From Takakia lepidozioides (Eukaryota; Plantae; Bryophyta), in contig CM060734.1 of NCBI GenBank assembly GCA_030704615.1, forward strand, positions 59,644,001 through 59,708,000: a DNA stretch of 64,000 nucleotides, in the 5' to 3' direction. Shown one piece after another: positions 1 through 64,000 of the stretch (positions are counted from its first letter, which is position 1; each line of letters starts with the position of its first letter). The notes under the pieces are model-generated. The model ran no database searches. It had not been told where the DNA came from and worked only from the letters and a program-made list of their open reading frames with translations. The position numbers and the translations under genes were made by a program.

Positions 1-1502
1 TTGGAACTGGTCTGGGCGCAACTCAGGATGCAAACCATAGCACTGGGCTTCTCCATGCCCATACTTGCCACAATGCCCACACTGCAACTGTGCAGGCTGT
101 GCCAGTGCCAAACCATTTCCTCCCTCTGGGCAATCCTTCTCGACATGGGGTCCTCCACATGTCCAGCACACCACATCCGCCCGTTGTTGGCCAGCAAATG
201 AAGGGAGAAAACCCTGCATCTGAGGTCCTCTCTGCCCTTTCCTGGGCTTCACCCGAGCCCCCTTGTTGTCTTGAGCATGTTGAGGTAGTGGCTGGCTAAG
301 AGCACCACTACCCCGTGGTGCCTCCTTAGCAAATCCCACCATGACCACTCGTTCCTCCACCATGTTGAGCTCTATCTGCTCTGCCAGCAAAAACACATTT
401 GCTAAGGTGGGTTGGGCCGCTTGTAGGAGAGTTGCATCCCGCACCCTTCTCCTCAGCTCCTTGTCCAATATCCCGTACCAGAACTGGACTGCCTGGGCCT
501 CCGTAACCCCTTGGGTTACATCAATCAAGTGCCTCATGCGAGTGAAAGCCTCCCTCAAGCTCTCAGTAGGCTTCCGTTGGAACTCTTGCAAGCTCATCAA
601 TTTCTCTGTCCTCACTGTTTGGTAGTTCCTTCTCAACTCTTTGAAGAACTCCACAACAGGGTTGAAGGCAGGCACCGCCACTGGTGTTGGTGCAGCAGTA
701 GCTTGGGTGGACGTCGTAGTTGTTGTACCACTAGTCTTTACCAAGTCTCAGAGACAAGAACTTGCACTGAAGCGTCGCCAAGAAGAAAGGGCCGAGCAGA
801 TGAAAATGTGAAATTTCTTGGAAGTGTTTTAGCAAGTTGTAAGAATATCTAGTAGATTAATATCAGACTGTTGATGATTAAGAATTCAAATGCTGTTGGT
901 GTGTGATGTATGTTGTCATGTGTTCTTATGTAGCAACCATGTTTACCCAAATTTTGCCAATCACTAACGTGACATTGTGGTCAACTCATTGGCAAACTCA
1001 ACTTTATTATTTTCAGAGTCAGTTCTTATGTGGTGTGGGGAGCCCTACTAGTATTATATCCCTGCACTGCTGCACTTGCAAGAATGGGAATTTTAGTTCT
1101 AGAGCAAACTTGACCGTAGCTGTCCTCTTTCTAGTACATCCTCCACTCCTCGATCTCAACATTGTGCCCCCACCTTAACTCATGGTAATCATCCATGGGC
1201 GGCCCCTCAAGGTGCTGAAACAGCCCCTTCCATGCCATGAAAGACGTAAACAGTTGTGGATTGCGCATTTGCTGCAAGTCACACCAACTATCAAACTCTT
1301 GGATAAAGTCATCCAACTTGATGGTACCCACCACCCCAGAGTATCCTCGTGGCTCCTTGGTGGCTCCATACATCTCTTCCATTGTGTCCCACAACAATGG
1401 CAAGGAAACAACTTGCACCGCCGGTGTGAGTCCTCCTGATTCACAATCCGAATCAGAACCTTCCATAGAAGACACAGAAGGTGAAGGTGGCCTAAACCGC
1501 AC
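1..1502 (-). pseudogene. Retrotransposon Gag (capsid-like region and two zinc knuckles), interrupted by an insertion at about 736-1130
   Basis: ORF 1131-1502 (KLDDFIQEFDSWCD...KGLFQHLEGPPMDDYHE). A manual minus-strand translation of about 1-730 gives PVVEFFKELRRNYQTVRTEKLMSLQEFQRKPTESLREAFTRMRHLI..., then CWTCGGPHVEKDC (about 128-170) and CGHCGKYGHGEAQC (about 38-85, CX2CX4HX4C). Confidence 0.85.
731..1130 (+). other. Captured host-gene fragment inside gag, resembling the N-terminus of the DEAD-box helicase PRP28/DDX23 (RH21)
   Basis: 731-807 translates to LVFTKSQRQELALKRRQEERAEQMK, similar to the PRP28-family segment PVFLTKAQREELALKRRQ as I recall it. Intron-like AT-rich DNA follows. CTAGT occurs at both junctions (731-735 and 1131-1135). 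Confidence 0.55.
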
Positions 1503-1587
1503 ACCTCATCTCGTATACCCGCTAGTATCGCTAGTGCTCGTACCGGCACTTTCCCCAGCAACTAGTGGCACCTCCGTGTTGACAATC

Positions 1588-4159
1588 TGACACTCAACTG
1601 GTCATGAACACGTCCCTAAACCCCTCTCCACAAGGTAACCGGGTAGAGAACCTGATGCGGCTTATGGTTTGGAATACTAGGTTCCTAACATAGCCTGCAC
1701 CTGCACCTGCATCCACCACAGGAACTCCTATGGTTGGCTGGTCATCACCTCCAACCTCACCACAAGAGAAACAAAGATGGTCTGACTGGTCATCAACCCA
1801 GCCTCACCATCGACAGCATGCTCTAGGGTTGGATCGGCGATCAAGCCCGAGTCAACCACCTATAAAATCAAGCGCCACACAAAACTAGCATGGCGCACAA
1901 TCAAGCATGCAGGTATGGAGGGGATCCAAACGCAAGAATGAAAACAACAACTCTCCCACACCAAAAACAACTCCACAGTGTCACTCCTGCAACCCAGCCC
2001 AAATCCGGACTGACTCTCTTGCCTCCACCCACGGAAAGGTCTCGGCCTACACAGAAGGTGGAAAACTACGAGGAATGGAAGCTAAAGCAATGCCTATCCC
2101 CCATCACGCTCTCATCCCAACACCCTTTTTTTTCCCTCTCTTCTCTCACTTGCATGACCATGAGAGCATCCTGTAGACACTCCTCAAACCGCCCTCCACG
2201 AGCTCATGAAACTTGGCCTCCAAGGCCCCATGCAAGCCTCCACAGGGTCCGCCAGTGCCTCCTTATGTCCACCAGCCATTCCTCATAATGGAACCACCAC
2301 AGGAAACCACACCATTCGCTGAAGGTTAAAAAATGGAGCAAATAGAGGTACATATAGGCCCAAACAACATTCTGTCCAAAGGAATTACCTGCAGGCTGGT
2401 CTCCCCCATAGTTAAGAATTGGGCTGAAAACCCGAAAAGATTACCTGCAGGGAGTAATCCCCTTTGTTAAAATGCAACAGGGAGGCAATTCTAACTTTTC
2501 TGCCGGATCAGCTAGCTCAAAACTGTTGTTCTTCAGAGCCCAACCTCCTCATCAAGGTCCCACGAAACGAGTGAATTGTTTTTTTTTTTTGCCACTCTGG
2601 CTGTTCGCGACCTTCCATGGCTGCAACCGCCACGACTCCTCATGGCTCCCCCTAGGCGCTCGTTGGCCACGGGCTGCCCCGTGATACGTACCACGCCCAC
2701 GAGCCTTCACGGCCCGCCATCCCCACGATCTGGTCACCGTGCCAACCCGTTGTGTCCACACCACGACTTCCAACGGTCACGGTCAACGGTCATGGTCAAC
2801 GGTCACGGTCAACAGTCATGACCTGGGCTCGTGGTATCTTGTGATACCGCCCCAACGGACCATCACGACCACTATTCCCTGCGTTCCCTAGAACTCCCAC
2901 GAGTTTTCATCCGTTCCTGGGCGTTCCCACGCCTTCCCGAGCTCTTCCCGAGCTGGGGTTTGCTCTTGCACCTGCTGCCGCTGAGCTATGGCTTATGCGG
3001 AGCCATCAGCCCCGTCGCCCTGCCCTCCTGAGCTCTCACGGCCCACTAGAAGCGCCCCCAACTCAACAGACAAGCTATATGCTGCCCAACAAACTCTATT
3101 TCTTCATGAAGCTCACAAAAACGAATTTGAAAATACACACATTCACAAACTTGGTGCACATGCACTTCTCATGCATATCCCCTGGCTCTAGGACGCCTTG
3201 CTACTGCCCTTCCAGCCCCGCTCTTGCCACTCCAAGAGCCCTCGCCGTGCTAGAGTTTCAGATTGAAACTTCCAACTCAAACACATGCTTCACAAATGCA
3301 CTAATTTGCATACAAGAGGGACCAGCCCCCTCTCTTCACTCATACCTCTTCATGAGCTTGAAGCTGAATCTCCCAACGGGCTGCGATGCATCCCCTCGCA
3401 GCTCCACCATTCGGCTGCTCCTCATCTACCCGCAACAACTAGTTTCGGGTAGAAATACCTGGAGCTGATCATATCATCTCCAACCTGCAACACGCTAGCT
3501 TCCCATGCGCAACCCACATTCCTGCAGCTCCTTAACTCGGCCTGCAGCTGAAGAAGACGACCACCAGTTCGCCCACTTGTGACCAGCATCTCCCTCGCTT
3601 CACACTAGAAGCCCAAACTTGGTTGTCATAGCGTTGAGCTATGCAACGCCGCTCTTCAACATAGGCTACCCGCCTCTCTATCCATTGCAAACGTGCAACA
3701 TGTTCGCCTTTGCACTCTATCCACTTTGGATAGGCTCATACACGGATCCCTGCACTCTAGGCTGAACCGCTTCTCATGAAAACACAAGTGTTACAAAACA
3801 ACTCGAACCTGGCACTCACAGACTCAAGCTCATCTTTCTCGAGTGATAAGGAAAGAGAATGATACAAGCACACAAACTCTCTCAAACTCACACACTTGCA
3901 CATGAAAACATCACTCATATTAAGTCGAGCCAAGTGCACCCCATGCCATGGGGAATCCACACTATAGCGCCATAGCTAGATGCGGTGAGGCTCAACTCGA
4001 GAAAGATGAGCCCACCGCGATCTGCCGTGAAGATAACAATGCCAAGTGCCAAAACATATATTAGCCCCTGGATTGACACTCGGGTCAATCCCAAATGTCA
4101 ATATATAAAAGCTAGCTATTTCCTAGCTAACTTCACACTAGTGGTAAAATAACTTGACA
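1588..4159 (-). repeat. Long terminal repeat (about 2.6 kb) of Gypsy copy 1
   Basis: TG start at 4159 (-). The inner boundary is near 1577-1588, from comparison with ...GAATGACA at 57534 in copy 2. Homologous blocks are shared with 47023-47687 and 55476-57534. Confidence 0.75.
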
Positions 4160-5385
4160 AACGCATTATTGTTTCTTTGACATCAAAAGCAGACGGGAGT
4201 ATTAAACTACCTCCATTTGTCATCAACAAGTCAAATAAGCCTCATGCATAATTTATACGTTCGGAAACTATAGGTATCTTGTGGTCCAACAACAAAAAGG
4301 CATGGATGATCATTCATTTATTTGAGAAATTTTTACTCGACTTTGAAAGGATGCGACTGGCTGACAATGAAAAAGTTGTGCTCCTGCTGGACAACTTCCT
4401 TTGGGCGTAAGGTGGTGAATATTGGTGAGCAATTATGCATTACCACCACTATTGTCATGTTGCCTCTTAACACCACTAGTAAGTAGAATCCAATAGACGC
4501 TGGAATCATCAAATGTTTCAGGGCTCATTATAGAAGGCTTTTCATTAATCATCAGATTGATGCTTTGATAGATAATAGAGATCATTCTCTTGATGTGTAC
4601 TAAGCTGTGGTTATGTTTGAAAAAACATGGCGTATTTCAGTGGATTCTACTACGATCAAACATTGTTGGCGGCAATGTGGTTTGTTTTGTTTGCCCAATT
4701 TAGATGAGAATGAGGGCGAGAATTCTATTAGACAGACTCCTGAAATTGTAGAGGTTGACAGATTGTTAGAACGTTTTGCAAAGGTCTCACTCACTCACCA
4801 TAGAGATTGCTCTATGATGGATTCTCGAGAATATGTCGAGCTCAATTCGATTTGGAAGAGCCATTTGAACCAACTAATGAGGAGATTTGGGATATGGTCA
4901 TCCCTAGTGAAAAAATTAAGAGAAGAAGAAGACTCTGTGGTTTCAGATGTACCGTTTACTTCGTTTTCAGGTTTATTTTCTGAAATGAAAGCATCTTTAG
5001 AAACTGTGCATTTATACCTTGCACAACAACCTTTTGATACTAGTACTTTGCTCTCAAACTGTCTCTCCATAGAGAAAGAGGTTTGTCATGCTAAGCAGTC
5101 AAACTACCGGCAAATGGACATTACTTCGTATTTTCAACCCTCTAATGAATTATAAATATTGAATTATGTTTGATTGAAGAAATAATGTATGCAGTGAAGG
5201 CTCTATGTACTAAACCCTAAATCTTTTGAACTATTATTTTTGATGGTTTTGACCTGTTGTATTGTTTTCTTCTCAAATGTTATGTTTTGGATTTTGACCC
5301 CTATTCAAGTTATCTGATATATATACATAAATGTTATACTATTTGTGCTCTATAGGCATAAGAATTATCCATAGGGTTGACTGTA
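4160..5385 (+). mobile_element. pogo/Tigger-like (DDE_1, CENP-B-related) DNA transposon remnant, 3' half
   Basis: Degenerate translation: RIIVSLTSKADGSIKLPPFVINKS..WSNNKKAWM..F..KVVLLLDNF..LPLNTTSK*NPIDAGIIKCFRAHYRR, continuing into ORF 4607-5155. The end is GGTTGACTG|TA (5375-5385), i.e. a TA-flanked CAGT-type TIR. The 5' half is displaced by the LTR insertion at 4159/4160. Confidence 0.85.
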
Positions 5386-7025
5386 TTGCCCAATACCAAT
5401 CGTAACTCATAACCAAAGCAACTTGGTTACCCAAACCTCTCCAAGGATTGAAAAGTCAAAAGTCCAAAAGTCCACAATGGGTCTCTTCACCCAATTACCT
5501 CCACTTTCACAATGGGTACATCAAAAAGCCCCTCAATCTTGGACCTCCGCCCTCAGAAGGTACACAATGGTGCGCGCTCTCCTCCCCCTGCCTCTACTAC
5601 TTATTTACTAAGTTAGTAACTACTTTAGTGGGCACACGAAAGGCCCTAAAATAAACGCAAACATGAACCATAGCTAAACTAATTTATTGAATACCTGAGC
5701 TGAAATAAGCCCCCCTAGAAAGACATCACATACACCCTATATGGCTTAGAATCACTTGTAAGGCGACCTTGTGCCCTAACTATTGCTAGATTTTTTATTT
5801 CATTTTATTTTATTTTGAAAGAGAAACACCTAGGAGAGCGACAAGATTCTTTGACCTGATAAATATTTCTGATTTAGTGAATTTATTTCCTGTTATTTGT
5901 ATCCACTTCCAACCAATCATGTTTTGAAAATAAATTTGTCATCAACCCCTAAACCATTTATTATATGGACACGCTAAAGCAAACGACACTTGACCCCTAC
6001 TGCCTTCATGGAAGGTGACACCTTTATCATATCGAACATGTGGTTTGAACCGTTGCACTACTGAAGCGATTATGCCTTACCAACCACTAGGCTCAATGTC
6101 GTACACTCTGCATTGGATATGCTTACAGAACTACAACGTGGGATCATTTGATTAGTCAAATCACGTGACCACGACAAAAAATATTTGCAAGTGTCACGGT
6201 TTCAGTCATTGACTTACCACGTGGCAATTGGCGACAGTGTGGACAGTGGGAGGGGTGTGGGCGGGATACAAGACAGTGGCGGGGATCCCTTACGTGGCAG
6301 GCTACCAGGTTGCCAGAACATTTGGCGCCACCGGCGTGGGGCCGGAATTTTCTGACACTGTTCTTGTGCACTTTTCCGGGACACATTGATAGGCCGGCAA
6401 CCCCAAATCCCAGCCCTTGAGGATTGGGTTGGCCCCCTGCAATGGAGGGCCCACCCTGCGTAAAGCACTGCCGAATTTTTTTGTTTGTCTCTATCGTGCC
6501 CCTAAAAAACCGAATTCATCTGGGTGCATTCCACCTGGCGGATTAGACCCAATCAGCTCCCTCGGGTGCATTCCGAAATGCAGAATGCACCGGCCATTAG
6601 ATTTTTTAAACAATTTTTTGGCATTTCTTTATGCAGGGTAATGCCCCTCGTGTGGGGCCGGATTTTCGGCCCTTCCCCTCGGGCTACCGGCCTCTGCGGT
6701 AGGCCGTTAAATCCGAGAATGCCCTCCCCTCAGGGCATTACCCTATACAAAACCCGTCAAACACATACGTCAGGGTACTGCGAAAAACCTTCATTATGAG
6801 GGGCCACAATGAGAGTTGACGTAGGTGGCCTGCTGGCATCTATGGGCCTATGCTTGTCAGAAATCTGGGCAAGAGGTCCTAAAATCCCAAATTGGCCCCA
6901 CGTTAATTGGCCCTGCCCGAGGCAGCACTGTTCTCATGGTGAGGAGCCACTTCATACGTAAGCTTAAACGGACATAGCTATTGATTATGCCCTAATTCAT
7001 GCCATGTTATTTTGCATAATCTGCC

Positions 7026-7151
7026 AGGCCCATATTCAACCAATGCGGAGGATTCCATCATCCCCACCTTTTGTGGTATTTTCAGGCCCATATTCAGCCA
7101 ATGCGGCGGAATCCGCCATCCCCACCTTTTGTGGTATTTTAAGGCCCATAT
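7026..7151. repeat. Tandem repeat of about 58 bp, about 2.2 copies
   Basis: The unit AGGCCCATATTCA(A/G)CCAATGCGG...ATCCCCACCTTTTGTGGTATTTT is repeated directly. Confidence 0.8.
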
Positions 7152-7649
7152 TTTGTAACCCCTTGATGTACATTTTTTATATTTATACGCCATGAGCTCG
7201 CCTTCATGTGGATCTGAAGGCCAACTGAAGGCAAGTGCATGAATTCGTTTATGTGGAGTATTATGAGTCAATTTCTTTACTGCTCCTGAGGGCTCATAGA
7301 ATCAAGTGCAGCTGCATTTGGCAGATTAAAAATTATAGAGTAGTTTGTGAAGTTGTCGAATGACTGTCCGATATTCATAACGCAAGGAGCAAGAGTCAGC
7401 TTGTCAATTTCAGCCAATACAGGAGGCGGGGTCCAGAAGCTATCGTCATCGCTTGGAACCTGCTCAACAACTTTAACCTACAAATCTTCCGATGCAACTT
7501 TCTTCACAATCCTTCTATTTGGTGTTCGACAATCTGAGTTATGAGGCTCTCATGCATGAAGGACGAGTAACGGGACAAGTATTCAATGTCGACGGCACAA
7601 GCTGCATATCACGTCCACCTGCATTTTGAAATCTAGCATACTATTGAAG

Positions 7650-10559
7650 CGCTTTTTGGACAACCGTCCTGGTCAGTGCCATATCGCATAAAACCTTCAA
7701 CTAAATTGTGACCCGTCATCTACTTGCCAAGGATGGCAGGAACCTCCATTGCATTGAACCTAGTCACAGAAGTGATCCTTGCATTTTTGTTGGTGAATAC
7801 ACCTTTATTGCAACCTGGTACATTTTTATCATTTCGGAGAGTCACTTGGAGATGACTTCACTCCAATACGAGCTTTAGAGTACCACTGCCAGGTAACAAA
7901 GAATCCAGATCAAGAATTGAATAGGAAGCTCACTATATTCAAATCAAAGCCTGATTGAACGAGAAGGAACGTGAAGCTAAATCCTGAATCCAACAATGGA
8001 AGAGGAAGCTAACTATCGAATGGAATACTAGATCGAACAAAAAAGTATCGACTACCGAATTGAACATAAAGAGCTTTGACTAATGGATTTACTAAAACAC
8101 TACAGGAAAAAATGGGGGTTAGCGACACCGCGACGTCACTAAAGCCCCCTTTTGGGGTAGGGGGAGGGGCCCTTTTTGCGACGCCCGGACGTCGCAAGCC
8201 TGTCGCAACAGTGTCGCTAGAATATCGTCGTTGTTTTGCGACGGATGGAGGTCGCTACTAAGATACGCCGGGGCGACTTGCGATGCCCTAACGTCGTTTT
8301 TTTTTTGTTTTTTGTTTTGTTTTTTGGGTTCCTTCTCTGTAATGCCGAATTAGCGATGTCCAGTGCGACCTCCGGACGTTGCAGTTTAGGGGGGTACATT
8401 TTGAATTTTGATGGGAAATTTTGAATTTGAAATTCAAAAACTTGTTGACGGTTATGTCCAATGGCAATACGTTCATTGTTCCACATATACTAGTTAGGCA
8501 ATGCATACTTGAACATAGGACCTCCACATTATAACATTTCTAAGACACTATAGACTAACCAACACACTTACGATACATCTATGTATCACAATAACAGTCT
8601 AAGTATATATATACATATCAAGATTTCTTTCAAGTTTCTTCTAAGGGGTCCCTCTTGTGACGCGGGGAGTTGCAACCTCCGCAGCCTTAAGTGCCCAGCC
8701 TCAGTCCCAGCGTCGTCGCTGTTGTTACAGCCCCAGCGCTAGGCGCCCCAAATGACGTCATTGTGATGACCTAAGTTGGCTACGACATTGTTGCGACCCC
8801 ATGACGTCGCAGCATTGGGCACCCCAACGACGCTTTTGTGACGTTGGGGGCTGCAAGGCCCCCCCAAAAAAAAACCCCACAGTGGCAACGCCGTTGCGAC
8901 CCTCCGGTGTCACAGCGTTGGGTGCCCCAGCGCGGGGCGTCGCAACGCCAAATAATAATAATAATAATAATAATAAAATTGGGCATTGCGACCCCTGACG
9001 TTCCAACCCCCCGCGGTGACGCACCTTGCGACGGCTGGACGTCGCAACGGGGGATTGTGACGTCGGGGCGTCGCAAAAAGATGCCGCGGGGGTGGCGTCG
9101 CAGGCCCAACGCCACGCCCAGCTTGGGGGCGTGGCTGGCATCGCTAACCCAACCCCCCCCCCCCCCCCCCCCCACCCTCCCCACATTTTCCTCTAATGAA
9201 AGAAACACTAAGGAGAAAGTACAACCAAGAGGAACGGCAGATAATTTGTACCACGCCTGAATTGCGTAAAATGCTGATGATAGCACTTAGTAAAAGAGGA
9301 TGACGGCCTAGTTCGTTGCTATCCCAAAGTGGAGGATGGTCGTAGTAAGTTTGGAATGTATCGACGATATCAGGAATTGTGCATTACAAAGGCTTGCGCC
9401 ACCTTTTTGGTTGGCACTAGGCCAAATCTACTTTGTGAATTTTAATTCCATTTCGTCAAACCATATGAAGCGCTTCCCATCACTTCCTATACCAAAGCTG
9501 AAGTCGACATCCTGAAGGTTATGGAATTCTTCCTAGGCTCGAATACCAAAGTTACGATTGCAAAACAAACTAGGCCTAACTGACAGCCCAGATCAGTACG
9601 TTGCATGAAATCTTGATTCAACATGAACGTTTTAGCATCCAGTGTAAGTCCACTAGTAACCTATCTCTTCCGACCTACCCCAAGCTTAGCAGATCGCCTT
9701 ACAGAGATTACACAAGCTACACAGACATTTTTGAACCTCGCGTCGTAGGTAATGTTGAATGCTTCTGCCGGCAATCCAGATGCCATGGATCTTTCTTCAA
9801 GTCTGGCCCATATGGCTCTTCCAATACCTCGAAGTAAACACACAACACTACACAAGTTCATGTAAACAGATTACGGCCAGTTAGTATGAAATATAAGTCA
9901 AAAGATCAACAAAATCAAAGGAGGAAATTGAATAAAGAAGCGGGCAATTAGATTATGTAGAGTTCTTACATCTCGGCAGGATATAGCTTGCCATCCTTTC
10001 GTTGCACGTAAAGAAAAAAATCCTTCAGAAGATTTGTAAGGCGGGTAACGTTTGTTTCGAAGATATCTTCTACAGTTTGTTCTTGAGATAGGTTCCTGTA
10101 TTTCTGCCATGAATCAAAGCGATCTTTTGCCCACTTGCCCATCTTAAGGCTCTTCCGAGTGCTACCTTTTGAAACCTCTAATAGCTCTTTTTTGTCAAGT
10201 GTTCGGAAAGTTCCTTTATTGAGAATTTCCAACTCAACTGAACTTAGCGATAAAGAAGTAGAAGGCGGCTCGTTTGAAGGAGAAATATTCTCACTATCAT
10301 TCTGTAACAAAAGGTCTTCAATCTGATCTCCATACATATCAATGTCATTGATCCACTCATCGCACTCAAGATTTAACATAAGAATTGAATCTCTAGCAAC
10401 AACACTAGAAGAGACCATAAAACCTGAGGATGATGTAACACAAAGTGATGATGCCAAAGTAGGAAGAATGACATCTGAACATCTATTGACCAGTGCACCT
10501 TCTGAATCTGTTGACATAATGGAAGCGATAGGAGCGTCTTCATGAAAGTGGCCCCGCAA
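7650..10559 (-). pseudogene. Crypton-like tyrosine recombinase / DUF3504 (ZMYM/KIAA1958-type) gene, spliced and decayed
   Basis: Exon 9969-10559 reads ...KWAKDRFDSWQ...LTNLLKDFFLYVQRKDGKLYPAE. The next exon reads VVCLLRGIGR...FNITYDARFKNV...LGVGRK...NFGIRA*EEFHNLQDVDF (9500-9850). A distal exon reads WYSKARIG (7863-7885)...FTNKNARITSVTRF...MTGH...RY (7680-7800), matching the YR R / H-x-x-R / H / Y layout. In-frame stops and frameshifts are present. Confidence 0.7.
8098..9198. mobile_element. Non-autonomous CACTA (En/Spm) element
   Basis: The left end is CACTACAGGAAAA (8098) and the right end is TTTTCCTCTAATG (9198), a degenerate inverted copy. The 3-bp TSD AAA is present on both sides. Many subterminal GCGAC/GTCGC motifs occur; no transposase is seen. 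Confidence 0.85.
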
Positions 10560-12392
10560 GAGTCACTGATCAGAACAGACATAGAAAGAATATGCGAAGA
10601 GTCGCCATGACTAATCGACGAGAGACTTAGTCCAAGATCAAACAAATCTCTGAACTCGTACGCCGATTCTTTTGTAAATTGTTGGATGAGAAACAGTGAG
10701 TACTACCTATCTCCGTGAGGACGGACCCGAGATCTGACATTGAGAACCAAAGCTTGAAGTTGACAATAAAACCTAGAATTTTGCAATTGATGAGAAAAAC
10801 AACAAAGAAAAACCATGAGGAGTAGAAAGGGAGGGCATGCACGGCATATGCAGGAGCGCGAGCAGAAACAAACAGTGAACATTAGACTTGGAGAAGACGA
10901 CGTATATTAAACCCTAAATCATCGTATACTACATATGATATATATATGGTCAGAATACATATCTACGTCCCTTTATGCCAGGGGGCGGGCACGTAGTGCC
11001 GGTTATGGCTCCTACCAGTGCCTGCTCTCTAGTACGGAGCCATATTTCAACATTTACAGACATAAATGAGTTAAATATTTAGATAAATGGATGAAATATT
11101 AACTAATGGATGAATGGTTGGTGCAGGCTTGACGCATTACTCTTATTGACGAGATTGAAGAGTACGATATGCCTACATCTTCTTAGAGGTTTAATTTCCG
11201 AAACAATTCAACTGACAAACAACCTATCCGATCAAACTATGCTTGTGGTTGTGTTTGCCTCGGCAGAGAGATTATAGCTCCAACTCAATTTTAGCTTCAA
11301 AAGTTATAATCTTAACTACAATTTTCTAGGTTGCAAAAAGAACCCATGTTCTCTATTTTTATTTTTTTAAAGAATCTCTTATATTCAAAATAGTCAAAAT
11401 GAACTCCATCTTGCACCCCAAAACATTGCATTGGCACAAGGCAGCATTATACTTCTTACCAAGTCTAGCCTAATTAATTGTAGTTTTGCCTCATTGAATT
11501 ATTGACGGCATTAGCTCCAATGGTAATTTAAGATTGCCAACAATGAAAGAAATTTAGAAAAAATATTAAAAGAATGACATTCATTGGGAATAAAAATTGT
11601 TGGCCATGGTTGCTCTGTAGTTGATGGGTTTGAGCAAGTCAAGACTGCATGAAAGCCTAGATCAAATTGTAGGATTCAGTACCTATGTTCATGTCTTTTA
11701 CATCTTCTAGGAAACACCTTACAATGCTAGCAAGTTGCGAATTAGTTGACATCTATGAGTAATGTACATGAGGTGCAATATCTAAGGATAGTTCTTGAAT
11801 TTTTAGAAGCTAGTAAGAAGCCTGCATGACCTGTTATCAATACACATGTAATTTACAACTTACCGCACATGTATTTTGAGTAGCACTGACACATATCCAG
11901 GTGAAGAAGAGCTGAACTAGATAGGCCGAGTAGTTGGATCAATAGGTAGAATAGGTATTTGTGTGATTCAAACTTTGTGTCTATTAGGCATCTTCAATAC
12001 GGCGTTTAGGGGAGTTTGCAATGGCCATGTGACGGCTAGGATGGGGTCCCAATTGGCGATGGTCTGCCGTCACACTTGAATCATCACTAATTTTGCGCCG
12101 CAACATGGGCGTAGCAATATAGATAATCTTACTGTGATTGATATTGATCCCGAAATTAATACATGGCACCATCCACCAAAGTAATGTCGTCTAACTTGAG
12201 GTAGCTAACACATTTCCAACCCACAATGTACCTCTACGCTATAACACCATTAAGACTGTGCACACTCTAGCTTGTTCCTAGGTACCACAAATCTAATTGT
12301 TTTACACTTAGTGCTTGTAATGCATCAACACGTTGCTACATATGGAGGCTGAAATATAAATTTAGATTCAGTACATACAGTAGAAAGGTAAA

Positions 12393-13320
12393 TTAAATAC
12401 GTTGGATATGCCTAAGCACGAGTGTATGGTGCCTCCGGTTGGCCATGCATCTCTTTCCCATTTCCAAAGCTGCCAGGGTAGTGTTCAGATTGACATTTGG
12501 CACAATTCTGGCTTTGATGATATCCCCATGCACCTCTTGCCCTTCTCTAGGGCTGCCAGGCTTGCACGCACATTGCAAATGCACACAAACATGATGTGCT
12601 TCCCCCATCATTTGCTCATAGCTCTCCAAAGCCTCCATCCCACGTCCCTGCCATGCATACCTTGCAAGCATCGCACTCCACGACACCACATCTCGTTGGC
12701 TTCGAACACTCCCTTTGCATCCTAGATGCACCCACATTTTGCAAACATGTTCACCAAGGTATTGTTCAGAATGACATCTGGTACAATTCCAGCTCTGAAG
12801 ATGTTGCCATGGACCTCTTTCCCCTTTTCCAAAACTGCCAAGGCAGTGTTCAGATTGACATTTGGCACAATTCCAACTTTGATGTCCCCATGCACCTATT
12901 GCCCTTCTCTAGGGCTGCCAGGCTTGCACAAGCATTGCAAATACACACAAACATGATGTGCTTCCCCAATATTTTGCTCATAGCTCTCCAAAGCCTCCAT
13001 CCCACGTCCCTGCCATGCATACCCTACAAGCATCGCACTCCACGACACCACATCTCTTTCAGCCATAGTGTCGAACACTCCCTTTGCATCCTAGATGCAC
13101 CCACATTTTGCATACATGTCCACCAGGGTATGGTTCAGAATGACATTTGAACAATTCGAGCTCTGAAGATGTCGCCAAGGACCTCTTTCCCCTTTTCTAG
13201 AGCTGTCAGGGCAGTGTTCATAATGACATTTGGTGCAATTCTAGCTTTGATGATATCCCCATGCACCTCTTTGCCCTTGTCTAGGGCTGCTAGGCTTGCA
13301 CAAGCGAAGTTAGCAATTGT
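12393..13320 (-). pseudogene. PLS-class PPR gene fragments with internal tandem duplication
   Basis: The motifs RDVVSWSAML.GYA.QGRG.EAL, ACASLAALDKGKEVHGDIIKA and N.LV.MYAKCG are repeated, with frameshifts. 12485-12860 duplicates 12850-13230. Confidence 0.85.
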
Positions 13321-13559
13321 CCATTGTAATTGCGGAGCAGGAATAGCAAAGATGACACATTGCAAGCCCTAGACCTTCTATCTAAGGAGCTTTCCGTCAC
13401 CTTCCAAGGCCAGCAAATGACTGCCACACACCTTTGCAGCCACCATAAAAGCGCCACAAATTTTAGTGAGGTCAATAACCTCACTGGAATTTGCATCGCA
13501 ATGGAGTTATAGGAAATTGCGTTAGAGATGTAGTTTTGAACAGAAAAGCCATAGGAAAT

Positions 13560-14340
13560 TTTAGTGTAAGATTGCCATTTTCTAGGTCCTAAACACTCTT
13601 CCATATTTGTTTCTCCTTGATTCTTTTGCTTACCTTCAATGCTATACCCCAAAAATCTTTTTTGAATATTTAAAGCTCATAGAAAAAGAAAAATTCTACC
13701 TTTGGGATAGGATAAAATGGCATTGATATTTAATGGAAATTTTCTTAGGCCTTAATACTCTCCCTTTATTTGTTTGTTGTTGGTAGAGTTGCTTAGCCTA
13801 AACCCTAGTATACCTTAAGAAATAATTGCAATGTTTGTAGATAAATTAATTTTATTTCTCAACTTAGATGTAGGATAGAGGGCTTGGGATATTTACTTGA
13901 AATTTTTTTATAGGTGCTAAAAGACTTTTCCACATTTGATAGACTTTTACTTACCCCGTACCCTAAAATCTCATTCAAATGTTTGAAGCTCATTGAAATT
14001 CATTTTTTTAACCTTGGGGTACAATAGAGCGGCTGGGATAGTTGATTGAAAGCTAAGTTTATAGGTTTTATACACTCTTGCATAATTTTTCTTGGAAACT
14101 TCGTTTATCCTAAACCCTATACCCTAAAACCTCGTATCTATGTTTGAAGTTCATTCAAAAAAGGGAAATTCCAGCATTGGAGTACAATAAAGTGGTCGGG
14201 ATATTTAATTGAAAGTTTTTATAGGACTTGGGTCTTAAACATTTCTCCATTTGTTTCATTGATACTTTTGCTTCCCCTAAACCATTTATTCCAAAAACCT
14301 CATTATAATGTTTGAAGCTCATTTATGAAAAGCACTCCAG
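13560..14340. repeat. Degenerate AT-rich tandem repeat (about 150-170-bp unit, about 5 copies)
   Basis: The blocks ...TTTTGCTTACC...ACCCTAAAA...TGTTTGAAGCTCATT...GATATTTAATTGAAA...TAGG recur at about 160-bp intervals. Confidence 0.6.
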
Positions 14341-15170
14341 GCTCCAGCTCTAGTTACGATAACATTTTTTGGATATTTATTATATAATATAATGGCTGGA
14401 ATGTTATTATTATTATTATTTAAAAAAAATCTACTGTTACCAAGTTCTTTCATTCTAAGTTATATGTTATATTTGTCATTTTATCCAATGTATGTCACTC
14501 GACTTTGATGTCGACGTTTAATGAATTCAGTGATGCAGCTTCACAAAATTAATGGATTAATTACTTCATAATATTGTTAATATTTGATCTAGTTTAAATG
14601 TAAAAATTAGATTAATTTTTGATCAAATTTAAGTCAAAAATCTAGAATTAGTTAAAATTGAGTTATGTAATAACATAATATATATGTATAAATTTAAATA
14701 AGAGAATTTATGTGTTATATAATTAAAAATCCATTATCACTTTGTATCATACTTTCAACCTCAGATGTCATCATTCCAGTCAAATCCATTCAACAAAGTT
14801 ATTTATCATATTATATCTCAAAAACTCCATTTTGTTTAATCTTTAAAGACCTTCGAGCCATAATTTTGTATGCTATAATGGATGTCCCGTTGCAAATGTC
14901 TACTTAGTAATTAGTGCATGGAGGGGTACTTCTAGTCAATGGAGGTGCATGTATATGTACATGAGAAGAGAAAGACAGAATGAAATGAACCAAGTGTTTA
15001 GGACGTGGACTCAACAAGGTAGAACTAAATCTTAATTTCTTCTTAGTTTATTTAAATTTAAATTAATAAGAAATTAATTTAGATTAACAGGGGGGAGGGC
15101 CCTGGAAATTGAGGACATGGAAAAAATAACCATGTGGGCAGTGAAGGCTTACAACAATTAAGAGAACCAA

Positions 15171-15240
15171 GAGTCAGTAGCTCAGTTGTTAAAGTGCACC
15201 GAGTGCCATCCGGATGACCCGGGGTCAAATCATGCTACGT
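15171..15240 (+). mobile_element. Possible tRNA-derived SINE head (Pol III A/B boxes)
   Basis: GTAGCTCAGTTGTTAAAG (A-box-like) and GGGGTCAAATC (B-box-like) sit at tRNA spacing, but the acceptor stem does not pair. Confidence 0.35.
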
Positions 15241-16371
15241 GATGGGTGTGGTACGCTCTTCTCCCCTTTCTCAGCGCAGTGTCGCATCGGAAAGCCTTCC
15301 GGCGAGGTTTACTGAGAGGTTATTTTCTCCTCTCTCTATCAATGGGCCTGATTTCTGAGCTGTCGCTCCCAGGTGTTTCCCTTTCTTTAAAAAAAAGAGG
15401 AATGATTGTGATAAATGTTCTGCACTTCATTTCTTTGATTTTTTCTCTTTTTTCCAAGAAAGACGGCGACTTGGCTATTCTAATCAAATTAATGGGCCAA
15501 AATGAAACTAAAAAAAAGATAAATATGAAGGTAAAGGTAGCAGGATTTGAACCCAAAATCACCTGGGCGGCAATCATACAAGAGCAAAATTGTAAAACAG
15601 AGTAGTACAACACCATCCACAGAAAAAAAAAAACCATCGACACAGCTACCGAAATGTTTCGAATGTTATATTCAAAGGATATTCAATATATATATTATTA
15701 ATTTAATTATTAAAATCATCAATAATAAAAATAAAATAAAAATAAAATATTGATTAATTTTTTCTTCTTTTTTTTTGGAGAAAGGGGAGGAAGCCCTTTG
15801 GAGCTTTATTACAATGATTATTGAATAACTATTTGTCTTTGGCTGAAAAGGTTTTAAGGCTTAGCCCACATGGACTTGGCTAAAACGATTTTGAGTTTGA
15901 TCAATAAAGTTTATCAGGGCCTCTGTCCCCTGTTCCCTTTATAAAAAAAGAAAAGAAAAGAAAAAGATTTTGAGGTTTAGCCAAAACCTATTGATGTGGC
16001 CTTTTGTCCTGCCCAGAAACAAAAATTTGGCACGAGCTGACATCCTAAAATGTCTCAGTCAGATTCATTCGGTGTAACGCCGAGCGGAGTTACACAGTGT
16101 TCACTTGATGCATCACAAAATTAGTGAATAACGACACACTGTGGTCGTAAAAACATTTCCTCTGATCTGTTGTGCCACAGAAACTTATGCAGACGACAGT
16201 TCACCACGATCGTCCACTTACGGACGTCCGTCGACAGTCTGATCGTGAGCTCTAGGGTTGTGAGAGAGAGAGCTTTGTGTAGAGAGGATTTAAGTGTAAG
16301 GGAGCTTGTGTTGGAGGAGACTGTGCGGAAGGGGGATTCGGGGAGGAGTTGGGAGCACAAGGGCGTCCATC

Positions 16372-19019
16372 ATGGTGATAATTTTCTCTTTGGTTTTTCT
16401 TCTGTTTCTGTGTAACTTTTGAGTGGTCTTGAGGATGCCCTCAGTGTTGGTTTTCCCTGCCAGCGCTGCAGTGGTTTCATCAGCTTCTTCAATTTTTCTC
16501 TGGCTTCCACCTCCTTCCTTCCTTTCTGTATACGTGGGTTGTTAGTGTCCGTCTGTGTTTGATTGTGATTTATTCCACATCACGCACATTTTTAAAGCTC
16601 CAACTTCTGTGGAGAGACTTATGACTCTGATTCTTCTCTGCTGCGCAATGTGGGGGACCTTAGGGTTTCATTTTCGTGTTCGTGCCTTGGGCAGTGTAAT
16701 TTGGGAAATTAAGAATTCATACAACAATGGGAATGGAAAGTTGAATTCTGTTTCAGTGCTCTCTGTCTACAGGCCTTTGACATTAGATTTTTTAGCAGAA
16801 GATTCGTTACATTATTAACGTATTGGACCCCCTTACTGTTGGTAATGGACCTTCCCTGTAACTACCGCTGGATTTATGCAACGAGAATCTCTTTAGTTTG
16901 AGTCTATCGTATGTAGTGGTGACGTCCTACTGTCTGTACATAATCTTGTGCTCACGCAATAAACCCCCAAGCTGAGTATCGCCTTGCCCCATACTTGAGA
17001 TGAATTATGTGTCTAGAGCACTTGATCTTTCTAATGTCAGTTCCAGAGTCTAATCTGGGGAGAGTTCCAAAGACAAGTGAAGCTCAGTTGAAGTGAAAAT
17101 GACGGTTTTGTTTGAGTACTGCATACACAACACGATGTAAGCATGGACTTTTTTTGAGTGACTTTACCCGGGAATTTGGTTTATTTGAATGATTTGTTTT
17201 ATTCAAGGCTCGCCAAATTGTCCACCTGTTTGAAGTATCGTCTTACTGTTTTGGGCCTCCTCAGTTTGGTGGTTACTACTGTGATGGCAGGACGATCCAG
17301 AGCTGGAATCCATCAGGCAGCGCCGTATGGAGGAGCTCATGAGCCAGCGGGGTGGGGCCAATGGAGTGAGTTGTCTACTAGCCTATTTTTCTTCTAAACA
17401 TGATTCCTTTGTTTACGTTGACATGGAAAGTGATTAGATAGGGTACAGTTATGTAGGGTTTATGAGAGGGACTGATTAAAGTGTCCGGGTCGCCAAGGTG
17501 GCAGTCATCAATTGAAGGCGTTCCTAGTTTATAAAGCTTCAATGGCCACAAGGCTATGGCAAACAACGTCTTATGAGTACAATTTATAAAGCTGCCTTTT
17601 TCTACCTCCTTTGTAAGCAAATTGTTGGCGTATTGGTGTGGAACAGAGTAATCCTCAGAGCAGGGAGCAGCAACAGGCACAGGAGGAACAGAAGAGGTAT
17701 TTGTCTCCTGCATGGTGTATGGGATGTGCAACAAATAAACAGTCCATGCAGTTAATCAGATTTGTGGTCGCTCATATGTACAAGCGCTTCTGATACTGGA
17801 ATTCATGCCTTATCGAGCAGGGAAAACTGCATGGCATGACATACATTGCTGTGGGCATTGTGCCCGGAGCACGTGCTAGATTGAGTTATTTCTGGTTTAG
17901 ATAGGGGGTCGTGATTTATGGATGGAAGTGCATGGAACTTACTGCCTTGTTAGGAAGAGGTCCTTTTAGTTACAGTTACGTGTCTAATTAATTGTCCGCT
18001 TCATGCATAGTGTCATCTTGAGTTCACTACCTTAGTGACATGTTCAGTTAATTCATACTTGGGAATGCAGGGAGGTAGAAGAACGCAGACAAATGATGCT
18101 GGTCAGGATTCTCTCCTCAGAGGCACGGGAACGCCGTGAGTATTTGCTTTATGTCGTTGAGGGAGATGATGACATTCATTTACTGGCTGACATACCCCTG
18201 CTGAGGCCAGCTATGACATACCTTTGAGGTCCTAGACAGGGTATCCACTCATAGCTGGTTGTCAGCACTTGAGACCCAAACCAACTTGCCATTGTGCTGG
18301 TGCACCACCAATGACAATAGTGTTACTGGAATTTTCCCCTGTTTTATGTAAGATGGGGGAGAGAGGGATTGTTAGCCTGCATGTGAACATGTACTCATGG
18401 AAAGGGAGAGTTTGGGTATTTTTTCAGTTGCTCGAATTGCTTTGGTAAAACCTGAGAAGGCAAAGGGCGTGGAGGACCTCATATTGCGAAGTGCGCAATA
18501 TGGGCAGATCACTGAAAAGGTGCGTCTTTTTACTCACATATTAATTTCTCTCGTATGCACTTATTTGAGGATGCCTTTACTGATAGCTCGAATATTGGAG
18601 GGGACTGTGATTTTAAGTCACTGTCCCTTTTCATTGTTCCCTGCGCACATCTGGGAGCCCCGGGTGCAGGTCTCCCACAAGTTTCCATGTATTCCAGTGT
18701 AAGCCTGTGCTGTGGTCGATCTCTCATGAATTTGTCTCGTGGCACAGGTGTCAGAGGAGAAGCTCATTTCATTGTTGGAACAAATCAATGAACAGACTCA
18801 AAAAACAACCAAAGTCACAGTAAGCTTTTCATCTTACAACTTGATCCCACATCACCTAAACTACATCAAATGTGGAAGAGATTGTATGAATTGTGCTCCC
18901 TTGATGTAGAAACATAGTATCTCCCTTGGATGTGATCCTGTTGCTCGCCTGATTTGTAACACTTTACTCTCTTATCACAGATTCAACGGCGACGAAGTGT
19001 GCTTGATGATGACGACTGA
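16372..19019 (+). CDS. PDCD5: Programmed cell death protein 5 (dsDNA-binding family), 7 exons
   Basis: Exons with GT-AG boundaries: 16372-16374 (ATG only, inferred), 17291-17365, 17647-17696, 18071-18135, 18428-18519, 18748-18819, 18981-19019. The product reads MDDPELESIRQRRMEELM...EERRQMMLVRILSSEARERLARIALVKPEKAKGVEDLILRSAQYGQITEKVSEEKLISLLEQINEQTQKTTKVTIQRRRSVLDDDD*. Confidence 0.93.
17541..17580 (+). repeat. Short LINE-like 3' tail copy in PDCD5 intron 2
   Basis: AATGGCCACAAGGCTATGGCAAACAACGTCTTATGAGTAC matches the reverse complement of 34603-34642 at 38 of 40 positions. Confidence 0.6.
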
Positions 19020-19423
19020 GGGAAACTGGTTTGTACAAGATTTCAAGCGTTGACTTGAGGACCGTTGTATTGGAGCAACTGTATGACACTGTATTTTGAC
19101 AGTGTATTTGGGAAACTTTGGAAGAGTAGATATCATTAGTCTCTCACAGTGATGGTGCAGATCGCGTTTCATTTTTGTCAAATTTGATGTGTTGGCTGGT
19201 ACAGGTTAGTGTTCTTGATCTGCTTTGCACTCCCACATCTCATCTTTAGTTCTATACTAACATCTTTTCTAATGTAGTATGTTTTAGGGATGTAAAACAG
19301 AAGTGCAGTGTACACTTTCCTTGGCCACCATGAATGCAACGTTGACTGTATCTGAGTGAGAAATTTGTGGTCAGTGGCAGGATGTATGTCTTTAGAAAAT
19401 TCAAGGATCAAGAGTATAACTAA

Positions 19424-22290
19424 TCAAGTTTTATTAAAAGTACTGATATCTGCATTTGCAGTTTCAGTTGGATTATGTTCCTCCATTGTATCTTTACTCA
19501 AATCATCCTTGGTAACATTCTTTTGTTCTTGAAACTTTGCATATACTGCATCCAAAGCCTTCCGCACAGAAATTTTGGCTTCTGATGCAGCTTCATGACC
19601 ACAACCTGGACTTGCAAGAGCTATTATTTGCTTGAAACCAGAAGAGGTGTCAAGAGCCTGGTTGTCATTGGTTGGTAGAACTGTTGTGATTCCCACATTG
19701 CTAAGTCGAAGCTGCTTTGATGTCCGTCGAAATGGTTCATGAAAAGCATCATGCAAACGCTTCACCTGAGCGTACCAACTACATAAGTGACCATCACTTA
19801 TAGTTGCACTCTTCGAATGATAATGAAGTAGGATAGCTAAGAAATTAGGAGATGTTGATTTAGGGTTGGCCCAGCCACACCTAAGAAGAGATACTTTATG
19901 AATGCATGATACCAAGTGCTCTTTACCTTTCGTTCTCCAATGCCCGGGCATCGTGCCAGCTCCTCCATTGACGCTCCCATAATAGCTGCCATGGTCTACA
20001 TAAAAGGAATGCTCATGTCAATCCTTGGGGCCATTGACTAGCCCTCCTGATTGCAGGAGCATTTGTTGGGATATCTCGACAGAGAGGTTAAGGAGACATA
20101 GTAAGTAAGAAATTGTTTGCCAGAACTTTCCAAAAGCTAACTTCAGAGACATTTGAGGAGAATTTGACATACACTGAACGTGCTCCCCAGGGAGATGGCA
20201 TCTGTCTTATTTACGCGTCTCACAGTCGTCAGCGCACTAGTCAGCTGCACTAAAGGATCAAACAACATACTTAGAAAAGTTATTGAACCACACAAGGGAG
20301 AGGGAGGAAACAAGGAGGAGAACCCCCCAGCTACAATTTCAGAACACAGAATGCATGCTCACTAGCTTTGTGGGCACAAACCGCACACCTGATTCAGACA
20401 GAGAAAACAAAGAACGATGATGATGCACTGACACAAATCACCGGGATTTGTTGTCACCAAGCATTGCAACATCACAATGCTCCTAGACACAAAAGTTTCC
20501 AGTAACAACAGTAGAGACCCATGCACGGACAACTCAAAGATAAAACATCTCTTTAAAGTAACAGTGGCATTGACACTCATGTGTTTTACTGCTAGATATG
20601 GGGATGGCCAGATCATAAAGCCTACCCTCGAGACGTAGTCATTATTGGTACGCTCCTGAATGTTGTCAGCAGGCTTGTTCTCATACATCTTTATCGTCTC
20701 CAAATACCGCGCACATTCTTCCAAACTGCAATGTCAAGCCTGACCTTAACTCACGCCTGATAGTCAAATGACACCCAGTATCCAGTTTTTGTCTACCAAA
20801 GTCACTTCAACAACCCAATGAAGACAGCGATAAGATGATTAGAAGGTGGAGAGTATACATCCAAAGCTTCACTGCAGGATACATAGACGACACTTGCGAC
20901 CGCCTTCCTATCAAATCCAGTCAAATCACCAAGATAATCTCACCTCCATGCACAAAGAAGGCTACAGTCATGAAGAAGAGCTGTCTTGGTCACCTCGTGC
21001 AACGGCTTTATCACATCCTCCTGCATATGCATTCAAACACTCATAACTGAGTACAAACACAATCATTCCTGAAGGAATGACGCCCCCAGACCAGAAGTAC
21101 ATGAAACAACAATTTTAATGCATTCACATATAATTGGGGCAGAATTTCCAGCAATCGGTTCTCTCTCAAAACAATTGCATCACCAAATGTACAAATTAGC
21201 TCTCACTCCTCTCAAGAAAAGTCTAGTGACATGGAGTGGCCGTGGACTGTCTAAAGGAGGCACAGAACGCACCACGCCAGTTCACACTGCAGAAGCAAAC
21301 AGAGGGTGGAAATGCTATGCAGCAGGAGAGAGAGGTAGGATCACTGAGGAGTGACAAACATCAGGAGTCCATCCATAACATACTCCCATTTGCATCCAGG
21401 GCACTTCTTGCCGTGACAATTGCAGCCTTTTCACTCTGATCAGGGCCTTCTATATGCACCGACACCGCATGCTTCAAGATTGCACTTTTCGTGTTTTACT
21501 GCCAATATTCTACTGGTTGGCACTCAATGGGCGAAAACCATACTCACCACATCAATGTGGCAGAGGATAACCCTCAAACGAAAGCTTTTCAGCAGTTCTT
21601 GGATTTGAAAATAGAGATAGTCAGGATGCAGCAAATGATACCGTAAACTGTCAACATCAAATCTGCCTTGTTAATACCAGGTAGTTCTCGGATGCCAGAT
21701 CTTCATTTGAAATAGAGATGGTAAGATGGTATTGTAGAGTGTCAACATCAAATCAGACTTGTACAAAGTAATTCTCAAATGCGAGAGCTCAAGGTCTATT
21801 ACTGCCAAATCTAGTCTATTTCTAAGGTCTGCCAAGATCTATTACTACCAAATACCTACCTCTACTATGCCCTGCAATATCGGAAGTCTGCAATAACAAG
21901 ACAGACCTAGCAGGCTATTCCAAACCAAAAAGGACAAGCATAAGGAGAACCTGAGATAGAGGGCACAGGTGGTCTGGCCAAGCAAGTAGTCAGGAACTAT
22001 GTCACCATAAATCCATCGCACATTCCGAATGTGCTTCAGCACTGGATTTCCTTGCTGCACCCAATAGCAGCTCTTACAAACCACCTAACATAAAAGGGGG
22101 CCAGGGAAAGTGAAGGGCTGCCAATCCTTAAACCAGCACTGTAAGCAGATTGTCCTTGGCTGTGTCCATATGTGCCCTTCAGAGAGAGATTGAGAGAGAG
22201 AGAGAGAGAGATTTTCAGGACAAACCTGGCGACGGCTGACCACAATAGCATTTCGAGCCTGCCCGGAAGAGGTGGCAGTGGAGCTCTACA
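19424..22290 (-). CDS. ERCC1: DNA excision repair protein ERCC1 (multi-exon; start codon not resolved, probably upstream of 22290)
   Basis: Exons read [11 protein letters not shown] / [35 protein letters not shown] / [33 protein letters not shown] / [25 protein letters not shown] / [23 protein letters not shown] / [23 protein letters not shown] / [22 protein letters not shown] / [12 protein letters not shown]...*. The stop is at 19424. Confidence 0.93.
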
Positions 22291-23990
22291 ACAAAGTGGA
22301 AGGTCAGATGCAATTCTCACAAAAACAGTTCAGTCCCACCTAGAGCTAGATTCTGCTCTGGTGGAGCCTGTACACCCTTTTTCCTTTCTGTCCCCAAGTA
22401 TCATCTCCTTTTTATGCTCTGCCATCACTAACACATCACAGATGTACGCTGACCCCAATTCACAGAAGGATGTGACAGTTTTTGATTGAGGAGCATAAAA
22501 CCCTAAATACCCTCAAAAACCTAATCACAAAAGCTGAGTTGCACAGAATTCCTCCGTTTAACTGTCTCCCCTTACTTCTCTCGTTCTCATAGCTACACAA
22601 AACAACCCCCCCTCCTGAAGCCCCTCCTGAAGAACGAGCTAACATTCCATCGTGCTTAATCCCAATCTCAAGGCTTCCCCAAAACAAACTCCCTCCCCAA
22701 GCTACCGCAATAATGAGAATGATAGAAGAATTAGGAATTAGGCATGCTTGAAGCCAAAGACTCACCTCACCAGTGAAGTGATGGACTCCGAGTTCCACAT
22801 GCGCTCACAAATTAAGCCGCGGTTATCCTCCCTGCTTCAGATTCACCTGGCACGGATTTGGCATAATGCACATGCAAGAGTTCAGTTGCATAACTTTCTG
22901 TATGATGCAAAAAAGGTTACGGAATCGAGTTCTCCTGAAGCTTGTGGAGGCAGCTGACAAGAGTTCTTGTTGTGATTGGTGTGACGGCGCTCAAAGTGCC
23001 AAAGGGAATAACGGCGGGAGCTATTGTTTGGCAGCTCAAGATCATCCATGCTAGGTGAACTAGTTTGGTAGATGCTGAGGTGTGCTCACAAATCTTGTGT
23101 TATCGCCCATACACGGCCCGTTCTCTAGTACAAATTAAACCCCAAATGAGCGATGATATATTCTTAAAGAAACGTGGGTAAGTAGATGATCGACCCTAAC
23201 ACGTACTATGGAACGGGTACCTACCGGGGCCCGTGCCGGAGCGTAACCGGTGTTCCTCACTGTCGATGCTGATGAAAACGTATGGCTCAGATTATACCTA
23301 TGAAACCCTCGAATCGAGAGCAGGTACCCCTTGATGCTGATTGATCGTACGGTCGAAAGGAGTTCTATGTAACGGTAATACACAAATACGATCTGGTAAG
23401 GAACAAGCTCGCTATGAGTGTGGCGGGGATCTGAGCAGAGGACTTGACATGTAACCCTGCGGTTCCTCAGTGCTGAGTCTAGAAAATAAAGTGAGCGAGC
23501 CATGTCACAATTGTTCCTTGCTGCTGTGGTGTGAGTTCGTGAGTAGGTAGATGCATATTCGAAATAGGAATTTACATTTATCGTCCTGCCACATCTGAAA
23601 TACGGAGAGACAGGATGAAGCAGAAAGCAAATACGAGGAGAAGAACGAGAACTAGAAATGCAGAATAGTAGTGGGTACGCTAATCTCAGATGAGAATCCG
23701 TAGCATCCAAGGGTGGCCAAATATGGGGAGCATTGAAATGATTATCAGTTGAGGATCTAAAGCATCTATGAGCATATCACAAAATTGGAGCAAGTGCCTC
23801 AGCAACTGCCCCCTCCACAAACAAGTCATCATCTAGTTCTCAGGTACCTACCTCCTATATCCGCTCCTGATCACAATCATCATCTTCAGAATCATAATAT
23901 GACTCGTATCCAAATGAGTCGCAGTCCAGAAAACCATAGGAGCAATCTACGTTCCCGATAGGTGAAGGGAGAAGGATTCCGGCATCGGCA

Positions 23991-25542
23991 CTAGGAGGAG
24001 ATAGACGCGACTGTAAAGGCCGGTGTCGCCTGAACAGCGGCAAGAGCAGCGTGAGGACTGTAGACCAACTGTCTCTTCCACGCTGGAAAGAGCAAGGACA
24101 GTCCCTGCCGCGGATTCTCGATCCGGACTATATCCAAGCATTGTTGCACAAGATCCATCAACTTTGAAGAGCCTCGTGAGTGTTTGCCAAGACATATGCC
24201 TGTTGCTTGTTCGAAATCCCTGGGGATACGACTCATATCATACCCCCCGCATTCAGTTAACTTGACGATGTGTTCCGCAAGCCAAGTCCTTAGCTTTTCC
24301 ACGAGAACAGGACCGCTCATCCTTGGCGAGCTCTTTGGCTGGCGCGCTGCCTCATGTTGCTGACAGGAAAGTGACATGTTTACCACTCTCTTATTTGCTG
24401 GAAAGAGCAAGGACAATCCCCTTCGGGGATTCTCGATACGAACGATATCACAGCAATGTTTTCGGACAAGATTCATGAGGTTTGAACAGCCTAGTGCTTG
24501 CATGTCAAGGCGATTTCCGGTCTCCAATTGGAAGTCCTGGGGAATGAGACTGATATCGTACCCCTTAGACCCTCTCTCAGTGGACACGACTCGGGCTAAC
24601 CAATCTCGGAGCTTTTCTAGCATAGGTCCAGAGTGATTAACATGAGTCAGGCCTCCACCACTTGCCAGAGAAGCCCAAATCCACACACTTGATGCCACGG
24701 TGTCAAGCAGGGATGATGATACTTCTGTACCAAGATCAGGTCGTGCCAGCAGAATATTGTACGTTCTCATTCGCAGCCGATGCAATGCATTGGCGAAGTC
24801 CCGATCCCCAGATATGAGAAGAAGGTGTGCTGGAGGCGGGTTGTCGAGTGCCCAGAATATCATGTCAACCAATATTGCCTTATCACTGGCATCCTTCCGT
24901 CCTGCGACCTCCATAACAGCTTATCTGAGGACAGGTGATTTGAGAATGTCCTTCCCGTCACAGTGCCCCGACTTCTGGATTTAGTACTACAACTAGTACT
25001 CCAGTCACTAAACTGCATGTGATTGTGCATGCAATATACACTGTTAAACCCGTCATAGCCCTTTCCACTTTCGAGAAAAAAATCAGTTGACTTCTTCTGT
25101 GACCTAGAGCTAAGTATTCGGTGCATATTCAAGGAAATGTACATTCAATGACTTCTGTCTTACACTAAACGACAGTATGGCACGCTGAGGTAGTAATACA
25201 TGTAAAAACAACTCGGCCTGAGTAACGAGACACAATAGTGCTGGGATGTGCTCTAGAGCACTTATAATCGGCAATACTGAAAATTTGTAAATTACCTGTC
25301 GGAACGTGATGCAAATTGATGCCTGTGCTGGAAAGTGCTTCTTGCTTGAATCTGGGTAGGAGCTGTGTATCACCATAGGCAGAGATGGATATAGGCCCTT
25401 TAAAGTTGGCCTTCCGGAGTGATGAGCTCACGTTCCGGGCGATAACGGAGGGATCAAGCCATGCAGGCACCTGACAATTCTCGATGTCCCACCAGACAGA
25501 TACCTTCGCTGTAAGTGCCGCGGAATTAGTTTCTTCCGCCAT
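23991..25542 (-). CDS. NYN (PIN-fold) endoribonuclease with two LOTUS/OST-HTH domains, MARF1/limkain-b1-like; paralog 1
   Basis: Exon 1 (about 25296-25542) contains VSVWWDIENCQVP...ISAYGD...GINLHHVP. Exon 2 contains GRKDASDKAILVDM...LLLISGDRDFANALHRLR. Two repeats of the form EKLR.WLA...GYD.S.IP.DF...TG..L....G.S.LM.LV...DIVRIENPR follow. Confidence 0.88.
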
Positions 25543-26754
25543 TTTCCTGGCGCAATTATCCTTCCCTGGCACAGATTCCCCGAGCCTAACATCAGGACTA
25601 AGCATATCTAAAGCTCTCCTGCATTTGCACACACGTTTTTCTCCAGTCGTTAGTCAATGGATATTGTTCGAAAGACTTGCACGTAGATTTGTCGAGGCGA
25701 GGTCGAGGCCTTTCGTGTAGTTATATCCTTCAATCGGCTTGTTCAACCTGAAATCACCTTATTTGGACCAAGCATTACCTCTAGAGAGGCTCCGAGTCAC
25801 ATCGGTCCCAACATCAGTCTTCATTGTGAATTTTTCCAAGTGCATCATGAATGGAAGTCTATCTCGACGTAGAATCTCAGCTGAATCAACAATCTTGGAT
25901 CTATTTTGCATCGATAGTATATATTCAAGCTGTGCACTGTCACATACATGACTACATCGGCGTTGAGGTTTAGCCCCTAGATCTGTCAAACAAAAAAACT
26001 ACTTTACATGTTTCATCGGTTGGTACATATATTCAACAAGACAACATATATTCAACAGGACCGTTCACAAAGTCTCAAGAGCTAGTAACACGCTCATGTT
26101 GTACATATATTCAACAAGAAGGAAAGAGGCAGGACCGTTCATGTGCAAAAGTCTCAAGAGCTAGTAACACGCTCATGGTATGAATCTACTTACTTCTTAA
26201 TCACTGAAAGTGAATCTTTAATTTTTTGTAGGCTGCAATCGGCGACCAGAGCTTCATTGTAGCAGATCCTTCAGGGCTGCTACTGCTGCGTGCCCCTAGG
26301 CGCTCATGCAATATAATGCTGCATGCTGCACTGATCGGCTGTGAGTCATCGACTAAAACACATTCTGCACACTCGTTCCCTCAAAAATGAAGACGATACT
26401 GATTTTGTGTGTGAGATCTGAGTGAGAGGACGTGATCCTGACAAATCTGCACATCATTCTGGCCAAATCTGTGAAGACTGCACGGAGCGAGAGAGACGGG
26501 ACGAGGAGGGCGGCGCTCATGATTCCAAGAACGACACGTCGACGATATGCAATCACATTTGGGCGCCCGGACGGGCTACATGAATGAAGATCAAACTAAT
26601 GAAGAACAGAGTTCATCCGTCAAGGAGTGACGTTGGAGGAATGCTAAGGCTGGAGGAAACGACGATGCGAAGCAGTTATTCATTCATCCGGGGCCGTTTG
26701 CTGTCTCGCACATGAAGAGTTAGGGTTTAGCGGTAGGGAGTGTGTGCTGCTTCG

Positions 26755-29700
26755 ATGGAGCTGGCAGGCTTGGAGGAGGGCGTGGTACACACATCGTGGA
26801 ACTACAGCGGGGAGAGGCTGGGTGTGGGAACGGAAGATGGGAGCGTTCAGATCTGGGATAGGGACATTTCCGGCAACACGTCGTTTTCTTGCACTAGCAA
26901 ATGGGAGGTAGGACTTTCGTATCCTGCAGCACAGCTTGCTCATTTGGTTAGGAGGTGAGAGTGATGCCATCCCAAGTGGAATTGTTTTTATTAAGTTGTG
27001 GTTGAAAGTGGAATGGCAACGCATGAGCACTTCTCGAAGTCAACTCCCATAAGGTGGGATGTACATGCCACCGAAAGGATGAAATGGCACCTATGTACTG
27101 ATTTTTTTTGTCGTTTTGATCTTGCTTAGCAGCAAGCGAGAACTGATTGTAAGATTTGAAGTGTCAGCAGCCACGAGTAATCTCGATGGTTCTGATGGGC
27201 ACTCAAAGTTTGATGCCTTGCCAGTGAAGTCAATTTTGCAACTTCGGCGAAAAAATTGATTAGTAAATTGGCATCCCAATTTGTGAAAGGAAGGAGCTTT
27301 GGACATTCATACATGAATTTGGTGATAAACGCAGGCAACCCTCTGTTTTCTTTTTGTCCCCTGAGTGTTTTACATCGATTCTACTTAAGGTCCATAAGCA
27401 ATGCTCAAAGGGTTACTTCTTGAAAAGCTGGTGAAGGATGATGTACATCAGTGTGTTTAAAGGGCTCCTTTTTTGGGATTCCTTTTACAGACGCAGGATG
27501 GTCCTGTGCTGAAGGTGGTTTGGGCTCCTCCTGAATTTGGAGATGTGGTGGTATCCAGCTCAATGCATGGAGGCGTGTCGGTATGGGAAGAGATTAAAGA
27601 GGGTAAGTGGGGTCTACTTCAAATGCTTTGAGGTTGTGAAACAATTTCACATGGATTTGCAGAAAATCAGATGCACATGGGCTTAGAGAGGGAGAGGAAG
27701 TGAGTAAAGCCGACAGACGAAAAAGGAGATGTAGTTGGAAACAGATGGACAAGGATCACGGAGGGTTTTGGACGGAGGGAGCTGTTTACATGCAGAGTTG
27801 GTGAGAACAGCATAGTGCAATTCAATCAGAGTGAATGGGAGGAAATTTGGAAACATGTGAGCTTTATAGCTTGTGAATTTAACTGTTGTTCTTTTGGGAG
27901 CTTGGCATCTTGCAGGGGATGAGCAATACAAGTGGAGATTGTGTGCTCAGTTTAAAGAAAGATGCAGCCCTGTCCTTGACCTACAGTTTGGGAATTGTTC
28001 GTCAGGACTGAAACTTGTAAGGGCCAGATGTATGAATCCTGAGTTGTGAGCTTCGGGGATGATCTTGGACTGCTTGATCCCTGATTTGTCGGACATCACT
28101 TCACTTTTTCTTCATGTCGAACAGAATCACATATTTTGCATGTGTTGCTTTACATCCCCTTGAGTCCCTACATGGCTTCAGTACATCCAAGTAGTTTGCA
28201 ATCAGAATCAGAGGATAAAGTTTATACTACGTGCGTTGGTGATATTTCATTCCTCAGTTGTTAGGGATGGGATCCTCCTCAATATTGGTTCTCTGGCAGG
28301 TTGCAGCTGGAGCAGATGGACATATTAAGATCTATGAGATGACAGATACTCTGGAGTTGAAGCATTGGCAATTGCAGGTGCTTCATCCCATTCAGTTTGT
28401 GAACACAGCTTATGAACTTTTTGTTTATCAAGTCTGCTGTTTCCTTTCAGGGAAAATTGGAAATGCAGTAGGTTCCTTGGACCCGTGGATGAGTAATATT
28501 AATGTAGAAATTCAATAGAATCCTTGTGTAGCTGTTTCTACAAAGCAATGGCAACTTCAAACAGATGAAAGACACGGTTGCTGGTTTGCAGGCAGAGTTT
28601 TCAAATGTGGCAGAGTTGAAAGAAGGGAAATGGACGGCATCATGCTCTTCCGCCTCTGTTTCTTGGAGGCCTCCAGCTGATGCGATACAACGCCCAGTTT
28701 TTGTGCTTGGGTACTGCAGTACTTCCCCTCAGTTCAACACTGCCAAAGTGAGTGCCAGCTGACTTCAGGTAGAATGAGTCCCATATGGGTTCATTACATG
28801 TATCTCTACCTTTGTTCTCACCATTCCCTCACTTGAAGATATGAATGAGTAGGTCATGTCTGAAGCATGCAATTTATGATCAGTGTAGGTTTGGGAATTT
28901 GCGGAGGCACATCAACGCTGGCAGCTGTTAGCAGAGCTGGTTGAACCTGATGAGGAGTCAGAGGCTGTTAATCACGTGTCATGGGCCCCTAATGTTGGCA
29001 GGTGGGCTTCTCCCCCCCTCTCTTTCTACACAAAGACATCTATTTCCTAATTTTCCAGGTTGGGTGGATGATTGAAGCTTTATCTCGACCATCTGTTTTC
29101 TGTAAGTTATTTGTAATTTGCTGGAGTCACAAAAATTGTCTGTTATTGATCATAAAAGTGGCTTTGGAAAGGAGATGACCACAGAAGGAAATTCTACAAA
29201 AGACAGACTCAGCTTCCTAATCTATAAGCCAAAGAGATTAATAATGTTACTGATTTTTCCTGGATAGAAGTCCACCTCTTCTACCTCCCAAGGTGTCATA
29301 ATGTTACTTTGCTCATGCTGGTGAAACTCTGGTTAAGAAACATTTAAGAATGGTAGTTTTCCTGATACATGGTTGTGTGTTTGAGATCCAGGTACAGAGA
29401 TTTATCTTTTCTTATTCGGGTCAAATCCCTGATGAAACTTAGTTGTTTGAAATGGAGCCAGGCCTTACGAGTTGATAGCAGTGGCCTCTGAGAGTGCAGT
29501 GTCAATCTGGAGAATTGAGTTTCCTTCACACTTACAAGGAAAGCCTGCAGTGTCCAGGGTTGCACGCCTCACTGAGCATAAGGGGGAGGTTTGTTTTCTG
29601 ATTTTCTGCTCAGAAAGGATTGAGAATTACATGGATTGCTTCTTAGGGTACAAGGTCATCTGCTTTGGGATTTTGAGGAGAACTCTGACTACTGTGGATT

Positions 29701-30042
29701 AGCACATCTAGCTCCCTAATGGTGGGCATGCTAAATCTCCAAGTGAAATCTATTTCGTTTTGTACGCACAGGTAGCAGTGTCTATCGAGTTTGAACCCAC
29801 CACACCGAGGGAGTAGTTGGGTCTCAATATACCGCAACCCTCCACTTAGATGGAGAGTAGTGAGCTTTTCTGAAGTAATAATCTGCCACGGAATGCAGGT
29901 GTGGCAAGTAGCTTGGGACATGGCAGGAATGACGCTAGCAACTTCAGGAAGTGATGGAAATGTGCGGCTTTGGCAAGCCGGCTTTGGGGGGCAGTGGCAA
30001 CAGCAAGGCATTGTGGATAGCGTATCCTCAGATGAGCTGTAA
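26755..30042 (+). CDS. SEH1: Nucleoporin SEH1 (WD40), 8 exons
   Basis: Approximate exons: 26755-26907, 27491-27602, 27915-28016, 28300-28377, 28592-28748, 28889-29001, 29462-29588, 29899-30042. Motifs include SWNYSGERLGVGTEDG, KVVWAPPEFGD, LKLVAAGADGHIKIYE, VSWAPNVGRPYELIAVA and VWQVAWDMAGMTLATSGSDGNVRLW. Confidence 0.92.
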
Positions 30043-31353
30043 GGGCTCTAATTGTGGCTGTGTGCAGGCGGTGAGGAGGTTCTAAGGGAATGTACACCTG
30101 AGACAAAGTTGTTGGAAAATCCAGGGAGTAGATGCATAGGTAGTATCGTCAGATGCATTCTCCCTGAATGCATAGGTAGTATTCTCTGACTCCATTTGGA
30201 TGTGCGAGAGAGGAGAAATCTGCAGTGTTTGAAACTCAGTACCATGCAATACTTTTGAGCTCTACGTTTACCAAACGGAGAAAGAGCAAAGCACTTCAGC
30301 ATCAAGGCAGCACCCCTGCCAGCCTTCAAAGTCATTTCCCTGCTTAATTGGCTTAGTTGCAGGAGGATTTTAGAAGGGTTGGATCAGGCAAGCAGAACAG
30401 AGTTGTCAGTCTGGTGCTAAGAGCCCTTGAAGAGTATTACACGAACAGGACTAAGGTCAACCTAGTGGTCGGAGCATTGTGGCCGATTTAGGTGGTCCTG
30501 GGTTCTGTGCAGGTCAGCTTCCTTTGGACATGTTCTGTTGTTCTTTTGACAGCTTGCCTGCCTTTGGCTGTTGGAAGGTTGGGAAGGAAGCCCCTATTTG
30601 GTTGGTCTTGTCTTAACCACAGTTTAACTGGAAAGTTCATGTTGTTGTGTGGTAGTGGATCCAGTGTTAGTATGTGTTTTTTCTCATCAGTGTCTTTAGA
30701 GTGTCGCGTGCTGATTAGGCTGCTTCATTGCTCCGTGTGTTTGCTGTTTTTGCTGTCCAGTGTGGCTCGTGGCTTGGTTTGATGAGACGCTTGATTCAGC
30801 TTTACGTGTATGTGTTACCATGATTAATCATAGGTAGATCTCCAAGTTATGCAGACAATCAACTAGTATGCATGCAAAAGTGCTGGACCAGGGAGGAACC
30901 TGGCATTTCTATAATTCCCGCCATGAATTGCAAAACGATACATGAAATCTATTGAACTGCTGACAAATAGTGTGTGCAAGCCCATTGACCGTCATAGCAA
31001 TTATTCCCTATGAGATCTTTTCAAAGATGGAAAAGTGATACTAAGGCATTCAGGGATAGCTCGGAAGTCCCTTCTCTCCATCTGATGATAAGTGCAGACA
31101 CCTGATCAATTGCCTTTGGGATGGATTTTGCTTATCTGTGCTACTGAAGCCCAGAGTGCTGTTGGGCTGTCCGGAACTGATGACCATTGTAGCAAAGGGA
31201 GGAACACAAACTGCAGCGAGTGTGGGGGTCAGGTGGGTGTGCCAAATTCCAGTGAATTGGTGATTCAATAGCAAGTTTCATAGTTGGAGAGCAAACAGTT
31301 GGGAAGCTCTCACAGGAATCTTCCAAATAAATCTCGTGTAGGGAATTCAATCT

Positions 31354-34130
31354 GTGAGCCCAATAATATACAGAAAGGCACTGCAAGGCTTCGTCTTCGT
31401 CTCTTCACAATCCATCTCACCTCTTCACCCACAACACTCCGTGCTCAAAACTTTGAGCTCCACACATTCTTATGCTACATGCCTGTCGCTGGAGTATCAA
31501 AACCAGTTGTTAGATGAGGATCGAACTTGGAGCAAGATTGTGAGCCATAGCACAGCCACCTCCGGGTGTGAAGGGAGAAGACAAAGACTAAGGGAGACGG
31601 AAAGAAGATATGAAATTTGTGGAAGTGATGTGGGGTTAGCCTCATTGTGCAAAGAGGGACAATGGAAAGAGTTATTGCAGATTCTAGAGATTGAGGAGCA
31701 CTTCGGCTTCCGTTCATATTCCCAAAAGTGTGCTGGTCTCTTGCAGGTCTGTGCTAAGACGAAAACTCTGGAAATTGGCCAGAAGGTCCATGCCCACATC
31801 AGTGAAACTGGATTCCATCCAGATGTTTATCTGGGAAACAGACTGGTCAGCATGTATTGCAGGTGAGGGAGTGTTGTGGATGCGTGAAAAGTGTTTGAAA
31901 AAATGCCTGAGAGAAATGTGGTCTCATGGAGTGCGATGATTGCAGGATTAGCTCAGCAGGGGCATGCTGAAGAGGCATTTCAACTGTTTCGGACGTCCGA
32001 GTGGGGACTGCCCTTGTCAGCATGTACTGCAAGTGCGGGAGTGTGGTGAATGCGCGCCAAGTGTTTGTTGAAATGCCGGAACGAAATGTGGTCTCATGGA
32101 ATGCGATGATTGCGGGACTAGCTCAGCAAGGGCAGGGCAAAGAGGCATTTTTGGCGGCTGAAACTAGAAGACATGGAGCCAGGCAGGAGCCTCCGATTTC
32201 CAACAACAGCCCGGCAGCTCTGGATCAGGGCAAGCAGCTCCATGCAGGCATCGTCAAAGCTGGATTTGAGTCTGATGGTAGTGTGGGCAATGCCCTTCTG
32301 AGCATGTACTGCAACTGTGGGAGTATGGTTGATGCCCGCAAAGTATTTGATAGAATGCCTTCGCGAGATTTCGTGTCATGGACCGCGATGATTGCTGGAT
32401 TAGCGCAGCAAGGTCACGGTGCAGAGGCATCTGACCATTTTCGGCAGATGGAACAACAAGACATAAAGATAGATAGAGTCACTTTCATCACCATCCTCAA
32501 GGCATGTGCGAGCCCGAAGGCTCTGGAACAGGGCAAGCGGATCCATGCGGGCATCGTCAAAGCTGGATTTGAGTCAGATGTCAATGTGGCGAATGCCCTT
32601 GTGACCATGTATTGCAGGTGTGGGAGCTTGGCGGATGCCCGTGTGTTTGTCAAAATGCCAATGCGGGATGTGGTCACATGGAATGCAATGATTGCAGGAA
32701 CTACCGAGGAAAGGCTCAGTGAAGAGGCATTTGACATTTTCCAGCAGATGGAACAAGAAGGCATGAAGTCAAACGGGGTCACCTTCATGCATCCTCAATG
32801 CATGCACCGGCCTAGCAGCTCTGGAGCATGGCAAGCGCCTCCATGCGGGCATCATCAAATGTGGATTTGAGTCCCATGTCCAAGTAGGGAATGCACTTAT
32901 CAGCATGTATTACAGGTGCGGGAGTGTGGTGGATGCTCGCCAGATGTGGTCTCTGGACTGCAATGATCGCAGGTTCTGTCCACCGGGGGCATGGTATAGA
33001 GGCATTCGGACTATATCGGCAAATGCAACGAGAAGGCATGAAACCTGACAAGGTCACATTTGTAAGCATCCTTAACGCATGTGCTGGCCTGGCAGTTCTG
33101 GAAGAAGGCAAGGGCGTGCATGCCCAATTCATCAAATGTGGCTCTGAGTCAGATGTCCGTGTGGCGAATGCCCTTGTTCATATGTACGCCAAGTGTGGCA
33201 GCGTAGGGGATGCTTGGAAAGTGTTTGACAAGATTTTGGAACGAGACCACATCTCCTGGAATGCCATGATCATAGGATATGCACAGCATGGGCAAAGTAA
33301 GGAACCGTTCACACTCTTTGAGCAAATGTTGGGGGAAGGGGTGAAGCCTGACAATGTCACATTTATTGGTGTTCTGTCTGCTTGTAGCCATGTGGGCTTA
33401 GTTGACAAGGGTCGTCTTTACTTCCATGCCATGATTCGGGACCATGGCATCACACCCACACAGGAGCACTATGCTTGTATAGTAGATCTTCTTGGCCATG
33501 CAGGGCACTTGAGTGAGGCAGCGAACTTTATCAACCACATGCCCTTTGAACCAGGTGCTTCAGTCTGGGGTGCCTTGCAGAATCCATGGCAATGTAGGAC
33601 TAGCAGAGCTTGCTGCAGAATGTGCTCTCAAGTTACAGCCACAAAATGCTGCAGTGTATGTGCTGCTTTCAAATATCTATGCAGCGGCTGGTGGGTGGGA
33701 TGATTTAGCAATTGGACAGAGGTGTGACAAAGGAGCCAGGGTGCAGCTGGATTGAAGTTGAGAACAGGATACATACATTTGTTGTGGAAGACAGATCACA
33801 CCCACAAACAAATGAAATATATGCCGAGTTAGAGAGATTGACAACCCAGATGGAGGAGGCGAGCTATGTGCCTGACACCCACTTTGCGTTGCATGATGTG
33901 GATGAGCAGCATAAGGAACAGGCTCTTTGCCACCACAGTGAAAAATTGGCCATTGCTTTTGGGCTAATCAGCACACCCCCTGGGACACTCATCCACATAA
34001 TAAAAAACCTTCAGGTATGTGGTGATTGCCACAGTGCCACCAAGTTCATTTCCAATATCGTGGGGCGAGAGAAACCAACCGCTTTCATCACTTCAAGAAT
34101 GGGGTGTGTTCTTGTGGAGACTATTGGTAA
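31354..34130 (+). pseudogene. PLS-class PPR-E/E+-DYW RNA-editing factor, disrupted
   Basis: P/L/S motif triplets are followed by an E domain ([13 protein letters not shown]) and a DYW domain (HSEKLAIAFGLISTPPG...NLQVCGDCH...[14 protein letters not shown] at 34130). There is an in-frame stop at about 31864, plus several frameshifts and deletions. Confidence 0.9.
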
Positions 34131-34359
34131 TGAGTGAAACAACTGATGCTAATCTTTCTTTGATCTCTCTTTATCCAGATGCCCACCACGTGGTTAAGGC
34201 CTCGAAGGATTCTGAATGTCTGGTTATGGTACAAAGTTGTGGGTAGTATACACCCCTCAGGCACACATGCTCTTGAAAGTTGCATCAACAAATCACAGGA
34301 TTGGCAGAACATGGCCAGTTCTACTGCATATCACATTTCCCTTAACATCAATGTGTCTA

Positions 34360-37300
34360 CAGGGCTCCTTTTGGGTGGATTCCTTTTACAGACCTCTATG
34401 AGGGCCCTGTGCTGAAGGCGGTTTGGGCTCCTCCTGAATTTGGAGATGTGATGGTATCCAGCTCAATGGATGGATGCGTGTCTGTATGGGAAGAGATTAA
34501 AGAGGGTAAGTGGGGTCTACTTCAAATACTTGAGGTTCAGCAAAAGCTTGCTCACAATTTCGTATGGATTTTCAGAAACCCAAATGCACATAGGCTTAGG
34601 ATGTACTCATAAGACGCTGTTTGCCGTAGCCTTGTGGCCATTGACCCCTCGCCCAGTTTGAGTGGAACACAAAGGGACAGAAACCACCTTTGTCAGGGGC
34701 TGACGCCAGTAGTATGACTTACCTTGAAACATGCAATTGATCCGAGTTTTCCACACATCCTCTAGAAATCCCTTCACACAAACATCAATCTGCTGTGTGT
34801 GATTCGCCCAATAACTAAACCCCAAAAGGGCCTGGGCTTTTGCTTCAGCCACGAGATTCCTACAATTTCCTTGACGGGATTGAAGAGGGTGTCTCTCTGG
34901 TGAGAGTACCCAGGACAAAAGGCTTAGGAAGAGAGAGATGCACCTAGGCTTCAAAAGAGAGAGGAAGTAAAGAGCAAGCCGACGGACGAAAAAATGAGAT
35001 GTAGTAGGAAACAGATGGTCAAGGATCACATAGGTTTTTGGATGAGGGAACTGTTTACATGCAGAGTCAGTAGGTAATTGGTGAGAATGGCATAGTGGAC
35101 TTCAATCAGAATGAATGGGAGGAAATTTGGAAACGTGTGAGCATTTCGATTTTCAGTTCGATTCGATTTCTTACCTTGTCCAGGCCAAAAATGGCAGTAG
35201 CCAGTAAAAGATCCTAGTGGCTAGTGGGTTAGCCCACTTAAAGAAAGGCAACAAGGAGGGTCTTCAGACAAGGGCTTTACTGGCAAGCTGTATAGTTCCT
35301 ATTCTGGTCAGTTTTCCTTCTTGCTTAAACATCATTAATTCTGGCCCTGGCGCTTTCCAAAAATAGGATTACTGTAGAGTAATTATGTGGTATCTTATGC
35401 CATGACAAGTTCATATAAAGAAACAAAGTATGGGATCCATTATTCTGCCAAGTTCTACAAAGAAAGCAATGGCAGCTTCAAAGGGTTTGCAGGCAGAGTT
35501 TTCAAGTGCGGCAGAGTTGAAAGAAGGGAAATGGACGACATCATGCTCTTCCGCCTCTGTTTCTTGGAGGCCTCCAGCTGATTCGATGCAACAGCCAGTT
35601 TTTGTGCTTGGGTACTGCAGTACTTCCCCTCAGTTCAACACTGCCAACGTGAGGGCCAGCTGACTTAAGGTAGAATTTGGATTCACTCTTCTGGGTGGTG
35701 ATTGAGCTGGTGAGTCCCATATGGGTTCATTACATGTATCTCTACCTTTGTTCTCACCATTTCCTCACTTGAAGATATGAATGAGTAGATCATGTGTATT
35801 CTGAAGCATGCTATTTATGAGCAGTGTAGGTTTGGCACATCAACTGGCAGCTGTTATCAGAGCTGATTGAACCTGATGAGAAGTCAGAGGCTGTCAATCA
35901 TGTACCATGGGCCCCTAATGTTGGCAGGTGGGCTTCTCCAACCCTTCTCTTTCTACACGGAGACACATCTATTTCCTAATTTCGGTTGATCATAAATTTT
36001 TTATCTCGACCATTCGTTTTCTGTATAATTTGCAGGAGACACAAACATTGTCTGCTATTGATCAGAAGAGTGGCTTTGGAAAGGAGACGACTACAGAAGG
36101 AAATTCTACAAAAGACAGACTCAGCAGCTAGTCTGTAATCCAAGGAGATTAATAATCCGGAATTCGAACTGATTTTTCCTGAAAGTCCGTCTCACCTACC
36201 TTCCAAGGTTTCACGTAGTTTCTGTTAGTCCTACTTTTCTGATGAAATTCTGGTTAAGAAACATTTGAGAATGGTAGTTCTCTTGATACATTACTAACAC
36301 TGAAGAGATGGTTGTGTGTTTGAGATCCAGGTACAGAGATTTATCTTTCTTATTCGGGTCAAATCTCTGATGAAGCTTAGTTGTTTGAAATGGAGCCAGG
36401 CTTTGCGAGTTGATAGCAGTGGCCTCTGCACTCTCCCTTAGGGTCGTCCCCCTTTTTCTTTGGACCCATTTGTGTTTCATCTCTTCGCCGAATGTATGTA
36501 CAGTGTCAATCTGGAGACTTCACACTCACAAGGAAAGCCCGCAGTGTCCAGGGTTGCACGCCTCACTGGGCACAAGGGGGAGGTTTGTTTTCACATTTTC
36601 TGCTCAGAAAGGATTGAGAATTACATGGATTGCTTCTTAGTTACAAGGTCATCTGCTTTGGGATTTTGAGTAGAACTCTGACTACCGTGGATTAGTGTAT
36701 CTAGCTCCCTGATGGTGGGCATTCAAGGAACAGAGTTGCCAGTCTGTTGCTAAGAGCCCTCAAAGAATTTTACACGAATTATGCCAACCCTAGTGGTCAG
36801 AGCATTATGGCCAATTTAGGGTTCTGTGCAGGTCAACTTCCTTTGGACATGTTCTGATGTTCTTTTGACGGCTTGACTGTCTTTGTCTGTGGGAAGGTTG
36901 GGAAGGAAGCCAATGATCTCTGCTGACCTTTGCCTGAACAGCTGACCCAACAGTGTGTGTGCAATCCAATTGACAGTAATCATATCCCCTGAGACCTTTT
37001 CAAAAAGGGGAACGAATACTAAGGCATTGAGAATAGTTCGAGAGTCCCTTTTCTCCTTCTGATGATACATGATCACCATACAGATACCTGATACGCATTC
37101 CCTCCCTCAAATGTGTGATCCATGACCTAAGGACAGAAGCTGCATTAGCAACTTTGATTTCCCACCCTGACGAGTGCAACAATACTATCAATCGTGTTCA
37201 TGCTTGCTCTCAGCCGCCCTTTCACGCTAAACCCTGATCCTAAAGGGGTGTAGAGGTTCTGGCTTTCTGTTCCACTGAAGTCTTCTGATGGAGCAGCACA

Positions 37301-37700
37301 CATCACTTGTACATGAAGGTATGGATCTTCCCCCTTCCCACCATCGGATGTTGTCAGAGTAGGTGGGGGGCTGCTCGAGGAAGATTTTGCTTATGCACAG
37401 AAATGACTTCTTGCGTGGTCGGATTTCGGCTGGGCTGACTAAGCACTGCATTGAACGTTTCACAGCCTTTGGGATGGTAGACTTTGGATTTTGTTTCTGA
37501 AGCCCGAGTGCTAATAAGCTGTCCGCAACTGATGACCATTGTAGCAAAAGGAGGAACACAAACTAATGCAGCAAGTGCGAGGGGCAGTAGGTGTGCCAAA
37601 TTGCAGTGGATTGGTGATTTAATAGTAAGTTTCGTAGTTGGAGAGAAAACAGTTGGGAGCTCTCACCTGAATTTTCCAATTAATTCTCATGTAGGGTTTT
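34360..37700 (+). pseudogene. Partial local duplicate of SEH1 (exons 2, 5, 6, 7) and its downstream flank
   Basis: 34360-34530 matches 27460-27630; 35480-36720 matches 28580-29730; 36725-37700 matches 30390-31340. Exons 1, 3, 4 and 8 are missing and exons 6 and 7 carry indels. Confidence 0.88.
34602..34919 (-). mobile_element. 5'-truncated LINE-like insertion with a 10-bp TSD
   Basis: The segment is absent from the parental SEH1 intron (about 27680). It is flanked by AGGCTTAGGA at 34592-34601 and 34920-34929. Its minus-strand frame ends ...GVNGHKATANSVL*, and its tail is shared with 17541-17580. Confidence 0.7.
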
Positions 37701-39187
37701 GTTGTCCTCTTTGAAAGAATTGAGTGATTAATCACAAGGTAATCAATTGAGTTTGTGTTTGGTTGTTCTATGAACTGCACGGCTAGGACGATTGGTTTGG
37801 AGGGCATGCAATGATGACTCATGATTACAGAGAATAGTGTCCATTCCACAGGAGAAGGTTCTATGTGTTCCATCTTCCATGACTCTGAAGCATGCTCCTC
37901 AATCTCACATAGGTAGTGCTTTCATGGTTTCTATGAGGTGTATGAATCACAAGGGATGGATGCACACTTAGGATCTGACTCAACATGACCAAAAGCAGTT
38001 TCCATCCTATAAGAGAAGGTTCTGCGTACATGTGCTTGTGGTTGGTTTCATCCTTAGTGGTCCCTGTTCTGATGGCTACATTCAACCAGTGGACGGGTTC
38101 TTGCTGTGCAATACTCTGTATGAGTGCATCATACTGTCTCTTCTTCGGTTCTTTGATTTGGTGCACCCGAGTGTGATGTGACTGTCGTGTGTGTTGACGG
38201 ACTAGTTTCTACTAGATTGGACAGGCTGAGACGCACCAAACATGGGCTTCCTCTTGAAGACTAGATGTTCTAAAAAGTGATGTGTTTTAAGCTATGCCTG
38301 AATTTTTCTTTGTCTTACAAGCCGGCTTCTGGTCTATAGGTCTTGGCTAAAAATGAAGTAGCCAAGACAATTGGAGCAGGAAGAAGGTCACGGTGTCAGG
38401 GTCTCCTTCAGGATATGTATCCACATTTCTGTTGTTGTTCAATTTGAAGCTGATTAGTAAGGGGCCTTATTCCTGCTTGTCTGTACATGACTTGTATCAC
38501 ATGCAACGGATGTAAATGACTTAGGAGCGGAGAAGGACTGAAATCTATGAGGAGCAGTCTACATATACTGCAATTTATGTTTAAATATCTTTGTATGCCT
38601 GCAGACCAAACACGGAATGTGAATGTCAGTCCCTCATTTTATAAACCGAGCCAAAGCTGTAAATGATCAATAAGCTTCCACTGCTCTGGTACTTCCACTG
38701 CTCTGGTGCTTCCACTGCTCTAGTACTTCCACTGATCTGCCCTATCAGTGCAAGCTCATCATCTGCAGTTATTCTGATGGGAGCATCAGAAGGCACAACT
38801 CCCCTTGGAGAGCAAACAAAAGTGGGTGTGGAGACACCCAAGGAGACATGGCCAATAGAGCCCCCTTATCCTCCACCAACACACAACATCAGCATGAAGG
38901 AAAGATATAATTTTGTAGAACCCAGAGGCTCATAAAGAGAGTCTTTCTCTCAAAAGAAAGCTTTGTTGTGAGAACTCTGTACATAGTGTGAGCAGAAAAA
39001 TTGACATGTTTATCATGTCTGTGGTAGGCCTACAGTACAGAGAACAGAGGGAAATGGATGTGGTGCCAAAAACGTTCGGTTTGTGTTTTCTTTCCAGATG
39101 CAAAGCGACCCCTGAACATGTCCCCACAACAGACTGGTTGTGTGGTTTCTGGAAAACATGAGCTGCTCTTGCAGTTCAGACCGAGAT

Positions 39188-42100
39188 CTAGAGCTCCCCA
39201 ACTGTGCTTCTTTGCACAGCGTCATCAACTGGTGAGTTACCCAGTTTGCCCCTGAATTTCTTCCATATGGCGCTGATACCACCAAGGACACCACTTCGCA
39301 ACTTGTAACCTTTTCGGAGACCACCACCAACAACCTTTAAATCTTCATTTTGCTGAACAGGAATCCCAGAGCCATTATATGAAACATCTTCCAGAGTACC
39401 ACCAACAATCTGTGATACTGCTTCAGGAACACTCCTGAAGGTCCTGGCTTGCAAGTCACTCTTTGAATCCAACGCTCGAGCACTACTACGGATCCTGAAG
39501 GCTCGCATATTCTCACACTTCGAAGGTCCTGCCTCCTGATTGGCAATGCCGCCGATCTGAGCTTGTAGATCACTACTATTCGAATCTCCTTCTGGAGAGA
39601 TTTTGAACTTGTCTTCCACAACAACTTCAGCATTGATTTTTATGTAGCTTTCTGATGGAGGCGCTTCTTCAACAATTCCAGAGGAGTCTTCTGCCAAGGT
39701 TTTCTCAAACAAGCTGTCAGACTTCTCACTTATCTTCCGTGGTGAATTACTTGCTAATGCATTGTAGGCAACGGGATTTGGTTCCCCTGGACATCCAACT
39801 GCATGGTGGAGGTGCATCTCTTCAGCAACTGATTGTCTGCCCATTGACTCAAGGGGAGGAATATCATCTGAAATTCTGATAGCCCAGGCCGTGGCAGGTT
39901 TGGCCTCAGGAAGAGCTTCACCCAAAATCCTCAAAGGTAACAGGCGATCACTTAAGTATAGCAGAGGATGACCAGCGGGCGCCCTTTCGACCCTCACAAG
40001 ATCCGACATGGTCTCCACCATTTTCCCAAGGCTTGCAAACCCTGCCGCTTTGTGGTCCAAGACATACTGAAATCGACTTAAGAACTTTGGTTTCAACAGT
40101 CCTAGATGGTAACCATCCTTACAATCGGGGCAAGCTGTTAGCTCGATGTATAACAGCAGTCTGCAGTCTAACATCAATTTCCCCGCAAATGCGTTGGCCG
40201 ACAGCGGATTGTCTCTACAGTTCAAGAGAGGAGGAGACTCTCGTCTTTCTTCCCCGGCTATGTAGATTACGTGCCTCCGCTGGGAGACTTTTAACAGCAG
40301 CACAATTTCGGAGAAGTGGTGGATGAGGTCAGGGAGATTGTTCAAGCCAAGGTATTTATGGTCCAGACGAGCACCACATGCCCGCTGAAAGTCTTCCGGC
40401 ACAAGTGATATGTCGTACCCATTGGGCACTCTTTCCATGAGATACAGAAGCAACTCCCTGAGCTTGTTCTTCATGTCCAATGGGCTGAATGGGGCCTTCA
40501 AAGGCTCAAACACTTCGACATCTTTGAGACCTCCTTCACATTTTTCTGCGACCCTTTCGTATTCTTGCGTACAGGCTTACTAGACTCTGCACATAGTGCT
40601 GCAGTCTTCGCGCTGATTTCAGGTTTACTCTTGGACTGGCCCCCCACCTGTTTCGTGTGAGAAACTGGCAAGCTTGCTACTATTTTCCTCGCATGGTCAG
40701 CAATCTCAATTGCCTTTAGGTTGCTCTCGCTTGGAGGCCGTAGCAAGCCTTTCCAGGAGCTGGGCTGATGTAATGACAACTGATCTCCTGTGATGGCAAC
40801 TGTAGGTTTCGGAGCAGCCTTCTTCGAATCTTTGTGTGTAGGACCTGTATAGACCAGGCTACAATTTGGATCTGACGGAGCTGAGGACGCAGTGAGGCCT
40901 TCGCCACTGGCCAGGCTACCCCAAAACCACACTCTCGATGCTATACCAAGCAGGGATGGTGGGACGTCCACAGTACCAGGAGGTAGTGCCAGCAGAATAT
41001 TGTAGGTTCTCATTCGCAGCCGATGCAGCGCATTTGCGAAGTCGAGGTCCCCGGATATGAGCAGAAAATATGCCGGAGGAGGGTTATCAAGTGCCCAAAA
41101 TATCATGTCCACCAATATTGTCTTATTGTTTGCCTCCTTCTTTCCTGGGCACCACCCACAGTCCGTATTGTGTAAGGATCCCAAGTGCTGCACATGGACG
41201 TAAGCAATGGTGATTCATAATCATATCAAGTTCCACATGCAACATTGTTCAAGGGCAAGTTATAAGTTGCACCCTATCGCAACATCCTGCCAAGTGAGCC
41301 GCTTGGCGAGGTGGTCATACCTGATGCAAGCTGCTTAGTCCTGTCAGCGAGGCATCAATGTTGCTGGCAATGTATGTAAGAACCCTCGTACATCAAGTGA
41401 CCAGTTGATGTGATTTTAGATTACGACCTTGTTCAATTCAATGTTAGCAGGTCCCACAGCTTGTCAGTTGATCGACTGTTTAATGAGCCCCTCTGGTCCA
41501 TTCGATAAATAGTTGAGTTCTTACCTTGTCTTCCGTTTGAACACATACATGTATGTATGACCCAAATTCTGTCATTCTTTATATTGAACATTCAGCTGAC
41601 TGATCAGCCAAGATCACCCTCGGGAATTTTCCATGATCTAGATGGACTCTGATTGTACAGAACATACCAATTCAAGAATGCGAAGTCTGATCTTGCAGAA
41701 AGACTTGCAGTGCTGACAGCTTCAGGCGACAGTACTAAAAAAACAACATGCAGGACCACGGAAAAGAAAGCCTATTTAGTACTGGGCACCATCTCGATCA
41801 GGTGATCACTTGTGGAATGCCCTGTAATATGGGAGTAGGTGTTATAGAAAACCAGGCAAAACCACATAGGCTCTGTTGGAGGTTTTCTCGAGGTTTTATG
41901 GATCACATCCTCACATGTGAGTAAAGCAGACGTATCAGCTGGTTCCTAAATCTGAACTATCGTGCAAGTGTATCACCTTAAGCTAAGTAAAGGAGACAAC
42001 CGTCATACAATCTACCTGAGCCCACTTAGTTTCTTATTTCCAGAGCGGGAATACGACCTCATGAATCATCGTAAGGATACAAAGTCTGCAGTACGTAGTC

Positions 42101-42464
42101 ATCTGATCTGATGGTCCATACATGTTGGACAACAGATGACCACTATTTGAGCATTGCATGAATGTAAGAGGATACAGTCGAAAGACAAACCGGTCGGGAC
42201 GTGGTGCAAGTCGATGCCTGTGCTTGACAATGCTGTTTGAACGACTTTTGGCAGCGAATGTAAGTGACCGTAGGCAGAAATGGAGACAGGCCCTTTCAAA
42301 TCGGCCGCAGTCAGCGATAAGCTTACGTTGCGGGCTATGACATTGGGGTCAAGCCCTGTAGGCACAGGGCAATTCTCCATGTCCCACCAAACACATATCT
42401 TTGTTGTACTCATTGTGGAGGCGCTCCCCTTTGCCATCTCGAACTTCCTGGGCCCTGCTCCCAT
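39188..42464 (-). CDS. NYN-LOTUS protein paralog 2 (one frameshift near 40522; real pseudogene or assembly error)
   Basis: Exon 1 contains KICVWWDMENCPVP...GIDLHHVPT. Exon 2 contains GKKEANNKTILVDM...ISGDLDFANALHRLR. ORF 40498-41193 overlaps ORF 39188-40513, which carries LOTUS repeats (GYDISLVPEDFQRACGARLDHKYLG; GYHLGLLKPKFLSRFQYVLDHKAAGFASLGKMV). Confidence 0.8.
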
Positions 42465-43276
42465 GTGCCATAGGAGCCAAGATTAGGAAGGCCTAAATTA
42501 TAAGAACTCCCCACATATCTCCTTGCAGAAGCCAACTTGGCAATCCCGAGGTAGCTTTTTCTGGCCACTGATCACATGAGCCACAGCATAATTTTCGAGA
42601 GATTAGTTATTTCAAGATAGTATTAGAGTTACAATCTGCGTCTGCATGCATACTTCGATTGACTTCTCTCTCGGTGTAATCCGATCACTTGCCTTTCAAC
42701 TGTGCCATGGCATGCAGGATGTCAAAGTCTGAATATTAAACCCTTTTCTAACCTACGTACCCTTTGTCTACAGATTCGATTGAAGTGGGAATTTACCAGT
42801 CGATTCAAACCCATACCACTTTGAACTTCGTATGGTCTAGCGTGTCAGCAAAGAAAGTCTAAGAAAGGAGGGTCTCTCTCGCGATCTCTCGCGATATGAG
42901 GATGGATGCCATTAGGCAGAAAAACAAGCAAAGAGTATGTACAGACTTAGTTTGATATCTAGGCGTAATAGACAATCCAGTACTCACTGGCGTGCTGTGC
43001 ATTGGCACACGACATGACAGCGCCGTAGACGTGATGCAGCAAGTGAGATGCTTTGCGCATTGTAAGAGAGCAGCAGAACGATCAGCAACGGATCGACGAC
43101 ATGGAGAACACACGAGAGCACGACCATCTCTTTCCCTCCCAAACTCCTTCGACTCCGACCGAGAGTACACTCACAATCTCGTCGACGGCGCTGACAACCA
43201 CTATCAATCTCGCTCGTATCTTGCATTTATCAATTCTGTTGAGAAGATGCCGGACGAATGATATTTACATCCATTT

Positions 43277-43465
43277 TCAATCTCTCTTGCCGAGACTTGA
43301 TGGATGTTCGTTGACCTTGTAATCAACTCTCAGATTTTCTGCTGTGCAGTGGAGATGTTTCTCTTCGGCGCTAAATTGCGTGAGGGTGTCAAGGGCAGCC
43401 TGCAGGGTAACGGGATTGGCGTCTAATAGCAAGAAGGTGTCATCCACGAACATGGAGTCCTTCAC
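43277..43465 (-). mobile_element. LINE reverse-transcriptase fragment
   Basis: DSMFVDDTFLLLDANPVTLQAALDTLTQFS resembles the non-LTR RT (Y/F)ADD motif and the helix after it. Confidence 0.55.
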
Positions 43466-43469
43466 CTGC

Positions 43470-45500
43470 CTGTACAGATGCTGACGATGATGATGCTGAA
43501 GTAAGCTTTTGTATCTGCTTGGATACCACCACCAGGGACCACAGCTTCCACATCACCAGCTTCAAATCCTTTTTCTGCTTGACAAGAATCCCAGAATGTG
43601 AGCCATTGTTGGAATATCAGTTTCCAGAGTACCACCAACAATCTGTGATGCTGCTTCAGGAACACTGCTGGCTTGCAAGTCAGTATTGGAATCCGATGCT
43701 CGAGCACTACCAGGTAACATGCAGGCTGGCACAGTCTGATACTTTGAATCTGCTTCCTGTATATAATGCCACAGATCTGAGCATGCAAATTGCTAAATGG
43801 AATTCCCTTCTGGAGAGATTTTGAAATTGTCCTCCACAACAACTTCAGCATTGATTTTTAAGTAGCTTTCTGATGGTGGCGCTTCTTCAACAGTTTCACA
43901 GTATTCATCTGACTAGGAGTTTTCTGCCAAGGTTTTCCCAAAAAACCATCATGTATTACTTGCTATTGCAATTTGGTTCCCCTGGATGGCGGAGGTGCAC
44001 CTCTTCAGCAACTGATGGTCTGCCTATTGAATCAAGGGGAGGAAGCTGGGAGGAAGACCATCTATAATTCTGGTAGTCCAGGCCGTGGCAGGTTTGGCCT
44101 GAGGAAGAGCTTCACCCAAACTCCTCGAAGGTAACAGCCTGCAGGCGATTACTTCAGTATAGCAGACGATGACCGCCGGGCGCCCTTTCGACCCTCACAA
44201 GATCCGACATGGCCGCCACCATTTTCCCAAGGCTTCCAAACCCTGCCGTTTTGTGACTGGTCAGTCCAAGATATACTGAAATCGACTTGCGAAATTCTTT
44301 TCTTTCAACTGTACTTGATGATCATCGTAACCATCCTTCTAATCGGGGCAAGTTAGCTCAGCAGTCTGCAATCCATCATCAGTTTCCCCGCAAATGCCAG
44401 CTTGACCGACAGCGGATTGTCTCCACACTTCAAGGGAGGAGGAGACCCTCGTCTTTTCTCTCCGGCTGGATAGATCACAGGCCTTGCGCCGGAGGTACTT
44501 CAGCCGATTAACAATTTCGGAGAAAGTGTCTGACGAGGGTCAGGGAGATTGTTGAAGCCAAGGTATGTATGCTTGAGACGAGCACTACATGCCCGCCGAA
44601 AGTCTAGTGATATGTCGTATCCATTGGGCACTCTTTTTTTTATGAGATATAGAAGCAACGCCCTCAGCTTGTCCAGCAAGTCCAATGGGCCGAATGGGGC
44701 CTCCAAAGGCTCAAACACTGCAACATCTTTTGAGACCTCCTTCACGTTCTTCGGCGACCCTTTCGAATTCTTGCGAGGCTTACTAGACTGTGCGGACAGT
44801 GTTGAAAACTTCACGCTGGTTTCAGGTGTACTCTTGGGCTGGGCCCCCAACTGTTCCAACAGATGGGAGTTGATCGCATAGACTGTTTGATGAGCCCACT
44901 TCAGAAATAGTTGAACGTACATTAAATTGAGTTCACATACATGTATAACCCAAAATTCTGACGTTGTAATTGAACATTCAGCTGAGCCAAGATCACCCTC
45001 GAGAATTCTCCATGACCTAACTTAGATAGACTCTGATAGTTACATGTAGACCAATTCGAGAATCATACGCACGTGACGTCACTCTGATCTTGCTGCAGCG
45101 CTGACAGCTTCATGCAGTAATAAGTACAATTGACCACATACGGGACCACGGACAAGAAAACCTGAAGTACTGGGACTCATCAGATTCTTCTCGACCAGGT
45201 GATCAGTGTGGAATGCATTGTGGGTGTTGACTAAGACTGATGATTCCAACGGCCAGCCCAATCGTTCTAGAGTTGTGGACCACACAGCAGGTGTACTTAA
45301 AGCAGGCAAAACCACATACAGAGGCCCCCCTTGGAGGATCACACCCTGATGAGGGAAGCAGACAGTGGAACCAAGTCTCACAATCTCAACTATCACATTC
45401 CTGACTGGAAATAAGAAAAGAAACCAGCGCGAGGTAGATCACTGTATGAGTTATATGACTTAGATTCTCTTACGTGGTAGAGCAGGAATACGAGGTTGAC
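43470..45500 (-). pseudogene. NYN-LOTUS paralog 3 (decayed copy of paralog 2, NYN exons deleted)
   Basis: 43540-44860 aligns by eye to 39330-40650 with many indels. 44870-45500 aligns to the paralog-2 intron at 41460-42060. Confidence 0.85.
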
Positions 45501-45586
45501 TCAGCCTGCTCTTACCCTACACATAAATGTTTCTCATTTTTTTAACTTAAAAAAAAAAAAACGTGAACATGGGACAGACTCAGGCC

Positions 45587-46012
45587 CAGTGTTTTTTTTT
45601 TTTATCTCTCCAAAATCGCCAGAGGGGCCACATGTAAATTCTACCAGGTGCTAATTTGGCGAGGTGGCAAGTTTAGAAAAGTGGCTATGTAACATGTAGG
45701 ACTTGACTAATGATAGCGAGGTGGCAGGGTTAAAAAAGTGGCTATATAACAGGTGGCACATTCTAACAAGTCCAGATAGGCAAAATGAATCCTGATACTC
45801 AACTATTGGCACTTTCTTGCAAATTTTTCAATTTGTACTTCCCATAATTTCTTTTTTCTTTTTAAAAGGGAAACACCTGGGAGGACAGCTCACAAATCAG
45901 GCCCCTTAAAATAGTGAGAGGAGAAAATAACCTCTTTCCATAAGTAGCTGACCCATTTTCCAGGTCGAAATATAGCGTTTTTGATTTTTGCCAAAACAAA
46001 AAAAAAACACTG
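45587..46012. mobile_element. MITE-like element with CAGTGTTTTTTT...AAAAAAACACTG termini (hAT-like ends)
   Basis: The terminal inverted repeats are visible. No convincing TSD and no coding capacity were seen. Confidence 0.5.
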
Positions 46013-48643
46013 CCGTAGGTCCAAAAATTATGAAACCGTCTCCATGCGCCCCTACTCACCGAGGGCTTTCAGCGGTATTAAAACCCAGGTGGAGGCCTTG
46101 CAGTTTGGGAGATCTCAATGTGACTAACAAACAAAACAAAACAAACAAACAAACATATTTAATTAATATGATATTTGAAAGTGGGGTAGGTTAATCTTTG
46201 TATTCTTCAAACTAAATGACAGGATAAAAGATGGGGTAACCTTCTATGACAAAGGGGTGCAGGCTCAGTATAAGAATATATATTTACGACGCAAACCAAA
46301 GTTAGCGTACTAAATAATAGCCTCTTCCCCTTGTGGATATTGTCACTCTATTACCAGATCCACCTAAAATGTGACCAGCTGACTACTTTCAATTTTCTGC
46401 TTGTTGAAGATTAGGGTTGTAAGCGATCTGATGGCCATAAAATGCAGGGTAGAAGAAATGGTGTGGTGTGCATATAAGGTAACCCAAGATAAATTTGTTT
46501 AAGAATTTGCATTTTATGGCTATGCGCGCCCCGCCTCTGGGCTCTGACCCCTGTAGTGATTATAGTTAGAGGGCAACTTTCCATCAGTGTTGTCTAAGAG
46601 CCAGAATCAGTGGTTCATATTAGATTGATGGGTCCGGATCATGACAGAATGTGAGTTCTATTATATGAACAGTAAGCATTGGGGTTGGGCATGTTGGTTT
46701 TGTTAACGATATAGGAAGGCCATGTATAAGCACTATGTCTGAGCATAGACACGCCACACAGTGGCATGGGTAAGTTGAGTATATAAGAGGTTATACTGAA
46801 GTAATATGATGGTGTACAAGTAAAGTCAAGAAGCATTCTCTAGTACAGTGTGAGATCTCTCTGTGGATCGTGGTGAAAGTAGCATGATTAATGTATTTTA
46901 TTTATTTTTTGGGTATAAAGGGATGAAACGTTGAAATGTATTAATCAAAGGAAAAAGTAACATTGGAAAAAGCCGTAAAGCGTACTGAAGAGATACCACC
47001 CTATAACCAACGACGTAGAACCTGTCAAGTTATTTTACCACTAGTGTGAAAACTAGCTAGGAAATAGCTAGTTTTTACATTATTGACATTTGGGATTGGC
47101 CCAAGTGTCAATCTAGGGGTCAAGGCAGATTTAGGCCCTGGAGTGGTTATCTTCACGGCAAGCGCGGGAGGCTCATCTTTCTCAAGTTGAGCCTCACCGC
47201 GCCTAGCTATGGCGCCGTAGTGTGGATTCCCCATGGCGTGGGGTGCACTTGGCTTGACTTGTATTTGAGTGATGAGGTTATATATGCATGAGTTTATGCT
47301 TCAGCTTTGTGAGCTCGCATGAGCTTGTGCTTGTATTCTTCTTCTTTATCACTCGAGAAAGATGAGCTCGTATCTGTGAGTGCCAGATACGAGTTTAGTT
47401 GTAGCACTTGTGGTTTTTGCTTGAGAATGAGAGAAACCAGGTTGTTATGCAATGAGCACTGTGGAGCTCTTGGTTGTTAGAAGCGGAGGCGATGTGGGTT
47501 ACGAGGTGGTAGACCTTGGCATTCGATCTTCAGCTTTAGAGATGAAAGCACCATGCTGCAGGATTGCAAGACCAAGCGAAAGGGCTGATTTGGCTTGGGG
47601 CAAATCAGTGCACTTTGTGAGTATGTTGAGATTGGGTTTCAATCTCGAGCTTCAGCATTGAGAGGGCTCTTGTCATGGCAAGAGCAGGGGGGGTTGCTAT
47701 TCCATGAGCTCATGAGCGGTGAGCTCATGAGCTCATGAGCGGGCATGGCTCACCCATGAGCCGCAAAGTAACACACTTCGAATTTCGGCAGATTTTTTTC
47801 AGGCCCAAAACTATAAAATAATCAAAAAATCGAAGATTTCCGCGCTCATGCTGGAAGCACTCCGCTCATGAGTACCAGTGTACGCTCATGACTTGGAGCC
47901 CAGGCTCATGGACCGCTAGGCCAGGTCATAGAAAAACTGAATTCTGGGCAATAACGGCACCGAAATTATCCCAGAGGCAGAGACGCAAGCGGAATTAGGA
48001 TCCGGGTTTGCAGACTCCGAAAACGCAATGGCGACCTATAACCGTGGATAGTACTGTTGCAGAAGTGCATGATGGTTGGGTATAACGGCGCCGTAATTGG
48101 GCATAGGAAAAGAAATAGCCGGCTGAAGGTTCGGGAGTGAAGCCAACAACGGTGAAAGTAATTGGGCTCCACCAACCAAATACCGGAGTGCAGGCGATAA
48201 CGGCGCCGAAATGGGCCCCGAAAACCAAATACTCGGTTGAAGCCACCGGAGTGCAGCCGATAACGGCGCCGAAATTGGGTCCAGAAACCAAATACCCGGC
48301 TGAAGGCTAGGGATTGCAACCAATAACGGCGCCGAAATTGACCTGCGGAAACAAAATTCTCGGCTGAAGCTTCCGCACTCCATCCAATAACGGCGCCAAA
48401 ATTGGGCTCCGGAGAGCAAATACCCGCTTACGGTAAGGGAGGCCTTGCTCTCATTTTGCTCTTCACTCTTCTCTGTTGTGCCCATCTCCTCCCTGCTTTG
48501 AGTTTGTGCTATGTCGTGAGGCCATGTCGTGCCCGAATCACATCTATCGACGCCAGACGGGAGTCATTTTCCCGAAAGCACACGACATCATTGTTTTCCT
48601 GGATGTTTACAGGGATGATCCTTGACTTGTCCAGCTGAGAGCA

Positions 48644-49075
48644 ATGGAGTTTCTTCCAGGATTGCACGATTCTCCTGGACCCCGGCTGGGGAGCAGGTGG
48701 TTCCTACGCATCATGGACCTGGACTTTCCGCATGAGTGGGAGCCGAACAGATCACGCACAGCGTTGCTGTATCGCTGGAATTGTTGCGAGTGGACGTATG
48801 ATGAATGCATAGGTGAAAACTTTACGCGTGGACGGACTGGCTCGGAAAGTGGGGACATTCTCTTCAGTTATGAGGATGAGGAGGAGGGGAACACAGGGCC
48901 CACTGTGAAAATGTCCTTCTACCAAGGGGGCGCTATCGATAAACACGACATCCTCATTAGTTTCAACCGGGCGACAGAAACCACTGACATTTTGTTCAAA
49001 TATAAGCACCCGGTCACTCAGGAGGTCCTTGAGAGGCCAGTTAGAGTTCCTTCTTCTTGGACGAGGGGACCATAG
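48644..49075 (+). CDS. Transposon-borne ORF of unknown function (143 aa)
   Basis: Intact ATG-to-TAG ORF with globular-looking composition inside the TIR element. No family was recognised. Confidence 0.4.
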   Translation: MEFLPGLHDSPGPRLGSRWFLRIMDLDFPHEWEPNRSRTALLYRWNCCEWTYDECIGENFTRGRTGSESGDILFSYEDEEEGNTGPTVKMSFYQGGAIDKHDILISFNRATETTDILFKYKHPVTQEVLERPVRVPSSWTRGP

Positions 49076-49757
49076 GTCTTGCATGCTAGAGTAGACATGT
49101 TTCGACTCACCGACACTCATGGCACATACATTTTCATTCAGAAATCAAGCAGCTTCCATGTGCCATATGGGGAATATACATGCTTGGATAATCTTCTGTT
49201 AAGGTTTTTTTGCAATTCACTGCCAGTATGCTGGGACGTGTCCTTTGTCGTATGGATTGCTGTTTACACAAGGTGCAGTATGCAAATGCTGGAATGTGCA
49301 GTAGGACCCTTCCCACTGGGACACAGAACTAGCAATCTTGTAAAGGCATCACATTTGCAGAACAGTAACAATGTATTTGTAGCAAATTGGAGTCTTCTCA
49401 TAAAGGTGGACGAAAACGCCAGGATGGGCTGCGAAATCACTACAAATTGAATGAAGAGCAGTAACAAGGAACTATGCAGTACATAGACCATAAACGGCGC
49501 TGAAATAGGCCTCAATGCCCGTTAATCTCCACACAATGTATGCTTTACTCGGATCCATTTGTAGACAACCAAAAAAAAAAAAAACATGCGCATGCCATTC
49601 ATGGCCAAAAACCACATTCTCATGTATTGCGGCACCGAAATTCACATGTAGCCATGGCGATGCGGCACCACCAAGTGTATAATTCCTCACAAAAAAATAG
49701 AGTACAAGAAGATGAATGTAATATAATTGTCACTTTCTCCTTCCCGAATGTGGAATG

Positions 49758-50350
49758 TCAAGCAGTCCGACCAGTGTCCTGCCGTAGGGCCTTGTGCAGC
49801 TCGTTGAAACTCAGTGTTGGAGCATGGATGAAGACGTCCACTGCGGATATGCAACTCATGCGCTTCAGAAAAATGTAATAAAGGTGTTTGCAGGGGACGT
49901 ATGCTGCATTCTTCGATTCCATAACAAGGAAGTCCTCACAGTTGCAAGCTGGGTACTGTGAAACCGTGATTGTATACACGACACTGCGCGCAGCAGACCC
50001 GGCTGTTGACAACTGAAATATGCGCCCCATCCTGGGGTGAGGAACATCCCTGCAACCTTGCACTATGCAGGGCATTGCAAGAGCGTTGGCCATCCTAGTG
50101 TCGTTCGCCTTTGTTGGTGGCCGTCGTCTTTTCAGTTTCCCCCACCGATGGGTGGGCCAAGCTGCGGGGTCACCCACCGGTATGCGGGGCGAAGAGCTTC
50201 TCGTGGGAGGAGGATGACGACTGGGAATTGGATTTCGTGGAACGTATTTTAGCTTTCAGAGAATCAGGATGGAAGTACACGTTTACCCAAACACGGGAGT
50301 CCATGTTGAAGACGGGACCTCTCGGTACGCTCCGCAGCGAAGTCCTGCAG
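49758..50350 (-). CDS. SWIM zinc-finger protein, 3' exon(s); the gene probably starts further upstream (up to about 52885) via short exons
   Basis: YTITVSQYPACNCEDF...YVPCKHLYYIF is a CxC-x(n)-CxH SWIM motif. An AG acceptor lies near 50345 and a frameshift near 50175. Confidence 0.7.
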
Positions 50351-50944
50351 TGAGAAGAGTGTGTCCTACCTAATAACACAAATGATTTTCTGGAGGATTC
50401 CGCATCCAACAGGATGGGTGATCGGTGCACGTAAAGATGAAGGTATGTAACGTACGTTACAAAAACGGACGACAACAGCAAGTTCACATCGGATATTTGG
50501 TGCCTGAATTGTAATGTACAACCACTTGGGCTACAATAAATCAGGCCTTCCCATGAATTTCGGCACCGAAATCTGGATGAACATCTCTGTCATGTAACAA
50601 CTTTGGAAGCCAGGGGATGAATTCCGGCGACAGAAATAGTAATTTGTTCACCTCATGAAACTAACCAAGCATCCAACGGATGGATTTCGGTGCCGAAATT
50701 CGGATGAACATCTTCTTCATCAAATTGTTTCTGCACATGAGGGTTGAATTTGGATGCCAAAATACGGATGAATGTGTTCCTATCCATTCTGCCGATTCAG
50801 GATTACTGTCATTCGGATGTCAGCACCGATATCCGGACACGTGGTGAATCACGACTGTATTTCGGCCCCGAAATTCATTTTCATCTCCTTTTCCGACCCT
50901 AATTCTGCTGCCCTGCGGATGGATTTCAGTGCCAAATTCATCTG

Positions 50945-50977
<33 letters not shown>

Positions 50978-51034
50978 CTTTGCGACAGATAACTTCGGCG
51001 CCGAATCTCATCCAAGTACTCCCTTCTAATTTTC

Positions 51035-51590
51035 CTTTTTCTTCGCGAGCAATGAATTTCGGCGCCGAAATTCATCCGAAGTCCTCCCGAATTATTTTTT
51101 TTCTTTGCGAGCAATGAATTTCGGCGCCGACATTCATCCGAAGTCCTCCCGAAAAAAAAAATTTCTTCGCGAGCAATGAATTTTGGCGCCGAAATTCATC
51201 CGAAGTCATCCCGAAAAAAAAAAAATTTCTTCGCGAGCAATGAATTTCGGCGCCGAAATTCATCCGAAGTCCTCCCGAATTTTTTTTTTCTTCGGGAGCA
51301 ATGAATTCGCGCCGAATTCATCCGAAGTCCTCCGATTTTTTTTTTCTTCGGGGCAATGAATTTCGCGCCGAAATTCATCCGAAGTCCTCCCGATTTTTTT
51401 TTTTTTCTTCTTTCGGCGCCGAGTCCTTTTCTTTGAATTTCGGCGCCGAAATTCATCCGAAGTCCTCCCGAAATTTTTTTTTTTCTTCGCGAGCAATGAA
51501 TTTCGGCGCCGAAATTCATCCGAAGTCCTCCTGAAATTTATTTTTTTCTTTGCGAGCAATGAATTTTGGCGCCGAAATTCAACCGACTCC
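51035..51590. repeat. Tandem array of about 62-bp units (about 9 copies), each containing the 24-bp palindrome ATGAATTTCGGCGCCGAAATTCAT
   Basis: The unit is TTCTTCGCGAGCAATGAATTTCGGCGCCGAAATTCATCCGAAGTCCTCCCGAA(A/T)n. A separate 74-bp tandem duplication lies at about 51677-51850. Confidence 0.92.
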
Positions 51591-53127
51591 ATCCCTCCAA
51601 ATTCTTTTCAGGGAGCGCCGGATTTCGCGCCGAATTCATCCATGCCCTCCCTCCAATTTTATTTTTCTTGAAATGGATGATTTCGGCGCCGAAATTCATC
51701 CTTACTGTCCGCAATGAGTAACTCTAATATTACATTTTCTATGCGACGGATGAATTTTGGCGCCGAAATTCGTCCTTACTGTCCGCAATGAGTAACTCTA
51801 ATATTACATTTTCTATGCGACGGATGAATTTTGGCGCCGAAATTCGTCCAAACCCGACACTTACTATTTGCTTCTAGATGATATAATTTTCGGTAAATCG
51901 TTGGAAATACCCCGTTCCGACGAAGATAACAGGAATATTCTGCATTTAATGGAGAAATCGGCATATTGAACCCCTTCTATCAAAATTAATTGCATTTTAG
52001 CCGTTTTTTTCCTTTGAAACCGACAGTATCCATTAAGTGGTCTTTTTCGCACGGGACGTTGCCGCACATAAAGTATAATTTCGGCGCCAAAATTATAGTT
52101 AAATGTCCAAAAATGGCAAGTCCAACAGGCATGGACAGCATCCGTCAGGGGCAATGATGGCGGCAAAGCATAGCATGGTGCCGATTTAGTCTTCGCTCTG
52201 GATGAATTTCGGCGCCGAAATATGGATGATTTCACCTCGTCTACGCGCGGACGGAGATATTCGTAATGAATTTCGGCGCCGAAATATGGATGAAATGTGC
52301 CCAAGTGCAGCCGTTTCCACTGTCCCAGAATTAATTCCGGCTCCGATATCCCACTGACAGGTTTGCTCATGACGAATGAGGACTTGGGAAGCGATGAATT
52401 GCGGCGCCGAAATTTGTAAGTTTGTGTACGAAAGCACTTGAATATGATGAATTTTGGCGCCGAAATTCATCCGTCCGTTGATGAAACGTACCGACCTGAC
52501 TGTTGAATGTCATAGGCAGGGGATTTTCATGGCGGTTGGGTTTCATGATGTGCAGATATTTCATTCGATGTCAGCTGCTCCGGGAACAGCATCCGGTGAA
52601 CGGAAGGTATTTCGGTGCCGCAATTCGGATAAACCATCTTGTACTGGTGGCTGGAACTGGGCACGCGTCGTGTTCCAGTCGACTTCATCCGTGCGAACGT
52701 GTCAGGGGTCACAATCTCTTCATCACTCATACGGCAGAAAGTGGTGGACGGTGGCAACGCTTCGGGAGACGTGACTGCTTACACATCTGCTCGTGCATAG
52801 TGGTTGCATGTTCCACCGCTTCGCTCTCTCGCTCCTTGCCCTTCTGCAGTGACATTCTCCTGCGTTTCCTCTCCTTATGCGGCATAGTGGTAGCATAGAG
52901 TTTGTGGAAGGTCAGGCAACTCCGGCAAAGAGAAGGAGGACGCGGGATTTTGGGAAGCCGCCGACGACACGACTTAAGCTCCGTCTCATGCATGAAATGC
53001 TCCGGAGACTCGGATCGCCCACCAGTGAGAGATTCGTGCTTTGCGGATATGAAGCACTCCATACGCAATATTCCTTTTACACCTTTTTTTTTGCGTGCAG
53101 TGTCTCATGTTTTCCTGTTTGTTTGAC

Positions 53128-54782
53128 ATGGGAGCTGGGGAGGGATCGCAGGGGGGCGAAGCAACACAGTCAACTTTGGATACTCCTGCCCGGGTGCTGC
53201 ACTCGCAAGGTGGAAGTACATCGAGGCAGGCGAGTCCTCATTCAACACCTCAGATATCGCCTCAGAAAAGCCCACCTAGAGTTCGGAAGTCGAGGAAGCA
53301 GAAGGAGCCCATGGCTTCGCCAGTAAAACCCCTAGGGAGACTGGAAGCGGAGATATTGGGTTTGCAGTCAATTTCAAAAAACACGAATGCGGTGGAGGCC
53401 GCTGGAGATGTGGGAGTTGGATCTGCAGAAGGGCGGCCCATTGAGCTGACAGAAGGAGAGGACGACAACGTGGTACGACTTGGCGACGATCAGAACCTGC
53501 TGGAGCTTGCGGAGAAGCAAAACCTCCAAGACATTTCCTTCTCTGCAGACTCTTATCTTTCAGGCATTTTGCTTCGTGAAGAAACATTAGAAATTCAGAT
53601 TACGTGAAACAGGAAGACTTGTTGATTCCACAGTTGATCCACTGGAGTATAACGTCCTGTTCAACCATGTGGGAGAGAAGGACATTCTTTGTGATTTGTC
53701 GGGCAAGCCATGGAGGTATGGCAGGACCAGGAGTCCTGCATTCATCCCAGATGCTCATGGAAACATGTACGGATGTTGAAGGAAGGGTCCTCGACATCAC
53801 TGCAAATACAGGTGAGAACGTTAATTGAATGCGGCACCAAAATTGACACCATTTCCGTTTGTGTATGTTTGCTTGTGCGAGGAAGCGACTCATTCTTGAG
53901 TTTGGTTGTGGTTGTGTTGTATGAATTTGCAGGTGCCTGTATGTGGGCGGGAAGGATGTCGAACCGATTTGTGTTCTCATTTGAGGGGGATACGGCCTTG
54001 TACGATTACAATTTGGCGGGCCTTCAGCGTTTGCCTCCGACTGAGGATCCCAAAAACGCAGAAGATGACGTGGAAGGGGAGGAGGAAGATGAAGAGGAGG
54101 AAGTCCAGGAAATTCGTTCGATGCAGGGGCGCCCGAAGCCGCTTCCCCCAATGCCTGTCTTCGAGTGAGTTGCACCATAGTAAGTGTATTGGTTTCGGTT
54201 GTAGGGACCATGCAACCTGCCGATGATTCCCTGTTTGAATTCTCTAATGTACTTCATTCTATGTTTGTGCGTACACTCAGCCTTGCAGAGTCGTCCGACG
54301 AGGAGAAGCTGGGAGACTTGCCCGAATCGGACCCTGTTGCAGAGGAGGAGACAGAATCGCATCGGCCATTCTTTGCCAGAAAATCGTTTCTCGCGAGTCC
54401 CTAGAAGCCTTTTTTTCTACCAGCCTATGCAGACACGGCTGCCAGAGAAGCCATCAGGAGGAAGGATAGGCCTACTCGGTTAGAGCAATTGACATACGGG
54501 AATGAGCAGAGAATTATAATGAGGCGTGAGGCCAAACATAGAATTGTGAAAGGCAGAGTAGGGAAGTTCGTAATAGAATCCGCGTCCGAGAGCGAGGGGA
54601 ATGTTGAGGACACTTCCGCACCCAGGTGGACAGTTCCGGCTGGTGAGGATGGTATTTTTGAGGGGAGGGCTTCTCAGAGTAACAGCGGTAGCGACAGTGC
54701 AGGTTCGGAGGCAGGTGGAAGGCAGCCATCCTTGCATGAGGCCGGGGATGCATCGGACAGTGATAGCGGATCCTCACCATAG
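53128..54782 (+). CDS. Transposon-borne spliced gene of unknown function (acidic, low-complexity termini; disrupted)
   Basis: ORFs 53095-53607, 53604-53828, 53710-54168, 54223-54483 and 54489-54782 are linked by GT-AG introns (about 53812-53932 and 54165-54280). A frameshift or stop is present. Confidence 0.5.
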
Positions 54783-57560
54783 CAAAGTCTCATTTGGATC
54801 CTTTTGTTGTACAGTTCTGAAACACTTAATGAAAATATTGACGATTTGAAAAATCATTGTGTTCAGACTGCTTGTCCGATTCCCTACATTTCTTCCGCCA
54901 ACCAAAATGTATAATAAAAGCAGAAGAGACGCAAACTTCAGTGAAGAACCCTACAAGTAATTTATGCACACCATCGAGCCGAGAACTTGAAGCCATGAAA
55001 ACCCTGCCGTTTCTAACATTCCTATTGGGAAATTTGGCGCCGAAATAGCCCAATGTGCGCCTTCGTTATATGGGCCTCAAAAATTCCGCGGATGAATTAC
55101 TGTACCAAAATATCGCGATGGAAGCCTTCAGCACAAGGCACTTCAGCACATTCCACTTGGGTATTTCGGCGCCCAAATAGCCCGTTCTGCGCCATTAAAT
55201 ACCGCACTATATCACATTTTAAGAGGTAATTTCGGTGCCGAAATACCCCGGTGGATGTCTTCAAAACACCATTTTAGCACACTGCTCTTGGGAATAACGG
55301 CGCCGAAATACCTCATTCCGCATCCTGGACCAGGAGAAACAGACCCTATTACCGAGGTAAGAGGACATAACACCGTCAATAAAGGCAGGAAAATTCCAAT
55401 TCCGCGGATGTCCGCTCATGAGCTCATAGGCTCATGGGCTCATGGGCTCATGCGCTCATGAAATAGTAAACCTCCAAGAGCAGGGCTGGAACAGGAGCTA
55501 AGAGGTGCGGCAAGGCCATGGAATGTGCACCTAGGGTTTCAGAGCTTGGAAGAAAAGCTCTGGCACCACAAGAGGAGTGTCTTGTGGCTGGAAATGTAAG
55601 CCTTAGGGTTTCAGGAGCTTGGCAAGGGCTGTGGAGTGCTTAGTCTTGTCTTAGAGAGCATCAAGGAGCTAAGGAGCCAAGATAGGGGGCTGATACCTCT
55701 TGTGTGAAGAGGTTGCATGTGTGGAGCATGTATTCAGCTCATTGAAGCTTCCATCTTCAAGCTTGGAGGGCAAGCAAGGAAGAAGGAAGGGCTGACTTCC
55801 CTTATGTGAGAGCAATGCATGTGTGGAGCATGCTTTCAGCCTGTTGAAGGCTTGTACTTTCAGGTTTGGGAGTGCAAGAAAGGAAGGAAGGGGCTGGTTT
55901 CCTGTAGGGCATGTATGGATCATGCTTCCAGCCCGCTGAAGCGTGTATTTTCAGGTTGGTGGGTGCAAGAAAAAAAGCAAAGGGGCTGATCCTCTGGTGG
56001 TGAGAGTGGGGCATGTGTGGAGCATGCCTTCAGTCCATTAGGCTTTTGTTTTCAAGCTTTAGAGAACTAGAAGAGAAGGTAAGGGGCTGATCTGCTCTTA
56101 TGTGACAGTCCGACACTTGTAGAGCATGTTCTGAGTTGGGGTTTCAACCTCAAGCCTAGATAGAGCATGGCTCTTGAAGTGGCAGGTGTAGGGGGCTGGA
56201 ATAGGCTCTAAGACAGATGTTATGGCCAAGGGAAACGCTTGAATGAGTGCTCACAAGGGCTGGAAACCAACAAGGCTTGGTTTGTTTGCCATTGAGTTTA
56301 GTGGCGTGTTTGGGGAGTCTAAGTGAGAAAGAACGACTTGGTTTGTGGCAACCATCTTCCTCATGGCTTAGGGCTACTATTATTAGTGTTTGGGAGCCGA
56401 AAGAGCAAGAATACCTTGCTGATTTCTTCACAGCCGCCATAGCTCGGTGCAAAGAAGCCTAGAGTCCAAGAGACACAAACCCTAGCTTGGCGTGGCTAAA
56501 CCCCTTGGAGAAATGGCTAAACTGTCATGAGTGGCATGTGGGGCTGTGACCCCTGTGACCTGTGTAGGGCTGTGACAGGCTGTGCCATGTGGCCTGTGGG
56601 GCTGTGATGGGCTGTGACAGGCTGTGCCCTGTGGCATGTGAGGGGCTGTGAGGGGCTGTGGCCTTTGGGGCTGTGACCCTGTGACCTTTATAAGGCTGTG
56701 ACAGACTGTGACCTGTGGCCGTGGGGGCTGTGACATGTGGCCTTTGGGGCCTACACCTATACCTGCATCCACCGCAAGCACTCCTATGGTTGGCTGGTCA
56801 TCACCTCCAACCTCACCACAGGAGAAACAATGATGGTCTGGCTGGTCATCACCCCAGCCTCACCATCGACAGCATGCTCTAGGACTGGCCGGTGATCAAA
56901 TCCGGACCAATCACCTATAAAAACAAGCGCCCACACAAAACTAGCATGGCGCACAGTCAAGCATGCAGGTATGGAGGGGATCCAAACACAAGAAATCAGA
57001 ACGACAACTCCCTCACACCAAAAACAACTCCACGGTGTTGCTCTCGTAAGGACATCCCAGCCCAAACCCGGACTGACTCTTGCCGCCACCTACGGAAAGG
57101 TCTTGGCCTAATGAGAGGGTGGAAACTACGAGGAAGAGAAGCTAAAGCAATGCCTAACCCCAGCATGCCCTCATCCCAACACTCTTCCTTTCCTCTCTTC
57201 CCTCACTTGCATGACCATGGGAATATCATGAAGATACTCCTCAAACCGCCCTTCACGAGCTTCAAAATTCGGCCTTCAAGACCACATGCCAATCCTTAGG
57301 CAGTCCACCAGTGCCTCCACGAGTCAGCACAGGCCGTCCACAGGTCAACACGGGCTACCACAGACCAGCACAGGCCCACACAGCTCACTGCTCACAGCCG
57401 TCACAGCCCCACACATGCCACAGCCTGTCACAGCCCTACACAGGTCACAGGGAACCATAAGCCGCAACAGGTTCTCTACCCAGTTACCTTGTGGAGAGGG
57501 GGTTAGGGACATGTTCATGACCAGTTGAATGACAGTTTGTCAACACTGAGGTGCCACTAG

Positions 57561-58208
57561 TTGCTGGGGACAGTGCCGGTTCGAGCACTAGCGAGGCTGG
57601 CAGCTACAATCTGTGAGAGTGGGGAGGTTACTTCATCTTCTGCGGAGATAGTGGGAGGTGTAGTGCCGGAGGGATCCTCGGATTTGAGGGTCAAGACTGC
57701 CACGGCGGCGCCATGGCAAGCTGCAGCTGCCAGATTGATGGAGCTTCCAGCTAGGCCAGCCATTGAGCGCACCATGGTGACACCTGGAGTTGTCATGTTA
57801 GACAACCAGGATGACATTTTTTGTTTGAGTGGACCGGCAGGCAAGAGGTACCGGCCACTGCGGGTCTTGTTGGACTCAAAAGCTCAGCCATTGATGTTGG
57901 GCAGAGCTGCTATTGCAGGCTTGGGCCTCACGGAGGCGGATATGGAGCCTTGTCCTTTCCAGATACAAACGCCTCTGGGAGGATCGGAGCAGACTCGGGG
58001 CTTGACACGGCGTGAGTTGGCAATCAGACTACGGCCGGATCACCCTACAGATGGCTCAGTGATGTGAGTCAAGGCCATTGTGACAGACGCGGTCTCGTAC
58101 GATGTCTTGGTTGGTGGGGCAATGTTGTACCCCATGGGCTTCACCCTGGATTTTTGGGAGGAGTCAGCTTCCTATAGGCCTGGATGGTAGTCAGGGGAGG
58201 GCCGGTGT
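57561..58208 (+). pseudogene. Retrotransposon aspartic protease
   Basis: RVLLDSKAQPLMLG (a D-S-G-type active site with G replaced by K), followed by SYDVLVGG. Stops occur at about 58065 and 58188. Confidence 0.8.
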
Positions 58209-58579
58209 GTGCAGCTCATTGTGACGTTTATAGGAGGAGTTGTGGTTGCCCAGCGGGGCAAGATGCCGACACTAGCAGCATTTACAGCTGCAGTGACTTG
58301 GCCTGGAGAGTTGCTTGAGGGAAACGCTCATTCAGAGGATGACATACCTCCAGGAGAACAGGTTGACATGTATGTTATGGCGGAGTTGCCTGCCATGGTT
58401 GCTCAGACTCCATTGTGGGGCACGAGCAAGGATTTGCAGCGGGTTGCTGATCGACGGGTGCAACAAGCCTGGGTGGAGGCTTTTGTACCATCAAGAGAGG
58501 AGGAGAGTGCGGGGATTGCACCAGGACCACCTCAGTTGTCTCAATTGGACACCACACCTATTGTGTGGCAATATCCGGA

Positions 58580-59520
58580 TGAAGGCATTTGTCTTCTGGA
58601 CTTGTTTGGCGGGATCAGCACCAGATTGGCTACTGTGTTACAGGCAGGTGTACGAGTTCGGCGTTACCTGTATGTAGAGAGGGATGAGACTGCACGACGC
58701 ATTTCACTTCGCCATGTTGCTCAGTTGGTGCAGCGGTACCATAAGTTGTTGCCGGTGGCTGCAGTTCGTGGATATCAGCAGGCCTTGCCAGCAGACATTT
58801 CGTTGCTGGGGGCGCAGGATTTGGAGCGGGTTGGCTCTATTGATCTGGTAGTAGCAGGTTGGCCCTGCCAAGGACATTCATCAGCCGGGCATGGCAATGG
58901 ATTGCGAGACTCGAGGTCGGGTCTGTTTTGGGAGTTGGTGCGGGTTTTGCGCCACTTGCAGCTTCATCAAGCTGTATCTCCAGCATACATCTTGGAGAAT
59001 GTGCCACTGATGGGCGATTCTCGGGCCAGGATGATGGCCAGTGTGCATCAAGTCCGGTCGTGGCTTGGGTCAGCAGTGTTGTTAGATGCAGCTACAGTGG
59101 GGTCACGGGCTCATCGTCCACGGCTATGGTGGGCTAACTTGATGCCACCCGCACTGCTGAAGCGTGCATTTGATGGAGTGCAGCGGCCAGCACATCTCAC
59201 AGTGGATAGCATTCAGGACACAGGGAGGCAATCTCAGGTGTGAGACACGATGACCATTCGCCTTTGGCAGTGGTCAACAAGGTGGGTCAACCACGAGCAG
59301 CATTACCTACACTGTTCAGCTTCCCAGGATCGCATGTTTTCCGGGATTGTGGACCTGGCCGCCTGTGGGATGCTCAGTTGCAGCAGTTAGTGGAGCCTAA
59401 TGCTGACGAGCGTGAATGGGCAATGGATTTTTCCACTGGGACCACGGCGGTGCCTTCTCTTTCTGAGGCATCACGTCGTCAGGTGTTGGGGCAAGCAATG
59501 GATCTAAATTGCTGGACCTT
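58580..59520 (+). pseudogene. DNMT3-like C5 cytosine DNA methyltransferase domain embedded in pol
   Basis: Motif I LDLFGGIST, II YVERD, IV VAGWPCQG (catalytic PC, about 58860), VI ILENV (about 58995), VIII AHRPRLWWANL, IX ADERE.AM.F..GTT and X RRQVLGQAM are present in canonical I-X order. There is a frameshift at about 59240. Confidence 0.93.
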
Positions 59521-59993
59521 ATCAGCTTGGCTATGGCTGAGCAACGAAGAGTGCGGAGTGCACTTCCCTTAACGGTCTCTCTGCCTACCGAGACGGTACA
59601 GGCAGTGAGTGGGGGCAAGCCGGTAAGGACCACAGGGTGTAGTCATCCATGGCACACGTGGGAGGTGCTCGAGGTTCAGAGGGAGTTGGCAGCCAAGGCG
59701 GCTGTGATGGATGAGGTTGGGGATTCTTCTCGGGTTGAGGAGGTCCTCAAGGATGAGATGATGGGGCAGGATGAGGCCTTATCATTGACTGAGCAGGCAG
59801 GGAGTAGTGCTCAAGAGGTTGCGGCATAGCAACCACGGGACGCGTCCTCTACCGCTCAGTCTGCTGGACTTAAGGTTGCAGTTACGAAGGGAAATTGGGA
59901 GCCTGACATTGGACCTATTGTCACTAGAGGAGAGAGACGACGTATACGGCGGTTCCTGAGGCTTACAGGAATTGCTTTGCCTCTTGTACTACG

Positions 59994-61726
59994 GTGGAGG
60001 AGCATGAGAGATATGTTCAGGTTGTGCATCGACCGGGTTTGGTCAATAGGGATGCAAATGGATTGAGTCGCAATCCATGCACGAGCCAGCAAGATGACAC
60101 TGGAGCTCGGTGGCATGGTGAGACGGACGAGGAGATGGTGTCGGGATGGCATGCATCTGCCTTTTTGTGTATCTTGGCATCGGGAGGTCAGGTTGGACCT
60201 ACAACAGGGATGACTATAGACGAAGTGTCTGAGGACCTTGAGGCTAGTGATGAGTCAGGTGGTGCCAGAGATATACATGAGGATTCGGTTGTGTTGGACT
60301 ACCTCCGCACTGGAGACACGGCAGCTAGTGTGACTGCCAAGGAGAGGGATCGGATCCTACAACGAGCCAAGAGGTTCAAGTGGGAGGGGATACACCTGCT
60401 TCGAGTGTGGGAGGATGGTTGGGTGAGGATCGTGCCTCACCCAACACAGCGTGCACGGTTAGTGTGGCATGCCCATGAGGAGTTGGGGCATTTTGGAGTG
60501 CGACGCACTCATAGTTTACTGCAGGGGCAGTATTGGTGGCGTGGTATGCATACAGAGGTGCAACAGTTCGTGGCTAGGTGCATGGTGTGTGACAGGGTGC
60601 GTGCTTCATTCAACGCCCCTACACCACAGTTGCATCCTTTACCAATCATGGGATTGGGCTACAGGTGGAGTCTTGACTTCGCAGGATCGTTGTCACTGAC
60701 TATGCGCCACCACAGATATGTGTTGGTGATGGTGGAGCACTTCTCCAAGTGGATTGAGTTGGTTCTATTGCCTAACAAGGCTAGTGAGGGGGCTGCGTAT
60801 GCATTCTTGGATCGTGTGCTTAGCCGATTTGGTGCTCCAGCTGAGGTACTCATGGACCAAGGGAGAGAGTTCTTGGGGAGTTTCAGGCTTTGTGTGATAA
60901 AGCCTTGATAGACCACCGCACCACTTCTCGGGATCATCCTGAGGCCGATGGCTTGGTAGAGAGAGTTGTTCAGACGGTGAAGAGGGGTTTGCGCAAGTAT
61001 GGCTTGCAGAAGGGACACCTAGGATATTGGGATCTTCAGGTTCCTTGGTTAGCCATGGGCTACAGGTTCAGCAAACAAGCATCACTTGCAATTGCCTCCT
61101 TCTCACCATATTTCCTTCTCTTTGGCCGAGAGCCGGATTTGCCTGCAGCCATTCATAGGGACACTGCTCAAGTCCTTAACCTTGACAATCCGGACGTGTG
61201 GGTACGTGCATGTGATCAGCGTGCAGAGTTGTTCAAGAAAGTCATGCTCATGGCTTTTGAGAACCTTGTCATTGCACAGCACCGTGATACGTTGAGGTAT
61301 GCCACTATACGTGGTGGAGGATATCGTCCTAGGGTTCGGAGGTTTAGCCCTGGTAGCTATGTTTATTTGCAACAGACTGCTCCTACGACTCTGGATGTTA
61401 CTGCAGGGCGTGTTATTCTAAGGGTTCGAGAGGTGTTGCCCTCAGGGGTCCTGATCTTGGAGGGTCGGGATGGCATGACTTGGAAGGACCATGTGCGTAA
61501 TTGTGCGCCATGTCATCTTCCCAATGTCGATGGCAGAGTTGACCCAAACTTGGCAGTGGTACCTGCAGGTTTGAGGTGCATGCTCTGTGGGTCTGCCAAA
61601 GGGGCAGCCACCATGCTGGTGTGTGATCGATGCTCAAGGGGTTGGCATATGGGATGCTTGACACCACCTCTTGAGAAGGTTCCTAACGGAGATTGGTTGT
61701 GTCCACACTGCTTGGGATGGTGGTAG
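59994..61726 (+). pseudogene. RNase H C-terminus, Gypsy integrase (H2C2 and DDE core) and C-terminal PHD finger
   Basis: VVHRPGLVNRDANGLSR; HEELGHFG...YWWRGM...CMVCDR; WSLDFAG; LMDQGREF; DGLVERVVQTVKR; and CMLC...LVCDRCSRGWHMGCLTPPLEKVPNGDWLCPHC (C4HC3, 61577-61711). There is a frameshift at about 60885. Confidence 0.92.
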
Positions 61727-62894
61727 TGGACATGACTGGAGGCAGCTAACAAGACATGGGAGGCCAAGCTCAAGTTCATAGGTTGCAAGACGGCGACTAA
61801 CGATGGGGCAACTCTTGCACCCGGCCTCTTGATCTATCGAGTTTGAGTGTAGTAGGGATAGTGGTGGAGGACTTAGTGAGGCTATGGTCACTATCACATC
61901 TTGTGGTTACCTGGACTTAGAGGGACCTAAGCACCAGCTAGGGGGGCGATTGTGTGGACTAGTGACTGCCATAGTGGGCAGCATAGTGGCAGCCTAGTGA
62001 CTTACTAGTTGTAGCCTAGTGGTTGGACTAGTGACTGTACTAGTGGTGGACTAGTGATATACTAGTGTGTGGCGTGCACATGTGTTGTGTGGTTTTGGAC
62101 AGCGATGTAGTTGTGTAGCGATATGTATGTGCACGACAAACCAAAGGGATGAAAAGAGTGAAACAGAAGAGAGAACGAACAGGCCTCCATTGGAAAAAGG
62201 GGATCATCAAGGGTAAAAGACAACAAAGGGAAAGAGGGTTCTTCGAATGGAGTAGGTAGAACGTGAGCACAAACGGCATGAGCACAAACCCACGGTCATG
62301 GGGGTTTTATGTTTTTTTAGACGTGGTCATAGGAGTTATATCTTTTCAAAAGAGAATAAAATCCGAAAACCCTAATGCGAAATAGGCACCCATAATGTAT
62401 ATCTACAAGCTCAGGTTCCACATATCTACAGCTTTGGTATGCTACAAGCAAACAACGGGTTTCGTTAACGAAATAAATCAAGGTAGCAGGTTTCGCCAGC
62501 GAAATAATGGGTTTTGCTTGTGAAATAGTGGGTTTCGCCTCTGCGTAGGTCATTATCCTATGGTTTCGTGGGCAAAACAAAATGTATTGTGTTTGATTTT
62601 GCATATAAAAGACGACGTGAGATTGTTTTATTTCGCTAATGAATTAGGGTGATAGGGTGACTAACCCATCTTCGTGTGGCTTTGCGCTCACGTGAGCACA
62701 AATTTCACATTTTAGTTTCGCAATCATGTGGATGTCTGGCCCACCTGAAGAAGTTTGTGCTTGCATAGGGCACAATTTGTTGTCTGATGCATGAATTTCC
62801 ATTGCAGCTATACATGCCCACAATTTGCCAGCAGAACAAAAAAAGTAGGAGGTTTGTGTAAGGATGTGGTAGGGAAAGAAGAAACTCAGAAGGA

Positions 62895-63060
62895 GTTTGT
62901 TGGAAAAATCCCTAAGCGAGATGTGATCTCTTGGAATGCCATGAATGCAGGATTAGCTTGGCACGGGCAAAGTGAAGAGGCTTTTCGTTACTTCCGAAGT
63001 ATGCAACAAGAACCCAAAAGGTCACCTTCATGAGCATCCTCAATGCATGTGCCAGTCCCG
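62895..63060 (+). pseudogene. Isolated PPR motif fragment
   Basis: KIPKRDVISWNAMNAGLAWHGQSEEAFRYFRSMQQE..VTFMSILNACAS. Confidence 0.75.
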
Positions 63061-64000
63061 TGGTTGTGGGTCTCTTCAGGGATGCCTAGGCGTGAGCCTG
63101 GTCACGTGAGCGCAACTGCGCTCACGCCACGTCACCTTGCGCAAATGCCACGTCACGGGGCTCAGTCCACGTCATCACACGTGAAGGCCGAGTCACCACG
63201 CGCCCAGAAAGAAGTGGAGTGTATTCCCGCGGATTGGCACCCTTTACCGCGGAAACAAGCTGGACGACATAATAAAAGGCATTGAATAAAGGATGCATGA
63301 ATGTACAGTTGGATGATAAACATATGGATGAGTGTGAAAAATGTATGTAGATGGATGAATGACGGATGGATAAGAGTAAAATGGATGAATGTATAATGGA
63401 TGTTGAGCAATGACAAAAATTCATGACAGGAAGATGCATGACCAAATCTTTTGACGAATGCACAAAGTATATGAAATGAGTGTGGAAGGTTTGTGGGGTG
63501 GATTAAAGAGTACAAAGGATGAATGTACAATGGATGTTGTACAAAGGAAGCTTTCATGAATGGAGCACGCATGAATACAGTGTAGATGAATGTACAATGG
63601 ATATGAGAAGAGTCAAGAAGGTTTGTGAGATGGATTTATACATATAGCAATTTAAACGAAAGTTGATTCTGTGATTATTATTTGTTCTAAATGAACAACT
63701 ACGGTGGAGGAAGGGGATTCAACGTTTTCCAGATAATCAGGGAACGCCGCAGAAGGGAAAGAAGGCGGGCCGCAAACCAAAAGACAAGGCTGTTGATGTC
63801 ATAGCCATCTCACCAGCAAAGCCAAAGGACAAAGACAAGTCCAAAGAGAAGGAAAAGGACAAGGGGAAGGAGAATGAAAAGGAGATGGAGAGTGGGCAGG
63901 ACTTTACTGCTGGAAGATATACCCGCACTCTTCAGTGCGTGTTCGATGCCAAGCCACACCCTTCCCGTTCTGATTCAGCAGGAGAGATGAAAATTGTTAA

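Follow-up and report, generated by a model that had tools for sequence, protein, structure and literature searches.

A rearranged DNMT-carrying Gypsy copy

The window, i.e. the whole stretch of 64,000 nucleotides that was analysed, contains three pieces of one abundant family of Gypsy-type retrotransposons: a copy that is dead and rearranged, an inverted leader piece and a second, interrupted copy. The features are as follows.

1..2262, minus strand: second, interrupted family copy, with leader and gag with zinc-knuckle-like motifs; continues beyond the window edge
56749..57318, minus strand: inverted piece, 5' leader of the same family (84.5% over 581 nt to window 1693-2262; opposite-strand joints)
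57453..57594, plus strand: remnant of the 5' leader, gag deleted behind it (matches window 1669-1528, which lies immediately before the second copy's gag, at 93% identity across 142 nt)
57594..58187, plus strand: gag-protease spacer and aspartic protease (active-site region 57867-57887; one stop inside at 58065, one after at 58188)
58572..59518, plus strand: DNMT3-like C5 cytosine methyltransferase domain (PF00145; PDB profile; model of relative L001; frame change near 59240)
59827..59835, plus strand: in-frame TAG then CAA CCA, a predicted leaky stop dividing gag-PR-DNMT from RT-RH-INT-PHD
59836..60038, plus strand: pre-RT linker, about 9 RT codons (59988-60015) and RNase H end; remaining RT and RNase H deleted
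60456..61333, plus strand: Gypsy integrase (PF17921, PF00665; frame change near 60874)
61577..61711, plus strand: C4HC3 PHD finger at the integrase C-terminus (PF00628; stop 61724-61726)
61938..61949, plus strand: polypurine tract, matching L013 and L028 in sequence and place
61950..62138, plus strand: single terminal B repeat ending in CACGACA, the element's right end (B-A-B here in relatives)

The element thus extends past 61726, to 62138, with the polypurine tract followed by the terminal repeat. Gag, nearly all of RT and RNase H have been deleted. The gag deletion point lies at about 57594, so that the 57561 frame opens within the leader. The copy is further interrupted by two stops (58065, 58188) and by frame changes near 59240, 59518, 59959 and 60874. 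Pfam gave no protease domain in the window; tblastn with the Marchantia protein P0003 matched the spacer-protease part at 56% over residues 547-1098, and Asp_protease_2 was found by Pfam in the relative P0213. Neither Pfam nor tblastn detected any RT or RNase H match in the window copy. The "RT remnant" that the initial annotation placed behind the methyltransferase survives as the 9 or so codons listed above, with no RT match and with a conserved stop at 59827 in between; contigs from host runs go on into RT sequence at 59982, 59989 and 60016. Relatives such as L013, L028 and L035 have the complete domain order PR-RT-RH-INT, which bears out a Gypsy element as the carrier. The second copy matches the gag of P0003 at 71% and 55%, and Retrotrans_gag weakly (E 0.0017).

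The methyltransferase domain

Pfam placed DNA_methylase (PF00145) in 58191-59240 with an E value of 8e-13. Motifs I (58599), II (58671), IV (GWPCQ, 58857), VI (LENV, 58992), VIII (59109), IX (59393) and X (59486), in the usual I-X numbering, follow in canonical order and without introns. When a profile of relatives was searched against the PDB, DNMT3A/B/C came first (4e-19), DRM-type entries were weaker (1e-9 to 2e-7) and HhaI/HaeIII were also well behind. The structure model of the L001 DNMT (pLDDT 95.5) had DNMT3A (6f57) as its best Foldseek match (E 2e-20, TM 0.75), the predicted fold agreeing with DNMT3A along the entire domain. By this ranking of profile and modelled-fold matches, the window DNMT is DNMT3-like, as initially described.

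Comparison of dN/dS among copies indicates that the domain is under purifying selection. Between families dN/dS is 0.10-0.17, these means leaving out saturated pairs (10 of 20 pairs kept for the window versus group 1); values within groups are higher, 0.56 and 0.29. Even decayed copies have, for the most part, retained the catalytic Cys, the Glu of motif VI and the motif that binds SAM. This retention, and the DNMT3A-like fold predicted for the whole domain, argue against a non-methylation role, in which the domain would bind or shield cDNA ends or the B-A junction of the terminal repeats, or would methylate RNA. We consider such a role improbable, even if motif IV reads PC or EC depending on the lineage and the domain of the Klebsormidium nitens element produced no methylation in yeast (PMC5890265). 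That report describes CG methylation in yeast by SymbioDIRS DNMT3 domains, and its authors call the K. nitens result inconclusive because human DNMT3B failed too.

The integrase and its PHD finger

Integrase_H2C2 and rve were found in 59928-60905 (E 1e-15 and 7e-10), with an HHCC zinc finger at 60474-60596 and the D-D-E motifs near 60669, 60849 and 60950, and PF00628 was found in 60845-61723 (E 5e-11). The three profiles PF00145, PF00628 and PF00665 are thus all present in the window. No chromo match was obtained behind the integrase at E 0.1, and the initial reading of an integrase ending in a C4HC3 PHD finger, without chromodomain, stands; a chromovirus is ruled out. The PHD finger is a clade-wide feature, being present in 118 of 120 integrase relatives among the matches listed.

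PDB matches of the PHD finger are CHD4, KDM5B, PHF12, KDM5A, ATXR5 and PHF21A, which we take to include known readers of H3K4me0. The Trp of the aromatic-cage rule for PHD fingers is missing in at least 113 of 115 fingers. From these features the finger is predicted to be most like readers of unmethylated H3K4. Land-plant-type fingers have no acidic residue before the first Cys, a residue used by some H3K4me0-reading PHD fingers. A supposed parallel with PHD-bearing Selgy/Phygy or Selaginella elements was discarded, the term "PHD" being absent from PMC6317226 and PMC3350952.

A conserved stop codon between DNMT and RT

An in-frame stop followed by CAR-YY stands at the homologous place in all 30 loci covering the DNMT-RT junction, and elsewhere in the same stretches this combination occurs in 1 case among 709 stop triplets. 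At 59827-59829 no alternative letter was seen in four host runs, and 30 positions of the 191-bp stretch vary. In L035, a 7.25-kb frame carries one TAG. The full CAR-YYA context is found in only 4 of the 30 loci and CAA-CCC in 24; most CAA-CCC loci come from one closely related group, which brings the independent families to about 4 besides the window's. Liverwort proteins P0002, P0003 and P0005 end about 80 aa past the DNMT, and the context of the stop in the named Marchantia, Calypogeia, Sphagnum and algal proteins was deduced from protein ends. Group 3 loci share no stop between DNMT and RT, and the DNMT continues into RT in one frame in P0397, P0400, P0386, P0041 and Closterium P0254.

Because the conserved stop separates DNMT from RT, the window DNMT forms the end of the gag-protease frame rather than a part of pol, and its initial assignment to the pol polyprotein had to be abandoned. 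The writer (DNMT) and the reader (PHD), lying on opposite sides of the stop, would therefore be made in different amounts.

A stop followed by CAR YYA is described as the TMV-type readthrough context, and UAG-CAR-YYA as giving 6-10% readthrough in stable Arabidopsis lines, which sets the ratio of the two products (PMC2754532). The UAG stop context is the same here; it differs in lying between a retrotransposon DNMT and RT, and its sixth base differs in most loci. No stimulatory RNA structure was detected downstream of the stop (z -0.06). Judging from its context, the conserved stop is likely to be leaky.

Frame 2 could instead be expressed by splicing or re-initiation, the DNMT still being made with Gag. 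In group 1 loci an ATG lies two codons past the stop, and in Ogre elements the protease-RT stop is spliced out. However, this ATG is missing in the window, L001 and L034-L036, and TAG-CAR-YY has been retained although the linkers have otherwise diverged, so that we regard splicing or re-initiation as quite unlikely and favour readthrough of the UAG.

Split terminal repeats

Repeat layouts and target duplications were read by eye. Split direct repeats of the form A1...B1-A2-B2 are complete in L013, L028, L040, L044, L050 and L059; the left end carries A only, i.e. the two ends are not identical LTRs. Relatives have TG...CA ends, and 4-bp target duplications agree in 9 of the 11 loci with both ends. 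No TGG-type tRNA primer site was found after A1 in any locus examined, which, together with the A-only left end, rules out a canonical two-LTR Gypsy element. Ngaro/PAT-type DIRS elements likewise have A1...B1-A2-B2 split direct repeats and no tRNA primer site. The elements described here differ from them in their DDE integrase, TG...CA ends and 4-bp duplications and have no tyrosine recombinase, and a tyrosine-recombinase (DIRS/Ngaro) element is thereby ruled out.

The window copy keeps one B, and the start of the A repeat was looked for in the window and not found. Loose ends at 62138 in the host runs look like the beginning of a second A (agreement 0.46), and the depth of host-run contigs falls beyond this position. 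An origin of single-B elements by integration of one-repeat circles is weakened by L059 (B-A-B) and L074 (B only), which share one insertion site and point to later recombination or assembly collapse.

Distribution of the family

Relatives were recovered from Marchantia, Calypogeia, Sphagnum, Coleochaete, Closterium, Klebsormidium and chlorophytes, and the proposed presence of the family in embryophytes is thus confirmed in named land plants. In total 435 clusters (50% identity) match at E <= 1e-30, and the coverage by host-run contigs is as dense over the DNMT as over the integrase, their depth being a sign of many diverged copies only and not a copy number. Dozens of loci, and named species too, have the DNMT in this one slot, which makes it a family trait. 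A one-off retrocopy of a host DNMT3 captured by a single element is refuted by these observations, and we leave it practically no probability. Viral contigs, and a metagenome scan with P0010 as query, returned no relatives.

In a FastTree DNMT tree, made without bootstrap and without a host DNMT3 outgroup, all 50 rows with the DNMT before RT form one clade with K. nitens GAQ93235.1 (support 98), in line with the initially suggested comparison to Klebsormidium. The window DNMT is 32% identical to this protein, which, from its PR-DNMT layout, appears to be one KnitGypsy-Dnmt3 element. In chlorophyte-type relatives the DNMT is placed after RNase H. In the integrase tree, a quick version, the chlorophyte side includes five members (P0069, P0082, P0092, P0095 and P0111) whose protein sequences show no DNMT, so the DNMT may be dispensable; the relative loci were collected by a DNMT pattern, and the fraction of DNMT-less members cannot be read from them.

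The host of the window copy is likely a land plant. An embryophyte is favoured by a PPR gene that carries E, E+ and DYW domains and is accompanied by two more PPR remnants in the same 64 kb; among named DNMTs, the nearest come from Calypogeia and Marchantia, in a clade of 17 rows with support 100. A search for the host with the NYN/OST-HTH frame returned no match. For an algal source of the window, be it a streptophyte or a contaminant, which would make the copy no land-plant example, speaks a protein of Coleochaete scutata: its integrase-PHD part shows 69% identity, and it stands nearby in the integrase tree. We give this origin a small chance, and the land-plant status of the family stands on named genomes either way.

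Relation to known elements and proposed cycle

The split direct repeats shared with KnitGypsy-Dnmt3 of K. nitens (PMC5890265), and the grouping of the DNMT with the K. nitens protein, assign the window element to a kind already known, and not to one separate from the algal examples as first supposed. Both are Gypsy elements whose DNMT3-like domain is intronless, non-permuted and under purifying selection, and the DIRS-like repeats mentioned there, compared through the figure legend only, resemble the split direct repeats of six relatives here. They differ in that the DNMT is described there in the Pol ORF, whereas here it closes the gag-protease frame before the conserved stop; a Pol-ORF DNMT occurs in single-frame relatives (P0397, group 3), not in the window's subclade. 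The term "PHD" is absent from the main text and searched supplements of PMC5890265, of which a figure may still show one. That paper dates the capture to the K. nitens lineage; with liverworts, a moss, other charophytes and chlorophytes among its carriers, the family is much older and wider. Literature searches found no land-plant description of such DNMT-carrying elements.

The EpiLTRs of Cymbomonas and Euglena (bioRxiv 10.64898/2026.05.21.726589) are also described as LTR elements pairing a cytosine methyltransferase with a chromatin reader, but with a DNMT4-sister enzyme, an adenine methyltransferase and a chromodomain, and that preprint itself sets them apart from "streptophytes (Gypsy-DNMT3)". 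Gypsy-7a_cRei of Chlamydomonas (PMC9940879) shares a Gypsy polyprotein with a PHD finger and a proposed insertion bias; it is set apart by its description, with two LTRs and no DNMT among the domains listed.

The reading that we favour, and hold to be probable though by no means certain, is that the window harbours a dead, rearranged copy, likely from a land plant, of a family of the KnitGypsy-Dnmt3 kind. Its frame 1 would encode Gag-protease-DNMT, and its frame 2 RT-RNase H-integrase-PHD, likely through UAG readthrough, which, if TMV is a guide, would happen in about one translation round in ten. With frame 2 reached through a leaky UAG, the DNMT would enter the particle at Gag dose, be released by the protease and probably methylate the new cDNA before integration, so that a fresh copy would arrive marked like host repeat DNA. 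The PHD finger may bind H3 tails with unmethylated K4 and steer insertion away from active promoters. Both ends would be regenerated from the internal B-A junction and then processed by the integrase; the combination of split-repeat ends and a DDE integrase suggests that cDNA ends are made by an unusual route.

The DNMT might instead act mainly on nuclear chromatin, at the insertion site or on older copies, damping the family or altering host methylation. Synthesis at Gag level would far exceed the need of one 8-9 kb cDNA, the DNMT adjoins the integrase-PHD in many relatives, and self-limiting and insertion-site effects were raised by de Mendoza et al. (PMC5890265). Yet the element DNMT lacks its own targeting domain, and the stop and RT-RNase H separate it from the PHD in the window's clade. 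We therefore judge this action unlikely, although less so than the other alternatives, and retain methylation of cDNA in the particle, for which the conserved stop yields a concrete prediction: particle DNMT at Gag dose.

More tentatively, and as a proposal that could well prove wrong, an ancient, green-plant-wide Gypsy lineage that has split repeats, does without a tRNA primer and pairs a DNMT3 with a PHD may pre-methylate its cDNA in the particle. Its DNMT would have moved across a translational switch, lying after RNase H in the chlorophyte type and ahead of a leaky UAG, at capsid dose, in the bryophyte-containing clade. If so, land plants in which the family is abundant would have in it a source of de novo DNA methylation that has gone unrecognised.

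Why retrotransposons carry the enzyme class of their own silencers has been a puzzle since 2018, and the carriers known so far are difficult organisms for experiments. With Marchantia polymorpha, whose copies are annotated only as hypothetical proteins, a genetic model becomes available for this question. Such elements may also confound counts of the DNA methyltransferases that bryophyte and green algal hosts possess.

A conserved stop separates the DNMT from the reverse transcriptase

The element copy in the window is dead and rearranged. Pfam located its three main domains where the initial annotation had put them, and sequence comparison within the window recovered pieces of its leader:

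1-2262, minus strand: second family copy, gag still present, compared with the window copy
56749-57318: inverted leader piece
57453-57594: leader sequence, 93% like the second family copy
58191-59240: DNA_methylase
59928-60905: integrase zinc finger and core
60845-61723: PHD

The window copy has no gag and is interrupted by stops at 58065 and 58188 plus four frame changes. What had been taken for an RT remnant is real for about nine codons, the rest of RT and RNase H being deleted; at the break points of this deletion, contigs of the host's sequencing runs carry on into RT. On either side of the inverted leader piece lie short tandem units in opposite orientations (56521-56750 and 57359-57455), perhaps a mark of the rearrangement.

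The methyltransferase motifs (58599-59503) follow the canonical order, as claimed at the outset, and span one frame change. The proposed likeness to DNMT3 was confirmed by ranking PDB entries with an eight-sequence profile, which placed DNMT3A/B/C on top (4e-19) with DRM-type and bacterial enzymes behind, and by structure modelling of the related locus L001, in which the stop-free domain (pLDDT 95.5) had DNMT3A as its best structural match, all 30 listed matches being DNMT3. Motif IV reads W-E-C-Q instead of P-C-Q in the group 3 loci (L039-L080) and in many chlorophyte-type proteins, with the catalytic Cys retained.

In the window, the pre-RT linker shares its frame with a TAG CAA CCA at 59827-59835. 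The homologous place was surveyed in the 38 loci of the two nearer groups (L001-L038), 30 of which span the junction while 8 stop short. All 30, most of them from one close group, carry TAG (23) or TAA (7) followed by CAR-YY, a combination met elsewhere once among 709 stop triplets. The linkers flanking the stop have diverged among loci, and in L035 one TAG is all that interrupts a frame of 7.25 kb. At the TAG, four sequencing runs list no alternative letter, with 30 positions of the same 191-base stretch variable; these include the first base 3' of the stop (one contig in run X7, a trace in run X1). Group 3 and several long proteins have the DNMT joined to RT without a conserved stop. From the conserved stop before RT it follows that the window's subclade carries the DNMT in the Gag product and outside pol, where it had initially been placed.

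The TMV readthrough signal is CAR YYA, with 6-10% readthrough in stable Arabidopsis lines according to passages of PMC2754532, whereas only 4 of the 30 junction loci match all six of its bases. No RNA structure was found downstream of the stop.

Relatives and layouts

A search with the DNMT frame returned 27 longer proteins, from Marchantia polymorpha (15), Calypogeia fissa (1), Sphagnum fallax (1) and sources without a species name (10). The integrase-PHD frame matched 190 proteins, with a PHD in 118 of the 120 listed; Marchantia, Haematococcus, Pleodorina, Tetrabaena and Klebsormidium were named among those listed. Coleochaete scutata, Closterium and K. nitens GAQ93235.1 joined the list through cluster look-ups for 30 proteins, and a profile of the DNMT retrieved 435 clusters (E <= 1e-30). 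Ferns, lycophytes, hornworts and seed plants were absent from the species-labelled matches, most matches carrying no name.

Two layouts were recognized, DNMT before RT and RT-RH-DNMT-INT-PHD. The latter was complete in 35 of 146 proteins of one set and 32 of 150 of another, and every named protein with it is chlorophyte. In a FastTree of 170 DNMT domains, from which partial domains and rows of unclear layout were excluded, all 50 DNMT-before-RT rows, including the window, liverworts, Closterium and K. nitens, formed a single clade (support 98) with the other 120 outside; having no outgroup, the tree gives no direction for the DNMT move. A quick integrase tree gave the same split with lower support. 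P0163 (cluster of P0033), a member of the family with RT-RH-INT-PHD domains, carries a public label that assigns it to an uncultured cyanobacterium of the Synechococcales, probably through misbinning.

This kind of element is already known (PMC5890265); passages of later papers speak of 'streptophytes' and do not name land plants (PMC12344493; bioRxiv 2026.05.21.726589). In the parts of the literature searched, including passages of PMC6317226, PMC6453930, PMC5784723, PMC2836005, PMC8557442 and PMC3350952, neither land-plant nor chlorophyte members were described, nor a PHD in such members, nor the stop before RT.

Selection and abundance

For the DNMT, dN/dS came to 0.10 in group 2 and to 0.17 when L001 was compared with group 1; the window against group 1 gave 0.10 (10 of 20 pairs, those unsaturated). 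Within groups of decayed copies it was 0.56 and 0.29, RT and integrase being similar. Five chlorophyte-side proteins show no DNMT, which may therefore be dispensable in some lineages.

Contigs of run X1, which may be the source sample itself, numbered 68,947 on the element's 6-kb stretch, with identities from <90% to >99%. Their depth, which is no copy number, was about the same over DNMT and integrase and dropped steeply past ~62130. This spread and even cover indicate many diverged family copies with the DNMT.

Element ends

Six loci are arranged as A1...ORFs...polypurine tract-B1-A2-B2, a split direct repeat with TG...CA ends and two spare bases between B1 and A2; the window copy retains the polypurine tract and one B. 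Target duplications of 4 bases matched in 9 of 11 two-ended loci, two of the nine at one shared site, and did not match in L040 and L050. L059 (B-A-B) and L074 (single B) have a common insertion site. No tRNA primer site was found 3' of A1 in the loci examined, and both ends would be templated by the internal B-A junction. According to de Mendoza et al. (PMC5890265), the K. nitens element combines Gypsy domains with repeats of a DIRS-like type. A non-coding motif of ~40 bases (61790-61835), lying 3' of the PHD stop and ahead of the polypurine tract, is shared with L013 and L028 and conserved across diverged families.

PHD finger and proposed mechanism

The C4HC3 pattern fits 115 of 119 proteins, and the Trp two before the His is missing in at least 113 PHD fingers. 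The nearest structures are fingers of CHD4, KDM5B, PHF12, KDM5A, ATXR5 and PHF21A, most of which we take to be readers of unmethylated H3K4. The ADD domain of animal DNMT3 likewise reads unmethylated H3K4.

The most likely mechanism, every functional step of which we infer, combines a Gag-dose DNMT, readthrough, cDNA methylation and PHD-biased insertion. The main product would be Gag-protease-DNMT, with RT and integrase-PHD supplied via readthrough, for which splicing or re-initiation might substitute. With readthrough, a particle would contain many DNMT molecules that methylate the cDNA, the new copy being already marked on arrival, and the PHD would bias insertion away from H3K4me3 promoters. 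The DNMT might instead act in the nucleus, or have a non-catalytic role. Passages of PMC5890265 report that the K. nitens domain, the sole direct test in print, gave no methylation in yeast, a result called inconclusive, and that dinoflagellate DIRS domains methylated CG.

Other features of the window

12400-13150 (approximate), minus strand: PPR remnant
23991-25653, 39188-41214 and 44500-45021, minus strand: tandem paralogues with NYN and OST-HTH/LOTUS domains
31342-34137, plus strand: frameshifted PPR gene of the PLS type, carrying E, E+ and DYW domains
62790-63050, plus strand: PPR remnant

PPR genes of the E/E+/DYW kind mark land plants with organelle RNA editing, a few occurring in some charophytes. 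An embryophyte host is very likely. A protein search with the 462-aa NYN/OST-HTH frame gave no relatives of near length. Pfam had no match for the frames 9966-10562 (minus) and 4604-5155 (plus), which on visual inspection resemble, respectively, the N-terminal region of Crypton/ZMYM-like proteins and the tail of a pogo-type transposase, nor, at E 0.01, for 49758-50255 (minus), whose CxC...CxH motif is reminiscent of the SWIM zinc finger of Mutator-like elements. Units of ~63 bp, each centred on a GGCGCC palindrome and occurring in either orientation, form an array at 50549-52626 and 55016-55315.
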